From: Verrucomicrobiota bacterium
GTDB taxonomy: Bacteria; Verrucomicrobiota; Verrucomicrobiia; Opitutales; Oceanipulchritudinaceae
Direction of reading: 5' to 3'
Assembly (NCBI GenBank): GCA_033762955.1
Contig: JANRLC010000048.1
Coordinates: 1-64,000 of the forward strand
Length of the DNA: 64,000 nucleotides
In this document: positions 1 through 64,000 of the stretch, in pieces
Layout of the letters: every line of letters starts with the position of its first letter
How positions within the stretch are numbered: the first letter of the stretch is position 1
Translations under genes and position numbers: made by a program
The notes under the pieces: model-generated
The model's database searches: none
The model's input: only the letters and a program-made list of their open reading frames with translations
What the model was told of the DNA's origin: nothing

Positions 1-288
1 GTGTTGAAGGGCAAGACTATGTTGGTTTTGCCTTCGGTTAAGGGCGTTTCACCCATGGTTGAGAATGGCACCTACAGCACCACAACTTCGAAATGCACTG
101 GGACAGTGGTGTGGGACGCATGGGACTTAAGGTGCATCAGCCTAGATGTGTTCTACTTCTGCACTCTGCCTCCTGAAATCTGGAATCTGGAATCTGAAAT
201 CTGTAATCTGGAATCTACCTTCCGCCCCTTGTTCTTCAAGAGTAGGCTTGCTCTGAACGGGAGTGGCGGGTACACCTCATCCCTTTGT

Positions 289-873
289 ATGAATAAAGGA
301 CAGCCAGAACCGCTTGTACACGATGGCCAGGGCTTTCGAATCGGGATCGTTGCCGCGCGCTATAACCAGGACTTGGTGGATGCATTGATTGTGAGTGCTT
401 TCATCGTACTGCGAAAGGCAGGAGTGGCCGCCGAGGATATCGAGACTGTCCGTGTCCCGGGCTCACATGAACTGCCCTACGCGGCCCGAATGCTCGCCGC
501 TACAGGCCAGTTCGACTGCATCATCGCACTCGGTGTGGTTTTGGAAGGCGAGACCAGCCACGCACGCATTATTGGCGAAGGTACGGTGAACTCCTTCATG
601 CGAATCATGGAAGAGTGGGAAGTGCCGGTGATTAATGGCATCGTCACTGCGAACACGCTGGAGCAGGCGGAGTTACGCTGCAAGGGCAACATTAATCGTG
701 GTGGGGAGTTTGGTGCCGCAGCACTCGAAATGGCTGCGGTGAAGCTCAATCTCACCGCCCGCCTGGATGAAATCTATGGCGAGGATGATGAGGATGATGA
801 TGAGGATGTCCTCGGCAAAGACTGGAAGAAACTTCTTGGCGAAAACGATGACAACGAACCGTGGAAATCATGA
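289..873 (+). CDS. ribH: 6,7-dimethyl-8-ribityllumazine synthase with acidic C-terminal tail
   Basis: Translation MNKGQPEPLVHDGQGFRIGIVAARYNQDLVDALI...HELPYAARMLA is canonical RibH. The in-frame upstream extension to position 1 runs through simple repeats, so the start is set at the ATG at 289. The stop TGA overlaps the nusB ATG (ATGA). Confidence 0.9.
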   Translation: MNKGQPEPLVHDGQGFRIGIVAARYNQDLVDALIVSAFIVLRKAGVAAEDIETVRVPGSHELPYAARMLAATGQFDCIIALGVVLEGETSHARIIGEGTVNSFMRIMEEWEVPVINGIVTANTLEQAELRCKGNINRGGEFGAAALEMAAVKLNLTARLDEIYGEDDEDDDEDVLGKDWKKLLGENDDNEPWKS

Positions 874-1448
874 GTAAGGGCTACACCAATCGCCGCGCCA
901 ACCGCGTGGCTGCAATGCAATTTCTTTACATGTGGGAGGCCAACCCCCCGGATAGTATGCCGGAGGTGATGGAGCGGTTTTTCTCGAATCTCCCCATGGT
1001 CGATGAGGATGCGCTCCCTCCCCTTCCCAAAGATGCTGTGCAAGAAGCGCCCGCAGAGCAACCTGCCGGAGGTGTGCCAGTGGAGCCTGCACCGCGTCCC
1101 GCCCTCGTAGCCCCTCAACCGGTTAAGATTCAGCCTCGCGAGGACTGGCAGTTCGCCGAGGAGCTGGTGTTGGGCGTCATTGAGCATCTGGAGGAGATAG
1201 ACGAAATCATACGCTCCCACACCCGGAACTGGGACTTCAAGCGGATTGCGCGGATAGACCTCTCCATTCTCCGGCTCGCGATCTATGAGATGCTCCACCG
1301 CAAGGATGTGCCGCCTATCGTTTCCATTAATGAAGCCATCGACCTCTCGAAACTCTACTCGAATGCCGATGCCAAACGCTTCATTAATGGTATCCTCGAC
1401 CAGTTTAAACTCCGCCTTAACCGCCCGCTTCGCGACGCCTCTAAATAG
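870..1448 (+). CDS. nusB: transcription antitermination factor NusB
   Basis: C-terminal region EDWQFAEELVLGVIEHLEEIDEIIRSHTRNWDFKRIARIDLSILRLAIYEMLH is the NusB fold; it is translationally coupled to ribH in the classic ribH-nusB operon. Confidence 0.85.
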   Translation: MSKGYTNRRANRVAAMQFLYMWEANPPDSMPEVMERFFSNLPMVDEDALPPLPKDAVQEAPAEQPAGGVPVEPAPRPALVAPQPVKIQPREDWQFAEELVLGVIEHLEEIDEIIRSHTRNWDFKRIARIDLSILRLAIYEMLHRKDVPPIVSINEAIDLSKLYSNADAKRFINGILDQFKLRLNRPLRDASK

Positions 1449-1545
1449 TCTGTAATTGTTAGATGGCTGGCTGCCGCAAAGGTGGCACCCTCTCTTGTGG
1501 CATCGCACCCAGCCAACCAGCCCGCACTACACAATCCGTATTCTC

Positions 1546-2481
1546 ATGTTTTCCATCTTCAACAAGTTCAAAGAGGGGTTCAAGAAGACCGCGCCCACAC
1601 TCTTCAAGGCGTTTGATAAAGTGGGGCAGCTCTTCGCCGGGCGCAAACTGGATGCCGCCTCGCTGGAGGAGCTGGAGGAGGCGCTTTATACGGCAGACTT
1701 TGGGGTGGAAACAGCGAACGAGATTCTCGAAGAGATTAAGAAGGCGTTCCGAGCAGAGAAAGACTTCCACGGCAAGGAGGCCGCCCGCATCGGTGCCGCA
1801 GTGCTGAAGCGCGTGCTGGCCGAGGCTGAGGGGAAGTTCCAACCCAGCCAGGTGACGCATAATCCCGAGGTTATAGCTCTTATCGGGGTTAATGGCTCTG
1901 GCAAGACGACCACCGCCGCGAAGCTGGGTTATCTCTGCAAACAGGACGGCTTCCCCGCTGTACTGGGTGCGTGCGACACTTTTCGCGCCGCTGCGAATGA
2001 GCAGATCAAGTCCTGGAGCGAACGCCTCGGCCTCGAGCTCGTGTCCAGCCAGCATGGGGCAGACTCCGCAGCCGTTGCCTTTGATGCGTACAGCGCTGCG
2101 GTCAGCCGGGAGCGTCGGATTCTCATACTGGATACTGCGGGTCGTCTGCACACGAAGCAGAACTTGATGGAAGAGTTGAAGAAGATACGCCGCGTGTTGC
2201 AGAAGAAAGATGCAAACGCTCCGCACCATCGCTGGTTGGTACTAGACGGCTCCATCGGCTCGAACTCCATCGAGCAAGCCCGCGTATTTCACCGGGATTT
2301 CGATCTCACCGGACTAATTATTACGAAACTCGACGGCACCAGTCGCGGCGGCGCACTCGTGGGTATTTACCGGGAGTTCAAGCTGCCCATCTTTTTCGTA
2401 GGTCTCGGCGAGAAAGAGGAGGACCTCCAGCCTTTCAACGTGGACAACTACGTCAACGCTATCTTTGGGATAGAGGAGTAG
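1546..2481 (+). CDS. ftsY: signal recognition particle receptor FtsY
   Basis: SRP GTPase motifs GVNGSGKTTT, DTAGR and TKLDG are present. The start is taken at the internal MFSIFNKFKEG rather than the ORF-track extension. Confidence 0.85.
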   Translation: MFSIFNKFKEGFKKTAPTLFKAFDKVGQLFAGRKLDAASLEELEEALYTADFGVETANEILEEIKKAFRAEKDFHGKEAARIGAAVLKRVLAEAEGKFQPSQVTHNPEVIALIGVNGSGKTTTAAKLGYLCKQDGFPAVLGACDTFRAAANEQIKSWSERLGLELVSSQHGADSAAVAFDAYSAAVSRERRILILDTAGRLHTKQNLMEELKKIRRVLQKKDANAPHHRWLVLDGSIGSNSIEQARVFHRDFDLTGLIITKLDGTSRGGALVGIYREFKLPIFFVGLGEKEEDLQPFNVDNYVNAIFGIEE

Positions 2482-2580
2482 ATGGAAGAAGGAAGAAGGC
2501 AGAAGAGTAGTCAGTAGTTAGTAGAGAGTAGGAAAAGCAGAAGCATTGTTTGTCCATCCCTGTCCATCCAGACCTACTAC

Positions 2581-3759
2581 CTACTCAAACACCACGCCGA
2601 GCTTCATAAAGGTATCCGGCGGTGTAAGCAGACTGAGAACGGTGAGCCCATCGTCCCGCAGGTCGTAGTAGTAGGCGGGGTGCGTCAGTACTCCATTATA
2701 TTTCAGCCATCTGTGGGAGCGCATGTCTCCATAAAGGCCATCGTCGCAGCGAATCAGTGAACACCAGCCACCTTCGCGGGGTAGGAGAGTGATGTGCTGT
2801 GGGTACTGTGTGCACAGTTCGCGTAGAAACGTATCATTGGTGGTGAGTCTGGCGTTGATTTGTCGTTGCAGATCATGGCGGGTGTTGAGTAACGCCCCCG
2901 CGGCATGCTGCACCGGTGCCCCCGCAGAAAGGTAGAAGTCTGCGATATACTCCAGTCTTGCCAGGGCGTCATAGACCAAATGAAGGGGACCATACACGGC
3001 CACCCACCCGAGTTTCATTTGAGGTAAGCCGCAGACCTTCGAGAGCCCGTTGAGCACAAAGGTTAATGCCTTTCGCCTAGGCTCTCGTGTGCGTGTGGCG
3101 CCGGCGGCCGGGAAGTCGTAGAATACCTCGTCCACTATCAGAGCAAATCCATGCTCCGCTGCCAACTCTTCCAGTAGGTCATAGTCCTCTGCGTGCAAGT
3201 AGTTCCCCGTTGGATTGCTGGGGCTAATAACCACCAGCGCACGTGTGCGCACCGAGATGGCTGCCGCCAGGCGGTCGAAGTCGATCCTCCAGGTCTGTGC
3301 ATTCTGGGAAAAGGTCAACCGGTACCGCACGGCGACCAGTCCCTCAAACTGCGCGAGAAACTCCACCAACGGGTAGCCCGGCGTGGGGTAGAGCACCTCA
3401 TAGCCCGGCTTAGCCAGCAGCTTGAAGAGCAGCGCGTAAGCCTCGCTCGTGCTCGCGGTTAGCAGAATGCGATCCGCCGGCATGCTCCACCCGCGCTCCG
3501 CGTAGTAGCGGCTCACCGCCTCGCGCGCACAGAGCAACCCTCGCGCCGTCGGCTCATACCGCAGCGCAGCGGGATTCGCAAATGCTTCCATAATCGCAGC
3601 CTCATCGTAAACAAACCCCGCTGCCGTTGGGTTCGTCTCAATGAGATCATAGATTATACCTCCTATTTTCCGACGCTGGTTAACAGCATCGGTCAACGGA
3701 TTCTCCTCACCACTCCATTCAACACGGTTTCCAAACATGCTGTCAGCATGGACGAACAC
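2581..3759 (-). CDS. PLP-dependent aminotransferase, class I/II
   Basis: The 392-aa ORF has the aminotransferase fold signature (SPSNPTGNY ... LSKVCGLPQMKLGW with the lysine in SK). Confidence 0.7.
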   Translation of the reverse strand: MFVHADSMFGNRVEWSGEENPLTDAVNQRRKIGGIIYDLIETNPTAAGFVYDEAAIMEAFANPAALRYEPTARGLLCAREAVSRYYAERGWSMPADRILLTASTSEAYALLFKLLAKPGYEVLYPTPGYPLVEFLAQFEGLVAVRYRLTFSQNAQTWRIDFDRLAAAISVRTRALVVISPSNPTGNYLHAEDYDLLEELAAEHGFALIVDEVFYDFPAAGATRTREPRRKALTFVLNGLSKVCGLPQMKLGWVAVYGPLHLVYDALARLEYIADFYLSAGAPVQHAAGALLNTRHDLQRQINARLTTNDTFLRELCTQYPQHITLLPREGGWCSLIRCDDGLYGDMRSHRWLKYNGVLTHPAYYYDLRDDGLTVLSLLTPPDTFMKLGVVFE

Positions 3760-3853
3760 TCATCCGCTGGCAACAGGAAGTAATGAGGACTGTGGCACCA
3801 ACTGCCAACTGCCTTCTGCCTTGTCAACTTTGTGCCTACTTCTACATCAGAAA

Positions 3854-3929
3854 TGGCGTCCCGTAGGGGATTCGAACCCCTGTTTCAAGGTTGAGAACCT
3901 TGAGTCCTGACCGGGCTAGACGAACGGGA
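3854..3929 (-). tRNA. tRNA-Glu (anticodon CTC), CCA encoded
   Basis: The reverse complement folds as a cloverleaf: acceptor GTCCCGT/ACGGGAC, anticodon stem CAAGG/CCTTG, loop TTCTCAA, T-loop GGTTCGAATCC. Confidence 0.8.
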
Positions 3930-3999
3930 CGTTTTCGCAGACGTAGCGTAAATCCGGAAAGATTGCCTTGTCGAGAACAATAGCTAGGTTATCGCCACT

Positions 4000-4797
4000 A
4001 TGAAACTCCCCGTCTCCATTATCAACGCCTTCACCCAGCGGGTATTTGGTGGAAATCCCGCCGCCGTTTGCCCGCTGGAAACTTGGCTGCCAGACGCCAC
4101 GCTACAAGCCATTGCCGAACAGCATAACCTTGCCGAGACGGCATTCACTGTGCCACTAGACGCCCCCGGCAGCTACCACTTGCGCTGGTTTACCCCTGCG
4201 GTGGAAGTGCCCCTGTGTGGTCACGCCACGCTCGCTGCCGCGCACGTGCTATTTGCAGCCCATCCCACCCTGGAAACACTCCGCTTCCATACGCTTAGCG
4301 GGTGGCTGACTGTGATACGCGCCGCTGACCGGCTCACCCTCGACTTCCCAGCCCGCACACTGGTGCAACCAGCGCCCAAGCCCGTCGTAGATGCCCTCTT
4401 TCCAAGCGCACTGGAGGCATGGGTGGATTCTGCAACGAACCTCTTCGTAATCCTTCCTACAGAAGCCGCCGTAAAGGCACTCACTCCAGACCTGCCGCTC
4501 CTCGCGCGGCACCCCTACCACGGCGCCATCATCACCGCACCCGGAGACACCGTGGATTTCGTCTCCCGCTTCTTCGCCCCGGCCCTCGGCGTCCCGGAAG
4601 ACCCCGTCACCGGCTCCGCACACTGCACACTCACCCCTTACTGGGCCACCCGGCTCGGTAAACCCACACTCACCGCCCGCCAAGTCTCCCGCCGTGGCGG
4701 CGAACTCTGGGTCCACTCCGCAGGTGAGCGCGTGCACATCAGCGGCCATGCCCGTACCTACGCCACCGGCATCATAGACCTGCCCGAGCTGGCCTAG
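4000..4797 (+). CDS. PhzF-family phenazine biosynthesis-like isomerase
   Basis: N-terminus VSIINAFTQRVFGGNPAAVCPL with the conserved E and C/H residues of the PhzF/DAP-epimerase-like fold. Confidence 0.75.
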   Translation: MKLPVSIINAFTQRVFGGNPAAVCPLETWLPDATLQAIAEQHNLAETAFTVPLDAPGSYHLRWFTPAVEVPLCGHATLAAAHVLFAAHPTLETLRFHTLSGWLTVIRAADRLTLDFPARTLVQPAPKPVVDALFPSALEAWVDSATNLFVILPTEAAVKALTPDLPLLARHPYHGAIITAPGDTVDFVSRFFAPALGVPEDPVTGSAHCTLTPYWATRLGKPTLTARQVSRRGGELWVHSAGERVHISGHARTYATGIIDLPELA

Positions 4798-4872
4798 CCC
4801 GCCAACAACGCACCCATCTAGTCACGCCGAAGCGCCGTAAATCTTTCGATTCACGGCGTCTTCAGCGGAAAT

Positions 4873-4956
4873 TGGTGCTCGAGGGGGGACTTGAACCCCC
4901 ACACCTTTCGGCATACGCACCTCAAGCGTACGTGTCTGCCATTTCACCACCCGAGC
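4873..4956 (-). tRNA. tRNA-Leu (anticodon GAG), long variable arm, CCA encoded
   Basis: Reverse complement GCTCGGGTGGTGAAATGGCAGACACGTACGCTTGAGGTGCGTA...GGGGTTCAAGTCCCCCTCGAGCACCA, with anticodon loop TTGAGGT. Confidence 0.8.
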
Positions 4957-5399
4957 ATTGCTACTATTGCTTTACGCAATTGAGGAAGCGGCGAATTAAA
5001 GGTTTTGCCACCCGGGGAAGCAAGCATTTTTTCAGGAAACCCAAAATGCAAGCGCTATGCTGCGTGACCCCGGTGCATCCGCAGGGGGTCACATGCAAGA
5101 ATCCAGCAAACAAAGACTAGTTAACGCACCATCGCTCCAGTGCACGACCCCTTGCAGAACAGCTCCAACACCCATCAGACCAACTTCAATCCCACTAATC
5201 CCATTTCTATGACACACAACAGGTGACCAAAGACCTGAAAAAGGGTTGAAAACACATCATTTGTAAAAAATGACACCATTTACCCCACACTTTACCCCTG
5301 CAAAGGCAACAATAACACCTGCAAAGGAAAACTTTGGACGTGTGAATGCTTTTATAACACGATGGAATGCTTTTCCAGGACCTCGGAATGGTATCTTTG

Positions 5400-5640
5400 G
5401 ACCTGTTTTGCAAATTATTGACACCGGGAACACATTGAGCGGACCTGTTTTACATATCCCAAGACCTATTGGCCCACGCTTTGCCCCTTTTTTACAATCA
5501 ATTAGACCTATTAACGTTTGGGTTAGGCCCTTTTTACAATTTCGCAGGCAAAATCGCTCCTCCCGCGGTCCTATTCGCGCCTCATTTGGGCATAAATGCC
5601 CATTTCTTTTACAAATCACTCCCTCTTTTTTACAAGAAGC
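5400..5640. promoter_or_regulatory. iteron-like array of at least 6 TTTTACAA-centred repeats with about 42-bp phasing
   Basis: GGACCTGTTTTGCAAAT, GGACCTGTTTTACATAT, CCTTTTTTACAATC, CCCTTTTTACAATT, TTTTACAAAT and TTTTTTACAAGA lie at about 5406, 5447, 5490, 5533, 5607 and 5629. The region is non-coding and lies upstream of the gene at 5823. Confidence 0.45.
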
Positions 5641-5822
5641 GCGTATTTCAAGCATCCTGCTTCAGGAGAGTGGTGTAAGCATCGCTTGCGCACCAAACAC
5701 GCTATCTCATAAGCTCCCCGCACACCTCTTTCCCCACTCAGCCGCCTCCTCGACGATACCCGCGACACCGACTACTCGCTAAGAATTAACACTCGACACC
5801 TTACCGTCGAATTTCGCACAGT

Positions 5823-6335
5823 GTGGTGATGAAATATATCACGATACTCCCCTTATGTTGTCTATTATTTGTCGGTGCCCCTGTTGCACAGGCAGAAGCC
5901 CCTGCTGCTCCACCAGCGGTAAAAAAGGAAGACAAGTCCAGCGTATTACATATTCCCCCGATACACGTACCCAACGAAATCATCAGTTCGCTGAAAATTA
6001 TCGAAGCGACGAAAGTGCAACTCGCCACCATGCGAAGTCTCCCTGAGGACGAACTATTTCTCTACCTCGCGTTAAACGAGGATTACATACAAGAATTTCG
6101 CTACATACACTTCACCAATCAGGATGCCAAACTAATGATCGATCGCTCTCGCACGGAAGGCGTGCCGGAAACCAATCGCGAGTATCTGATGTATGTTGAG
6201 CAATATGAAGGCGGCCTCAAGCGCATGCGTTATTTAGCTCAACGCATTATGACCAGCAAAGAGATACAGCTCTCGATCGAGGAGAAAGCTCTAGCGGCCG
6301 TGCTGAAACGTTTAGGCGTCGAAGACCCCAAATAG
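5823..6335 (+). CDS. secreted hypothetical protein (signal peptide)
   Basis: The N-terminus KYITILPLCCLLFVGAPVAQA is a signal peptide; no recognised domain. Confidence 0.5.
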   Translation: MVMKYITILPLCCLLFVGAPVAQAEAPAAPPAVKKEDKSSVLHIPPIHVPNEIISSLKIIEATKVQLATMRSLPEDELFLYLALNEDYIQEFRYIHFTNQDAKLMIDRSRTEGVPETNREYLMYVEQYEGGLKRMRYLAQRIMTSKEIQLSIEEKALAAVLKRLGVEDPK

Positions 6336-6529
6336 GTGTTTGTAGTTCGCCTTGCCACCCCGTTGGAGTTCCTCTGCTTCAGCAGGTTCTCGTCATCGGC
6401 GTCAATCGCGTCAGTAAGGTCAATCAAGTCAACGTCACACACACACACCCACTGCCCAACAAGCTGAAGGCGCAGACATCCCGAAGTCATGGGCTCTATT
6501 CATTTCCCACGACCTTAGCGCGTCTGAAC

Positions 6530-7183
6530 CTAGTAGGTTGGCCTCTCAGTCTTGCCGTTGTCTGACCCCTCTTGATTACCTTCCTTATCTTCCTCACTAC
6601 CGACTAGCAGTTGTATTACTGCATCTTTAAAGCTAGCCAAATCGCTGTAGGCTACCGGACCATAATTGGTGCGTCCTTTGTTCTCTGCGAACCACTCGCA
6701 GAGGCAGGCCTTTATGGACTTGTCGGGAAAGGCCGTGGTCATTTCCAGTGTGATATAGCGCGCGGTCTCTCCCAAATCGACAATTGCTGCATGGTAACAA
6801 AGCGGCATGTCTTTGGGCTCAGGAAAAGTAAGGAAGATAATATCTGGAATTTTATCTCCATCCCCCGCCAGGAGTTCAACCGAGACCCCATTCCAGTCGT
6901 ACATATTCCTGAACATACTCCCCTTGCCAAATGCCGCGAGAGAGCGATCAGCCTTTATAACCTCTACAAAATCCGCATGTTTCAGTACCATATCACGAAT
7001 TAGTCTATGCTGTGCGTAATAAGCCTTCTCAAAAACATAAACCCATCGCTTGCCGTATGGACCAGTGGGAATTTCAGGTTGGGTTGCAACAGATGGACGG
7101 TTCCCAGTAGTAGTTTCGCAGCCAGTGACCGCGAACAGTAGGCACATCAGGAGCAGCGGGGAGAATAGGATGCGGCTTTTCAT
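6530..7183 (-). CDS. lipoprotein, hypothetical
   Basis: The N-terminus MKSRILFSPLLLMCLLFAVTGC is a signal peptide with a lipobox cysteine. Confidence 0.55.
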   Translation of the reverse strand: MKSRILFSPLLLMCLLFAVTGCETTTGNRPSVATQPEIPTGPYGKRWVYVFEKAYYAQHRLIRDMVLKHADFVEVIKADRSLAAFGKGSMFRNMYDWNGVSVELLAGDGDKIPDIIFLTFPEPKDMPLCYHAAIVDLGETARYITLEMTTAFPDKSIKACLCEWFAENKGRTNYGPVAYSDLASFKDAVIQLLVGSEEDKEGNQEGSDNGKTERPTY

Positions 7184-7438
7184 CGGAGAAGTTAACGACC
7201 CAACCCATGATTTATTTGGTCGTCTTGCAAACCATTTCCAGTGTTTCGAAAGACGGATGACCAGTTATTGCAGCCGCTACCTGAGTACGCGGCCCGTTTA
7301 GCCTGCTATGCTGCAACCGAACTTTCCGAACCGGAGACCGGCGCACCCAGGAATGAGATAGGTCACAACCACTGGGGCCCTTTGGGGTTGATCCGCCCCA
7401 ACGAGGCCAGGCGATAATTACGGCAAATCCTGTCGTCC

Positions 7439-7660
7439 CGTGCAGACATCCTGCTGTCTGCACGCAAAGAAAGAGAATTTCAGCGAACCCCGGGAAGTAG
7501 AATGAACACTTGAGGACTGTGATCGAGGTGCTATGCACTCCATGCAGCGCCAACGGCGCGACCTTATACCAGCCTGGGCCATCGGCCCAGGTTCGTACCA
7601 ATATATACAGGATCGCGAGCGCTGAAGGCGCGGAACCAGCGGGATGTACACCATCCCCTG
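7439..7660. mobile_element. MITE-like palindromic repeat, copy A
   Basis: About 80% identical over about 215 bp to the reverse complement of 11122-11333. It starts with the hairpin CGTGCAGACATCCTGCTGTCTGCACG and contains GAGGTGCTATGCACTCCATGCAGCGCCAACGGCGCGACC...CAGCCTGGGCCATCGGCCCAGG...ATATATACAGGATCGCGAGCGCTGAAGGCG. Confidence 0.7.
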
Positions 7661-8001
7661 AGAACGCCAACGATTCGTTGTCTTTTTACCAACCACTGCC
7701 GACGGGGACGACAGCACTCCCGGCACTCACACATAAACGCTCCCCCCAGAAGCCTCCCCATGGGAACGCCGACGTCCTCGTCGGCAGTGGCTGAGCCTTC
7801 GGCGCGAAGAAGGCACTCGTTTTAGTCACTAGACTGGCCGTGCATCTCCAATGACTTCGAGTTGTACGCCCTGCATTTGACCCCAAATCCAGCATTGACA
7901 CCCCCCATGCCAATCCTAATTATCCACAGCTTACATCGATCCGAAGTCCACAACAAGGATCGCACCAACACAGGCTAGGCAAGTGTTGTTCTCCAATTTT
8001 A

Positions 8002-8082
<81 letters not shown>

Positions 8083-8610
8083 TTAATTTCCTCTCGGGAA
8101 AACGTCCCCGCCTTGGGCAACAGTCCACCGGCGTAGATCCCGATGTACCGGAATCGCCTAAGTCGCTGACAGCAAAGGCTTACGCAGCCACCACTGCATA
8201 ACCGGGTTCTCTCAGTTTCGCACGTCCAAGACGCAGCGAACATCAGCAGGAACGCTTATCGTGAAAATCTCGCCCATGTCTCTCAGATTCATCTGCGAGA
8301 GCCAAAAGCTTAAGCAACTGTTTCGCTGCCATGGGTTATCCTCATTGAACTCAAATCAGAACTGAGATTTTGGCTCAGGTAATAATATATTCACACAACC
8401 TTGTAATTAAAAAGGAAGATTACCGCTTGGCGTGTTTCCGGGGATGTAACTATAATGTACTTCATCGGCAGTAAACCACCAAGAGTACGGCAGACAATTA
8501 CAGCACATGGTCAAGAAGCAAATGCAATCCAGACCGACAGCAATTGTATGTAATTATTAACAAAAACCTCAACTTATGTCGGCTGCATATTTGCAGCTTG
8601 AAATTAACTG

Positions 8611-10809
8611 TTGGGCACCTTTGGAAACACCATTATGCATGACCATATTCTAAAATCATGGCTTGGCGATATACCACCATTCAATGACGAAATCGGTCAC
8701 AAGACGGGGATTGTCAGCCCGGCCTGGAACGTTGATCATGCGGAAATGTATCCGACAATCCCGCTCGATCACGCCACCATCCGCATGGTTGGATCCGCCG
8801 AAGTGCTGCTTACGTATGCGATGCCCGGGCATCCGCCGCTGGCCATCGCCCCACCATGCTGGTCGCTCGACGACCGCGAGGTGGTCGGCGCTGTCGCTTG
8901 CTGGCGAACCGGCGAGCAGCGCGACCTGCCCAACGGCTGCCGCGAGAGCGCGTGGAGCGGCGACCTTGTTCAGGCCCCCGGCCACCGCCTCGAGCTGACC
9001 CTGCGCTGGGCGGCCGACGATCCGGTGGTGCGCTTCCGCTTACGGCTGCACGGCCCCGGCCAATTGACCAAGCCCGAGGGCCGCGACCGGCTGCGCTTCC
9101 TCGCCTGCGACCTCGCCGACGCCGGCGACGTGACGCTCGTCGAGCTGTCGGCGTTTAATGAGCTGACCCACAGCTACCAGCCGGTCGAGCGCGAGCTACA
9201 GACCGGCGTGCACGAGATGGGACCGATCGTGGTGGCGAGTCGTGGCGGGCAGTCGCTCCTGCTCGCTTACGAGCACGGCTCGCAGGCCAACGAGGCCTTC
9301 CTCGCCTACGTCCGCGACGGCGACCAGCTTCGCCTCGACGCGGTGCAGGGCACCTACTGCTGCGGCGATCCCCTGCCGTGGACCTCGCCGTGGCTCGAGG
9401 TCGCGACGGTGGCCGGTGACCGCGACCAGCTCGCCCGCGCCTACCGCCGCTTCGTCCTCGACCACCTCGCCCTGCGCCCGGCGACACGGCGGCCGCTGAT
9501 CTGCTACAACACCTGGAACCGCCAGGAACGAGCCAAGCACTGGGAAGGGAAGCCGTACCTCGCCGACATGAACGAGGCGCGCATGCTGCTGGAGGTCGGC
9601 ATCGCCGCGCGCATGGGCATCGACGTCTTCGTCCTCGACACCGGCTGGTACGAGAAGACCGGCGACTGGCGGACCTCGCGCGAACGCTTCCCGCGCGGAC
9701 TCGATCCGGTGAAGGCGGCGCTCGACGCCAACGGCATGCGCCTCGGCCTGTGGTTCGGGCCGCTGCACGCGGCGCTCAGCTCGCAGGCGCGGGCCGCGCA
9801 CGAGGACTGCCTTATCTGCAGCCACGGCAAGCCGTGGGACGCGCATCCGGTGTGGGAGACCGAGGCGAGCCAGAATCTGTGCCTCGCTTCGCGCTGGGCC
9901 GAGGCCTTCGCCGACGAGCTGATCCGACTGCACCGTGAGACCGGGGTCACGGTGTTCAAGTGGGACGCCATCGGTCAATGGGGCTGCGATGCGCCGGGGC
10001 ACCGCCACGGCGGGACCGAGGCAACGCGCGAGGAGCGCGCCGCGCGCTACGCCTATCTCCTGCCGCTGGCCATGGCCGAGGTGGTCGAGCGCCTCGCCGA
10101 GGCGGTGCCGGAGGCGATCGTCGACTTCGACGTCACCGAGGGCGGCCGCGCCGTCGGCCTCGCATTTCTCGCCTCGGGGCGCTACTTCCTGATCAACAAC
10201 GGGCCGTACTTCGCCAACTACGACCTGCCCAACGCGGTCGACGGCAACAGCAACATATTCCTCGGCCTCGGCCAGACCCGGGCGATGATCTGCCGTCAGA
10301 GCTACGCCTACGACCGCTGGCTGCCGGCCAACCTCACCCTGGTCCACTACCTGCCGGACGATCCGGCGCCGGCGGCGAGTTCGTGGACGAGGCCCAACGC
10401 CGCCGTCGATATCCTCGAGGTCACGCTGGCCTCGGTGGTGCTCGGTCACAACGGCTTCTGGGGCGACCTGACGGCGGTGTCGGAGGCCGGGGTGGCACGC
10501 ATCCGCGCCGTCCTCGAACGCTGGCGCACGGTGCGCGACGCGGTCACCCGGGCGCAGCCGCGGCGCATCGGCGCTCCGGGCATGGCGCCGGAGATCCACG
10601 AGAAGCTGCACGACGGGCGCGGCGTGGTCGCCATCTTCGCCGCCCAGGCCGGCGCCTGGGAGCACGTCACCACCGGGCCGGTGGCGCAAGCCGACTGGGC
10701 CATGCCGAGCGTCAACGGCGACACCATCATCACCCGCCTGCCCGACGGACGGGCGCGCATCCGCGCCGTGTTCCGCGCGCCCGGGGCGCGGCTGGCGGTG
10801 TTCGGCTGA
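8611..10809 (+). CDS. GH36-family alpha-galactosidase (melibiase-like), horizontally acquired
   Basis: The 732-aa ORF has the GH27/36 (DxGW) signature FVLDTGWYE. Coding GC is about 72% from about 8850 onwards against about 56% for its neighbours. Confidence 0.7.
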   Translation: MGTFGNTIMHDHILKSWLGDIPPFNDEIGHKTGIVSPAWNVDHAEMYPTIPLDHATIRMVGSAEVLLTYAMPGHPPLAIAPPCWSLDDREVVGAVACWRTGEQRDLPNGCRESAWSGDLVQAPGHRLELTLRWAADDPVVRFRLRLHGPGQLTKPEGRDRLRFLACDLADAGDVTLVELSAFNELTHSYQPVERELQTGVHEMGPIVVASRGGQSLLLAYEHGSQANEAFLAYVRDGDQLRLDAVQGTYCCGDPLPWTSPWLEVATVAGDRDQLARAYRRFVLDHLALRPATRRPLICYNTWNRQERAKHWEGKPYLADMNEARMLLEVGIAARMGIDVFVLDTGWYEKTGDWRTSRERFPRGLDPVKAALDANGMRLGLWFGPLHAALSSQARAAHEDCLICSHGKPWDAHPVWETEASQNLCLASRWAEAFADELIRLHRETGVTVFKWDAIGQWGCDAPGHRHGGTEATREERAARYAYLLPLAMAEVVERLAEAVPEAIVDFDVTEGGRAVGLAFLASGRYFLINNGPYFANYDLPNAVDGNSNIFLGLGQTRAMICRQSYAYDRWLPANLTLVHYLPDDPAPAASSWTRPNAAVDILEVTLASVVLGHNGFWGDLTAVSEAGVARIRAVLERWRTVRDAVTRAQPRRIGAPGMAPEIHEKLHDGRGVVAIFAAQAGAWEHVTTGPVAQADWAMPSVNGDTIITRLPDGRARIRAVFRAPGARLAVFG

Positions 10810-10975
10810 GCGGTACTGGGTGGGTTTGCGAAACCGCATCCCCGCCCTATGCTGCGGCCATGGCGATCGAGCGTCCCATCCTCCTGGTCGGTGGCGCCCC
10901 GAGCGTGCCGGTGTACGCCGTCCGCCACCTCACCGTCGCGGCGACTGGCACCACCGCCCATATTATTAGAGTCCT
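10810..10975 (+). pseudogene. truncated 5' fragment of a high-GC donor gene (MAIERPILLVGGAPSVPVYAVRHLTVAATG...)
   Basis: High GC continues for about 160 bp after the GH36 stop, with an ORF start and no completion; GC then drops sharply. Confidence 0.35.
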
Positions 10976-11039
10976 CATGCGCTACATAAATCCAGACATC
11001 CTGAAGTCGTGGGAATTGAGATGAATCCTGTTTGCCTTT

Positions 11040-11335
11040 AAGAGCACCAACGGCGCGCACTAGCCATAGCCTGGCCAACGGCCCAGGTTTAGACTAAACA
11101 ATGCCATGAGCGTTGAAGGCGCGTGTCCTACAACCCGCTGGGGACTCGCTTTCAGCGCTCCCGATCCTGTATATATATCGTTTTACCTGGGTTGTTGGCC
11201 CAGGCTGTCTTAAGGTCGCGCCGTTGGCGCTGCATGGAGAACATAGCACCTCTACCACAGTCCTCTAGGGTTCATCCTACTTCACGCAACCGCCGGGAAT
11301 CCCTTTGTTTTCGTCCTGACTTCAGGATGTCTGAA
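11040..11335. mobile_element. MITE-like palindromic repeat, copy B (inverted relative to copy A)
   Basis: See copy A. It also carries the internal palindrome CGCTTTCAGCGCTCCCGATCC / GCGCCTTCAACGCTCATGG shared with copy C, and ends ...GACTTCAGGATGTCTG. Confidence 0.7.
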
Positions 11336-11493
11336 ATCAGGGTCAACCCTTCTTGCACCACAGGTTCCAGGAGCCGGTAGTTCATGATCCTCGTGATTCT
11401 TGAGCGGTCCATTCCAGTGATGACAGACAACTCGGCATAGTCATCGACTTTTCCCGCTGCAAGCCACTCGTCGAATACAACTGCACAGGCCAT
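11272..11493 (-). CDS. small HTH DNA-binding protein (hypothetical); 3' end overlaps MITE copy B
   Basis: MACAVVFDEWLAAGKVDDYAELSVITGMDRSRITRIMN carries a helix-turn-helix. The last 20 or so codons are encoded by MITE sequence. Confidence 0.35.
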   Translation of the reverse strand: MACAVVFDEWLAAGKVDDYAELSVITGMDRSRITRIMNYRLLEPVVQEGLTLISDILKSGRKQRDSRRLREVG

Positions 11494-11677
11494 CAACCGG
11501 GCTTCGCGGGGCACTGGTTCGGCTCTGTTGCGATTGGACCGAGGGGGTGCGAATGATTGAGGAAGACAAAAAAACGGGCTAACCAATAAAGGAATAAAAA
11601 CTCAGATGCGCCCGCAGATCAGAACCATTCAACATAACCTTGTCAAATCACACAAAGACTTGATAGGCTAATGGAAC

Positions 11678-14026
11678 ATGGTCTCATCAATCCTCTCCTT
11701 CATTACGGAAAATCCGGTGTATATCGTCTTGGGTTTTGCCATTTTGTTTGTGCTCTATAACTCGATTACCATTGCGCGTGGTGATCAGATTATCACGCTT
11801 GAGCGACGGTGGTTTGGGCGGCAAATGCCGGATGGGCGCACGGTGGCTCTCTCAAATGAGGTCGGTGTGCAAGCGCGGGTTCTTGGCCCAGGTTTCCACT
11901 TCCTGATTCCATTCATTTATAGAACATCGAAGTATTACTTCATCGACATCCCGCCAAACCAGGTCGGTGTTGTCCGGGCGATTACGGGCAAGCCGATTCC
12001 GTCTGGCAGCTACATGGCGAGGAGTGTCGAGTGTGATCTTTTCCAGGATGGGGAAGCCTTTCTGCGCAATGGCGGTGAAAAGGGTCCGCAACTGGCCATT
12101 CTCCCTGAAGGGCAATACAAGCTGAACCCGAAGCTCTTCGAGGTGAAGATTGTCGATGCCATCATGATTCAGGATAACGAGGTGGGCTATGTCGAGGCCA
12201 TCGATGGGCAACCGGTTACCCGGGTTGGCGGGAACTTTGGTTCACCCGTTCAATGCGACAGCTTTCAGGACGCAGAAGCTTTCATTAAGAACGGCGGTCA
12301 GAAGGGACCCCAGATATTCTTCCTCGTACCCGGATTCTACCGCATCAACACCATCCTCTTTCAGGTGGAGAAGCGTCCGATTACCGAGATCAAAGGTGGT
12401 CAGATAGGGTTGGTTGAGGCGACGGATGGGGCGCGCATCCCCGAGGGCCGCCTCTTGTCCGTCAAAGTCGTAGGCCATAATAATTTCTATGATGGCGAGG
12501 CATTCATCCAGAACGGTGGCGAAAAGGGCCGCCAGCTCGATGTCCTCATGCCGGGTCGCTACCGTATCAACCCTGCGTTATTCAAAATAATCAGCGTGGT
12601 AGATTGGACGACGATTGATGCGGACCAGGTGGGGATCGTGACGATTTTAGAGGGTAAGCCTATTGTAGATTCCACGAAGATTGCCGCTGAAGAGTTACCG
12701 CTGGGTACCCATAACAATTTCCAGGACCCCGCGGCATTCCTCGCAGCTGGCGGGCAGAAGGGTTTGCAGATTCCAGTACTGCGTGCGGGTAACTACGCCA
12801 TCAACCCGTGGTTCGCATCGGTTGAGAAAGTCCCCATGATTCGCGTGGATATTGGTTACTGTGGCGTGGTGACGAGTTATGTAGGGCCGGAGGGTGCTGA
12901 TCTCACCGACGATGCCGTGAACGCGAAGATAGTAGCCAATGGTTACAAGGGGATATGGGCAGACCCGCTTCAGCCCGGCAAGCACCCGCTCAACACCAAG
13001 ATAATGAAGGTGGACATTGTCCCCACTACACAGATTCTCCTCAACTGGGCGGACAGCCGCTCCAGTGCGCATGAGCTTGATTCCAACTTGAAGACGATCA
13101 CGCTGCGCACCGCAGATGCCTTCAACGTAAACATGGATGTAAGTGTTATAATCCATATCCCGATGAAGAACGCACCGAAGGTTATTGCGAATCTCGGGTC
13201 TGTTAAGAACATGATCTCCCAGGTGCTGGAGCCCGCCATCAGCTCACACTTCCGCAACTCTGCCCAGTACATCAAGGCGCTCGATCTCTATACCGAGCGT
13301 AAAGAGCTGCAGGAGATGGCCAAAGCCCATATTGATGCGGTGCTTAAAGTTCACCACATTGACTCCAAGGACACATTGATAGCGGATGTGGTACTGCCTG
13401 CTGAGTTGACCAAGACTGTCACCAACCGGCAAATTGCAGAGCAGGAAAAGAAGACCTACGCCACGCAGAAAGAGGCGCAGGACGAACGCCGCTCCCTCGA
13501 GAACGCCACTGCTCAGGCTGCCATGCAGCCGAAGGTCGTGGAGTCCGAGCGCAATGTGGAAATCCAGAAGAACGTTGCCGAGGGCAAAGTCCGCGAGGCC
13601 GAGGGCTCCAAGGCCGCCGCCATTCTGCATGCCACCGGAGAATCCGAAGCCATCAAGCTTAAGGCCACAGCACAGGCCGAAGCCACGAAAGTCACCGCCA
13701 TTGCCACGGCGGAGGCCACGGCCAAAGTCGGTAACGCCGAAGCCGAGGTCATCCTGGCCAAAGGCCGTTCGAATGCCGAAGCCTACAGGCTCGAGGTCGA
13801 GGCCATGGGCAAGGATGTCTTTGGGCAAATCCGTGTCATCGACAAGATCGCAGCCAGCAATCTCAAGCTCATCCCCGAGAACCTCGTTATCGGTGGCGGC
13901 GGCGGTAGTGGCGATAACGGTGGGCTCATGAACGGCTTCTTCGGCATCAGCCTGCTTGAAAAGCTAACAGGGCGCGGGTTCACTGTCCGAAGCGATGATA
14001 CGAATACCCTGCCTCCCAAGAAGTAG
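11678..14026 (+). CDS. SPFH/flotillin-like membrane protein with four N-terminal tandem repeats
   Basis: It has an N-terminal TM helix and an SPFH N-motif LGPGFHFLIPFI. Four repeats of about 90 aa follow (FQDGEAFLRNGGEKGPQLAILPEGQYKLNP, FQDAEAFIKNGGQKGPQIFFLVPGFYRINT, FYDGEAFIQNGGEKGRQLDVLMPGRYRINP, FQDPAAFLAAGGQKGLQIPVLRAGNYAINP). The C-terminus is a flotillin-type A/E-rich coiled coil (AEAEVILAKGRSNAEAYRLEVEAMGKD). Confidence 0.7.
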   Translation: MVSSILSFITENPVYIVLGFAILFVLYNSITIARGDQIITLERRWFGRQMPDGRTVALSNEVGVQARVLGPGFHFLIPFIYRTSKYYFIDIPPNQVGVVRAITGKPIPSGSYMARSVECDLFQDGEAFLRNGGEKGPQLAILPEGQYKLNPKLFEVKIVDAIMIQDNEVGYVEAIDGQPVTRVGGNFGSPVQCDSFQDAEAFIKNGGQKGPQIFFLVPGFYRINTILFQVEKRPITEIKGGQIGLVEATDGARIPEGRLLSVKVVGHNNFYDGEAFIQNGGEKGRQLDVLMPGRYRINPALFKIISVVDWTTIDADQVGIVTILEGKPIVDSTKIAAEELPLGTHNNFQDPAAFLAAGGQKGLQIPVLRAGNYAINPWFASVEKVPMIRVDIGYCGVVTSYVGPEGADLTDDAVNAKIVANGYKGIWADPLQPGKHPLNTKIMKVDIVPTTQILLNWADSRSSAHELDSNLKTITLRTADAFNVNMDVSVIIHIPMKNAPKVIANLGSVKNMISQVLEPAISSHFRNSAQYIKALDLYTERKELQEMAKAHIDAVLKVHHIDSKDTLIADVVLPAELTKTVTNRQIAEQEKKTYATQKEAQDERRSLENATAQAAMQPKVVESERNVEIQKNVAEGKVREAEGSKAAAILHATGESEAIKLKATAQAEATKVTAIATAEATAKVGNAEAEVILAKGRSNAEAYRLEVEAMGKDVFGQIRVIDKIAASNLKLIPENLVIGGGGGSGDNGGLMNGFFGISLLEKLTGRGFTVRSDDTNTLPPKK

Positions 14027-14243
14027 GCGGAAGGTCGCAGAAGGCAGCCTGCTAAAGCAGGGTTTGTGTTTAGCTTTAGCGTAGAATTCATGGGATCCTG
14101 TCGCACCGAAGGCGCACTGGACTCAAGAGTGGTTGCGCCTTCGGCGCGGAATGTGTCCCGTTGGCCTTGGCATACGCTAAGCGCGTACCGATGTCGTGGG
14201 AATATCCAATAACCCGAATCCGCCCCGTTCTGTCTGCCTTCCT

Positions 14244-16730
14244 TTAATCAGCACGAAGGGACACGGCAGGCGAAACTTTCAATGCCCGACGAGTGGGACC
14301 GTAGCAGGCAACCGCAGTGATAAATGAGATAAGGAGGGTGACCAGGCTCAGGATGACTGGGTCAAAGGGATTCACTTCAAATAGTATGGCTCGCATGGTT
14401 CCACAGGTTAAGAAGCAAAGGGTTAACCCAAGAAGCAGACCAATGATCAACTGAATGCCCGTCTCTTTGCCAAGCTGCCAGATGACATGCTCGGGGCGTG
14501 CCCCCAGCGCCATGCGGATGCCTATCTCCTGGCGGCGCTGATTGACATAAAAGCTTACCACACCATACAGACCGAGGCTGGTCATAAAGATGCCGATAAT
14601 CGCACTTACTACAAAGGCCTCTGAGACAACTGCCATGGAGTGCGTCTCTTGCTCGACGAAGTAGCTGGGCACATTTATTGCCATGACCGGAATTTCAGAG
14701 TCAAGAGCGGTGACAGTCTCTCGAAGGATGGCGGCCATACGGAGTGGGTCACCTGCCTTGGGGCGGATAAGGATCGTGGCGAAGTCGCGGGCACGGTCGG
14801 TGGTGGGTGTGTATATCCCACTGCCATCTCCATAACGTTGTGAAGGGCTGAGTCCGCGCATTTCCAGCGTGGGACAAATGCCGACGATAGTCATCCAGTG
14901 TTCCTTGTCCCAATCCATGCGGATTCGTTTACCCAGTGGGTTCTCTTTGGGAAAATTGGTTTCAGCGAAGCGCTGGTTGACTATGCAGACACGTTCCGTT
15001 GTGGAGATATCCGTCTCCGCGAACTCTCTCCCGTTGACGAGTGGCACGCCAAGAGTCTTGAAATAATCCGGTGAGATGGACTCGGCCCGGCAGAAGGGAT
15101 AGTCCTTTTCCGATGCGTAAGTGGTGCCTTCGACTAGATAGCGCATTCCATTGATGCCGGAGATTTGGTAACGGTCGGTAATCGCTACCGAAGCGACATC
15201 GGGGTTCTCGCGTATCCGCTGACGAAGGGTACTATAGAAACGACCTCTGGAGAATTCGTCCGCATACTTTCCCTGTGTCAGGATAGTCTGGCCCATCAAG
15301 TGACTATTTAATTCGTATCCAAGCTGAATCTTGCGGGAGTTAATGATGGATTTGGTCATCAAAGCCGAGGCCACTACGAGGGTGAAACACAGGGCGATCT
15401 GAATGATCACAAGAGCACGACTGAACCGACCAATCGACCATCCTGAGCCACTGCGACCACCGTCCTTGAGTAATTCGTTGAGATTGGTATGGGCTGCCTT
15501 CCATGCTGGTAGCATTCCCGCGATGAGTCCAGCTAGTGCTGTGGTGAAAATAGTTACGATGAGAGTGAGAGGATCGATGCGCACATGCATCCAGTAGGGA
15601 ATGGTATCACTCGATGAGATACTGTCGAAGATGGCACTGCTGCCATGTATGGCAAGCAGTGTCCCCAAGCCAGCACCGACCACCGCGATGAGTACACTCT
15701 CCACCAGCATCTGCGTGGCAATTGTCCATGGGCCAGCCCCGAGGGCAGCGCGAACGGCAAGCTCCCGGGTACGCGTGGATGCACGGGCGAGTAAGAGGTT
15801 CGCTACGTTCGCACACGCGGTAAACAGCAGGAGAATGGCGCTGGCAAACATGATTAAGAGCACAACTACAGTCGTGTTGTTATCTCCATAGCTGAAGTAG
15901 GCGGTGTACGGGATGATGCGGGCGGAGTTGAAATCCCCATGGGAGTCCGGGAACGTGGCGGCAAGCTGCTTCACCAAGCCATCAAGCTCGGTTTCGGCCT
16001 GTTCCAGAGAAATGCCTTCTTTCAGCCTGCCATACACCATACACATCTGGCCGTTATAGCGGTCATTGAAACTACGGTTAAGAGCCATGGCCTTGTCCAG
16101 ATGGAGTTGCATGGGTTGCCAGCCATCCTCGGCCACAGGGAAGCGGAATCCATCGGGCATGACCCCGAGGATGGTCGTTGCCATGCCATTCACTTTGATG
16201 CTGCGACCCACAACCGTGGGATCCGATGAGAAATCCGATTTCCACTTATGGTAACTGAGGATAATGGTGGGTTCCGCGCCGAATTGGTCATCGGCTTCGG
16301 TAAAGTTCCTCCCATACATGGGTTGTACTTCAAGGGGTATCAGCCAGTTTGCGCTGACATAGGCGAGATTGTAGCGGTGGGCTTCTTCCCCCTGGGATAC
16401 ATTGCGAAACAGAAACGGACGAAATGCACACAGTGAGTCGAAACTCTTAATCTGCTTTCGCCAGTCCTCGAGATCGAGCGGTGGTACAGCGGAGAAGTTC
16501 TTGTTCCCATCCTTGTGCATGCGAAGGAGCATGTAAATCCGCTCGCCTTCTCTTACGGGCAGGTTGCTTAACAGAATGCCATTTAACATACTGAATTGCA
16601 CGGTGACCATGCCGATGCCCAACGCCATGGCACCTATCGCCATGAGTGTTATGCCAGGTTGTTTACGCATCAGTTGGAGTGCGTACGTGGCATGGTGGAA
16701 CTGTATGCTTATAAAATTGGATAATGTCAT
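14244..16730 (-). CDS. ADOP-type ABC transporter permease (duplicated FtsX/MacB-like)
   Basis: The 828-aa ORF has two FtsX-type 4-TM domains and MacB-like periplasmic domains (ACANVANLLLARAS...). Confidence 0.75.
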   Translation of the reverse strand: MTLSNFISIQFHHATYALQLMRKQPGITLMAIGAMALGIGMVTVQFSMLNGILLSNLPVREGERIYMLLRMHKDGNKNFSAVPPLDLEDWRKQIKSFDSLCAFRPFLFRNVSQGEEAHRYNLAYVSANWLIPLEVQPMYGRNFTEADDQFGAEPTIILSYHKWKSDFSSDPTVVGRSIKVNGMATTILGVMPDGFRFPVAEDGWQPMQLHLDKAMALNRSFNDRYNGQMCMVYGRLKEGISLEQAETELDGLVKQLAATFPDSHGDFNSARIIPYTAYFSYGDNNTTVVVLLIMFASAILLLFTACANVANLLLARASTRTRELAVRAALGAGPWTIATQMLVESVLIAVVGAGLGTLLAIHGSSAIFDSISSSDTIPYWMHVRIDPLTLIVTIFTTALAGLIAGMLPAWKAAHTNLNELLKDGGRSGSGWSIGRFSRALVIIQIALCFTLVVASALMTKSIINSRKIQLGYELNSHLMGQTILTQGKYADEFSRGRFYSTLRQRIRENPDVASVAITDRYQISGINGMRYLVEGTTYASEKDYPFCRAESISPDYFKTLGVPLVNGREFAETDISTTERVCIVNQRFAETNFPKENPLGKRIRMDWDKEHWMTIVGICPTLEMRGLSPSQRYGDGSGIYTPTTDRARDFATILIRPKAGDPLRMAAILRETVTALDSEIPVMAINVPSYFVEQETHSMAVVSEAFVVSAIIGIFMTSLGLYGVVSFYVNQRRQEIGIRMALGARPEHVIWQLGKETGIQLIIGLLLGLTLCFLTCGTMRAILFEVNPFDPVILSLVTLLISFITAVACYGPTRRALKVSPAVSLRAD

Positions 16731-16929
16731 GAATCCGCTAAATTAGTAAATGTAATCAGCGTATTCAGCAAATTCCACGCCATTCTCCACGGGACTCCTA
16801 AAATCACGACCAGCACGTGGGTTTGGCGCTGTCGAGAGGGTTGCTACACGGACGCCTAGTACGTCAGTGTATCATTTCCGGGACAATTCCCGTACCGGAA
16901 ACGCGACTACATCCCCAGCGCTCTCCTGC

Positions 16930-18369
16930 TTAAGGATAGGCGATGATCACGCTTGGTACTACCTTAAGATCGGCGAAGTAGCGGGGGTGGGTGCCATACT
17001 CGCGGAAGTAGTAGAGCCAGCGGGTGCTCTCTGCGGTTTCTCCGAGCTGAAAGAGGTAGGGATAAGTTGTGCGATTTGTCCACCACCAGCTATCCATCGC
17101 CCAGTCGTAGATCCAGTAGCTATCATTTATACCGGGTGGGCAATATATCCAGTCGTGAGTGGTGCTCCAGACGATTGGGTATTCGGGAATATAGAGAAAA
17201 TCTGACAGCCAGTTACAGTAAATGATATTGGTGCCTACTACGGTGGACCCTCTGAAGTAAACCCGCCATTCCAAGGTGTCGAAGATGAATCCAGTGCTGA
17301 CGCCTTCGCTATCGCGGGCTGTACCGTAGATGAAGGTACTGTCCGCGCTTACACGGGCGTCTTCCAAGCTCCAGTTTCCGCCGAGGCCATCACTAAGATC
17401 GATGCCATAGCTGTTGGCGAGTTCTGTCTGTAGGGTGCGCATGCCAGCGGTGGCGTCCCAGATAAAGGCTGCGTACTTGTACTTTCCCGAAACAGCGTCG
17501 AAGCGCTCCAGATAACCGGTTGCCACAGTGCCGTCGGCATTCAGTGCCGAGGGGATGGCACTGTCCCAGCCGCTCACATGGACGAGAGCCGTCATCTCCC
17601 CGGCTTCATTCCAGAGGACTGCGCGATCGGTGGTGCCTGCGCCGGAGATTTTAGGACCTAGCGCATAGCCCGCAATTACTTTGCCGTTGCCTGAGACTGC
17701 GGTTGCGACGCTTTCGCTGTACCCAGCGCCATGCGAAAGCCGGGTGGGCACACCACTACGCCAGGCGATGGCGTTCGAGCCCTCATCAAATAGCGCGTAT
17801 CCTGCGAGTACGCTGCCGTCAGCGGAGAGTGCTTCACCGCTATGGATGAGTGCTCCTGCGGGAGCGGTCAGTATTGTACGGTTGCCTGCCTGATAGCTGA
17901 AGGCTACCCCACTTCCCGACTCGGTTGAGTCGCCAATGATTACCGCGCCATTGGCCGATATCGCACTGGGGAACACCACGGCTTCTGCGGTGCCGGTGCC
18001 CGTCATTAGCTCCGCGACAGACCCTATCTGCCAGCGAAACGCGGCTTCGAGGGTTACGGAGCTGGCGTTCTGGTAGGTCACGGTGCCCGTGGCTGTCGTG
18101 CCATCTGCACTAAGTGCAGCGAGTTTGCTCTCGATTAGAGTCAGCCCCTCCGGCAGCGCCATCACTTGCATGCCATTGAGGGAACCCCACACGGCGGCCC
18201 TGCTCTTATTGGCAACTACGAGATTCCCCCCTATGTGGTGCGTGTTGGCGACTGTTTTGACCGAGAAACCGCTTATGTTATAGGGTGCCTGGTCGAGAGG
18301 AGAAAAGGTGCTGGCGCCGTGGGCGCAAGTGAGTAGAAACGGCAGTAGAGCGAGGGCGAGTTGTTTCAT
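16930..18369 (-). CDS. secreted repeat protein (DG-repeat / HAF-like extracellular repeats)
   Basis: Signal peptide MKQLALALLPFLLTCAHG, followed by repeated xADGTxxxGxA motifs and a W-rich C-terminus. The start is moved to the internal ATG at 18369. Confidence 0.5.
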   Translation of the reverse strand: MKQLALALLPFLLTCAHGASTFSPLDQAPYNISGFSVKTVANTHHIGGNLVVANKSRAAVWGSLNGMQVMALPEGLTLIESKLAALSADGTTATGTVTYQNASSVTLEAAFRWQIGSVAELMTGTGTAEAVVFPSAISANGAVIIGDSTESGSGVAFSYQAGNRTILTAPAGALIHSGEALSADGSVLAGYALFDEGSNAIAWRSGVPTRLSHGAGYSESVATAVSGNGKVIAGYALGPKISGAGTTDRAVLWNEAGEMTALVHVSGWDSAIPSALNADGTVATGYLERFDAVSGKYKYAAFIWDATAGMRTLQTELANSYGIDLSDGLGGNWSLEDARVSADSTFIYGTARDSEGVSTGFIFDTLEWRVYFRGSTVVGTNIIYCNWLSDFLYIPEYPIVWSTTHDWIYCPPGINDSYWIYDWAMDSWWWTNRTTYPYLFQLGETAESTRWLYYFREYGTHPRYFADLKVVPSVIIAYP

Positions 18370-18459
18370 ATAACAGAGATAAAGAATGCAATTATTGGCG
18401 GATTGGCAAACCATCAAGACACACCATAGTCGGGTATGGTTCGTATTACAGTACGTAAA

Positions 18460-19128
18460 CTAATCAAATAAAGATGCCTGCCGGGTCGATTCTTGTTCAT
18501 TTTGTGCAATTGCTGCCAGCATGAGCGCGTGGAGGGTCACTGAGCGCCACTCGGGCTGGTCCATGCAATGCAGAAGAAGGATGGCTGCCGCCAACGCATC
18601 GTAGAGGGCAGCGTGGTAACGCCGACGCCGCAGTGGGCAAAGCGATTCCGCCAAGTCGTCAAGCGTGGGTTGCAGTCCGAGGTCGCGCACCAGAGTTTCC
18701 AGTTGGTAGCTGGCTCTACCGGGGAAAACACGAGCAGCCATGCGGCAGGTATCGAGCCACGGAGCCCAGTCCGCCTTCTCTGTGCCATGCTTCAGGAAGT
18801 CCGGGCAGAAGGGTGGGTAGGCCCAGATGCTTTTAAGCAAGGAGCTTTCAAATGAGGCATAGTGCGCACCGAGGATACCGCTTCGCCGCAGTTCCACAAA
18901 GCGGCCCCACTCCTCACCGAAGGGCGCGGTATTGCCGGTGGAGCTGGCAGTTAACCCGTGAAGGCGCGTGTCGTCCCTCGGGATCACTCCCTGCGGGCGG
19001 CATAGCCGGGTATAGCTGGACTGGATGTGCCCACCGAGAAGGGTGACGACGCCAAACTCGATGACGCCGTAGCTTCGGTGTCCCTCGAAGTCGATTATGT
19101 GGAGTGGTACTTCGTCCCAGCGCGCCAT
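18460..19128 (-). CDS. DEDDh 3'-5' exonuclease domain protein
   Basis: HIIDFEGHRSYGVIEFGVV ... HYASFESSLL match the DnaQ-like exonuclease motifs. Confidence 0.6.
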   Translation of the reverse strand: MARWDEVPLHIIDFEGHRSYGVIEFGVVTLLGGHIQSSYTRLCRPQGVIPRDDTRLHGLTASSTGNTAPFGEEWGRFVELRRSGILGAHYASFESSLLKSIWAYPPFCPDFLKHGTEKADWAPWLDTCRMAARVFPGRASYQLETLVRDLGLQPTLDDLAESLCPLRRRRYHAALYDALAAAILLLHCMDQPEWRSVTLHALMLAAIAQNEQESTRQASLFD

Positions 19129-19222
19129 GGCGAGGGGTAAAGTAACCGAAACTGCACATACTCCAAGCCTGTAACAACGATTTGGGTTGTTTCCCTGCCT
19201 TGTGCCCCCTTAAACCCCACTG

Positions 19223-19990
19223 GTGCAAATCGATAAACTAAAGGATTTCGTTGCCCTTCTGGCCCGCGAGAGCGCGGAAGCCATTCTCCCTTACTTTGGG
19301 CAGATTGGGTTGGCGGTGGAGACAAAGAGCGATGCCTCCCCGGTAACTTTGGCCGATCGCGGTGCCGAGCTGGTCATGCGTGCGCTGATCGAGCGGCACT
19401 TCCCGGAACATGGAATACTGGGTGAGGAGTACGGTACCGTGCGCGCGGATGCCGAGTACGTCTGGGTACTGGACCCGGTGGACGGCACAAAGAGCTTTGT
19501 CGCGGGCACACCGCAGTTTGGCACCCTTATCGCATTGATGCATCGGGGGAAGCCGATTCTAGGCGCGATTAACAGCCCGGTTTCCGGTCAGCTCCTGATG
19601 GGGGATAACTCCACCACGACACTCAATGGTAAACCCGTGCATGTCCGCAGCACCACACAGCTTGCAGACGCCGTCCTCCTCACAACAGACCTGAGCGGGC
19701 CCCAGCGCCACCAGAATGGTGCAGCTTGGAGCAATCTGGTTGGCAAGGTGAAGAAGCTTTATACCTGGGGCGACTGCCATGGCTACCACCTGCTCGCCAC
19801 AGGCGGGGCAGACATCATGGCAGACCCAGCGATGAACCCTTGGGATATTATGGCGCTCATTCCTGTCATTCGCGGAGCGGGTGGTACGATTACCGACTGG
19901 CAGGGGAACGACCCCGTGACCGGGCATTCCATTGTTGCGAGTGTCCCGGCACTGCATGCGGAAGTGATTAAGCTGCTGAATGGGTTCTGA
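19223..19990 (+). CDS. inositol monophosphatase family protein (SuhB/HisN-like)
   Basis: GEEYG ... VWVLDPVDGTKSFV ... WDIMA are the IMPase motifs. Confidence 0.8.
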   Translation: MQIDKLKDFVALLARESAEAILPYFGQIGLAVETKSDASPVTLADRGAELVMRALIERHFPEHGILGEEYGTVRADAEYVWVLDPVDGTKSFVAGTPQFGTLIALMHRGKPILGAINSPVSGQLLMGDNSTTTLNGKPVHVRSTTQLADAVLLTTDLSGPQRHQNGAAWSNLVGKVKKLYTWGDCHGYHLLATGGADIMADPAMNPWDIMALIPVIRGAGGTITDWQGNDPVTGHSIVASVPALHAEVIKLLNGF

Positions 19991-20052
19991 ATGATCTGCC
20001 TGATCCGACTGATCCGACCGATCTGTCGTATCCGACCCATCCGACAGATCAT

Positions 20053-20838
20053 CTAGATCACGTGAGTGCCTTTGCAGTCGGGATATTTGGTGCAGCCCCA
20101 GAACTGCTGACCGGCATTTTTACCGCTCTTCGCTGTGCGGAGAGCCATTTGGGCACCGCATTGGGGGCACTTGGGAATGGAATCGGTCTGGCCTGAAGGC
20201 GCAGGCGCAGCGGGATGGTCTTGTGTTCGCCTGTGGACAAGGCGGGCAGTGGCGAGCTGTTCGCTGTAACCGCCTTCCTCGATGAAGCCTTTCTCCAAGG
20301 CGGTGATTTGGCGGTCGAGGAGGAAGTTCGCCTGGTGGATGAGGCATATTAGCGCGTTCGCGCGAACAGCGGGGTCGGCGTGCTCTAGCCAGCGCGAATA
20401 GAGCGCTGCGCGCTGGTGATCGCACAGATCAGACAGATCGGTCGGATCCGCCTGATCCGCCCGATCCGACCGATCCGCTTGCTTTTTCCGGTACACCAGC
20501 GGCACCCTCCGGACCGCGAGGGATTCCGGGTCATCGGGAGCCCATGCCGGCAATCTGCGGTGGCGGAGGAAGTCCTCGTAGTCGAGTAGCAGCTCTTCGA
20601 GGCTGGCGCGGGCGACATTAACGAGCCGTAGCTCGGTCTGCGATGAGGTAGCAGAGGCGCGGCTACCCTCGGCGATATTCTGGCGACCACTGCGTGCGGC
20701 CTGTACCATCTGGTCCACGGTGCGAGAGCGGGCATCGAGGAACTTCTCGCAGAACCAGACGGTTGCATCGTAGATGAGCGTCGTTGTCTGGAAGCTGCAC
20801 GTATCGCGGTAGCCGCCACTGGGTCGGAGTTTCTTCAT
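20053..20838 (-). CDS. four-helix-bundle protein fused to a topoisomerase-type C4 zinc ribbon, with an internal low-complexity insert
   Basis: N-terminal 4HB signature (IYDATVWFCEKF ... QNIAEGSRASATSSQTELRLVNVARASLEEL). C-terminus CPQCGAQMALRTAKSGKNAGQQFWGCTKYPDCKGT. The DRSDRADQADPTDLSDL stretch is encoded by 9-nt GATCCGNCC tandem repeats. Confidence 0.6.
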   Translation of the reverse strand: MKKLRPSGGYRDTCSFQTTTLIYDATVWFCEKFLDARSRTVDQMVQAARSGRQNIAEGSRASATSSQTELRLVNVARASLEELLLDYEDFLRHRRLPAWAPDDPESLAVRRVPLVYRKKQADRSDRADQADPTDLSDLCDHQRAALYSRWLEHADPAVRANALICLIHQANFLLDRQITALEKGFIEEGGYSEQLATARLVHRRTQDHPAAPAPSGQTDSIPKCPQCGAQMALRTAKSGKNAGQQFWGCTKYPDCKGTHVI

Positions 20839-20872
20839 GTCGCGAGATAGGTCGAGTTTGCAGAGAGTTTGC

Positions 20873-21211
20873 TTAAACTTCAGCCTTCACGTGCTCGTGG
20901 TAAACGCGCAGCAGCTCTGTCACCAATATCCCCTCTATCGTCATCCCCTTGTAGCCCGCATCGGCAATTGAGAGATCGCCCAGGCAGGCGTTGCGGATGC
21001 TGGCCCCGGTCAGTGCGACATTAAAGAACTTAGCCCCACGCAGATTGACATCGTCAAGGCTGGTCGCGCTCAGGTTGACATTATGGAATTTCGATTGGGA
21101 AAGATTCACATTTTCAAACTGCGCCCCGCCCAGATTGACATCTGTAAACTCCGAGCCGCCCAGATCAGCGTGCTCCGCCTTGTACTTTCCACATTTAAGC
21201 TCGGTGCTCAT
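20873..21211 (-). CDS. pentapeptide-repeat protein
   Basis: MSTELKCGKYKAEHADLGGSEFTDVNLGGAQFENVNLSQSKFHNVNLSA... shows A(D/N)LxG repeats. It is a paralog (about 90% aa identity) of 39847-40185. Confidence 0.75.
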   Translation of the reverse strand: MSTELKCGKYKAEHADLGGSEFTDVNLGGAQFENVNLSQSKFHNVNLSATSLDDVNLRGAKFFNVALTGASIRNACLGDLSIADAGYKGMTIEGILVTELLRVYHEHVKAEV

Positions 21212-21256
21212 GGTTCGATGGTGTTGAGGTTGGTGACGAAAGCACAAGTACTGTGT

Positions 21257-21769
21257 TTATTGGGTGATAATCAGCGTCTTAAGGATACTATTATCGCTTT
21301 GTGTACCCATGTACCAGAACATGCTGAATCCCGAAATGAAGAGCAACCAAATGATGCCAAAAACCATGCTCATTTTGGCTGATTGACTAAAACCACACGA
21401 GAGAACGGATCGGGAGGCGTCCGAAGGATCGTATCTAACCCCAACTGATTTTGCCGTTCGAAGGCGTCTGACAATTTCATTTTGGTTCTCTCGATTGCTA
21501 CCGCCAGAGTAGCCATATGCAATACGATTCCCTGTGTAAGTTACACCAGATACGACATAGTCATACTGAACTTCGCACCTAAATGTTCTGCCTTTGCGGT
21601 GGTATACTCTTTTGAGTTCACAAGCGGTTATCCGCCCTTCTGTCGTTGGCCAACCACGGGCAACCGAGGACTTGCGCCATGAGTAGACCCCATAGCCCAG
21701 TATGCCAAAACCAATGAGGAAAAACACGACGATGATGATAAGTACGCCAGATGCAGACATAGCCTTCAT
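21257..21769 (-). CDS. DUF3592-family membrane protein
   Basis: TM-flanked beta-rich domain with TTEGRI ... RVYH ... Y.Y..G..Y.G ... YDP pattern. The start is chosen at MKAMSASGVLIIIVVFF. Confidence 0.55.
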   Translation of the reverse strand: MKAMSASGVLIIIVVFFLIGFGILGYGVYSWRKSSVARGWPTTEGRITACELKRVYHRKGRTFRCEVQYDYVVSGVTYTGNRIAYGYSGGSNRENQNEIVRRLRTAKSVGVRYDPSDASRSVLSCGFSQSAKMSMVFGIIWLLFISGFSMFWYMGTQSDNSILKTLIITQ

Positions 21770-22419
21770 GAGTTGGGATAGCGGTATTTCTGTGGCATAC
21801 CTGCTCCAGAGTTGCAAGCGCATTACGGTTACGTAGTGGTCTGTAGGACGCATCTCACTTTCTGGACATATTAAATAGGAATGGCCGCAAAAAGTCGCAA
21901 AAATAGATACAAAAATGAAAGACACCAGCTCGCATCGTGCGTATGCCTTGAGTGTTCGTTAACCTCTGCATTCCTTTTTTAATTTTTGTGCCTTCTTGCG
22001 GCTAAAAATCCCTCGGCTAAAGCCAGCTATCCAAAAACTGAGATGCGCCCTGGTCTGTAGGGTCATCCAAGTGGCTGCAACTGCAACAATTCCGGGAGCG
22101 GTCGTCCTATAAACGCTGGAAGACACACGGGCAAGATGCCGCCAATATGCCTGGGCCACTTAGTGAAATAATCCAATCACTGCGAGATGCACCACTTCCG
22201 CAGTTCCTACACTGCATGAAAACAACGCGCTCGGAAAAGTACTCTGGGAACCAATCGCTCAAGAAAATGCAGAAGGGTGGGAGAGTGAGGAGAGGCAAAG
22301 TGGTCGGTGTTCGTGTACAAGTTGGAGTTCACGCTTCAGCGTGTCCGGGTATGGGGAGTAGAGAACAAATATCTCACGCCCACTTCGCTCAAGACGCCTA
22401 GACGCAAAGGATACGATGA

Positions 22420-22650
22420 CGCGACTTTTCAAATAAATAAAGGATCGGGAGCGCTGAAGGCGCGACCCAAGGGAGTTGTAGGACCGCTCCTTAGGTCGCG
22501 CCTTCAGCGCTCATGGTGTTTTACTGGTCTAAACCTAGGCCGTCGGCCTAGGCTGGGGCTGGATCGCGCCTTCAGCGCTACCAAGGCAAATTGGGTTCAT
22601 CTCATTTCCCATGACTTCAGGATGTCTGATGTTAGTGTCGAAAAAAAACG
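22420..22650. mobile_element. MITE-like palindromic repeat, copy C
   Basis: GGATCGGGAGCGCTGAAGGCGCG ... GTCGCGCCTTCAGCGCTCATGG ... GTCTAAACCTAGGCCGTCGGCCTAGGCT ... GACTTCAGGATGTCTGA matches copies A and B. Confidence 0.65.
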
Positions 22651-23461
22651 GACAGAACCACATCGTGATCCTGTCCGCTTGATTACTGTCAGTCAGTGTC
22701 ACGGAACACCGAACACGAAGCAAAGCGAAGCGTCTGCTTTAACCGGCTAGGCGGCTTGGCTCATGGGTTCGGCTTCCGTCCGGATTACTTTGAGGTGCTT
22801 TACCTTGTCTTCTTCTGATCTGCTTATCGTCTGAAATCGCCTCTTTCGCTCGACACCTGAGCCTCTCTCATCTTCGGAGAACGTCTGAACTCAGCCGCGC
22901 GGAGGGTGCATCGCAGTTTTTGGACAATAAGCAATAGAAGCGGACTGGCGAAGGCACCAGCGCTTACATTCCCAACCGGTAACCAGCCACAGATGTCACT
23001 GATTCACACGGATAGAAGCAATCGCATCCGTGGCTAATCCATCTAATCTACACCCAATCTGTGGCCAAATGAGCGATCCGCCGCCGCATGGCCGTATCAT
23101 CCGCATTGGCGGCGAATACCGTGACTTGCGCCGTATTGAAGCGCATCCGGCTACGACCGCAAAGCCTCCCCGCTCATAGTGCGCGGTTAGCCCAATTCGG
23201 GTCCGCTGCGCTCAGATGACGCGGGCTGTCAGGCCCTGCTCATAACACAAAACGCAAAGGCGAATCGCCCGCGCCGCTCCGGGCTTGTTCAACCATGGAT
23301 GTAGTCGGAGATTCGTTCCTCATCTCCGCTACATCCTTTCGAAACACGATGCCTATTAAATATGCGCATTTAACCTACCACTTCCCTTTGTTTAAGCCAT
23401 CTCACAAATTGAGCATCGGCATATATATGACGTTGTGTTTAGTTCGGCTCCTTTGGTCTTC

Positions 23462-23800
23462 TCAACATTTAGATAGGGCGTCATTCTTTAATTTCTCCCC
23501 CAGTGATCTCAAGTCATCTATAATCCGATTCAACAATTGGATGTCGGTCGCATAAATCTGTTCATATAATTTGATTAGTTTATCTGAATCTTCCAAGGAA
23601 TCACCGAAGTGGAATGTCGCATTGCGAACTCGAACAAACTTATCGACGCGGGCTATAACCTTTCGGACTCGTTTTTTCTCTGCTCTTGTTTCGTCGGAAA
23701 GTGCGCCTAGCGCATCGAGTTTTCGATGCCACTCATTCAATCCGGCCCTTATTTCATAGAGGGCAGCTAAAACTTGCTTCTTAATGGCAATCTCCGTCAT
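23462..23800 (-). CDS. cassette ORF, HEPN-like (RNxxxH motif) hypothetical protein
   Basis: The 112-aa ORF has KFVRVRNATFHFGD, which fits the HEPN/DUF86 Rx4-6H motif. Its ATG overlaps the stop of an upstream 56-aa ORF (ATGA). Confidence 0.45.
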   Translation of the reverse strand: MTEIAIKKQVLAALYEIRAGLNEWHRKLDALGALSDETRAEKKRVRKVIARVDKFVRVRNATFHFGDSLEDSDKLIKLYEQIYATDIQLLNRIIDDLRSLGEKLKNDALSKC

Positions 23801-23967
23801 GCCGTGATGCTGATTTTTTTCTTTTCTTCTTTCAGGAAGGCGTCGTTGAACGCGCTAAGATAGGCATTCAACGCCGAATTTACATTCTGCCAGCCGACAA
23901 CCATGCGTCGGTATGTGCGCTGGGGTTCTGTTGCGCCGCGAATCCACTCGATTTGGGGATGCTTCAT
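23797..23967 (-). CDS. small cassette ORF (56 aa), possible partner/antitoxin of the HEPN-like gene
   Basis: MKHPQIEWIRGATEPQRTYRRMVVGWQNVNSALNAYLSAFNDAFLKEEKKKISITA. It starts 7 bp downstream of an attC R-prime box. It is absent from the ORF track because it is under 60 aa. Confidence 0.35.
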   Translation of the reverse strand: MKHPQIEWIRGATEPQRTYRRMVVGWQNVNSALNAYLSAFNDAFLKEEKKKISITA

Positions 23968-23973
23968 ATTTTT

Positions 23974-24080
23974 GCCGAACGATAAAGCTCAGACACCCCG
24001 CTGGGGATTTCCGAACTCAATAGTCTTCTCGTAAGCGCTGGGCGTCATCTGGGTTGTCTGTAGCGTCTTTCTTGTTAGTC
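23974..24080 (-). other. integron attC site
   Basis: Top strand GCCGAACGATAAAGCTCAGACACC ... GGTTGTCTGTAGCG ... GTTAGTC. Confidence 0.55.
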
Positions 24081-24325
24081 TGCGTCATTAGTCACCAAAA
24101 AGTTTGTCTCTTATCTCTTGAATCATCGAACGCACGTCATCACCAGTGCAGCTGCTGTTCGCTAACTGGCTCGAAATTCGGTCCAACTTCACAGGTATGC
24201 TGAGAATCGCGCACTCCAGTCGACGTACTCGCTCGGCTTTCTGCTCCACCAACTGACGAGCTCGAACAAGCTCTCGGCGTTTCTCTCGTTCTGCTTTGCT
24301 CGGAATGGTTACTGTGTTTGGTGTG

Positions 24326-24427
24326 GCCTAGCGTCAAAGATGAGCCACGATGCAACTTGGCGCGTTTCCTGACGCTGCAGGAATCGTGACAGGTCGTGTC
24401 GTTGGCTCTGGTGCCTTGTTGTTAGGC
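24326..24427 (-). other. integron attC site (long, lies inside the 3' end of the ORF 24334-24825)
   Basis: Top strand GCCTAGCGTCAAAGATGAGCCACG ... CGTTGGCTCTGGTGCCTTGTTGTTAGGC. Confidence 0.65.
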
Positions 24428-24825
24428 TGGATTTCTTCGAGCCTCTCCCAGCGCATTTCAAATTCGGGAATCATGTAGCTCTTCGGCTGAAGCCAGAATG
24501 AAACCCGCTCTTCCTTCACTCCGCGATGAGCTCTGGCTCTGACCTCCTCTGGCCTCAAAATGAAAATTCCAGGAGTGGCGTCTAAATTATTCACGATGAT
24601 CCAAAAGTCACCCATAACTTTATCGAGAGAATTTCCAAGCGGCACAGGACTCTTCTTGCTCAGTGCTTTCACTTGGATGCCGATGTAACGAGTGGCCGTT
24701 AGATCGTAGGCAATGATATCAATGCCCTTCGCATTTCGCGCGGTCGGCATGACATTCCAACCACGCTTTGACAACTCGTAGCACACGAAGTAAAGGCCTA
24801 CATTTCCTACGATCTGGGCGTTCAT
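24334..24825 (-). CDS. cassette ORF, Hjc/NucS-like PD-(D/E)xK nuclease-fold protein
   Basis: GNVGLYFVCYELSKRGWNVMPTARNAKGIDIIAYD ... IGIQVKAL fits the G..GE..V...L...G..V......DIIA ... QVK nuclease pattern. The C-terminal roughly 30 aa are translated through the attC. Confidence 0.5.
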   Translation of the reverse strand: MNAQIVGNVGLYFVCYELSKRGWNVMPTARNAKGIDIIAYDLTATRYIGIQVKALSKKSPVPLGNSLDKVMGDFWIIVNNLDATPGIFILRPEEVRARAHRGVKEERVSFWLQPKSYMIPEFEMRWERLEEIQPNNKAPEPTTRPVTIPAASGNAPSCIVAHL

Positions 24826-24831
24826 GATCTT

Positions 24832-24900
24832 GCCTAATGTGGAAGCTGAGGTGCGCTGCGAGCGTCAGCGAGTAGCGTCACCTTCAGCAACTTGTTAGCC
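24832..24900 (-). other. integron attC site
   Basis: Top strand GCCTAATGTGGAAGCTGAGGTGCGC ... CTTGTTAGCC. The stop codon TAA of the upstream cassette gene lies inside the R'' box GGCTAAC. Confidence 0.6.
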
Positions 24901-25389
24901 TAAATAATCAATCTTCAATGATCTCCTAAGCTTTTTCGCCGATTCGAGTGCGGTCCTCAAATTATCATCCATTGTATTCCCAACAAACTTTTCAATTAAT
25001 TCCAGTTGCTCATCTTTTGAATCAAGCACCAATCTAACAAGGGGATCCAACTCTCCTGCAACGGTATCAAATATTACTCCTTCCTTCCCCATCATTATTT
25101 TGTAATATAAATCTTCATTCTCTTGAAAGAGATTGATATCAAATCTCCCCTTGGCCCAATCAGAAACATGGCCTAGAAAACTATCTTGCTTAATATGATT
25201 TTCCAACTTCCCGGACAATCGGTTCACCTCTAAGGTATACTTGATGATGGGGTTTTTTATATTTACTATTTTTGACAGGAATAAAATCAATCCTTCCCAG
25301 TACTGATCATCCTCAGTGTTTATATATATGCAGATGTAAGATGGGCCATCCTTTGATATGATATTAGATTTGAGTATAGCTGTTTTCAT
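24895..25389 (-). CDS. cassette ORF, hypothetical protein (about 36% GC)
   Basis: 164-aa ORF bounded by attC sites on both sides. Confidence 0.5.
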   Translation of the reverse strand: MKTAILKSNIISKDGPSYICIYINTEDDQYWEGLILFLSKIVNIKNPIIKYTLEVNRLSGKLENHIKQDSFLGHVSDWAKGRFDINLFQENEDLYYKIMMGKEGVIFDTVAGELDPLVRLVLDSKDEQLELIEKFVGNTMDDNLRTALESAKKLRRSLKIDYLG

Positions 25390-25399
25390 AAATTGTCTG

Positions 25400-25464
25400 G
25401 CTAACGTAGAAGTGAGCGGCCTGCGCTGCTTTTCGCACAGGTCCGCTCTACTGCCGGGTTAGCC
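25400..25464 (-). other. integron attC site
   Basis: Top strand GGCTAACGTAGAAGTGAGCGGCC ... CTACTGCCGGGTTAGCC. The stop TAA is embedded in the R'' box. Confidence 0.6.
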
Positions 25465-26319
25465 ACGTTTTCGCTCAAGTATTTCATGGACGTCTTTGGC
25501 TAGCTGCCTATATGAGAGCGTTGCCATCTTCCTATCGCATAGTGCGACGACATGGCCCAGATCGTGCTCACCTTCAAACGGAAAGGAATCCGTGACGGCC
25601 GGGATATTTAGCGAGCCGATCCATTTACCTAGAATTCCAACGGAAATGACAATGTTAGATGGACCCAACCCCGCGATTACACACGAGCCCTTAATCAACT
25701 GACAAAAATGGCTCAACAATTCGCTCTCCTCTTTATCTGCACTTTCGGCTTGGGAAAATTCGTCATATCCTCGCAAACCGAAGTGTGCAAAGTCCTCGCG
25801 TTTTGATTCTGAGTTGAAGTTCATTAGTGCGCGCAGCTCGTTATGCTTGACATGAGTACGGAATAGATCGCCGTAGATGAAGTAACCAGCAGACAGCGCA
25901 ACCTTAGCAACGAAGCGTTTGCGGCCGTGAGCTTCAATATTAAATTGCGACGAAATCGTGTTTCCGCCGATTTCATGCGGCTCAAGGTGGCGCTTAGTCA
26001 TCGCATCCCAAATGAGCATGCCCTCTTTGCCACGCAAGGTAACTTGAATGGGCCGCTTTTCGTCGCCCAGATGCGACTTTTTCAATAACACCGTCGGCGG
26101 CGTGTTGCTGTGTCCCCTTGCGTCAAACTCACGACGGCGCATCAGCGTAAGAAAGTCGTTTGCCAACACTCCATCGATTCTTGAACCAACCTTCGCATTG
26201 AAGTCCTTCTCTACGGGAATACAGAACTGGTTTGATCCTCCGAGCGAAAGTGGAATGATGTGCTCGGAGTTCATTGCCTCTACAGGCAATTCAAGGTCTG
26301 TGTAAGGACACCACGGCAT
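25459..26319 (-). CDS. cassette ORF, HNH endonuclease-domain protein
   Basis: NSEHIIPLSLGGSN is an HNH motif near the N-terminus. The 286-aa protein has an uncharacterised C-terminal domain. Confidence 0.6.
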   Translation of the reverse strand: MPWCPYTDLELPVEAMNSEHIIPLSLGGSNQFCIPVEKDFNAKVGSRIDGVLANDFLTLMRRREFDARGHSNTPPTVLLKKSHLGDEKRPIQVTLRGKEGMLIWDAMTKRHLEPHEIGGNTISSQFNIEAHGRKRFVAKVALSAGYFIYGDLFRTHVKHNELRALMNFNSESKREDFAHFGLRGYDEFSQAESADKEESELLSHFCQLIKGSCVIAGLGPSNIVISVGILGKWIGSLNIPAVTDSFPFEGEHDLGHVVALCDRKMATLSYRQLAKDVHEILERKRG

Positions 26320-26321
26320 AG

Positions 26322-26395
26322 CGGCTAGCGTATGAGATCAGTCACGGCCCAGCAAGGCCGTTGGCTGTAGCGACTGGTTGGTCGGTTTGGTTTTC
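26322..26395 (-). other. integron attC site (boxes degenerate)
   Basis: Top strand TAGCGTATGAGATCAGTCACGGCCCAGCAAGGCCGTTGGCTGTAGCGACTGGTTGGTC is nearly identical to the attC at 49597-49657. Confidence 0.55.
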
Positions 26396-26406
26396 ATGGG
26401 GGATTC

Positions 26407-27123
26407 CTATGCGATGCGCTTCCACCGCTTGAACGCCGCTACATCATCGGAGGAAAGGTCAAACCACTCACCCTCACCTCGCTTGCTGGCAAAGCGTCTA
26501 TGCCAATAAGCCTCTACTCCTGCTGGATCATCGGTCTCGATGGTGTGAATGGTTGTCGGCGGGACAGGAATCTTTATCGCGAGCTGCCTCTCGCGACTTC
26601 CGACCGACACAGTCCGTCCAATCTTGTGGTGACGCCCGGATCGCATGAGATAAACAAAACCGGTTTCAACAGACCTCTCCTTGTCTGGAGCTGACGCCTC
26701 CTCCTTCAGCTCAGCCCGACATAGAGACAAAACGTCGTCGTACTCTGGATGACTCTCACAATACCGTACCACGCGACCAAGCAACGCGTCCTTCCCATCG
26801 CGGTAGAACACGGTCTGACTTGGAAACGTCTTATCCGTGCGAGACCGCAAAACAAACTCTCCTTTCACAGGAATACGCCCAAGCTCTCTCGCGAACGCGA
26901 TAAACTTCTCGACCAAAAAGTCTGCCGAATACGCGGCTTGCATTTGATTGCAGCTGAAGCCCGCTTCGACCAACGCATCGCCCCATCTAAGCCAATGACT
27001 GGGAAACCAATCATTGTGCCGAATGCCAGTCTTACGCTCGAACAAGAGTGTCCCGGGGGCTTTGCCGCCGTTCTCTTTCGCGATGCGACGGATTTCTTCG
27101 AGAACTCGTGCTTTTTCGATCAT
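26407..27123 (-). CDS. cassette ORF, T5orf172 (GIY-YIG-like) domain protein
   Basis: C-terminal half GFVYLMRSGRHHKIGRTVSVGSRERQL ... PAGVEAYWHRRFASKRGEGEWFDLS is the T5orf172/MUG113 signature. A GGAGG Shine-Dalgarno lies 7 nt upstream; the gene is translationally coupled to the 27142-27846 gene. Confidence 0.6.
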   Translation of the reverse strand: MIEKARVLEEIRRIAKENGGKAPGTLLFERKTGIRHNDWFPSHWLRWGDALVEAGFSCNQMQAAYSADFLVEKFIAFARELGRIPVKGEFVLRSRTDKTFPSQTVFYRDGKDALLGRVVRYCESHPEYDDVLSLCRAELKEEASAPDKERSVETGFVYLMRSGRHHKIGRTVSVGSRERQLAIKIPVPPTTIHTIETDDPAGVEAYWHRRFASKRGEGEWFDLSSDDVAAFKRWKRIA

Positions 27124-27141
27124 TGGTTAGCCTCCGTTTTC

Positions 27142-27846
27142 TTATTTGGGGTCACGCTTACCTGCTAAAATAGCGATTACATTAATGGCCGTAGTGGTGG
27201 CATCAACACATATTGCTGCACTTCTAAAATCCGCAGTTCGAGAGTGAGTAAGGGCATTCGCGATACGCAAGGATGCTTTGGTATAACGCCTGAGCTCCTC
27301 ATTCGCATCGCCCTTCATCTCAACGGCTATATACGATTCCAGCATTCTGTTTGCGTCCGTAGAACTGGGTTCGGTGCCATCAAGTGGAGGATGATTCGCT
27401 CTGATATATACGGCCTGCGCCAATGAAACTAATCCATCACGGCAAAGAAGTCCTACTGCCTGAAACTGCTCTTCATTCTCTGCCGACGCTAGACGATTCC
27501 TCATCTCGCCAACGGTTCTATCAACTCGCTCCCATCCGGTCAGCTGATATTCCTGCTCTTTTCCGGTCTGAATCAAATTTATTAATGGGGTAAATAGATT
27601 TGAGACAAAGCTTCTCCGGGATTGATAGCTTGGTAAATCACCCGAACTCCATCGGCCATACCAATCCCATAGACTGCCGTATGTAATAGGATTCGTGATT
27701 TTCCGAACCGCTAGAGCTGCTGAAATCTTAGCGTAAGTGCGCTGATACTGCTCATCGACTTCTTGGATTCGTGAGCCACCAGTAGAAACAGAGACCATGA
27801 GATCACGCATTTTATTAAGACCTTCAATCAACTCGGGATTATTCAT
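27142..27846 (-). CDS. first cassette ORF next to attI, hypothetical protein
   Basis: The 234-aa ORF starts about 6 bp from the attI junction. It shares a cassette (no attC between) with the T5orf172 gene. Confidence 0.55.
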   Translation of the reverse strand: MNNPELIEGLNKMRDLMVSVSTGGSRIQEVDEQYQRTYAKISAALAVRKITNPITYGSLWDWYGRWSSGDLPSYQSRRSFVSNLFTPLINLIQTGKEQEYQLTGWERVDRTVGEMRNRLASAENEEQFQAVGLLCRDGLVSLAQAVYIRANHPPLDGTEPSSTDANRMLESYIAVEMKGDANEELRRYTKASLRIANALTHSRTADFRSAAICVDATTTAINVIAILAGKRDPK

Positions 27847-27851
27847 ATTTT

Positions 27852-27990
27852 TGGCTATCAGTTTGATATATGGAAAGTTTTCCGTCCTATAGCAAGCCGT
27901 AGACGGAAACTTTATACATGTTATTGACTATAGAAACGGAATTCATGAAAAATGTGAAGCTTGCAGTCTGATTATCCGTCCTATTAGCTA
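27852..27990. promoter_or_regulatory. attI recombination site region, and probable Pc/Pint promoter region
   Basis: The intI 5' flank abuts the first cassette. It is about 85% identical to 50352-50495; similarity to that second copy stops exactly at the first-cassette boundary (27852 / 50352). Confidence 0.6.
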
Positions 27991-27995
27991 ATGAC

Positions 27996-28997
27996 ATGGA
28001 TAAAGTGGAAAAGAAGGCTGGGTTTCATCCTGATCCGGGGTTGCGGTTGATGGAGCAGGTGCGGGAGGGGTTGCGCTACTATCATTATGCTTACCGGACA
28101 GAGCAGATTTATTGCGAGTGGATTGACCGGTTTGTGAAGTTTTATCGGGATGAGCGGCATCCGCGAGAGATGGGGAGCCTGGAGGTGGAGCGGTTTCTCT
28201 CTCATCTGGCTTCGGTGGAGCAGGTTTCGGCTTCGACGCAGCGACAGGCTTTGAATGCCCTGGAGTTTTTGTATGACAGGGTACTTCTCCAGCCACTAGC
28301 CGGGGAAATTGCTCCCATCCGGGCCAGGCCGGGTCAGCGTCCGCCTGCGGTTTTGACCGTGGCGGAAACGGGCGCGTTGCTGGGGGCAATGAAGGGAACA
28401 CATGGGGTGATGGCGCGGTTGCTTTATGGGGCCGGGTTGCGCTTGATGGAGTGTGTCCGGCTGCGGATTAGGGATGTGGATTTTGGGCAGGGGCTGGTGT
28501 ATGTGCGCGATGGCAAGGGGGGAGGGGAGCGTACGGTGCCGCTGCCGAAGCGGTTGAAGCCGGCCTTGCTGGAGCACCTGCGACGGGTGCGGGCTTTGCA
28601 TGAGAGTGATCTGGCGGAGGGTTTCGGTGCGGTGTGGCTGCCGGAGGCTTTGTCGCGTAAATACCCGCAGGCTGAGCGTGAGCCGGGGTGGCAATATGTG
28701 TTCCCGGCCAAAAAGCGTTCCCTCGATCCGCGCAGTGGTCGGGAACAACGGCATCATGTCATGGAATCGGGGGTGCAAAAGGCGGTTAAGGTGGCGGTGG
28801 CCAGGGCGGGGATCACGAAAAAGGTGGGGTGCCACACTTTGCGTCATAGTTTCGCCACCCATCTGCTTGAAAGTGGGGTCAATATTCGTGTATTGCAGGA
28901 GTTGATGGGGCACAGGAATGTGAAAACTACCGAAATGTATACCCGTGTTGTGCTCGGTAATAAGCAGGGTATCACCAGCCCACTGGACAGGCTGTGA
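27996..28997 (+). CDS. intI: integron integrase (tyrosine recombinase IntI)
   Basis: Alignable by eye to IntI1: LRYYHYAYRTEQIYCEWIDRFVKFY; the IntI-specific insertion VWLPEALSRKYPQAEREPGWQYVFPAKKRSLDPRSGREQRHH; and catalytic HTLRHSFATHLL ... GH ... TEMYTRV (R-H-R-Y). Confidence 0.9.
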   Translation: MDKVEKKAGFHPDPGLRLMEQVREGLRYYHYAYRTEQIYCEWIDRFVKFYRDERHPREMGSLEVERFLSHLASVEQVSASTQRQALNALEFLYDRVLLQPLAGEIAPIRARPGQRPPAVLTVAETGALLGAMKGTHGVMARLLYGAGLRLMECVRLRIRDVDFGQGLVYVRDGKGGGERTVPLPKRLKPALLEHLRRVRALHESDLAEGFGAVWLPEALSRKYPQAEREPGWQYVFPAKKRSLDPRSGREQRHHVMESGVQKAVKVAVARAGITKKVGCHTLRHSFATHLLESGVNIRVLQELMGHRNVKTTEMYTRVVLGNKQGITSPLDRL

Positions 28998-28999
28998 GG

Positions 29000-29960
29000 G
29001 TGGGGTTGTGAATGGAGAATGGAAAATGGAGAGTGGAAAATGGGGATGGCGCAAGGCAGGAGGCAGGAGGCAGATTTAAGATTACAGATTTCAGATTTCA
29101 GATTCCAAATGGCGGAAGGGAGAAGGTAGTCGCTTCGCTTCGTGTGAATATCTGTCGCTGCGCTCGGTAACGGTGATAAAGTTGGCAGTTAGCAGTGTGC
29201 AGTTGGTAGTTTGCAGTGGGGAGCCGCTTCGCTCCGTGTTCGGTGGTCCGTGTTCGGTGGGCGACTAATGCAAGCTGCCGCCCGTGGTCGGGAGAGTGGT
29301 TCCGTGGACAACTTCCCGATTGCTGAAGGTGGATAAATGCTGTGTTTCCCGATGACACGGGAGGATGAGACTGCACTCCAGATAGGAAAACCAACCTTGG
29401 CAAGCGGAAATGACGTAGCGTAGGCACAAAGTAACAAAGGCACAGAGTCGGATAGGCAGGAGGCAGAAGGCAGTGGACAGTTTGCAGTTGGCAGTGGGGC
29501 CCCCCATTGCTTCCCCTTCGTCCCCTTCTTCCCATTTCCGCGAGTGGCGGCAGGGTCGCGGCGAGTGGCGGTGGGGTCTCAGGGAGTGGCGGCAACGGTT
29601 CCGCGAGTGGCGGCGGGTGTGCGCGAGTCGCGGCGGGGGCTCGGGAAGTGGCGGCAACGGTGGTACGCGTGACGGCAACGGTGGTGCGAGTGGCGGTAAC
29701 CTTGGTACGAGTGGCGGCAACGGTGGAGCGAGTGGCGGCAACGGTGGTGCGAGTGGCGGCAACCTTGGTACGAGTGACGGCAACGTCGGTACGAGTGGCG
29801 GCAACGGTGGTGCGAGTGGCGGTAACCTTGGTACGCGTGACGGCAACGGTGGTGCGAGTGGCGGCAACGGTTGAGGGAGCGGCGGCGGGGGTGTTGCGGG
29901 AGTCGCGGCGGGGGTTGCAGGGTGGGGCAGGGGTGAAATAGACCCATTTTGTCACAATTG
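29000..29960. repeat. composite repeat module: GGAGAATGG / GGCAGGAGGCAG / AGATTTCAGATT simple repeats, a 210-bp conserved unit (29263-29470), and a 21-nt tandem array (about 29500-29880)
   Basis: The 210-bp unit is about 88% identical to 50790-51000. The tandem unit GGTGGTGCGAGTGGCGGCAAC occurs about 17 times. A paralogous module lies at 50495-51520. Confidence 0.75.
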
Positions 29961-30015
29961 GGTTGCATAGGAGGGCTGGACAGGGGGTGGTTTGGGCTAT
30001 GGAATTGGGGAACTT

Positions 30016-32088
30016 ATGAAACATGATTTTAGTCCGGTAGCTCCGTTGGGTCGCTCAAACATTAGCCATCTGCGGCCTGCGGGTTTTGATACTTTCTGGT
30101 TCGGGGTGTGCTACTACCCGGAGCATTGGGACGCGGAGACGCGGGCTCTCGATGCGGAGCGGATGGCGGCAGCGGGGGTGAATGTAGTGCGGATGGGCGA
30201 GTTTGCGTGGGACTTGATGGAGCGGGTGGAGGGGGTGTATGACTTTAGTTTGTTTGACGAGACGATTGCGCATCTGGCCAGGCATGGGATTAAGACAATC
30301 TTCTGCACGCCGACGGCGGCTCCGCCGCGGTGGTTGACAGTACAGCATCCGGAGATACTGCGCCAGGACAGGCTGAATACGGAGCTTAAACATGGTTCGC
30401 GGCAGCATGCGGACTACAGTCACCCTACGTTCCGGGAGTATTCACGTCGGATCACGGAGGTGCTGGCTGAGCATTACAAGGATAATACAGCGGTGATTGG
30501 GTGGCAGACGGACAATGAGATTTACTGCCATTTCTCAGATGACCACAGCCCGGCGACGCGGGCGGCGTTTATCGCGTTTCTAAAGGAGAAGTATGCGGGC
30601 GACATTGTTGCGCTGAACCGGGCGTGGGGTACGGCTTTCTGGGCGCAGACTTACGGGAGTTTCGAGGAGATTGATACGCCGTATGAGAATCGACCGACGT
30701 ATCCGAACCCTTCGCAGCAACTGGACTATGCGCGGTTCCTGAGCGAGACGGTGGCGCGGTTCCAGCATGAGCAGATTGCGCTCTTGCGGGCGGCGAATGC
30801 GGGGTGGTTCATCACTCATAATGGGGTGATGAGCAAGACGGACTACCGGGGGCTGTTTACGCAGGACCTGGATGTGCTGGGGTATGATGTGTACCCGTTC
30901 TTCGACACGAATCCCACGTCCCGCCCGTGCAGCCACGCATTTGGGCTGGACCGTGTGCGGGCGTTTAGCGGGAACTTTATTGTGCCAGAGCACCAGGCTG
31001 CGGCGGGTGGACAGGCGCCGTACTTTCATAATGCGCCGGAGCCGGGGGAGATGCGCTTGTTTACGTACCGGAGCATCGCGCGCGGGGCGGATAGCGTGCT
31101 GTACTTCCGCTGGCGCACGTGCCGGTTTGGGGCGGAGATTTACTGGTGCGGGATTCTGGACCATGACAATGTGCCGAGGCGGCGCTACGCGGAGCTGAGC
31201 CAGATCGGCGGGGAACTGAAGCGCGTGGGTCCGGCCCTGCTGGGCACTTCTGTGCGCGTGGAGGTGGCGTTTGCGGAGGGGGACTATGCGGCGACAGAGG
31301 CGCACTTAACTTACCCACTCGGTCTACCCTCGGAGGGGACGGCGGCAGTCTGGAGCCATCGGTGGTTCTTCGAGCGGGGGTATGCGGTGGGTTGTGTACA
31401 CCCTGCGGATAACCTGGATGGTGTGAAGCTGTATATTATCCCCCATTGGACTGTGTTTGACCCGGCCTGGGTGCCTGCGCTGGAGCGATTTGTAGAGCGG
31501 GGTGGGGTACTGGTAATCGGTGCGAGGACGGCGTCGCGTACGTTAGATAATCAGGTAACTGCGGAGACGCTGCCGGGGTGCCTGGCGAAGCTGGCCGGAG
31601 TCACGGTGGAAGAGTATGGCCGGCAAAACAAGGGAGACCTGCGCCCACAGAAGCTGCAGCTCGGCGAAACTGAGGTGGAGAGCGCGGATTGGTACGAAGT
31701 GCTGGGCCTGCAAGGGGCGGAGGCGCTCGCAACCTGGACCACACGGCACCTGGTGGGCTTGCCTGCAATCTCGCACCGCAAGGTGGGGCGCGGGCATGTG
31801 CTCTATGTGGGGACGTATTTCTGTAACGGGGCGCTCTTCGATGCGCTCTGGCCCGTGGCTGGTAAACTGGCCGGTGTTTCCCCACAACTGGTGGAGCACC
31901 CGGCGGGGATTGAGGTAGTCGTCCGCGAAAAGGCGGGAGTGGAACTGTGGTTTATGCTGAATCGCAACGAGACGGCAACCCGTGTACCGCACCCACCGCT
32001 CGGACAGGACCTGGTGACGGGAACCACCGTGGATGGCCCCTGCGAGATAGAGGCGAGTGGCGTGCGAGTGGTGGTGCAAAGACGGTAG
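30016..32088 (+). CDS. GH42-family beta-galactosidase
   Basis: FWFGVCYYPEHW ... GEFAW ... WQTDNE matches the GH42 N-terminal TIM-barrel motifs; the protein is about 690 aa. Confidence 0.75.
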   Translation: MKHDFSPVAPLGRSNISHLRPAGFDTFWFGVCYYPEHWDAETRALDAERMAAAGVNVVRMGEFAWDLMERVEGVYDFSLFDETIAHLARHGIKTIFCTPTAAPPRWLTVQHPEILRQDRLNTELKHGSRQHADYSHPTFREYSRRITEVLAEHYKDNTAVIGWQTDNEIYCHFSDDHSPATRAAFIAFLKEKYAGDIVALNRAWGTAFWAQTYGSFEEIDTPYENRPTYPNPSQQLDYARFLSETVARFQHEQIALLRAANAGWFITHNGVMSKTDYRGLFTQDLDVLGYDVYPFFDTNPTSRPCSHAFGLDRVRAFSGNFIVPEHQAAAGGQAPYFHNAPEPGEMRLFTYRSIARGADSVLYFRWRTCRFGAEIYWCGILDHDNVPRRRYAELSQIGGELKRVGPALLGTSVRVEVAFAEGDYAATEAHLTYPLGLPSEGTAAVWSHRWFFERGYAVGCVHPADNLDGVKLYIIPHWTVFDPAWVPALERFVERGGVLVIGARTASRTLDNQVTAETLPGCLAKLAGVTVEEYGRQNKGDLRPQKLQLGETEVESADWYEVLGLQGAEALATWTTRHLVGLPAISHRKVGRGHVLYVGTYFCNGALFDALWPVAGKLAGVSPQLVEHPAGIEVVVREKAGVELWFMLNRNETATRVPHPPLGQDLVTGTTVDGPCEIEASGVRVVVQRR

Positions 32089-32323
32089 GCGCTGAGGTAC
32101 AAAGGTACAAAGGCACAGAGGCACAAAGTTGGCAGAAGGTAACCAGAGTGTCTCGCTCTGGTCTGAATGGCTTTGGCGAGGATGCTCCTTGCGTGTGCGG
32201 ACCGACGGTCCGCATTGTTCAGTGACATCAGGATGACCGAATGAAACGTCGCGCCAACGACGCTGCATACACAAACAGGGTTCGTCTCCTTTCCCGCGAC
32301 TCTTGGAAGTCAGAAGTGGGCAA

Positions 32324-32815
32324 CTACAGCTTTACTAACATGAGGTGAAAAGTGCTGCGCAGGGCGAGTTTCGTGAACCCGCAACGCTCATAGACCTTTA
32401 TGGCGGGGTTCTCCGGGTGGACGGTGAGTGCCACCTGCTTGTAACCATGAACCCGGGCGGCGGCGAGGGCTGCCAGCATCAGCGGTCTGCCATGACCTTG
32501 GTGTTGAAACTCCGGGAACAGAGCGATCCCGATTTGCGGCGTATCATCGTCCACATAAGCCAGCCCCTGTTGATTGGCGATCAACCGCATCCACGCTGCC
32601 CCGATTGGGCGATCCACACCGCTAAGTTGGCCAACCACGCCCACATCCGTGGGGCGTCCCCAGTTCTCCGCATAAATGCGCACCGCAGGATGCTCCAGCA
32701 CCGCACGCGGACGCAACGGCGCTGGCGGTGGATCCCACAGGGCGACATGCAGGATATCCCACAGCCAGTCTTGATCCGAAGGAACGAGGGGGCGCGTGCT
32801 GAACATGGTTCCCAT
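32324..32815 (-). CDS. GNAT-family N-acetyltransferase
   Basis: QHQGHGRPLMLAALAAARVHGYKQVALTVHPENPAIKVYERCGF is the acetyl-CoA-binding motif region. Confidence 0.65.
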   Translation of the reverse strand: MGTMFSTRPLVPSDQDWLWDILHVALWDPPPAPLRPRAVLEHPAVRIYAENWGRPTDVGVVGQLSGVDRPIGAAWMRLIANQQGLAYVDDDTPQIGIALFPEFQHQGHGRPLMLAALAAARVHGYKQVALTVHPENPAIKVYERCGFTKLALRSTFHLMLVKL

Positions 32816-33035
32816 TAGAAACCGATCCGCCCTGGAAATGGCAAGCCTGGGGATTGTCTTTAGTCGCGCTTAGTCAACAAGTCGAAGTGTGTTATTCTCG
32901 TTGGAGAAACTGCTTATTCTGTTCCAGGTCTCGATTTCGTCGTACGTCATTATTGAAGTATACGTGCCAAACATTTTTACGGCATCAGCTATCCGCTGGC
33001 GACGATTGGTGTCTTCGATCGCAAAAACGACCGCA

Positions 33036-33323
33036 TCACGCTTGGATTTCGCCCCAGTAGAATTCATCGCATCTTCCAATGCCTGATTCGGCATCGAGCA
33101 GACGTACGGTTCGCGGTAGTGCGCCAAACAGGGATGCCATAAAGCCAGCGACAGATGTCGGCGTGAGGAACTGCCCGAGTTCCTCTTGTCGAGTTCTCGG
33201 GTTTTCCCTGGCCGCAAGTTTCGTATTTTCAACCACCATATTTAGTACCGTCACGCCATCATCCATCGAACGGGTATTGTTTGCAAGTGCGATGGCTTGA
33301 CCCATGCCGCAATCTCCCGCCAA
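33036..33323 (-). pseudogene. possible remnant of an N6-adenine DNA methyltransferase N-terminus
   Basis: ELGQFLTPTSVAGFMASLF ... VRLLDAESGIG resembles the GQFFTP..VA.FM and LDPACGSG motifs of type IIG/PglX-like methyltransferases. It is only 95 aa and overlaps another ORF. Confidence 0.3.
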
Positions 33324-33425
33324 CCACCCAAAAAATTATGGGAACGATTGGCTTGGCGACGGGGCGGGGGTCGTGTAGAGAATGGGAATTGCTGTTATTT
33401 CTGGAGCACTCTTGCCGCCCCGACC

Positions 33426-34241
33426 ATGAATCGAATACATGCCACCGCCTTTGTTGATCCCGACGCACAAGTAGCCTCTTCTGCCGAAATCGGCCCGTTT
33501 GCAGTGGTAGAAGCGGGGGTTATCGTTGGAGAAAACTGCGTTATCGGGCCGCACGCGGTGCTGCGGAGCGGTGTAATCCTCGCTGAGGGTGTGGGGATCG
33601 ATGCCCATGCTGTCATTGGCGGGCTGCCTCAGGACTTGCGGTTCGACCCGAAGACGATCAGTGGTGTCCGAATCGGGGCGAATACGGCGATTCGCGAGGG
33701 TGTGACGATTCACCGCGCGACAAGGGCCGGAAGCTTTACCGAGATAGGGGCCAATGTACTTATCATGGCTTATGCGCACGTGGCGCATGATTGCCGGGTG
33801 GAGGACCGCGTGGTTCTGGTCAATAATGTTATGTTGGCGGGGCATGTATGGGTAGGGCCGTACGCTTTTCTGGGCGGTGGGGCCTCGTTTCACCAGAATG
33901 CGCGCATTGGCGAGAGCGCGATGGTCAGCGGGCTGACACGTGGGCCGCACGATGTGGCCCCCTTTACTCTGGTCGCGGAACGGTGCGAAGTCCACGGGTT
34001 GAACCTTGTCGGCATCAAGCGTCGCGGCTTCGGGCAGGAAGTGATTAGCGAGCTGAAGGCAGCGTACAAGGCTGTCTATGGTCAGCCGGGGAATCGACGG
34101 CATTTCGCTCAGGCCATGCTGGATGGCCCGCACTCGCCGCACTCGCCCCAAGCCCGGCAGTTCCTGGAGTTTTTTATCCAACCCACCAAACGGGGGTACT
34201 CTACTCCCGTCAAACAACTCAAGACAGAGGAAGCCCCATGA
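33426..34241 (+). CDS. lpxA: acyl-ACP--UDP-N-acetylglucosamine O-acyltransferase
   Basis: The left-handed beta-helix hexapeptide repeats and the MNRIHATAFVDPDAQV N-terminus are typical of LpxA. Confidence 0.8.
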   Translation: MNRIHATAFVDPDAQVASSAEIGPFAVVEAGVIVGENCVIGPHAVLRSGVILAEGVGIDAHAVIGGLPQDLRFDPKTISGVRIGANTAIREGVTIHRATRAGSFTEIGANVLIMAYAHVAHDCRVEDRVVLVNNVMLAGHVWVGPYAFLGGGASFHQNARIGESAMVSGLTRGPHDVAPFTLVAERCEVHGLNLVGIKRRGFGQEVISELKAAYKAVYGQPGNRRHFAQAMLDGPHSPHSPQARQFLEFFIQPTKRGYSTPVKQLKTEEAP

Positions 34242-35152
34242 AAAAAATTGCACTGACTTGTGGAGACCCGTCGGGTGTAGGCCCGGAAGTGATTGCAGCG
34301 TGGGCTCGCGCGAATCCCGAGAACTTGAAGGGAGTCACGGTTATCGGCCCCATGCTCTGGCTCGAAAAACACTTCGGCGACCTTCCAGTGGATATGGAAA
34401 TTGCCGGCCCCTTGAGCTTTGAAGCTACTCCGGGAGACCCCACCGCTACTGGCGCCAAAGTGGCGTTTGAGGCGCTGGATATTGCCGCTGCCGGGTGCAA
34501 GAGCGGTCGATTCAATGCCGTGGTAACTGGCCCGATCAGCAAGGCGCAAATGCGCGAGGTGGGGTTCCATTTTGCCGGGCAGACGGAGTTCTTCGCCGAC
34601 CGCTGGGGAGGCGAGCCCACGATGGGGTTCGTAGGGGAGAAGCTGCGGGTGGTACTCGCCACGTGGCATGATCCCTTGATGCGCGTCGCCAGTCTGCTCC
34701 AGGATGGCCGACTACTCGCACGAGCGGTGCGCCGAGCCCACTGGCTGGCGAAGGCTCTCGGCGCGACTGAGCCGCGCATAGCGGTCTGTGGACTGAACCC
34801 GCATGCGGGAGAGGAGGGGCTCATTGGCCGGGAAGAGATAGACATGATAGATCCGCAGCTCAAGCGCCTACGCGAGCAAATGCCTGGCGTATCCCTCACT
34901 CTGCCGGGCGATACCGTCTTCTGGCGTGCGCTAAAGGGAGACTTCGACATCGTAGTGGCCCTTTATCATGATCAGGGGCTGGCTCCGCTTAAGACCGTGG
35001 ACTTCGAGAACGCCGTAAACATCACCCTCGGTCTGCCCTGGATTCGCACCAGTCCAGACCATGGCACCGGGTTTGCCATAGCGGGCAAGGGTCTTGCCAA
35101 TGCACACAGCATCGGCGAAGCCGTGGCACTAGCGAGGAAGCTGGAAATATAA
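34238..35152 (+). CDS. pdxA: 4-hydroxythreonine-4-phosphate dehydrogenase
   Basis: MKKIALTCGDPSGVGPEV ... ALYHDQGL ... SPDHGTGFAIAG are the PdxA family motifs. Confidence 0.8.
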   Translation: MKKIALTCGDPSGVGPEVIAAWARANPENLKGVTVIGPMLWLEKHFGDLPVDMEIAGPLSFEATPGDPTATGAKVAFEALDIAAAGCKSGRFNAVVTGPISKAQMREVGFHFAGQTEFFADRWGGEPTMGFVGEKLRVVLATWHDPLMRVASLLQDGRLLARAVRRAHWLAKALGATEPRIAVCGLNPHAGEEGLIGREEIDMIDPQLKRLREQMPGVSLTLPGDTVFWRALKGDFDIVVALYHDQGLAPLKTVDFENAVNITLGLPWIRTSPDHGTGFAIAGKGLANAHSIGEAVALARKLEI

Positions 35153-35174
35153 GCGCGGTCGCTTGGGTAACAGC

Positions 35175-35462
35175 ATGAATCTTTTAGACAGAGTTACGAT
35201 TGAGCCCGACAAGTGTGGCGGTAAACCTTGTCTGCGCGGCTATCGGATTCGGGTTGGAGATGTGTTGGGGTTGATGGGCAATGGAGCCACCATCAATGAA
35301 ATTCTGGCCAATTATCCGTTTCTCGAGAGAGAAGACATCTACGCCGCTCTGCTGTATGCTAGCAGCAGCGTAGAACGCGCCTGTTCCCATGCCGACGATG
35401 AGGTGGATCACCCCAACCCCCCCCTGCCACCCTCTCTTGACAGCAACCCCAATCTGCGTTGA
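35175..35462 (+). CDS. DUF433-family small protein
   Basis: CGGKPCLRGYRIRVGDVLGLMGNGATINEILANYPFLEREDIYAALLYA. Confidence 0.55.
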   Translation: MNLLDRVTIEPDKCGGKPCLRGYRIRVGDVLGLMGNGATINEILANYPFLEREDIYAALLYASSSVERACSHADDEVDHPNPPLPPSLDSNPNLR

Positions 35463-35483
35463 GTACACCTCACTCACTTATCC

Positions 35484-35885
35484 ATGGAAACATCGACAGC
35501 CACTGAACCCACCAACCTTTTACCCTCATCGCTTCCCGAGGGTGTTCGCGTGGGCAATGAACTGCTCATACGCTTATCCGCGGCAGCGGGAGACAAGGCA
35601 CGGGGGTTGATGGCGCGAGAGAAACAAGGTCCCTACCTGCGCATCGCAGTTACCGGAGGCGGGTGCAGTGGGCTCTCTTACAAGCTCAAGTTTGTTGGCG
35701 AACCGAAGAAAGGGGACATTCTGGTGAATTCTGCGAATGTCCCGGTCCTCATTGATTCCAAGAGCGCCCTGTACTTGAGGGGTATGCATCTGGATTATTC
35801 GAGTAATCTGGTCAGCGGAGGGTTCAAGTTTTCCAACCCAAATGCCAAGGCAAGCTGCTCCTGTGGCGATAGTTTTAGTCTATGA
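35484..35885 (+). CDS. HesB/IscA-family iron-sulfur cluster insertion protein
   Basis: GGGCSGLSY ... CSCGDSF gives the three conserved cysteines. Confidence 0.75.
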   Translation: METSTATEPTNLLPSSLPEGVRVGNELLIRLSAAAGDKARGLMAREKQGPYLRIAVTGGGCSGLSYKLKFVGEPKKGDILVNSANVPVLIDSKSALYLRGMHLDYSSNLVSGGFKFSNPNAKASCSCGDSFSL

Positions 35886-36003
35886 TACGATTCGTGCTCG
35901 CAATAACTGTAGAAAAAGCGTTGAAATGCGGCAAACAGCGGGCATAATCCGCTTTCGTAACCAGCAGACAGTATAAATAGACTATCACGTCCAACCCTCA
36001 CTA

Positions 36004-36660
36004 ATGGCATTCCCACCCACTTCAGGCGGCAACCGTCCCTATAACCGGTCCTATAACAATAACAGCAATCAGGTGCGTAAGAACGAGCGCATCCGTGCTC
36101 GCGAAGTACGCTTGATAGGCCCGGATGGCAGCCAAATCGGCATCGTAACACGTGAAGAGGCACTGGTACTTGCCAAGCAACACGATCTCGACCTCGTGGA
36201 GATAGCCGCAACGGCGACCCCACCGGTTTGCCGTATCCTCGATTACGGCAAGTACATGTATGAGATTTCGAAGAAGGCCAAGGACAAGACCCATGTCACG
36301 AAGGTCAAGATCATCAAGATGCGCATGCGCATAGAGACCCACGACTACATGGTGAAGATTCGCCACTCGGAGGAATTTCTATTTAAGGGTAACAAGCTCC
36401 GACTCACCCTCCAGTTCCGCGGTCGCGAGATGGAGCATAAGGAGCTGGGCTACGAAGTCGTGCAGCGCGCGGTAAACGACCTCATCCACGTAGGGGCAAT
36501 CGAAGGCGGTGTGAAGCCCCAGGGCCGCAGCATCGTCGCCACGCTCAACCCCCTTCCCGTCGCCAAGCGCAAGCTCAAGTTCAACGAGAAGGTCTCCGAA
36601 CACGATGATCTCGTGGACGATTCGGACGATGCGGATGAGCACGACGAAGACGCGAAGTAG
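36004..36660 (+). CDS. infC: translation initiation factor IF-3
   Basis: INERIRAREVRLIGPDGSQIGIV ... KVKIIKMRMRIETHDY ... ; acidic C-terminal tail. Confidence 0.8.
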   Translation: MAFPPTSGGNRPYNRSYNNNSNQVRKNERIRAREVRLIGPDGSQIGIVTREEALVLAKQHDLDLVEIAATATPPVCRILDYGKYMYEISKKAKDKTHVTKVKIIKMRMRIETHDYMVKIRHSEEFLFKGNKLRLTLQFRGREMEHKELGYEVVQRAVNDLIHVGAIEGGVKPQGRSIVATLNPLPVAKRKLKFNEKVSEHDDLVDDSDDADEHDEDAK

Positions 36661-36842
36661 GGGAACGAAGCAGTTTTCCGTTGGCAGATTCCAGTTTCCA
36701 ACGGGGAGCGCGTATCCGCTTTGGTAAATTATTCCGCCTTCGCGCACGTTTTCTTGCCGTTGCAGGGGAGAGCATCCATGGTTGCTTTGTGGATGACTCA
36801 ACCCGAAACCTGGAGCCGCTCAGAACTCATGAGAGTTACCGG

Positions 36843-37835
36843 ATGGGTCGCCGGGTATTCATGGGCCTGCTTGCGGGGATGGGTTTGTTGCTGAGTGGCG
36901 GGCGCCTCGAGGCAGAACCCAAAATTAACGGGGTCGCGTACACCACGCTGAAGACTATCGGTAAGCAACTGGGATTGAGGCACAAGTGGGTACAGGCGGA
37001 CAGGCATGTTATGCTTTCCGCTAGCGACACAAAGCTGTCGATGGAGGTGAATAAACGGGACATCCAGGTCAATGGGATTCGCGTTTACCTAGGGTTCCCG
37101 GTGGCGATGTTGAATGGCGACCTTGCCATCAGCACACTCGACTATGAGAAGACGCTCCAAGCGCTCCTTCTGCCCCACCGCTTCAAGCCGGTTCCGCGGC
37201 TGGTACGCATTGCGATTGATGCCGGACACGGTGGCAAGGACCCTGGAGCCCAGAACAAATCGCTAAAGCTGGTGGAGAAGCAGTTGACGTACGACTTGTC
37301 GAAGCGTCTGCAGAAGCTACTCACCGCAAGGGGATTCACCATCAGTTTACTGCGGACCAAGGACGAGTTTATTGCCCTGGAGAAGCGCACGCTTCAGGCG
37401 AACAGCGCAAAGGCGGATTTCTTTGTGAGCCTTCATTTCAACGCGGCGAATGAGACTACCGTCCGGGGAGTGGAGACCTATGCTTACACCCCGGTGGATC
37501 AGCCCTCCACATCCCGTAGCAAGGTTGTTGCCGATGACCGTACGGTGGACCCCGCGCATAGGCATAATCCATGGAATACACTGGCGGCATTCTACATCCA
37601 GCGAGCCATGGCAGACCAACTGGAGACCGAGGATCGGGGTATGAAGCGCGCGCGGTTCACGGTGCTGAAGGGCCTGAATTGCCCCGGGGTTCTCGTTGAA
37701 GGAGGCTTTCTTACCCACGCCACGGAGGGTCGCAACCTTGCCAGCACTGCCTATCGCGAGCGGCTGGCGCGGGCGATCGCCGAAGGGATTGTGGCTTACC
37801 AAAACACACTAAAACGGGCTGCCTCTAAAACATGA
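36843..37835 (+). CDS. N-acetylmuramoyl-L-alanine amidase (Amidase_3 family)
   Basis: IAIDAGHGGKDPGA ... SLHFNA ... GVETYAY ... are the Amidase_3 zinc-binding motifs. The start is taken at MGRRVFMGLLAG. Confidence 0.75.
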   Translation: MGRRVFMGLLAGMGLLLSGGRLEAEPKINGVAYTTLKTIGKQLGLRHKWVQADRHVMLSASDTKLSMEVNKRDIQVNGIRVYLGFPVAMLNGDLAISTLDYEKTLQALLLPHRFKPVPRLVRIAIDAGHGGKDPGAQNKSLKLVEKQLTYDLSKRLQKLLTARGFTISLLRTKDEFIALEKRTLQANSAKADFFVSLHFNAANETTVRGVETYAYTPVDQPSTSRSKVVADDRTVDPAHRHNPWNTLAAFYIQRAMADQLETEDRGMKRARFTVLKGLNCPGVLVEGGFLTHATEGRNLASTAYRERLARAIAEGIVAYQNTLKRAASKT

Positions 37836-39619
37836 ACACCCTCGTGCGTTTACTCATTCCACGATTGGTCTGCGCCATGCTTCTCTTGTGGATGGCGCTA
37901 CCAGAACTGCGCGCACAATCCCCTGCCAGTGTAGTAATCCTAGCCAACAGCAGGGACCCCCAGAGTGTTGAGCTGGCGAACTATTACGCGAGCCAGCGGG
38001 GGATTCCTACGAAGAATATCATCGCGCTGCCCATGACGACGGATGAGGCCATCTCGTGGCCTGTCTACGTTGAGCAGATTCACAACCCTGTTTTCAAGGC
38101 ACTCGCGAACGGGAACTGGTTGAATGCCCTCGAGAACAAGCGCACCGACGCCGTGGGCCGCATACGCTGGGATATATTTGGAAACGACATTGGCTATCTG
38201 GTGCTATGCCGGGGCGTACCACTGCGAATCAATGGCGATGCCGCCCAGCAGACACCCGCCGAACTGGAGAAACTGAAGCAGGTGCTTCGCCACCTTTTCG
38301 GTCAGCGTCGCACAGACGAAGAGATCAATGCAGCGGCGGAGCGGTTTAAAACCAGCACAGCCTCCGTCGATGCAGAACTCGCTCTGCTGGCCATCGGCGA
38401 AGATATGCCTTTACTCGGACCCTTCCCGAATATTCTTCATAATCAGCCAACTCCCTCACTACGGGCGAAGCAGAAGATCATTAAAGTAACCCGCCTTGAT
38501 GGTCCTACAGTCGCCGCTGCAAAAGGGTTGGTGGACAGCGCTCTGGCTGGTGAGAAATATGGGCTCATCGGCCGCGCATACATCGACCAGGATGGTCGCA
38601 TGAGCGAGGGCTACGCCATGGGAAATGAATGGCTCGGCCAGATTGCCCGCTCCGTCCGGCGACTCGGCTACCCGCTCTCGCTGGACACACAGCAGCCCAC
38701 CATCCCCGCCAGTGCGCGGATGGATGCCCCAGCCATCTACTTCGGGTGGTGGACATGGAACGTGGACGGCCCGTTTGCACTGCCTGGGTACCGGCTGCCG
38801 CCGGGAGCGATAGCGGTACACCTTCACAGCTACTCTGCGCAAACCCTGCGCAAAGTGGCAGGCGAGCCGGATGCCCGCTGGGTGGGTCCGCTGGTGGCTC
38901 AGGGTGCGGCCTGCACACTGGGGAATGTTGAGGAACCTTACCTGCAATTTACCCATAATTTCGGCACATTCTTCGATGCCCTGGCAGAGGGCAAAAACTT
39001 CGGCGATGCCGCTTATGCCGCGCTGCCCGTACTCTCCTGGCAGGCCGTGGCAGTCGGCGATCCCTTGTACCGGCCTTTCCTGCGCACCCTCGACCAGCAG
39101 CGCAACCTCGGTGATGACCCCGAACTGGCCAGCCGCGCCCAGTATATCGCCCTGCGGCAATGGCAGTTACTCGCCGATGCGGGCAAGGACGACGAAGGCG
39201 CCGCCATTGGCCGCACCGCCTACTTCAAGCACCCCGGCCTCGCCCTAGCGCTGAAACTCGCCCGCTACTACAAAGGCGCAGGCAGCGCCGACAAAGCTCG
39301 AGATATCCTCAAGCTCCAGATGACTCGCGGATTCCTCTCCAGTGATGAATGGATACTCGCCGCCGAGGTCGCCATCTGCATGAGCAATGACCTCAATGAA
39401 CCCAAGCTGGCCCTGCCCCTTTTTCGCACCCTTCTCGAAATTCGCAATCTCCCTGATCCCGTTGCGATTGCCATCCTCCACGAAGCGTCCTCTTGCGCCA
39501 AAGCCGCAGGCTACCCCGAGCTGGAGGCCAGATGGACCGAACGCTTTCGGATACTCACGATGCCACCGCCGGTGGCACCAGCGACAACGGCCACCGCAGA
39601 GGCCACGCCGAAGAAGTAG
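37832..39619 (+). CDS. secreted hypothetical protein (595 aa)
   Basis: Signal peptide followed by a large conserved-hypothetical domain; no catalytic motif recognised. Confidence 0.5.
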   Translation: MNTLVRLLIPRLVCAMLLLWMALPELRAQSPASVVILANSRDPQSVELANYYASQRGIPTKNIIALPMTTDEAISWPVYVEQIHNPVFKALANGNWLNALENKRTDAVGRIRWDIFGNDIGYLVLCRGVPLRINGDAAQQTPAELEKLKQVLRHLFGQRRTDEEINAAAERFKTSTASVDAELALLAIGEDMPLLGPFPNILHNQPTPSLRAKQKIIKVTRLDGPTVAAAKGLVDSALAGEKYGLIGRAYIDQDGRMSEGYAMGNEWLGQIARSVRRLGYPLSLDTQQPTIPASARMDAPAIYFGWWTWNVDGPFALPGYRLPPGAIAVHLHSYSAQTLRKVAGEPDARWVGPLVAQGAACTLGNVEEPYLQFTHNFGTFFDALAEGKNFGDAAYAALPVLSWQAVAVGDPLYRPFLRTLDQQRNLGDDPELASRAQYIALRQWQLLADAGKDDEGAAIGRTAYFKHPGLALALKLARYYKGAGSADKARDILKLQMTRGFLSSDEWILAAEVAICMSNDLNEPKLALPLFRTLLEIRNLPDPVAIAILHEASSCAKAAGYPELEARWTERFRILTMPPPVAPATTATAEATPKK

Positions 39620-39639
39620 CGATCTGTCGGATCCTCTAG

Positions 39640-39810
39640 ATCACGTGAGTACCCTTGCAGTCGGGGTATTTGGTGCAGCACCATCTGGTCCACGGTACGG
39701 GAGCGGGCATCAAGGAACTTCTCGCAGAACCAGACGGTTGCATCGTAGATAAGCGTCGATGTCTGAAAGCTGCACGTATCGCGGTAGCCACCGCTGGGTC
39801 GGAGTTACTT
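39640..39810 (-). pseudogene. remnant of the four-helix-bundle/zinc-ribbon gene (internal deletion of about 600 bp)
   Basis: The 5' and 3' ends match 20690-20838 and 20053-20100, but the middle is missing. Confidence 0.6.
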
Positions 39811-39846
39811 CATGGAACGAACTGGGTATGTTAGCAGAGCGCTCCC

Positions 39847-40185
39847 TTAAACTTCAGCCTTCACGTGCTCTCGGTAAACGCGCAGCAGCTCAGTCACCAA
39901 AATCCCCTCTATCTTCATCCCTGCGTAGCCTGCATCGGCAATGGTAAGGTCGCCCAGGCAGGCGTTGCGGATGCTGGCTCCGGTCAATGCGACATTGAAG
40001 AACGTAACGCCGCGCAGATTGACATCATCAAAGCGGGTCGCGCTCAGGTTGACGTTATGGAACTTCGACTGGGACAGATTCACATTCTCAAACTCTGCGG
40101 CACCCAGGTTGACATCCGTAAACGCCGAGCCGCCCAGATCAGCGTGCTCCGCCTTGTACTTTCCACATTTAAGTTCCGTGCTCAT
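39847..40185 (-). CDS. pentapeptide-repeat protein (paralog of 20873-21211)
   Basis: About 90% aa identity to the copy-1 gene. Confidence 0.75.
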   Translation of the reverse strand: MSTELKCGKYKAEHADLGGSAFTDVNLGAAEFENVNLSQSKFHNVNLSATRFDDVNLRGVTFFNVALTGASIRNACLGDLTIADAGYAGMKIEGILVTELLRVYREHVKAEV

Positions 40186-40344
40186 GGTTTGATGGGAATG
40201 AGGTTGGTGACGATTGCACATCACTGTGTTTATCCGGAAATAATAATGTGTGTTAAGTCGCTTGCCGTAAACGCAAAAGCGGGCGGGACTTTGTGGGTCC
40301 CGCCCGCGAAGGCTTGTTACTGCGTTGGTTGCCGGGTTGTAGGA

Positions 40345-41334
40345 CTAGGCAGCCTGGGTTAACGGAGCGGCTGCGGTGCGCACTACTGTCACGGCATTGC
40401 TGCCGCGCTCGCGACGGGTGTTGGTGACAACATACACCTTGTAGAGCATTGTGCTACCGGTGGATGCGAGCCCTTCGCTGGTCTCGTAGGACTGTACGTC
40501 CTTAGCCACTGTGGCGATGGCAGACGCCTCGTTCGTGCTGTAGGGAGCGGCGTTGCAGGCGCGGATCTCGTAGTGGAGCAGGTCCGTGCGAGCGCTCGGA
40601 GTCCAGGTTAGTGTAGCCTTCTGCGCGACAGCGTCCCAGCTAGCGAGCAGTTCCACTTTGTCGGCAGCACCGCCCTTGGGCTGAGTGATTGTCGGCACAT
40701 TAACACGAATCAGGTGGTCCTTCGGGAAAACTGCCTTCACCTTGTCGAGGTACTGGATGAGGCGGGGCTTGATCTCCTTCTTCACCATTTCATCACGCGT
40801 CTGAATGAGCATGGAGTGGTCCTTCTTCTTAATGATGATGTTCTTATAGGCCGTACTCAGTGCTGCGCTGTCCGTCGTGAACTGTTCGATGGTGATTCCA
40901 CCTTCGAGAACCAGGGGCGAGGGAAGCCCAGCCACCGGATTATCCAGCAGGTACTGCCAGAGATCGCGTACCGCTTCGCACGTACGCAGGAACTCCAGTT
41001 GCTTGCAGCGACCACGCGGCAGCTTGGGCAGGCGCTGCGCCACCTCCGCCGGGAGTTCGCCACGCACCAGATAGATGAACTTGGCGATGCTTTCATAAAG
41101 CGATGCTTTTAAGGCATCGCGATTGGCGTACTCCTGACGGAGACTCTTTAGACTCAGGTCTTGCTGGTATAACAGCGCTTCAATGGCCGCAATGAGGTCC
41201 GAGAAGCGGTTTATAGTGAACAATCCCTTGAGGACGATGGCACCAGAGGCGCCACGAGAATCATTCGCCTTCATCCAGCTATTGAGAAAGCTGACGAGGC
41301 AGGCGATGATGGTTGATACTGTATTGAGTGACAT
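40345..41334 (-). CDS. hypothetical protein with C-terminal fibronectin-III-like domain
   Basis: WTPSARTDLLHYEIRA ... YKVYVVTNTRRERGSNAVTV is FN3-like. Confidence 0.45.
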   Translation of the reverse strand: MSLNTVSTIIACLVSFLNSWMKANDSRGASGAIVLKGLFTINRFSDLIAAIEALLYQQDLSLKSLRQEYANRDALKASLYESIAKFIYLVRGELPAEVAQRLPKLPRGRCKQLEFLRTCEAVRDLWQYLLDNPVAGLPSPLVLEGGITIEQFTTDSAALSTAYKNIIIKKKDHSMLIQTRDEMVKKEIKPRLIQYLDKVKAVFPKDHLIRVNVPTITQPKGGAADKVELLASWDAVAQKATLTWTPSARTDLLHYEIRACNAAPYSTNEASAIATVAKDVQSYETSEGLASTGSTMLYKVYVVTNTRRERGSNAVTVVRTAAAPLTQAA

Positions 41335-42169
41335 GACTATTCCTTTCGTTTGTTTTGTTATTTTGGTTGGTATTCCCAGTCTGCACACAGCCGCCGGCCT
41401 TCAGCTCTCAACGTTCGGCGTCGTGCCGACAGTTGGCTGTTGGTTTGTGCTCTGCACAGCCCGCGGGAATAGCGGGGTTCTTGGTTGCCGTTCTGCTTCT
41501 GACATTGCACCGTTGGTCAGATCATCGGGGCCGGTTCTTGAATCGGGCTTTTACCCCCTCTTCTCAATCCCTTCCTTTCCTTGCGGTCCGGAGCACTGGG
41601 CGTCGCCTATCTTTTTAAAGATACACATCCAAAAGAGGATGTACTCCCTGTGAGCGGCTTCAGGTTCCAGCTATCATGGACGGCAAATCCAACCAGAACT
41701 TTAAAGCATGGATGTACAGTGACAGACCGACGGGGGTAGATCAAGCACATATCTTAAAATAATCGATTTTTCGTGATCGAAGGATGATCATGGACGCGGA
41801 ACCCGCATGAATAGCCAGTTTGTCGAAGGAGAACGCCACCGGAAGCTGATGTATGGCCGATTCATGGTAGTGCAAAGTGCTGGGAATGACTATTATGGCT
41901 GATTGCAAGGCGGTGTAGATAGCAGCGAATCAGAGAATAGGATGGAGACAATCTCAAGAAAATGCGTAGAATCGGGGCAAAATGAGTGGGAATAGATGAA
42001 GAAAGTGAAGCCGTAGGTGAGGGGAGCTGTGGATTATGTTATAGTGGACTATCGTCTAAAAATGCATATTAAGTTAGGCAGTGTTCACTAGAATAAGTGG
42101 CTGTCCATCGAGGTTCTGCTGGAAATGTAAAGTGGCGGAAGGGAAACTATTCACTGCGATTGTTATGAC

Positions 42170-42665
42170 TACCAAAGGAGCACGGCCAGCTTGGTCGCTT
42201 GTGTGATAGAAGCGGGCGAGCCGCCCGTGCTTCTGTAAAGAAGCTTGGCCGTATAAAGGAGCGCGGCCAGCTTGGTCGCTTGTGTGATGGAAGCGGGCGA
42301 TCCGCCCGCGCTCCTGTAAAGAAGCTTGGCCGTATAAAGGAGCTTGGCCGTATAAAGGAGCGCGGCCAGCTTGGCCGCCTTGTGTGACAGAAGCGGGCGA
42401 GCCGCCCACGCTCCTGTAAAGATGCCAGCTTGGCCGTATAAAGGAGCGCGGCCAGCTTGGCCGCTTTGTGTGATATAAGCGGGGGAGCCGCCCGCGCTCC
42501 TATAAAGATGCCAGCTTGGCCGTATAAAGGAGCGCGACCGGCTTGGCCGCTTTGTGTGATAGAAGCGGGCGAGCCGCCCGCGCTCCTGTAAAGATGCCAG
42601 CTTGGCCGTATAAAGGAGCGCGACCAGCTTGGTTGCTTGTGTGATAGAAGCGGGCGAGCCGCCCA
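42170..42665. repeat. tandem array of about 5.5 copies of an 87-bp palindrome-rich unit
   Basis: Unit GGAGCGCGGCCAGCTTGGCCGCTTTGTGTGATAGAAGCGGGCGAGCCGCCCGCGCTCCTGTAAAGATGCCAGCTTGGCCGTATAAA at about 90% inter-copy identity. There are no unique spacers, so it is not a CRISPR array. Confidence 0.75.
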
Positions 42666-43124
42666 CGGGTTTATGCCAAGACAAGGCTGATTGGACACGC
42701 TGAAAGGACAGACAAGAATGTCTATCCCACATTGCCCAATACCTCAATCCGTGGGATCGAGGCCATCCTGACTGCTCTGTGCGGGGTACACCAAGCGAAG
42801 CGACTTGCCTTTCCCTGCCTTTGCCCTTTCTGCCATCTTCCTGTTGCCTTCTGCCTTTGTCTTTTACCAACAAAAAGCGGACAGAACCACATGGTGATCC
42901 TGTCCGCTGGAATACTTATAGCTACTGCCTTGATTGACTAGGCGGTTTTACTCATGGGTTCGGCTTCGGTCCGGATTACATTGAGGTTATTACTACCGCG
43001 TTCGCGGTGGGTTTGGAGATATCCGAACTCAGTGGTCTTCTCGAATACGCTGGGCGTCATCGGGGTTGTCTGTAGCGCCAGGTTCGGCTTTCATTTTCTG
43101 TTTTCGACATCGCCTCGATTAACG

Positions 43125-44684
43125 TTATGGATGTCGTGCAACCTTAGCACGGAGCATGTCCATGTGCATCTCAGCGCGCTTCTTCTGCCCTTCCTCTGTA
43201 ATGAGTGGATAGACCGCCTCAAGCCGCGCCAAAGCCTGTGAAGCAACTTCACCTTCAAGCTCCTCGGTTGACGTTGCTTCCAATGCTGTCATTACAAGCC
43301 ACGGCTCAGCTGAAGTGTAGAGCGGAGCTAAATCAGCGAACTTCGCCCCGATCATCCATAGCGTTTGGTGCTGAGTGTAAGCTTCCTGACTGTTCTTGGG
43401 TGGATGACTTGGTATGGCCTCTACTAGCCGCGGAATGCCTGGCCTGCCAAGCTGGCGAAGTTCGGATAGGACTTTCATACTTCGAGAATCATCCGACATC
43501 CCGGCCAAAGCGAACTCAGTCAACTGAGTAGCAATGTCATCAAGCTTCGCTTTTACTCTCTCCATGGCCAAACCCTGATCAGTCCTTTCTTCCAGCGGAA
43601 CCTTCGCCCAATTGCAGAACTGGGTAATTGCGTAGCTCTCTGAAGGAGGATTCTGTTTTCGAGCCAAATCCTTGGCGATTTGCCCGCGTACCGAACGGCA
43701 GGCGAGATCCAGTTCAGAGAGTATGCTTGAAATCCGGCTTAGCGCCTCGACGACGCCCGTTCGGTCCTCCGGTTTGCTGTGGTAAATCTCCAGAAGCTCG
43801 GGAATGAACTCAATCGCCTCTACGTTATAGCACAGTGATGAATAATCCAGCTCCGGCGGACGGTCTTTACGAAAGGTGTGGAATGCCTGCCAAATTCGCG
43901 TTTGTCTGGGCCCGGGATCGAGGGCTCCGTGGTCTGGCAAGATGAGTTCAATGCTGATCTTGGGCCTGTTTGGAATGACCTCGGAATATCCCTCGTTCAA
44001 TACCCGGCTCCCGATTGACCGCTGCCAACTGTGATTAAGCACCAGCTTCTCCGGTTGATCTTTCAATTCCCGAAAACTCAGATTCCAGAACGTTGGCTTG
44101 CGCTGCAAATCCCCGGGCGGATCAGACATCGGCTGAATTTCCAAGGCGACACTCTGGCTCGCACGCAACCGAAATCGGAATTTGCCTTGGGAATCACTGC
44201 TTGATGATCGCTTCTGCATACTCAGACCATTCTCGTGGAAGTACTCATTAATTCTGACTCCAGAGAGAATATTGCCCCTGATGTCGCGCAATTGAAGTTC
44301 GACTCGTGTTGAATTCACAAAGTCTATCAGCAAGGCGACCCCCAGCCATAGGATTACCGCGGGGATTACTGTTGAGAGTTGCCGCGCTTCTTTTCTCGGT
44401 CGGCAAAAGAATGTAGCTATCAGACCAAGGAGACAAATCGCGAGAGCCGGCAGCAGAATAATGGCCATCATTCCAGCAAACCCTGCGTCCGGTCCGCTCA
44501 TGCTCCCGATGTGGCTCAGAATCCTGAGGATCTTGAATGCCGCGTAAGCAAAGACTCCGGTGGTTGGAAACCATATAAAAACGACCCACCGACGGCTACG
44601 GAAAGCGAATGAAAGACTGAGCCCACAGATCAGGGCGAAGAGCCCCACCAATGCGGATGTGAGGGATAGCTGGGAGAAAATCAT
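43125..44684 (-). CDS. cassette ORF, large multi-TM membrane protein (about 519 aa), hypothetical
   Basis: Start chosen at MIFSQLS, 35 bp downstream of the R-prime box. Four N-terminal TM helices are followed by a soluble domain. Confidence 0.5.
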   Translation of the reverse strand: MIFSQLSLTSALVGLFALICGLSLSFAFRSRRWVVFIWFPTTGVFAYAAFKILRILSHIGSMSGPDAGFAGMMAIILLPALAICLLGLIATFFCRPRKEARQLSTVIPAVILWLGVALLIDFVNSTRVELQLRDIRGNILSGVRINEYFHENGLSMQKRSSSSDSQGKFRFRLRASQSVALEIQPMSDPPGDLQRKPTFWNLSFRELKDQPEKLVLNHSWQRSIGSRVLNEGYSEVIPNRPKISIELILPDHGALDPGPRQTRIWQAFHTFRKDRPPELDYSSLCYNVEAIEFIPELLEIYHSKPEDRTGVVEALSRISSILSELDLACRSVRGQIAKDLARKQNPPSESYAITQFCNWAKVPLEERTDQGLAMERVKAKLDDIATQLTEFALAGMSDDSRSMKVLSELRQLGRPGIPRLVEAIPSHPPKNSQEAYTQHQTLWMIGAKFADLAPLYTSAEPWLVMTALEATSTEELEGEVASQALARLEAVYPLITEEGQKKRAEMHMDMLRAKVARHP

Positions 44685-44718
44685 GACGGCTAGATGTTGG
44701 GGAAGGTGATTATGCGCG

Positions 44719-44809
44719 TGCCGAACGTCTAGCTCATCCACGGCGGGGATGGAAGCCCGAATTCAAACTGGAGCGTTACCCGCCGTTGGATGGAGCGTCT
44801 TGTTCGCCT
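44719..44809 (-). other. integron attC site
   Basis: Top strand GCCGAACGTCTAGCTCATCCACGG ... CGTTGGATGGAGCGTCTTGTTCGCC. Confidence 0.6.
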
Positions 44810-44826
44810 TTGGTTTATGAGTTTGT

Positions 44827-45405
44827 CTATGCTGGATGAGTAAGTCGTGTGATGATCTCTTCAACGTCACGGACACCAGCAATAGCTAAGAAACCGTGGT
44901 CAGTGGATTGTCTGCCACCATCACCATCACCCGCCCAAGTCCGCTCAAAAATGAGGTCTCCAGTCCCATCTGGCTTCTGAACCCGTCGGATGTCTTTGAG
45001 TCGGTCGGGATCAAATGAACGAATTGTCATGGAACCAAATACACCACCAGCTAGGACAATAGCTCGCTGATCCGTGATGACATAGGCAGTTCTTCGAGCC
45101 ATTCGTCGCATCCAGTATGGACTGGAAAGCATACCAAATCCGATGAGGACGAATGGCAGGCCGAACAGTGGGAAAATGCCAAAGCCCTGACTAAAGTCGG
45201 GCATCTTGAACCCGCTGGCTCCAGCAATCCAGAAAAGAGCAAACGCTGTCCAAGGTATGCCAAACAGCACAAGTCCGATACTACGCCGGGCAAAACAACC
45301 AGGAATGGGCTGTCCAGTCCATGTGACACGTTCTCCATTTCGCAGTTCAGCATCAATAAGACGAGAAACATCGTGCGGTAAATTATTTGTGTGGTGGAAT
45401 TGCAT
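44827..45405 (-). CDS. cassette ORF, membrane protein (2 TM plus a bPH-like domain), hypothetical
   Basis: 192-aa ORF starting 16 bp after the R-prime box. Confidence 0.5.
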   Translation of the reverse strand: MQFHHTNNLPHDVSRLIDAELRNGERVTWTGQPIPGCFARRSIGLVLFGIPWTAFALFWIAGASGFKMPDFSQGFGIFPLFGLPFVLIGFGMLSSPYWMRRMARRTAYVITDQRAIVLAGGVFGSMTIRSFDPDRLKDIRRVQKPDGTGDLIFERTWAGDGDGGRQSTDHGFLAIAGVRDVEEIITRLTHPA

Positions 45406-45420
45406 AGGGTTTCATTTTTT

Positions 45421-45487
45421 GCCGAACGGTAAAGATGAGCCACGAGGCATGACAGCGGTGGACGTTGGCTCTGGTGCCTGGTTCGGC
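45421..45487 (-). other. integron attC site (best-preserved exemplar)
   Basis: Top strand GCCGAACGGTAAAGATGAGCCACGAGGCATGACAGCGGTGGACGTTGGCTCTGGTGCCTGGTTCGGC. R''/R' are GCCGAAC/GTTCGGC. L''/L' are GAGCCA(A)CG / CGTGGCTC with one extrahelical base. Confidence 0.75.
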
Positions 45488-45488
45488 C

Positions 45489-45851
45489 TCATGTGATAAC
45501 CGAAGATACCGCGACGCGACAATTCTCGGCCAAACCGTAAACCTTGTCGGCTTCGTAGTCGAATAGCTCGTAGTGCACCGATTCCCAGCCTCTCGAGCTA
45601 ATCTTATCTACGTCGAAACCGATGAGCTGGTGAATGGATGCAATGCGGAAATCGCGAACATTGCCGAAAGTGACATCGATCTGCCCCTTCTTTCCTTTGA
45701 GCACAAAGGAGACAATCTTTTCGAATCGCTCGCGATCTTCCTCGTAATATGTGTCGATAGACAGGCACTTAAGATCCGTAAAATCACCGAATGCGCAGTC
45801 GCCATACTGTGCTTTGACATCGGCGTAACCTGGAAGATCAGCGAGCGACAT
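45489..45851 (-). CDS. cassette ORF, hypothetical protein (120 aa)
   Basis: The stop codon directly abuts the R'' box. Confidence 0.5.
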   Translation of the reverse strand: MSLADLPGYADVKAQYGDCAFGDFTDLKCLSIDTYYEEDRERFEKIVSFVLKGKKGQIDVTFGNVRDFRIASIHQLIGFDVDKISSRGWESVHYELFDYEADKVYGLAENCRVAVSSVIT

Positions 45852-45859
45852 TGTATTTT

Positions 45860-45958
45860 CCGAACGTTATAGATCAGCCACGACTATGGCTGGCGCACAG
45901 CCTGCGCAAGCAGGATGCGTGACTGACATAGTCGTTGTGCTGTAGCGCCTGATTAGGC
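45860..45958 (-). other. integron attC site
   Basis: Top strand CCGAACGTTATAGATCAGCCACG ... GTCGTTGTGCTGTAGCGCCTGATTAGGC. Confidence 0.65.
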
Positions 45959-45964
45959 TCATGT

Positions 45965-46663
45965 TTATTGTATTTCTTTGCAGATAAAACTCCGTACGAC
46001 CGGTTGCGCTAGAATCATAGCTAATTCATCGTGCAAAACTTTTTCCTTGTTTCCGCCTGGAGGTGATGGATGGCTAAACTTAATAACTAAACGCTTGCGG
46101 TGAATGAATATTCGGTCTGCTGGACACGTGAACTCAGTGCTGGGATGGTATGCTGCGTGATAAGACCAAAAGGTGTTAGCGCACAAGATCACGTCGGGAC
46201 AAATAAGATCAATTTGCTCAGTGAGAAACTCTTTATCTCTGATTGCCGCTTGCTGTATCAGCTTCTGTGAGGAGGTAGTCTCTCCTAGCTCCTTGGAAAC
46301 ATTTACATAGGCGATATCTGACAACTGTATGGTTCCGGCATACCTTGAGTCAAATGCATCATACTCAGCTTGAGAACTTGATGCGTTACCGGTGTAAACC
46401 GATTTAATCAGATCCCTCCATCGAACAATATTGCGCCATATAATTGGGAATTTCCCGTTTCGCGCAATTATTTCTATTGGGCTCCCAGATATGTTATACC
46501 AATTCGCTTTTTTGTGTGATTCCTTCATCAGGAACAAAATCCTAGGCTTTGCGGTCATCCACGCTTCAGGGCTTAGGATGCCGTCCCGCACAAAGGGATT
46601 ATACCCCCGAGTGTGAGCCCACCTGTCTTGTAGTTCGGTTAACTTTTCGATTTCGATGTCCAT
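45965..46663 (-). CDS. cassette ORF, hypothetical protein (232 aa)
   Basis: Bounded by attC sites on both sides. Confidence 0.5.
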   Translation of the reverse strand: MDIEIEKLTELQDRWAHTRGYNPFVRDGILSPEAWMTAKPRILFLMKESHKKANWYNISGSPIEIIARNGKFPIIWRNIVRWRDLIKSVYTGNASSSQAEYDAFDSRYAGTIQLSDIAYVNVSKELGETTSSQKLIQQAAIRDKEFLTEQIDLICPDVILCANTFWSYHAAYHPSTEFTCPADRIFIHRKRLVIKFSHPSPPGGNKEKVLHDELAMILAQPVVRSFICKEIQ

Positions 46664-46669
46664 GTTATT

Positions 46670-46770
46670 TCTACCTTACGTCATAGATGAGCCACGAGCG
46701 TGCTCGACGCCAAAGCCTGCCCCGCAGCCGACGTGCCAAGCACGCTCGTTGGCTCTAGCGAATGATCAGG
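46670..46770 (-). other. integron attC site (R-prime box degenerate)
   Basis: Top strand CCTTACGTCATAGATGAGCCACGAGCGTGCTCG ... CAAGCACGCTCGTTGGCTCTAGCGAATGATCAGGC. Confidence 0.55.
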
Positions 46771-46771
46771 C

Positions 46772-47455
46772 TCATTTTTCATTCATCCAATTTAGTGTAT
46801 TGTTTATAGCCAGACACCATGCATCGTAAGCCGGACGCGACGGATGAGGTATGGAGTATATTAAGCATCCATCGACCACTGCGCTATTCCGGAATCCAAT
46901 CGGACCTTGGGGGCTCAATAACTGGTTCACCGCTGCTAAACCTGCATGACCTCCAACAAACACGACATCAGGTCTCAGTGCCATAATCTCAGCCCAGATG
47001 TATCTTCCGGTGTCAGAATGGCCGACTGCAGATATCGCTGCGTAATCCTGCGGTTTCACTGAATTGGACTGTGCTCGGATATTGTAATATATCGTTCTGT
47101 CTAAAGTGTCTTCAATCATATCATCGTTGGCAAACGCTGCGCTAAGCATCTCTCGCGACGCCGCTATCTTCTTCTGGAAACACGCTAGTGCTACATGGAG
47201 AACAGCAAAAGTGTATCGAGTCGTCTTAGTGCCCGTGTCGCCGGCATCATAAATCCAATCAATTAGGTCGTCTCGTGTAACATCGAACACGCCCATTTTC
47301 TCATAGCCATACGGTTCCATATTAACGGCGACAACTTTGAATGGCTCATTCCAGTAGCGGTCCGTTGTCGGTCCGTAGAACATGTGATGTGTCGCTCCGG
47401 AATCAAGAAGGTGCTTCCGTAAGCTAGCGCGGGCTTCGTGGAATTTATGGATCAT
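46772..47455 (-). CDS. cassette ORF, hypothetical protein (about 227 aa)
   Basis: Start moved to the internal MIHKFHEAR so that the R-prime box GTTCGGC lies 19 bp upstream, as in the other cassettes. Confidence 0.45.
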   Translation of the reverse strand: MIHKFHEARASLRKHLLDSGATHHMFYGPTTDRYWNEPFKVVAVNMEPYGYEKMGVFDVTRDDLIDWIYDAGDTGTKTTRYTFAVLHVALACFQKKIAASREMLSAAFANDDMIEDTLDRTIYYNIRAQSNSVKPQDYAAISAVGHSDTGRYIWAEIMALRPDVVFVGGHAGLAAVNQLLSPQGPIGFRNSAVVDGCLIYSIPHPSRPAYDAWCLAINNTLNWMNEK

Positions 47456-47474
47456 GAATTGATTGATTAATTCT

Positions 47475-47639
47475 GCCGAACGCATAGGTCAACGACGGGA
47501 GCCAGCCTCCGATGACGTTCGATGTGTCTCTGAGCGAATCGGCTGGCTCACGTTCACTGGACCGTCTGGTTCGCCTTCTTCTTCATTTTCGGTCCCATGA
47601 CGCGAAACAGGCTTTGTCTTCAATCCAGCCTTGTTCGGA
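47475..47639 (-). other. integron attC site, unusually long or compound
   Basis: Top strand GCCGAACGCATAGGTCAACGACGGGAGCCAGCC ... GGCTGGCTCACG ... GGTTCGCC ... TTGTTCGGA. Confidence 0.45.
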
Positions 47640-47642
47640 TTT

Positions 47643-47897
47643 TCAGAAGAAGACAATCGGTCCACCGCTAGCGGTGCATGACTCTGCCAGATAAACGGAG
47701 ATCACATCAGGTTCATCCTGTGAAATGCCCACAACCACAAGATTGTAAGCCTTGGCCGCAGACTGGACAATCAGCGCGACTTCTCCTTGGGACGCTGCCA
47801 TTTCACCAGCGGCATTCTTACAGTTAAAATCGCCTTGCTCAGACACGCAGCCTGCCACAAATACAAGCGCGAAGGAAATGATGCGATGAAGGGCCAT
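47643..47897 (-). CDS. cassette ORF, small lipoprotein (84 aa)
   Basis: MALHRIISFALVFVAGC gives the lipobox. It starts 6 bp after the R-prime box. Confidence 0.45.
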   Translation of the reverse strand: MALHRIISFALVFVAGCVSEQGDFNCKNAAGEMAASQGEVALIVQSAAKAYNLVVVGISQDEPDVISVYLAESCTASGGPIVFF

Positions 47898-47902
47898 TCT
47901 AT

Positions 47903-47990
47903 CGGCGAACGTAAAAGTGCGCTACGGATGAAACTAAGCCTAAGACGTTTGCTCCCCCGACTTGCTCTACAATGCGGGGCAACTTAGAAT
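47903..47990 (-). other. integron attC site (degenerate)
   Basis: Top strand CGGCGAACGTAAAAGTGCGCTACGG ... the far box is weak (AACTTAGAA). Confidence 0.4.
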
Positions 47991-48625
47991 CTAGATATCA
48001 AACCTAAAAAATAGGAAATAATAGCAGTAATAATAACTAGGATAATGTTATCCTTATTACGATACCAGAAACTTTTATACTTATGTTTTCTGTTTAAGAA
48101 GATTTTTGATGAACCAATAAATGAGTGTCCAAGAAATAAGATATAAAATATGACCAGTGATAGCAGTAAACCAGCTGGATACTTAATGAAATTATTCAGG
48201 GGAAGAAATGGGGTAAGATATACTATCAGAAAAATAGACATACCACATATCATTCCGAGAATACCATTCCACCAATAGCCAGTAGGATGCCATGAGTACC
48301 ATTTAACATGTGAGCTTAATAAATCCTTTACGAAGGGCGCATCTTTTTCGTTTTGATAGGGACGGCTAATTGTAACACCTCTTGGCTCAATATCTATGCG
48401 AATTTCATCAAAGGAGTTCTTGTACCTGAAAATAAGATTAAGGGAAGAAATGTGATCCCTTGATACGTGCTCCAATAATTCTTCTAATGACTCGTACTCC
48501 GTATTGTCATACATCACACTCAATTCTGAGTCATCAGGAAGTTGTCGGATTAGATTATCTAAATCATCAAGGTATAATCTAATTGGAGGTATCCTAATAG
48601 GGGCAGTGCTTCTGATTATTTTCAT
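47984..48625 (-). CDS. cassette ORF, membrane protein (about 214 aa), hypothetical, about 33% GC
   Basis: Start moved to MKIIRSTAPIRIPP, 6 bp downstream of the R-prime box. The longer ORF-track start lies inside the attC. Confidence 0.45.
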   Translation of the reverse strand: MKIIRSTAPIRIPPIRLYLDDLDNLIRQLPDDSELSVMYDNTEYESLEELLEHVSRDHISSLNLIFRYKNSFDEIRIDIEPRGVTISRPYQNEKDAPFVKDLLSSHVKWYSWHPTGYWWNGILGMICGMSIFLIVYLTPFLPLNNFIKYPAGLLLSLVIFYILFLGHSFIGSSKIFLNRKHKYKSFWYRNKDNIILVIITAIISYFLGLISRF

Positions 48626-48630
48626 TTTAT

Positions 48631-48750
48631 TAGAACGTACAAGATTCAAGATGAGCCAAGTGTATGCTTGGCGCGAATCGTGTCCTACAAAAGGGAAGAA
48701 AAGCACGATTCGTGACAATCATACGCATTGGTTCCATCGCCATGTTAGCC
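48631..48750 (-). other. integron attC site (long)
   Basis: Top strand TAGAACGTACAAGATTCAAGATGAGCCAAG ... CATGTTAGCC directly followed by the stop TAA of the upstream gene. Confidence 0.5.
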
Positions 48751-49587
48751 TTAGTTTCGTTTTATTTTATGCACTCCATCAGGTGCTTGAATCTGATTAT
48801 CTGTCTGAACTTCGATCAGTTGTAAATCTGTAACTACGCTTTGGTTGTATCCAAATTTTAGTTCAACATATTTATGATTTCCGTCGGAATGTTCATCTAG
48901 GCCCCATGCTCTCTTAATGACCAATCTGGTTTCTCTTTCATATGAATATTTGTGTGGCAGGTATAGCCCGCAAATGGAGGATGCGTCCTCCCAAAAAAAC
49001 TCTTTATTTAAACTATTTTTGGTCCAGTCCTGGACTTCTTTAAAGAAATCAGCCCATTTATCTATACCGTTTCCGTAGGTAATGCGCCGAAGGCATCCCG
49101 ACTGAACTGTCAATCTGAATCTAAACCTAAACCCATTACCTTTAGCGAATACAGTCCAAAAATTATGTTCTTCATTTGGTGTGAGATCAGTGTCTGTCAT
49201 CGATGTGTAGTAAAATCCATCGGCTATAGATTGAACATATCGAGGCCTCTGGGAGGCCTCATCTATTCCGAGAGGATACTTGTAGTCAAATTTCTCAAGA
49301 AAAGCCCGTATCTCATCCTCTTGGATTCTTTTTTCAACTGAATATAGCCTTAATCGACTGGTGGTTAAAATACTTTCACCGCTCACCTTATTCGTGTAAT
49401 GGTAGAACTCGCTGTCGTGTATCGGAGGGCAAATTTGATTGGTTAATTGCTTGGATATGCGCCCACCTTTGATCGAGTCGATTACCACGCGCTCAAGAAA
49501 GTTGAAGTCGTCTTTGGTAGCTTGAATTCCGAATTCGTGTTTGGTGAAAATATCATTCAACCCCTGGATGTATTTATCGTATTCCAT
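48751..49587 (-). CDS. cassette ORF, hypothetical protein (278 aa, low GC)
   Basis: Bounded by attC sites on both sides. Confidence 0.5.
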   Translation of the reverse strand: MEYDKYIQGLNDIFTKHEFGIQATKDDFNFLERVVIDSIKGGRISKQLTNQICPPIHDSEFYHYTNKVSGESILTTSRLRLYSVEKRIQEDEIRAFLEKFDYKYPLGIDEASQRPRYVQSIADGFYYTSMTDTDLTPNEEHNFWTVFAKGNGFRFRFRLTVQSGCLRRITYGNGIDKWADFFKEVQDWTKNSLNKEFFWEDASSICGLYLPHKYSYERETRLVIKRAWGLDEHSDGNHKYVELKFGYNQSVVTDLQLIEVQTDNQIQAPDGVHKIKRN

Positions 49588-49596
49588 TGTATTTCT

Positions 49597-49657
49597 GGCA
49601 AACGTTAAAGATCAGCCACGGCCCAGTAGGGCCGTTGGCTGTAGCGCCTGGTTAGCC
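49597..49657 (-). other. integron attC site
   Basis: Top strand GGCAAACGTTAAAGATCAGCCACGGCCCAGTAGGGCCGTTGGCTGTAGCGCCTGGTTAGCC. Confidence 0.7.
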
Positions 49658-49750
49658 TCATTTTCATTGGCTGTCAAAATGTGCGAAGACCTCGATAAGC
49701 GAGGAAGCAAAGGGCACCCAGCAGCGCCAACATGACAATTACCGCGAGCT

Positions 49751-49990
49751 TCACAGGCGCGCTTTCACTCTCTGATCATCGCGAGCGCGGGGAAAACTCT
49801 TCACAACTTCGAAGGCAATCCATTCGTGCGGCTCGCCCTCAACATGCGCGCCGTCGATAGGAATCAAGCCTTCGCTTTTCGACATCGCACCGGACTTAAT
49901 TTGCTCCGCAAGCGCGATGATGTCTTTCTGCTCCCCCGCGACTGTGACGCCGGGAGATGGTCCGCCTTCTACTTTCACGAGGAGCTTCAT
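49751..49990 (-). CDS. cassette ORF, small hypothetical protein (about 79 aa)
   Basis: Overlaps the upstream ORF by 29 nt in the ORF track; the start is moved to MKLLVKVEGG. Confidence 0.4.
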   Translation of the reverse strand: MKLLVKVEGGPSPGVTVAGEQKDIIALAEQIKSGAMSKSEGLIPIDGAHVEGEPHEWIAFEVVKSFPRARDDQRVKARL

Positions 49991-50012
49991 TCTTTGGCTC
50001 TCTAGTGCCTGG

Positions 50013-50345
50013 TTAGCCGGTCTTGAAGCGATCCAAAACATGTTTTTGAATGGCAGATAAAATCAGCATCGGCATAGATCCGACAACAGTCTGCACGAAA
50101 AGCATCTTATTGAAGCTGAGACGCTGCGCAGTGACGTCGTCCATAAACCAAAGAGTCACCAACAGCGAGACAATCGCCGAAATAGCTAATCTCGCGAGAA
50201 ACCATCCATATCGTCCGATTTGCTCTTCCTTGGAGTACTTAACGACGGGCACTGCTTTCTTACGTCGGGCTAGAGGAAGCATCAGCGGCAAGAAGCCGCC
50301 AAGTAATCCAAATAAGATCGCACTTATAAAGAGTTTCGATTCCAT
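50013..50345 (-). CDS. first cassette ORF next to the attI remnant; small membrane protein (110 aa)
   Basis: Three predicted TM helices; starts 7 bp from the attI-cassette junction. Confidence 0.45.
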   Translation of the reverse strand: MESKLFISAILFGLLGGFLPLMLPLARRKKAVPVVKYSKEEQIGRYGWFLARLAISAIVSLLVTLWFMDDVTAQRLSFNKMLFVQTVVGSMPMLILSAIQKHVLDRFKTG

Positions 50346-50351
50346 AGTAAA

Positions 50352-50495
50352 TTGGCTAAGGGTTTGATATATGGAAAATATCCGTCCTATTGCAAGCAGT
50401 AGATGGAATATTTTCCATGGTATTGGCTATAGAAATGAAATTCTGGAAATGCGAAGCGTGAAGTTTGTTTTCCGTCCTATTAGCTAATGACAGGA
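50352..50495. other. attI-like site copy with deleted intI
   Basis: ...TATGGAAAATATCCGTCCTATTGCAAG ... TTTTCCGTCCTATTAGCTAATGACAGG matches 27852-27995 including the intI start context (GCTAATGACATGG in copy 1). Downstream, intI is replaced by AGATTTCAGATTCC repeats. Confidence 0.7.
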
Positions 50496-51520
50496 TTACA
50501 GATTTCAGATTCCAAATGGCGGAAGGCAGATGGCAGGAGCCGAACCAGTCTCCCTGTTACTCCCATCGCGAAACACGGGGCGTTGTGAATGGAAAATGGA
50601 GAATAGAGAGTGGAGAATGGGGATGGGGGACGAATGGAGAATGGGGATGGCGGAAAGCAGATGGCAGAAGGCAGATTTAAGATTCCAAATTCCAGATTCT
50701 GAACGCTGAAGGCTGATAGCTTCTCCTGTTACTCCCGGGGCGTGTTGTTGGGCTCTGAGCCTGCTTCTCCGCCAACAAACTGCGGCATGTAGGACTTATG
50801 CAAGCTGCCGCCCGTGGTCGGGAGAGCGGTTCCGTGGACAACTTCCCGATTGCTGAAGGTGGATAAATGCTGTGTTTCCCGAAGACACGGGAGGATGAGA
50901 CTGCACTCCAGATTGGGGAACCAACCTTGGCAAGCGGGAAATAGCGTAGTGTAGGCACAAAGTTACAAAGGCACAGAGTCGGAAAGGCAGGAGGAAGAAG
51001 GCAGCAGGCGGATTTAAGATTACAGATTTCAGATTCCAAATGGCGGAAGGCAGATGGCAGGAGGCAGATTCCAGATTACAGATTCCAAATTACAGATGGC
51101 AGAATGCCGGAAGGCAGCAGATTCCAGATTACAGATAGCAGAAGTCGTGGCGGGGGTTGTAGGAGTGGCGGCAATCTTGGTACGAGCGGTGGCAACGGTG
51201 GTACGAGTGGCGGAAGCGGTTGCGGGAGTGGCGGCAACGGTTCCGCGCGTGGTGGCAACGGTGGTACGGGTGACGGCAACGGTGGTACGGGTGACGGCAA
51301 CGGTGGTACGGGTGACGGCAACGTCGGTACGAGTGACGGCAACGTCGGTACGAGTGGCGGCAACGGTGGTACGAGTGGCGGAAGCGGTTGCGAACGAATG
51401 GAAAATGGTGAATGGAGAATGGAGAATGGGCGGGAGGGGGGCGGAATGGAGAATGGGCAGATTCCAGATTTCAGATTCCAGATTTAAGATTCTGAACGCT
51501 GATAGCTTCCTTCTTCCCAT
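50495..51520. repeat. composite repeat module paralogous to 29000-29960 (simple repeats, 210-bp unit at 50790-51000, 21-nt tandem array about 51150-51400)
   Basis: See 29000-29960. Confidence 0.75.
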
Positions 51521-51618
51521 TGCCTTTCCTCGAGTCGCGGCGACTTATCCGGGGCTGCCAAAATCTTCCCGGCAATGGGCTTGCAGCGGTTGAGGAATGC
51601 GCCAAAACTCAGGGGTTC

Positions 51619-54600
51619 ATGGCTGCGGATAATCCTTTCGTCCACCTGCACTGTCACAGCGACTATAGTCTGCTCGATGGGTGCGCACATATTGACAAGA
51701 TGATGGCCCGCGCGGCCAAGCTGGGGATGCCTGCGCTGGCGTTGACGGACCATGGGAATCTCTTTGGTGCGGTGGAGTTCTACAAGGCGGGGAAGAAGAA
51801 CAACGTGAAGCCGATCCTCGGCTGCGAGGTGTACCTGGTGATTGACCACGGGATCGGGGACCGTCCGAAGCGCACGCGCCCCCAGGAGGATGATGAGCAG
51901 GAGAAGGCGAGCGAGACCGGCTCCTCGGCGATGGCGAACAAGATCTACCACATGGGGCTGCTGGCGCGGAACAATGTGGGCTGGAAGAACCTGTGCAAGC
52001 TGGTATCAAAGGCGCACCTCTATGGCATGCACTACCGGCCTCGGGTGGACTTCGCCACGCTGACGGAGCATGCGGAGGGGTTGATCGGGTTCTCCGGGTG
52101 CATGCAGGGGGTGATCCCGCAGCACTTGATGCGCGGGGAAAAGGCCAGGGCGAAGCAGTGGTGCGCGAAGTTTATCGAGGTGTTTGGCCGGGAAAACTAC
52201 TACGTGGAGCTGCAGGAGCATGGGTTGGTGGAGCAGCACCAGCTCAACCTCGACTTGCTGGAGATAGCGAAGGACTTTGACCTGAAGGTCTTCTGCTCGA
52301 ACGACTCCCACTATGTCGAGCAGGGGCATAGTGTCCCGCATGACATGCTGCTTTGCATCCAGACCGGGAAGCGGGTGAATGATGAGAAGCGGATGCGCTT
52401 CGATAACAACAACTTTTACATGAAGAGCGGGGCCGAGATGGAGTCGCTCTTCGGCCACATCCCCGGGGCGTTGACGAATACTCTGGAGATCGCGGAGCGG
52501 TGCGATCTGAAGCTGGAGTTTGGCGTGAACCATTACCCGGTCTTCAAGCTGGATGAGGACACCAAGGCGCGCTGCCAGGACAACCCGACGTTCCTCAAGG
52601 AGCTGTGTATCAAGGGGTTTCTCAAGCGCTACGGGGTGGACTACAATGCCCGCGCCACCCATGCCGATCCGGCTTACGCCGAGGAGCTGTGCAAGCGGCT
52701 GGACTTCGAGCTGACGATCATCGGGAAGACCGGGTTCATCGACTACTTCCTGATCGTGCAGGACTTCATCAACTGGGCGAAGGACCGCGGCATCCCGGTG
52801 GGGCCGGGGCGCGGTTCAGGCGCAGGGTGTATGGTGGCGTATGTGCTGGGGATAACGGATACGGACCCCATGCGCTTCCGTCTGCTCTTTGAGCGAATGC
52901 TCAACCTGGAGCGCGTCTCGCCACCGGACTTTGATATCGACTTCTGCATGCGCCGCCGTGACGAGGTGATCGAGTACGTGCGGAACAAGTACGGGGCCGA
53001 TTGCGTGTCGAACATCATTACATTTGGCACCTTCGGCGCGAAGACGGTGATTCGCGATTTGGCGCGGGTGACAGACTTCCCCTTCGCCGAGGCCGACCGG
53101 ATCGCCAAGATGGTGCCGGAGAACCCGGATATGACGATCGAGAAGGCGCTGGCAAACAGTGCAGAACTCGCCGCCGAGATCCAGCGCAACCCCACAGCCA
53201 AGCAGATATTCGACCACGGGAGAGTCATCGAGGGAATGGCGCGCAATACCGGTCGCCATGCGGCGGGGATTATCATCTGCGACCAGCCGCTGATCGAACA
53301 GGTGCCGGTAACCTTGCAGGAAGGTGCGATGACAACGCAGTTTGAGAAAGGCGCGGTGGAGGATCTCGGGCTTCTCAAGATGGACTTTCTCGGGCTGAAG
53401 ACGCTGACGGTGATCAGCGATGCGGAGACGTACATCAAGCAGACGGCGAACCCCACCTTTGACCTGAATGCGGTGCCCTTCGACGACCCGCGCACCTACG
53501 CACTCATGCGGGATGCGCGAACGGTCGGCGTCTTCCAAATGGAATCCGGCGGGATGCAATCGCTCTGCCGCCAGCTCGAAGTGGCGAACATCGACGAGAT
53601 TGTCGCCCTCATCGCGCTGTACCGCCCGGGGCCGATGGACTGGATACCGGACTACATCAAGGGCAAGAAGGACCCGGCCTCAATCAAGTTTCCCCACCCG
53701 CTGCTGACCAATCTCCTGCGCGAAACGTACGGCGTGATGGTGTATCAGGAGCAGGTTATGGAAGCGGCCAAGATACTCGCCGGGTACTCGCTCGGAGGCG
53801 CGGATATCCTGCGCCGCGCGATGGGTAAGAAGAAGCCCGAGGAGATGGAGAAGCAGAAGGGAGTCTTCGTAAAGGGGTGCAAGGAGCACCACAATATTGA
53901 TGAGAAGACGGCGGTGGAGTTGTTCTCCATATTGGAGAAGTTCGCCGGTTATGGGTTCAACAAATCCCACTCTGCGGCGTATGCTATCCTGACCTACCGC
54001 ACGGCCTACTTGAAGGCCAATTACCCGCTTCAGTTCATGGCGGGAGCGCTGACCTGCGAGCTGGGGCATGCAGATAATCTGGCGAAGTTCCTCGACGAAG
54101 GGCAGGCGATGAACGTGACGGTGGAGGGGCCGAACATCAACCACTCCCGCGAGCAATTCTACCCGCGCATCACGAAGCTCGGAGCTTATTATGAGACCGG
54201 GAATCCCTCGGACGAGGGCACCGTGCTCTTCGGGCTGGGCGGGATAAAGGGCGTGGGCGAAGGAGCAGCGCAGAAGATAATCGAAGAGCGCGAGAAGAAT
54301 GGGCCGTACAAGGATTTCAAGGACTTCATCACGCGGGTGGATAGCAAGGCTGTTAACCGCAGGGTGATTGAAGCGCTTATCAAGACCGGGGCCTTCGATG
54401 CGCTCGGCGAGGACCGCGGGGAGCTTCTCCACAACGTGGACAGTGTGATGAGTGAGGCCGCCTCGGCCCAGAAGGATCGCGAACGCGGACAGACCAGTTT
54501 GTTTGACATGATGGAGCCTGCGCCAAAGCCTGGTGCGGGCAAAGGCAAGGGCAGTGCGCCTGCACCCAGTGCCCACCGCATGCCCTTGAATGAAATGCTG

Positions 54601-55275
54601 CAATTTGAGAAGGAGTTGCTGGGCTTCTATGTCTCGGGGCACCCGCTGAATGCCTACCGCGGGCTGGCGGAGCACGTGGATACGTTTAAGGGCGATGATT
54701 ACCGGAACCTGCCGGACCGCACGCCCTTCCGCCTCTGCGGGGTGGTCTCGAAGATCGACAAGAAGATATCGAAGAAGGACAACCGCCCGTGGGCGATTGT
54801 CACGCTCTCGACTCGCTCCAACAATTACTCGCTCAACTACTATGCAGACTCGTATGACCGTTGCCAGAGCCTGCTGGTTTCGGGGGCGTTGCTGGTCGTA
54901 CTGGGGTCAGTCAACCAGCGCAACGGCGAATCAATCCTGAGCGGGGACAATGCCGGGCAGATCGACGGCGCGCTGCCAGCAGTGGTCAACAAGCTGACCT
55001 GGATCATCACTCCGGGAGCACAGGCGGAAGACTTTATCCGGCTGCTGCGGGCAAAGCTGGACAAGGAAAGCGGCCCGGTTTACCAGCGCATCGGGTTTCT
55101 GGTGGAGCCGGAATGGGCAGCAGTGGCCGACATAGCGGGGCCTCTCCGCTGGCGGCTCACGGCGCAATCCTTTCAAGAGATTCGCAAGCACCCCGCCGTG
55201 GTGGATGTGCTGGTGGAGTGTCCCCCACCCGTGGCCCGCGAACCAGAGTGGAAACGCCGGGCAAAGGCGGGGTAG
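51619..55275 (+). CDS. dnaE: DNA polymerase III alpha subunit
   Basis: PHP domain (FVHLHCHSDYSLLDG), the pol III alpha catalytic core, and an OB-fold C-terminus; about 1218 aa. Confidence 0.9.
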   Translation: MAADNPFVHLHCHSDYSLLDGCAHIDKMMARAAKLGMPALALTDHGNLFGAVEFYKAGKKNNVKPILGCEVYLVIDHGIGDRPKRTRPQEDDEQEKASETGSSAMANKIYHMGLLARNNVGWKNLCKLVSKAHLYGMHYRPRVDFATLTEHAEGLIGFSGCMQGVIPQHLMRGEKARAKQWCAKFIEVFGRENYYVELQEHGLVEQHQLNLDLLEIAKDFDLKVFCSNDSHYVEQGHSVPHDMLLCIQTGKRVNDEKRMRFDNNNFYMKSGAEMESLFGHIPGALTNTLEIAERCDLKLEFGVNHYPVFKLDEDTKARCQDNPTFLKELCIKGFLKRYGVDYNARATHADPAYAEELCKRLDFELTIIGKTGFIDYFLIVQDFINWAKDRGIPVGPGRGSGAGCMVAYVLGITDTDPMRFRLLFERMLNLERVSPPDFDIDFCMRRRDEVIEYVRNKYGADCVSNIITFGTFGAKTVIRDLARVTDFPFAEADRIAKMVPENPDMTIEKALANSAELAAEIQRNPTAKQIFDHGRVIEGMARNTGRHAAGIIICDQPLIEQVPVTLQEGAMTTQFEKGAVEDLGLLKMDFLGLKTLTVISDAETYIKQTANPTFDLNAVPFDDPRTYALMRDARTVGVFQMESGGMQSLCRQLEVANIDEIVALIALYRPGPMDWIPDYIKGKKDPASIKFPHPLLTNLLRETYGVMVYQEQVMEAAKILAGYSLGGADILRRAMGKKKPEEMEKQKGVFVKGCKEHHNIDEKTAVELFSILEKFAGYGFNKSHSAAYAILTYRTAYLKANYPLQFMAGALTCELGHADNLAKFLDEGQAMNVTVEGPNINHSREQFYPRITKLGAYYETGNPSDEGTVLFGLGGIKGVGEGAAQKIIEEREKNGPYKDFKDFITRVDSKAVNRRVIEALIKTGAFDALGEDRGELLHNVDSVMSEAASAQKDRERGQTSLFDMMEPAPKPGAGKGKGSAPAPSAHRMPLNEMLQFEKELLGFYVSGHPLNAYRGLAEHVDTFKGDDYRNLPDRTPFRLCGVVSKIDKKISKKDNRPWAIVTLSTRSNNYSLNYYADSYDRCQSLLVSGALLVVLGSVNQRNGESILSGDNAGQIDGALPAVVNKLTWIITPGAQAEDFIRLLRAKLDKESGPVYQRIGFLVEPEWAAVADIAGPLRWRLTAQSFQEIRKHPAVVDVLVECPPPVAREPEWKRRAKAG

Positions 55276-55283
55276 AGGGGCGG

Positions 55284-55538
55284 TTACGCGTCCAGCGTCA
55301 CGTCGGTCTCCGGCTTGCAGATGCAGGGGAGAATGGCGCCGGGCTCGACATCGATGAGCGGCTCCTGTGTATAGGTCACTCTGCCGGAGAGGATGCGAGT
55401 CATACAGACGGTGTCCGCACCACAGCGGCACCCCGCCGCAATGGCCACGCCGTGGGCTTCTGCGAAGTCGAGCAGGTTCTCACACGAATCATTCCAGGGA
55501 ACGGTTTTACCAGACTTGGCGAAAGTAATAGTGGGCAT
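55284..55538 (-). CDS. small 2Fe-2S ferredoxin-like protein
   Basis: Cysteine cluster GCRCGADTVC ... ILPCIC. Confidence 0.45.
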   Translation of the reverse strand: MPTITFAKSGKTVPWNDSCENLLDFAEAHGVAIAAGCRCGADTVCMTRILSGRVTYTQEPLIDVEPGAILPCICKPETDVTLDA

Positions 55539-55601
55539 GGTGGTAGAGGACAGCGTTGCGTATTGTAAGTATTCCCAGAACAGACTGGCTGCAGGCTGTA
55601 C

Positions 55602-57113
55602 TTACTCAAGCGTGATATTCCGCCGCTCGAGTGTGAGGCCGAGTTGACGGTCGTATTCCGCGATGGCCTTCGCATAGTCCGCAATGGCATCGGCTTGAAG
55701 AATCTCGGCAGAGGACACGTCCTGCTGCACGCGGAGGACGACGAAGGTCGTACTGGTGCCTGCACGGAGTTTCTTCTCCTCAGCGGTGAGGGACTGGCGG
55801 GCAAGATTCACGGCCTTCTGCGCGGCTTGCAGGCGCTGCCAGCCCGTGGAGAGGCGAAGCGCAGCGTCTTCGAGGTTCAATCGCACCGTCTGCTCGAGGC
55901 GCTTAAGCTGGAGGTCAGCCTGGTTCCGGCGCATGTAGGAGATGGCCTTGCGCGAGGCTCTATCGCGATTCGGAATCGGCACGCTCAACACAGCACCGGC
56001 GGAGTAAGCCTGGGTGCGGTTCCGCCCGAGGTCGTCAAAGCTGCCATGAAAAGAATCGCTCTGTCCGCGCCACCCATAACTGCCCACGAGGTCCAGTTGC
56101 GGGAGCATCCCATTGCGGTCGCGGGAGAGTTCGAGTTCCTTGCTTTCGAGCGAGAGCTTGGCCTGCCTGTAATCCGGTCGATTCTCCAATGCCCTGGGGA
56201 AATCGCTGCCTGCATCAACGGAAACTTCGGTGCCTGCCTTCGGTGCTTCCACAACAATACCGGGACCAATCAAGGTTCCCGCCTGGTCTGAAATCAAGTC
56301 CGCCAGGGCAAGCTCGGCCTGGCGCTTCTGACGACGCGCGTTGATCACATTTTCTTCGCGCAACGCGAGTTCGGACTCAGCCAAGACAACATCGAGTGGC
56401 GCAATCGCACCCGTGTCCGAGCGGAAGCGGTTGTCCTCAAGAAGCTGTGCTGCGAGGTCGCGGCTACGTTGGGCTACATCGAGATTTCTGCTGGCAAAGA
56501 AGTAGTTATTGTAGGCGTAGACGGTGTTTGTCACCACATCGATCACCGTCTGACGGAACCCTTCGTCCGCGCTCTGCGCCCCACGCCGGGCAATCCGCAC
56601 CTTCGCCAGTGAGCCCCCGCCGAAGCCCCGTAGGAGGGGCTGCGTCAACGTAAGTCCGGCGAAGGAATTGATCGCATTGGCATCGTCGAAGTTGTTGCGG
56701 TTCGTGCGCGTATCGTAGGCATCGAGTGCGATGGCATACTGCGTACCGAGCCAGGGGACCTTGCCCTCAATCCCGCTGGAGAAATCATCCTGTCGATACT
56801 CCAGTGCAGGAAATTGCGCCTGGTAATTGTCATCCTTGGTGAACGTGTAACGCGTCGTGAACGCGGGATCATACTCGCCCCAGGCACCACGGAGTTCCTG
56901 TGCTGCGATCAACGGTGAGAAGCGCTCTATCGCGATGCTGAAGTTACGCGACAGTGCGCGCTGTACGGCCTCATCTTGATTGAGATGCAGCGGCTCCGGC
57001 TGCGCACTGACCTGCGTGCCCGCTGCCAGCGAGGCGATGAGCACACACACTACTGCCCGGAAGTGGCGTTTGATTGGTAGGCACGCTGGCGCGGATTCAT
57101 CAAGATGTCTCAT
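55602..57113 (-). CDS. TolC-family outer-membrane efflux protein
   Basis: Signal peptide plus two outer-membrane-efflux-protein repeats; 503 aa. Confidence 0.7.
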   Translation of the reverse strand: MRHLDESAPACLPIKRHFRAVVCVLIASLAAGTQVSAQPEPLHLNQDEAVQRALSRNFSIAIERFSPLIAAQELRGAWGEYDPAFTTRYTFTKDDNYQAQFPALEYRQDDFSSGIEGKVPWLGTQYAIALDAYDTRTNRNNFDDANAINSFAGLTLTQPLLRGFGGGSLAKVRIARRGAQSADEGFRQTVIDVVTNTVYAYNNYFFASRNLDVAQRSRDLAAQLLEDNRFRSDTGAIAPLDVVLAESELALREENVINARRQKRQAELALADLISDQAGTLIGPGIVVEAPKAGTEVSVDAGSDFPRALENRPDYRQAKLSLESKELELSRDRNGMLPQLDLVGSYGWRGQSDSFHGSFDDLGRNRTQAYSAGAVLSVPIPNRDRASRKAISYMRRNQADLQLKRLEQTVRLNLEDAALRLSTGWQRLQAAQKAVNLARQSLTAEEKKLRAGTSTTFVVLRVQQDVSSAEILQADAIADYAKAIAEYDRQLGLTLERRNITLE

Positions 57114-57156
57114 TCTGTAGTGTATTTAAGATGCAATTAAATCATAAACACCAGCC

Positions 57157-59643
57157 CTAGTCCGGGCGCAGTGCCTGCATGGGGTGCGTGCGCGAGGCCT
57201 TGATTGCTGGCCGCAAGCACGCGAGGAACGCCACGCCCGTGAGTGCCATCACCACGAGAATATAAGTGGCCGGGTCTGTGGGCTTCACATCGAAAAGCAG
57301 TTGGGCGATGAAGCGCGACATCAGCAGAGCCAGCGTCAGCGTCGTGCCGATACCCACGACGAGACCTATTCCAGCCTGGATGGCACCCTGGCGGAAGATA
57401 AGCTCGGCTATCTGGCGCGAGCGCGCTCCGAGTGCGAGTCGTATGCCAAACTCCTGCTTGCGCTGATTCACGGAGAAGCTCATGACGCCATAGATTCCGA
57501 TTGCCGCCAGAAATACTGCCACAGTCCCGAAGATGCCGAAACTACTCGCGAGGAAGCGCGACTGCGCGAGGTCCTCATCAAGCAACACCGCTGGCGTAGT
57601 CACCCAGTAGAGCGGAAGGTTCGGGTCGTACTTGCGAACATGCTCGCGGAGCACTTCACCCATTGCAAGGATGGGGCCACCGCGCGGCTTGGCCGCTATG
57701 GTCATAAACATCGGGGCGTTATCCGGAGTCAATGGCTCGAAAAACGCAGTGCCCTCGCCTGGGTCATTGTTCTGCCAGAGGGGGCTGATCTTCATGTCCT
57801 TAACCACACCGATAACCGTGACCCAATCCGGCGCCACCGCGCCTGGAGCATTTCCGCTCTGCTGCACGCGGCGCTTGAAGCGCTTGCCAATCGGGTCCTC
57901 GTTCGGCCAGTGTTTGCGGGCGAACTTCTCAGTCACAATAGTGACGGGATTCTTCTGGGTTATATCACTCGCCATGAAATCGCGCCCAGAGAGGAGTTTG
58001 ATGCTGTTCAGATTAAAGTATTCATAGGATACCACCTCGCCCCAGGAGAAGGGGTAGTCCGTGTCCTTCTCGAAGGGTTTGGCGCCTTCTATCTCAAGAC
58101 GTGTACCATTCGCCCCCCAGAAGCGGATGCGTGCACTTGTCGCAGCCTCGGCTACGCGCGGATCCTGTTTCAGGCTGTCAGTCACATTGCGGAAGAACTT
58201 GTAGCGATCCTCACCCTTCGGGTAGTCCGCCTGAAACAACCCCGCCCGGGCCACACAGTAACTGTTTAGATCGTAGCCGAAATCACTGGCCGACTGGTTC
58301 TGGAGGCTGCGAATCATGAGCCCGGAACCCACCAGCACGAGGCAACTGAAGGCAATCTGTGCAACAACCATTATTTTGGTGAGCTTCCCCATGTGCACAC
58401 TGGAGCCCGTGCGCGTGTTATCCTTGAGGATTTCATTAATATCGGTCTTCGAAGACTTTAGGGCGGGCATGAGACCGGAAAGAATACCACACAGCAGGGT
58501 CAACCCGGTAACAATGCCGAGTATGCGCCAGTCGATGGAGAAGTCCCACCACTGCGGCAGGAAGAGCGCCTCGGCGCGAGCCTTGATGGCCTCAATCCCG
58601 AAGTGGGCTATCCCCATACCCAGAAGGGCCCCCACGCCAGCCATCACTACACTCTCAGTTAATATCTGCACGACCAGGCGACTGCGGGATGCGCCAAGGG
58701 CACTGCGGATCGCGAGTTCGCGACTGCGTGCGGCGATACGGGCAAGCTGTAGATTGGCCACGTTGGCACAGGCAATCAGCATCACGAAGACTACCGCCGC
58801 GAGCATGAAGTACAGGCGGTCGCGCACCCAGTCCGGTGTCTGTTCGCGGATAAGAGGACGGACTTCACCGGCAGTGTATCCCTTGTTAGTCTCGGGATAT
58901 TCCTGTGCCAGTTGATTGGCGATGATACTCAATTCAGCCGTGGCCTGCTCGTAGGTCACCCCAGGCTTTAGACGACCGTAGCAATTGAGATCAAACCCCT
59001 CGCCGCGCTTGAGCTGCAACCAGTTAAGCTGCGAAGCGAGCGGAATCCAGAGTTCATTGCGGTCGGGATAAGCGAAGCCTTCTGGCATTACACCGATGAT
59101 TGTACCGAGCATGCCATTGACGCGTGCCGGCTTGCCGATGACAGCCACATCCCCGTCGAACTGGTTCTTCCAGGTATGGTAGCCCAACAGGATAACCGGG
59201 GGCTTCCCGGGCTGGTCGTCCGCTTCTGTCATGGCTTGCCCGATAATCGGCTGTACACCGAGAATCTTCGTGAAGTTCCAGGTCACGCGTCCCCCGTTCA
59301 AGCGATAGGCCTGGCCCTCGTAGCTGAGGTTAATCGTACCGTCGAACCCAGCGCCGATATCCTCAAAGGAAGTGGCCTGCTTGCGCACATCCATATAGGA
59401 ATGCACAGACAGATTGTTGTTTTGGTTCTCCTCAGCGGCATGGGGATTGAGTTGGCGCACACTGACTAGCCTATCCTGCTCGGGATACGGCAGCCCCTTT
59501 AGGATGGCTGCGTTGATCAAGCTGAACTGTGTGGTTACGCCACCGATGCCTAGGGCAAGGGCGAGCACCGCGAGGATGGAGTAGCCGGGGTTCTTCGCCA
59601 GCAGGCGCAGTCCGTGTTTGATATCGCTTATAATGAGTTCCAT
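57157..59643 (-). CDS. ADOP-type ABC transporter permease
   Basis: 828 aa with duplicated FtsX domains (ACANVANLQLARIAARSRELAIRSALGASR ... GIRLALGARS). Confidence 0.75.
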   Translation of the reverse strand: MELIISDIKHGLRLLAKNPGYSILAVLALALGIGGVTTQFSLINAAILKGLPYPEQDRLVSVRQLNPHAAEENQNNNLSVHSYMDVRKQATSFEDIGAGFDGTINLSYEGQAYRLNGGRVTWNFTKILGVQPIIGQAMTEADDQPGKPPVILLGYHTWKNQFDGDVAVIGKPARVNGMLGTIIGVMPEGFAYPDRNELWIPLASQLNWLQLKRGEGFDLNCYGRLKPGVTYEQATAELSIIANQLAQEYPETNKGYTAGEVRPLIREQTPDWVRDRLYFMLAAVVFVMLIACANVANLQLARIAARSRELAIRSALGASRSRLVVQILTESVVMAGVGALLGMGIAHFGIEAIKARAEALFLPQWWDFSIDWRILGIVTGLTLLCGILSGLMPALKSSKTDINEILKDNTRTGSSVHMGKLTKIMVVAQIAFSCLVLVGSGLMIRSLQNQSASDFGYDLNSYCVARAGLFQADYPKGEDRYKFFRNVTDSLKQDPRVAEAATSARIRFWGANGTRLEIEGAKPFEKDTDYPFSWGEVVSYEYFNLNSIKLLSGRDFMASDITQKNPVTIVTEKFARKHWPNEDPIGKRFKRRVQQSGNAPGAVAPDWVTVIGVVKDMKISPLWQNNDPGEGTAFFEPLTPDNAPMFMTIAAKPRGGPILAMGEVLREHVRKYDPNLPLYWVTTPAVLLDEDLAQSRFLASSFGIFGTVAVFLAAIGIYGVMSFSVNQRKQEFGIRLALGARSRQIAELIFRQGAIQAGIGLVVGIGTTLTLALLMSRFIAQLLFDVKPTDPATYILVVMALTGVAFLACLRPAIKASRTHPMQALRPD

Positions 59644-59703
59644 GGTGAGAGTCTCCGCTTGATGATTCGTTGAACAGACAGGTTTGCAGACTGTAGAGGA
59701 CAG

Positions 59704-62307
59704 TTATTCGTACCGAAGGGTATCCGTGGGATGAATTCGCACGGCGCGGCGCAGCGGCATGAAGCAGCTCAGCATCGCAATAAAAGTAAGTAGTATCACA
59801 ACAGTGATAAAAGTAGGCGGGTCGATAGGCTTTACGCCATACAGCGAATCCGTCAGCCGTTGCACAGCGAAGATCGCGGCGATCTCGCCTGCTATGAGCC
59901 CGGCCACGAGCTGCCAGAACCCCTGCCAGAGGATAAGCCGCGCTATGGCGGAGCGTCTGGCCCCCAGAGCGAGGCGGATGCCAAACTCGCGGCGACGCTG
60001 GTTCACCGCAAAGTTCATAACCCCGTAGATGCCAATGGCGCAGAGGAAGATGGAGACCATGCCGTACAGATGGAGCGTGCCCGCCATGATACGGTAGGGC
60101 AAAGTGGTTTCAAAGAAGAAGCGATCCATGGTCTTCACGAAGTATACCGGCAGATTCGGGTCCAACCGAAGCACTTGCTTGCTGATAGCTCCGGTCATCA
60201 CCATAGGCTCGATATTGCGCACCCTCACTACAAGAGTCATAAACCGGTCCAGCCCCTGTGCCATCGGTGTATAAATGTAGAAGCTGCCTTCCTCCTCGTT
60301 TTTGGAAAAGCTCCCAGTGTTGATATCAGAGACCACACCTACAATCTTTAGCACAGGCGGTTCGGACTCAATGCTCTCGCCCTTCCCCTTAATCACCCGC
60401 AAGGTGTGCCCAAGGGCACTGCCGTCAGCCCAGTGGCGACGGGCGAAAGATTCACTCACAATCGCGACCGATTCGGAACCCTTGACATCCTGCGCACTGA
60501 AGTTTCGCCCCGCCAGTAACTGTGCGCCGAAGGTGTCAAAATACGAAGGAGACACCGTCTCAAATCTAGCCTCAAGGTTCTTCCAGTTTCCCGTGTCAGC
60601 TACGGTGCCGCCGTCGCCAGCCTGGGGCGTGGGAGACGCAGGGGCGACGGCGGCTGTGGTCGTGTCTGGTTGCAGCGTGTAGTGCAGTTGGGAAGAACCG
60701 TACATGGAAATCCACGAGGTGGCTGCAGCTCCTGCAACCCCGGGAATCTCTCGCACGTTTGTCTGAAGCTTCTCCCAGAATACGAGGCGTGCTTCCATGG
60801 TGGGATAGTCCTCCTCGAAGAGCCCGATGCGCATCGTCAGCATCTCCTCTGGCTTGAATCCCGGGTTAACTTTGTTCAGTTTTAAAACAGTTTGAAGGGT
60901 AAGGCCGGCACCTATCAACAGCACGAAAGAAAACGCTATCTGAACGACCACGAGCACTCTGCTAAAGCGGCTGAGCCTCCAGTCTGTGGACGTTCGGCTG
61001 GAGACCTTGAGCTGCTCATTGATGTTTATTCGAGTGGCGTTCCATGCTGGGATAAACCCGGCGAGGAGTGCCGTAAGTCCAGTCGTCGCAGCGACAAAGA
61101 GCCCCACGCGCCAGTCGAGATTGAAGTTTACCCAAAATGGTTTGTCTATCAATTCTGCGGTCTTCCACATCACGTCTATCAACCAGAGTGCGATAATCAT
61201 GCCGCCAATGGTCCCGAGGATGGCAAGCAGCAGGCTCTCGGCCAATAACTGGCGAATGAGTTGCCAGCGGGTGGCCCCCAGTGCAGAGCGAATCGAGAGT
61301 TCCTTGCCCCGTGAGGCGGAGCGTGCGAGGAGAAGATTTGCCACATTCGCACAGGCTATGAGCAGTACGATACTCACCGCAGCCATCAGCGTCCAGAGCC
61401 AGTTGGCAGGACCGCCATGGGTGGCTTCTTCCATCACCGGCTTGAGGGTTAGTGTCGTGTCCTTGTAGGTTTCGGGGTGTTCCTTTTGCAGGTATTTCAC
61501 CAACGCATCGAGCGACTGGGTCGCGTCGGTCTGTGCAATATCACTGCGCAGACGGCCTTCAATGCGCAGCCAGTTGCCCTCGCCTTTGGATAACTCCTCT
61601 GGTTTCTGACGGATGAGGACCCATACGTCTTCTGTAGCCGGGTAGTGAAACCCCTCCGGCACAATCCCGGTGATGTATGCCTTCTGCCCATTGATACGGA
61701 CTTCCTTGCCAATGAGGTTCGGGTCGCCCCGGAAGAGTTGTTGCCAGAGGCGATGCGAAACAATCACCGGGTTGTAGTCCGGCTGCATCCATCGCGCCGC
61801 ATCGAAGTCTTCCCCATGCTCGGGTGGGAGCATGACCATTCGAAAGAAGTCCGGGGTAACATACGCTCCATTTACCCGTTGGGGGCCAGTGCTTCCGGAG
61901 AGGTTCACGGTGCCCTTGTAGAAGCCCGCCATGTCGCTGAAGCATTTCTGCCGGTCACGGATTAGCTGGTAATCGCGCAGCGGGTAAAACGATGACTCTT
62001 CCGTATAGCTATTGTCGCTGCCTACTCGTGCCAGCGTGCGCATCTCTCCAAGCCCCTTGATATCCGGCGTCTTGTAGAGGGCTCCATTGAGCACACTAAA
62101 CATTGCAGTACTCAGCCCCGTACCGAGCGCAATCGCCAGCACCGCCAGCATTGCCGTGCCGGGACGTTGCGCTACGAAGCGGAACGCATCCAGCAGGCAC
62201 ATGGGCAACGAGGAGCAAGGGAACAATACCTGCGACCGACGTGGGATATCCTTCTTGCTGGGGATATCCGCGTACGGATCGGAAGACTTGTTGCCTTTGT
62301 GTATCAT
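59704..62307 (-). CDS. ADOP-type ABC transporter permease
   Basis: 867 aa with duplicated FtsX domains. Confidence 0.75.
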   Translation of the reverse strand: MIHKGNKSSDPYADIPSKKDIPRRSQVLFPCSSLPMCLLDAFRFVAQRPGTAMLAVLAIALGTGLSTAMFSVLNGALYKTPDIKGLGEMRTLARVGSDNSYTEESSFYPLRDYQLIRDRQKCFSDMAGFYKGTVNLSGSTGPQRVNGAYVTPDFFRMVMLPPEHGEDFDAARWMQPDYNPVIVSHRLWQQLFRGDPNLIGKEVRINGQKAYITGIVPEGFHYPATEDVWVLIRQKPEELSKGEGNWLRIEGRLRSDIAQTDATQSLDALVKYLQKEHPETYKDTTLTLKPVMEEATHGGPANWLWTLMAAVSIVLLIACANVANLLLARSASRGKELSIRSALGATRWQLIRQLLAESLLLAILGTIGGMIIALWLIDVMWKTAELIDKPFWVNFNLDWRVGLFVAATTGLTALLAGFIPAWNATRININEQLKVSSRTSTDWRLSRFSRVLVVVQIAFSFVLLIGAGLTLQTVLKLNKVNPGFKPEEMLTMRIGLFEEDYPTMEARLVFWEKLQTNVREIPGVAGAAATSWISMYGSSQLHYTLQPDTTTAAVAPASPTPQAGDGGTVADTGNWKNLEARFETVSPSYFDTFGAQLLAGRNFSAQDVKGSESVAIVSESFARRHWADGSALGHTLRVIKGKGESIESEPPVLKIVGVVSDINTGSFSKNEEEGSFYIYTPMAQGLDRFMTLVVRVRNIEPMVMTGAISKQVLRLDPNLPVYFVKTMDRFFFETTLPYRIMAGTLHLYGMVSIFLCAIGIYGVMNFAVNQRRREFGIRLALGARRSAIARLILWQGFWQLVAGLIAGEIAAIFAVQRLTDSLYGVKPIDPPTFITVVILLTFIAMLSCFMPLRRAVRIHPTDTLRYE

Positions 62308-62346
62308 AGCCTTGTTGTGTCGCCAAAGACCCGGCCTGTCTCTCCA

Positions 62347-63057
62347 TTACATACTCTTCTTATCGTTCTTAATTTCATCCACTATCTTACCGTCGAAGAG
62401 ATGGATGATACGGTGCGCACAGTGGGCGTAGCGGTCGTCGTGGGTCACCATGCAGATGGTGGAGCCTTCCTGATTGAGGGCTTCGAGCATCTCCATGACT
62501 GCGCCACCGTTCTTGGAGTCGAGGTTACCCGTGGGTTCGTCCGCGAGGAGAATCTGAGGGTCACCGGCCAGGGCACGGGCCACCGCTACACGCTGTTGCT
62601 GACCGCCAGAGAGCTGGCTGGGCAGGTGGTTCTTGCGGTGAATCATCTGTACTTTCTCCAACGCGGCCACGGCCTTCTCGCGTCGCTCCGAGGGGCGCAG
62701 ACCACGGTAGGCTAGCGGTAGCTCCACATTCTCCAGCACAGAGAGATCGCCGATCAAATTAAACGACTGAAAGATGAAGCCGATCTCACGGTTGCGAATC
62801 CGTGCCCGTTGCTCCAGAGTCAAGTTGGCCACTTCCTGGTTATTCAGCGCGTAGCGCCCATCCGAGGGTGCCTCAAGCAGCCCGAGTATGGAGAGCAGTG
62901 TGCTCTTGCCGCAACCCGAGGGTCCGGCGATGGAGACAAACTCCCCGCGCTGGATGTTCAAGTGGATGCCCGAAAGAGCATGCGTTTCAATCTCGTCCGT
63001 CAAGAAGACCTTCTTAATGCCATCGAGGACGATGAGGGGGGCGTTTCCGTTATTCAT
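62347..63057 (-). CDS. ABC transporter ATP-binding protein (MacB/LolD-like)
   Basis: Walker A GPSGCGKST, signature LSGGQQQRVAVARAL, and Walker B ILLADEPTGNLD. Confidence 0.85.
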   Translation of the reverse strand: MNNGNAPLIVLDGIKKVFLTDEIETHALSGIHLNIQRGEFVSIAGPSGCGKSTLLSILGLLEAPSDGRYALNNQEVANLTLEQRARIRNREIGFIFQSFNLIGDLSVLENVELPLAYRGLRPSERREKAVAALEKVQMIHRKNHLPSQLSGGQQQRVAVARALAGDPQILLADEPTGNLDSKNGGAVMEMLEALNQEGSTICMVTHDDRYAHCAHRIIHLFDGKIVDEIKNDKKSM

Positions 63058-63136
63058 GGGTGATGTGGATGAAGCTGGTATTGGTTACTGTTGCTAATTG
63101 GTAGTTGGAAAGAGAAGCGGTGCAGGAGACCCGCAC

Positions 63137-64000
63137 CTATTTTACTTGAATCCTCTCGAAGCGATCCCATTGCGTCGTGTCGCTAAGGATGACACGGTCG
63201 CCGACTGAGAGTCCGGATTTGACTTCGATCTCGGTGACGGAGCTGCGGCCAAAGGTCACCGATGTGCGCTCGGCGAGGTTGCTGCTCCCGCTCAGCCGGA
63301 AGATGGATACACTGCCATGCTCGCGGGCGAAGGCGGGGCGCCCTACGTAGAGCACATCCGCCAGGCTCTCCAGATCGATGCTGCCCTCGATAGTGAGGTC
63401 TGGCCGGGCACCGCGTGGGAGTTCGGCAGTGAGGCGTACGTCAACATTCACCGTTCCATTCTCCACCGTGGGGTCCACTCGCATAACTTCCCCGGTGATG
63501 GTCCCGTTGCGGGTGTCGATGAGTGCCTGCTGGCCGATCTGCACATCCTTCGCCTGCGTCTCCGGGACGCGGACGACGGCCTTCAATCGCGTGGGATTCG
63601 CCACCTGGGCGAGGTTCTGCCCGGCGGTTACCTGCTCGCCCTCGACAACGGGCAGGCGCTGCAAGATACCGCGGTCCACCGCGCGGACCTTGAGCTGCTC
63701 AACCTGGCCTTTAACCAGGTTGAAGCGTTCGCGCTCCTGCTGCACATTAACCTCGCGGGCGGCGAGTTGCTTGATGACCGCGTTCTCCTGCGAAGCGAGG
63801 CGGCGCTTCTCGATGGCGAGCTGGGCTTCCAGCCGTTCCGCCTGCAAGCGGGATTGTTTCAAAGTCAGCTCCGCCACCAGCCCCTCTTTATAGAGTGCTT
63901 CATTAACTTCGGCTTCGAGCTTCGCGCTCTTATAGTCTGCCTCAACACCGGCGATGGTGCTCTGAAGCTCCAGGACACGCCCTTGTAGCTCGGCCTCGAG
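63137..64000 (-). CDS. HlyD/MacA-family periplasmic adaptor, 5'-truncated by the window edge
   Basis: Coiled-coil plus beta-barrel adaptor sequence. The reading frame stays open to position 64000; the listed GTG at 63877 is not the true start. Confidence 0.65.
   Translation of the reverse strand, partial: LEAELQGRVLELQSTIAGVEADYKSAKLEAEVNEALYKEGLVAELTLKQSRLQAERLEAQLAIEKRRLASQENAVIKQLAAREVNVQQERERFNLVKGQVEQLKVRAVDRGILQRLPVVEGEQVTAGQNLAQVANPTRLKAVVRVPETQAKDVQIGQQALIDTRNGTITGEVMRVDPTVENGTVNVDVRLTAELPRGARPDLTIEGSIDLESLADVLYVGRPAFAREHGSVSIFRLSGSSNLAERTSVTFGRSSVTEIEVKSGLSVGDRVILSDTTQWDRFERIQVK

Follow-up and report, generated by a model that had tools for sequence, protein, structure and literature searches.

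A probable small chromosomal integron and an integrase-less sister array with heterogeneous attC sites of a shared family in an uncultured member of the Verrucomicrobiota

VCR-type arrays comprise tens to hundreds of near-identical attC sites. Sedentary chromosomal integrons have been defined by more than 19 attC sites or by presence in 100% of the genomes of a species, and clusters of attC sites lacking an integron-integrase are termed CALIN in IntegronFinder; 95% of CALINs have no intI pseudogene nearby (Cury et al. 2016, PMC4889954). Taxon-specific attC families have been described by 11 covariance models, and Verrucomicrobiota are not among the modelled taxa (Ghaly et al. 2021, PMC8352920).

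We analysed a contiguous stretch of 64 kb (the window), in which cassette arrays are flanked by dnaE, a GH42 beta-galactosidase gene, an amidase gene and tRNAs. Judged by sequence, the DNA belongs to an uncultured verrucomicrobial host with its nearest named relatives in the Opitutales; the best named DnaE matches belonged to Opitutales/Opitutaceae (53-57% identity). A covariance model (CM R1) detected 12 full attC sites (E<3e-4), half of which (6/12) were outside the seed alignment. All 12 had the same orientation (+ strand matches) and formed two clusters only, at 23974-26383 (array 1) and 44720-49657 (array 2). In the rest of the 64 kb, PWM arm and covariance-model scans found nothing comparable. 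The L-box pattern matched four times in the window and not once in 100 shuffles. A first-pass annotation of this DNA had proposed a covariance model as a check on its sites, and the model did recover them, as two co-oriented clusters. We conclude that the window very probably holds an ordinary small chromosomal integron (array 1) and an integrase-less sister array (array 2, a CALIN), with heterogeneous sites drawn from a shared family.

The folding (bottom) strand was the + strand and the cassette strand was the - strand. The predicted fold had a 7-bp R stem, an unpaired spacer of 9+9 nt, an 8-bp L stem and a variable terminal stem-loop (terminal part ~12 to 70 nt), with a single extrahelical (bulged) T on the 3' ('') arm of the L stem. 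The sites show the features by which attC is recognized: an R core inverted repeat, L''/L' with an extrahelical base, an unpaired spacer and a variable terminus. On the + strand, 8 of the 12 sites began with NNNNAAC (the others had AGC twice, AAT and TAC), and 10 finished with GTTNNNN (the others had ATT and ATC). Across 86 related aligned sites, 88.8% of cells paired, compared with 29-44% when the partners were slid by 1-3 columns; R-stem cells were 82% paired, and compensatory changes occurred in 28 of 37 pairs. L-box pairs alternated in this alignment (GC:48/CG:31 and CG:70/AU:13). The L pattern NNNCCA-YG / CR-T-TGGNNN retained its bulged T via compensatory changes (GAGCC/GGCTC, CAGCC/GGCTG, CAGAC/GTCTG, GTGCC/GGCAC and GAGCGG/CCGCTC), and the L''/L' pattern fitted 11 of the 12 window sites, the site at 47475 being atypical. 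Bottom strands formed the R/L stem structure in DNA folds, as had been anticipated. The strands differed little in summed minimum free energy (-215 vs -203 kcal/mol), so the choice of strand rests on bulge position and gene orientation rather than on energy. Only the long-class sites with a TGGCGCG/CGTGACA module favoured the + strand, by 3.5-6.3 kcal/mol.

Outside the window, the L-box motif matched at least 118 foreign DNA stretches, nearly all of them of verrucomicrobial origin and chiefly from Opitutaceae/Opitutales. Among the matches listed, these stretches hold dense co-oriented attC arrays, and complete genomes were represented by one or two stretches each (L063, L037, L026/L080). Homologues of intI lie next to some of the foreign arrays; in at least seven stretches their divergent arrangement is that of the window. 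These data bear on the possibility that the motif is a generic REP element, already raised in the first-pass annotation, or a BIME-like palindrome or intrinsic terminator lying between genes that converge or run the same way, and is unrelated to integron recombination. The sites are indeed imperfect palindromes located between genes and after ORFs, and the palindromes at 22449-22512 and 20411-20501 gave weak matches to the covariance model on both strands. However, the attC sites are strictly uniform in orientation, and their RYYYAAC/GTTRRRY cores, fixed bulged T and unpaired spacer are conserved under covariation. No T-tracts follow the stems, and an Rfam search returned three tRNAs only and no family on the attC sites. 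Within the 64 kb, the sites were not dispersed in both orientations independently of intI, as REP elements would be, but confined to two clusters, one of them abutting intI. Given also the low number of stretches per complete genome and the intI homologues beside foreign arrays of the same family, a REP or terminator origin is extremely improbable.

Array 1 adjoins an intact intI gene (27996-28997, + strand) that is divergent from the cassettes. Its 333-aa product matched the integron integrase model TIGR02249 over the full length with 416 bits (cutoff 265), contains the Pfam domains PF00589 and PF13495, and is 100% identical to an NCBI 'integron integrase' of a Verrucomicrobiota MAG. The attI/promoter region (27847-27995) extends from the ATG of the first cassette (27846) to that of intI (27996) and is enriched in TTCCRYNY repeats; sigma-70 promoter and terminator scans of the attI regions of both arrays gave matches at chance level only. 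A complete integron requires an intI with the IntI-specific domain, attI beside it and one or more attC sites; array 1 has all of these, with five attC sites on the - strand. Beginning at the attI end, they are located at 26323-26383 (61 nt; CM 46.6 bits), 25399-25464 (66 nt; 29.7 bits; non-seed; fold z -2.86), 24832-24900 (69 nt; 28.8 bits; non-seed; fold z -2.48), 24326-24427 (long class, 102 nt; 81.6 bits on + vs 24.4 on -) and 23974-24080 (107 nt; 22.8 bits, E 2.6e-4), the last full site of the array. The second of these has a covarying L box (GAGCGGCC/GG-T-CCGCTC), and its R'' core GGCTAAC provides the TAA stop of ORF 25459-26319; the L box of the third is GAGGTGCG/CG-T-CACCTTC. Three other candidates were rejected: GGCTAAC at 27127-27133 overlaps a GGAGG ribosome-binding site between two ORFs of one cassette and is not an attC remnant, and the segments 23350-23449 and 22876-22990 neither folded nor scored with the covariance model.

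Array 2 had been placed at 44719-49657. The sites in this range were confirmed, seven of them with covariance-model support, but the range was too small, as the array spans 43022 to ~50360. All sites are on the - strand. The first full site, at 44720-44808 (89 nt; CM R1 37.8 bits, E 4e-9; non-seed; DNA fold z -2.66), is preceded by ORF 44827-45405. The short-class site at 45421-45487 (67 nt; 50.3 bits), which matches the L-box pattern, had served as exemplar, and its boxes read exactly as described: on the cassette (-) strand, R''=GCCGAAC, L''=GAGCCA(A)CG, L'=CGTGGCTC and R'=GTTCGGC, the '' arm being longer by a single base. Three sites are of the long class. That at 45859-45958 (100 nt; 79.6 bits on + vs 25.2 on -; fold z -4.0) carries a TGGCGCA...CGTGACT module in its terminal stem; that at 46673-46771 (99 nt; 67.1 bits; fold z -3.17) is of the GCCAAAGCCTGC...GCAGCC subtype, which is also present in the foreign stretches L003, L012 and L049; and that at 48630-48750 (121 nt; 52.1 bits at 48637-48750; fold z -4.72) has the TGGCGCG...CGTGACA module and a 7-nt duplication within the spacer. 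The site at 47475-47575 (101 nt; 23.2 bits, E 2e-4) has a variant L region, and its predicted fold consists of the R stem plus GAGCCAGC/GCTGGCTC. The short-class site at 49597-49657 (61 nt; 57 bits; fold z -3.74) folds into a textbook succession of R stem, spacer and L stem with bulged T.

Three less complete elements accompany these sites on the same strand. At 47904-47954 there is an eighth, degenerate attC-like cassette boundary with a weak PWM arm match and no covariance-model match; it has the R-like boxes GGCGAAC/GTTTGCT without an L stem, and an ATG 6 nt past the box. A half attC with the R''-L'' arm only (49994-50018; PWM 3'-arm match 14.8) is joined directly onto ORF 49751-49990. A truncated terminal attC, consisting of the terminal stem and the L''-R'' arm (43022-43088; PWM 26.4; CM E=7), is homologous to part of the array 1 site 23974-24080 (BLAST 24002-24065 vs 43014-43077, 87.5%).

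The cassette ORFs all lie on the - strand, a site follows each of them at its 3' end, and most are ORFans. Searches of the cassette proteins with Pfam, NCBIfam and PADLOC gave essentially no matches apart from a MUG113/T5orf172 domain (26407-27123), a sub-threshold HNH match (25459-26319) and a weak PDC-S57 match. The spacing between sites and start codons, previously described as fixed, was short but variable (3-35 nt, once 73). The distances from the R' box to the first ATG were 3, 9, 6, 73 and 6 nt in array 1, and 9, 4, 6, 19, 9, 7, 15 and 35 nt in array 2. The motif CTCAT, which recurs after sites, was rejected as a start codon; in two cases it contains the TGA that ends the ORF upstream (at 45489 and 46772), and elsewhere it belongs to a T-rich extended consensus.

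The first-pass annotation had also regarded the sites as a homogeneous attC family. The 12 window sites ranged from 61 to 121 nt in length, had a mean pairwise identity of 56% (range 36-82%), the same within and between arrays, and fell into at least three structural subtypes, which does not agree with that description. The supposedly nearly identical sites at 26323-26383 and 49597-49657 agreed at 82% of positions across their whole length of 61 nt and at 91% within the central 45 nt. What the two arrays do have in common are the box variants GTTAGCC/GGCTAAC. By their alignment and folds, the window sites are a mix of subtypes (a 61-nt short class, a 99-nt long class with a conserved inner module, and others). 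The inner module of the 99-nt class, TGGCGCG...CGTGACA, was conserved in at least 56 foreign stretches. Among the matches listed, every window site had its best match in a foreign genome (65-90%) rather than within the window (62-82%), although the foreign reference set was larger (235 sites vs 11), which alone makes a better foreign match likelier. Since the sites are a mixture of subtypes of a widespread family, the cassettes were most likely collected from a pool shared among Opitutaceae/Opitutales and other Verrucomicrobiota, and not made locally.

Alternatively, a sedentary chromosomal integron might have made a genome-specific, VCR-like attC family in situ, a single integron supplying the cassettes of both arrays. 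The R and L boxes and the spacer consensus common to both arrays, the inter-array pair with 82% identity and the chromosomal location would agree with this. The high attC identity from which a sedentary chromosomal integron had been deduced, and which marks a VCR-like family, was, however, absent: the mean of 56% in the window, with its several subtypes, compares with 82-91% in truly homogeneous arrays of the same family elsewhere (L003, L022, L076), and each window site was closer to one in another species among the matches listed. With 5 sites in array 1 and 7-10 in array 2, both also remain below the more than 19 sites of sedentary chromosomal integrons, and array 2 has no integrase. Moreover, the two closest DnaE relatives (68-69% identity) have no integron upstream of dnaE. 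Taken together, these findings make an origin in situ very unlikely and favour the shared pool. Two metagenome scans with the attI sequences, which looked for variants carrying different cassettes at attI1 or attI2, gave 0 matches, and neither excised circles nor population variants were found.

Array 2 is an integrase-less array (CALIN; 43022-50360). A CALIN has at least two attC sites and no intI within 4 kb; the nearest intI to the sites of array 2 (43022-50018) ends at 28997, 14 kb away, and tblastn (E<=10) detected no intI remnant near the array. Array 2 nevertheless has an attI-like platform without intI behind it (50352-50496), which matches the array 1 attI region (27851-28001) at 81% identity. 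Further matches linked 29263-29473 to 50793-51004 (94%) and 20705-21283 to 39680-40257 (86.5%). In both arrays the attI-side homology reaches the expected crossover point, after which the first cassettes differ. With paralogous flanks on both sides and its attI region preserved, array 2 has the appearance of a duplicate of the adjacent integron that has since diverged. The expected place of the intI ORF is occupied by 83 bp of local heptamer repeat (50497-50578); the segment missing from array 2 begins and ends almost precisely at the start and stop codons of intI. Part of this filler is an exact 46-nt duplicate of heptamer repeats close by (50494-50539 = 51018-51063). We infer that intI was lost from array 2 and not gained in array 1.

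The same boundaries at the start and stop codons would also fit an insertion, that is, secondary acquisition of intI in array 1; and as the source is a MAG contig of 66.8 kb, a chimeric assembly of the locus from two strains or a misassembly of two related loci is conceivable. Against these explanations, the two loci lie apart, with ~14 kb of unique genes between them (GH42, amidase and others), the flanks are just 81-94% identical with entirely different cassette contents, and the copied heptamer repeats in the filler are typical of local repeat-mediated rearrangement. We therefore consider a chimera or a gain of intI quite unlikely, and prefer loss of intI from a duplicated integron.

The proposed mechanism is the conventional one. 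The attC sites terminate promoterless gene cassettes on the - strand, and when single-stranded, the + strand of each site would fold into the canonical bottom-strand hairpin, with the AAC/GTT triplet in its R stem. IntI (27996-28997) is expected to bind the R and L boxes and to cut within the R' box, so that cassettes would be excised by attC x attC and inserted by attI x attC recombination. Recombination of these sites by IntI is thus predicted from sequence. Array 2, if still active, would depend on IntI supplied in trans from 14-21 kb away.

The TGGCGCG...CGTGACA module contains a conserved G.A mismatch and a G.T wobble, which favour the bottom-strand fold. It has been kept across many Verrucomicrobiota species although it lies in the normally variable part of attC. 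In a stronger reading, this would point to a functional element, the 99-nt class would be a templated, lineage-wide product beyond a mere signal of shared ancestry and, in parallel, the attI copy at 50352-50496 could be a working second dock served in trans. We regard this combination as unlikely. If the class were templated, it would imply a lineage-specific mechanism of cassette genesis, and the module might control folding or strand choice or be contacted by a host factor or a second integrase.

Our findings do not overturn the current understanding of integrons. They contribute a well-delimited attC family of the Verrucomicrobiota, chiefly of Opitutaceae/Opitutales, and as this phylum is absent from the published taxon-specific models, the family could be used to trace the origins of cassettes in freshwater and soil metagenomes. 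The locus also offers an unusually legible natural example of how a CALIN may originate, by duplication of the platform and subsequent clean loss of the intI ORF with attI kept. It further shows that a small chromosomal integron can carry heterogeneous, apparently imported cassettes, and it cautions against equating shared boxes with a homogeneous sedentary array.

Among known systems, the locus resembles a chromosomal integron plus CALIN in that intI is divergent from a co-oriented array, the attC sites are canonical, the cassettes are mostly ORFans and another attC cluster is separated from the nearest intI by more than 4 kb. It shares with the Vibrio cholerae VCR/superintegron the chromosomal cassette arrays and an attC family recognizable by consensus, but differs in having 12 sites with 56% mean identity and several length classes. 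The dissimilar attC sites of a small array, implying cassettes from several sources, are reminiscent of mobile integrons; unlike in those, the setting is chromosomal, next to dnaE, without transposon or plasmid context, and the integrase is not of classes 1-5. As in taxon-specific attC families, the type is common to many species of one lineage and detectable with a lineage-trained covariance model, whereas in the 99-nt class here an inner module is conserved within the terminal structure, which normally varies. Finally, array 2 differs from other CALINs in keeping a recognizable attI-like platform and paralogous flanks, so that its probable origin, by loss of intI from a duplicated integron, can be read directly.

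The first-pass annotation had proposed attC repeats in 44719-49657, and these repeats are present. Its exemplar at 45421-45487 reads GCCGAAC-GGTAAAGAT-GAGCCACG...CGTTGGCTC-TGGTGCCTG-GTTCGGC on the + strand, as claimed, and we adopt its box assignment for the cassette strand (R''=GCCGAAC, L''=GAGCCA(A)CG, L'=CGTGGCTC, R'=GTTCGGC) because the - strand carries every cassette-sized ORF of the region. In a position-weight scan with both arms, strong matches were confined to the + strand and to two clusters (22.9-26.4 kb and 43.1-50.0 kb). The exact L-box pattern matched four times in the window versus zero times in 100 shuffles. We trained a covariance model of attC (R1) on an alignment (A3) of six window sites and 34 foreign sites, and searched the whole window with speed filters off. 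R1 returned 12 full-length attC sites at E<3e-4, of which 12/12 were on the + strand and six were non-seed sites. Those in array 1, the cluster next to the integrase gene, lie at 26323-26383, 25399-25464, 24832-24900, 24326-24427 and 23974-24080. Array 2 contains 49597-49657, 48637-48750 (true start 48630), 47475-47575, 46673-46771, 45859-45958, the exemplar 45421-45487 and 44720-44808, as well as a degenerate cassette boundary (47904-47954), a half attC site (49994-50018) and a truncated terminal attC (43022-43088). The two best long-class sites scored ~80 bits on the + strand versus ~25 bits on the reverse strand, and therefore the attC orientation is defined.

The sole other candidates at E<0.01, 22430-22527 and 42461-42568, were rejected as palindromes or tandem repeat with both-strand or noise-level scores. 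Near-perfect palindromes at 22449-22512 and 20411-20501 had weak model scores on both strands and were discarded as generic hairpins.

The attC reading depends on bottom (here +) strands that form the R and L stems, and both the predicted folds and covariation indicate that they do. Folded as single-stranded DNA, the + strands of the window sites form an R stem of 5-7 bp, an unpaired spacer of ~9+9 nt between the stems, and an L stem with one bulged T in the 3' arm (CG-T-TGG), followed by a terminal stem-loop whose length varies among sites. Most sites had fold Z-scores between -1.6 and -4.7. Overall, both strands have similar free energies, and the + strand is favoured in long-class sites only (by 3.5-6.3 kcal/mol). 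In an alignment (A4) of 86 R1 matches from the window and 11 foreign stretches, standard pairs filled 88.8% of cells versus 29-44% when partners were shifted by 1-3 columns; 28/37 pairs showed compensatory double changes, and the covariation score was 0.193 versus 0.02-0.03. The L box alternates among GAGCC/GGCTC, CAGCC/GGCTG, CAGAC/GTCTG, GTGCC/GGCAC and others, with the position of the bulged T constant.

The sites had also been described as a homogeneous family with fixed spacing to the start codons, and this description does not hold. The 12 window sites are 61-121 nt long, with a mean pairwise identity of 56% (36-82%), equal within and between arrays. The inter-array pair 26323-26383 and 49597-49657, said to be nearly identical, shares 82%. 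Gaps from R' to the first ATG are short but variable (3, 9, 6, 73 and 6 nt in array 1; 9, 4, 6, 19, 9, 7, 15 and 35 nt in array 2). Truly homogeneous foreign arrays of the same attC family reach 91% (L076), 86.5% (L022) and 82% (L003), and among the arrays measured those of the window are the most heterogeneous.

A scan of 185,579 species genomes found the L-box pattern in at least 118 DNA stretches. Among the matches listed, almost all belong to Verrucomicrobiota, Opitutaceae/Opitutales foremost, and include Limisphaerales, Prosthecobacter, Methylacidiphilales, Cerasicoccus arenae and the complete genome of Oleiharenicola sp. Vm1. A few of those listed bear other phylum labels: L003, L033 and L066 (DASZTF01, Candidatus Paceibacterota), L045 (Gemmatimonadota), L078 (Bryobacteraceae) and L106 (Lentisphaerae). 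These other-phylum MAG contigs are densely packed with Verrucomicrobiota-type attC and are probably mis-binned cassette-array contigs. In the first 99 listed stretches and the window, R1 gave 471 matches (both strands counted) in dense, co-oriented arrays; an intI homologue occurs in some listed stretches, divergently arranged as in the window in at least seven.

The family matches split into a 61-nt and a 99-nt class. The inner terminal part of attC is normally variable. In the 99-nt class, an inner terminal-stem module, TGGCGCG...CGTGACA, lies outside the search pattern, yet is 80-99% conserved (counted on at least 76 unique 99-nt sites from at least 56 foreign stretches). For every window site, the nearest foreign relative among the matches listed (65-90% identical) is closer than the nearest in the window (62-82%). 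The attC sites on the window cassettes are of several subtypes within one family, which is common in Opitutaceae/Opitutales and occurs in other Verrucomicrobiota as well. Most likely, the cassettes were imported from a shared lineage pool and not generated in situ.

The ORF at 27996-28997 (+) encodes an integron integrase: it matches TIGR02249 over its full length (416 bits; cutoff 265), has SAM-like and catalytic Pfam domains, and matches an NCBI protein of a Verrucomicrobiota MAG with 100% identity. The gene and array 1 run divergently on either side of a 150-bp attI region. The chromosomal neighbours are dnaE (51520-55275), a GH42 beta-galactosidase gene, an amidase gene and three tRNA genes (3857-3930, 4876-4956 and 8006-8079), the sole Rfam matches in the window; the nearest named relatives of DnaE are from Opitutales/Opitutaceae (53-57% identity). 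Nearly all cassette proteins are ORFans, as is usual.

The first cassette of array 1 (26407-27846) lacks an internal attC: its two ORFs are linked by a GGAGG ribosome-binding site. The second ORF encodes a MUG113/T5orf172 domain and is weakly matched to PDC-S57 by PADLOC. The R'' core GGCTAAC of the attC that comes next provides the TAA stop for three cassette ORFs (25459-25461, 24895-24897 and 50013-50015).

Array 2 reads as the second copy of a duplicated integron platform that would have lost its intI ORF. Its attI-like sequence (50352-50496) and the attI region at 27851-28001 share 81% identity. Between 50352-50578 and 27851-29002, homology reaches the intI start codon and restarts just past the position of the intI stop; 83 bp stand where the ORF is expected, 46 of them an exact copy of heptamer repeats at 51018-51063. 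By tblastn (E<=10), no intI remnant was found near array 2. A 212-bp block (29263-29473 and 50793-51004) is 94% identical, and each copy is followed by paralogous 21-nt tandem arrays of 11-14 copies (29584-29886 and 51155-51388). To the left of the arrays, 20705-21283 and 39680-40257 are 86.5% identical. In addition, 22643-22796 matches 42872-42987. A distal attC is shared (24002-24065 and 43014-43077, 87.5%). The attI copies stay homologous on the cassette side as far as the expected crossover (between ...AAAC and N-TAGCCAA), beyond which the first cassettes differ. Cassette turnover probably went on after the duplication, since the arrays share the distal attC and their proximal cassettes are wholly different. 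Both arrays are known from a single MAG contig, and metagenome scans for the attI sequences found no population variants.

The motif TTCCRYNY occurs four and three times in the two attI copies (27862-27985 and 50360-50480; background 0.19 per 150 bp) and six times upstream of a Pontiella intI (L120 9700-10000; protein 64% identical). These repeats (TTTCC-A/G-T) may be candidate IntI-binding repeats.

Several further repeats lie nearby. In the 86.5%-identical segment on the left lie a pentapeptide-repeat gene and the first part of a gene for a 23S-rRNA-IVP/Zn-ribbon protein. Heptamer-periodic repeats (GATTNCA/GGCAGRA/AATGGRG) flank both platforms (29000-29130, 50494-50720 and 50960-51130) and recur near the window start (158-228). 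Just past the distal end of array 2 (42174-42692), an 81-86-nt unit is repeated in tandem ~6 times, and every copy contains a GC-rich hairpin; as attC, these units scored only at noise level.

Taken as a whole, the loci are a small chromosomal integron and a sister CALIN (an attC cluster lacking an integron-integrase); recombination itself we infer. Two points are of modest interest: the CALIN has a legible origin, and a normally variable part of attC carries a conserved inner module. The window IntI shares only 42-47% identity with integrases that adjoin foreign arrays of the same attC family, and 66% with that of 'Verrucomicrobia bacterium S94'. The S94 array (L119 250-8900, CP036201.1) adjoins intI and has ~20 co-oriented sites of 87-100 nt with 71% mean identity, which R1 scores at only 11-33 bits. 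Its attC, with the L box GAGCC-T-CG / CG-T-A-GGCTC, belong to a different subfamily from those of the window. The kind of system is already known, since integrons in Verrucomicrobia, CALINs and attC models have all been published: PMC4889954 covers Verrucomicrobia integrons, CALINs and how array size relates to attC homogeneity, and the 11 taxa with taxon-specific attC models do not include Verrucomicrobiota (PMC8352920). A duplicated platform that loses intI is one listed route to a CALIN (Cury et al. 2016, PMC4889954).
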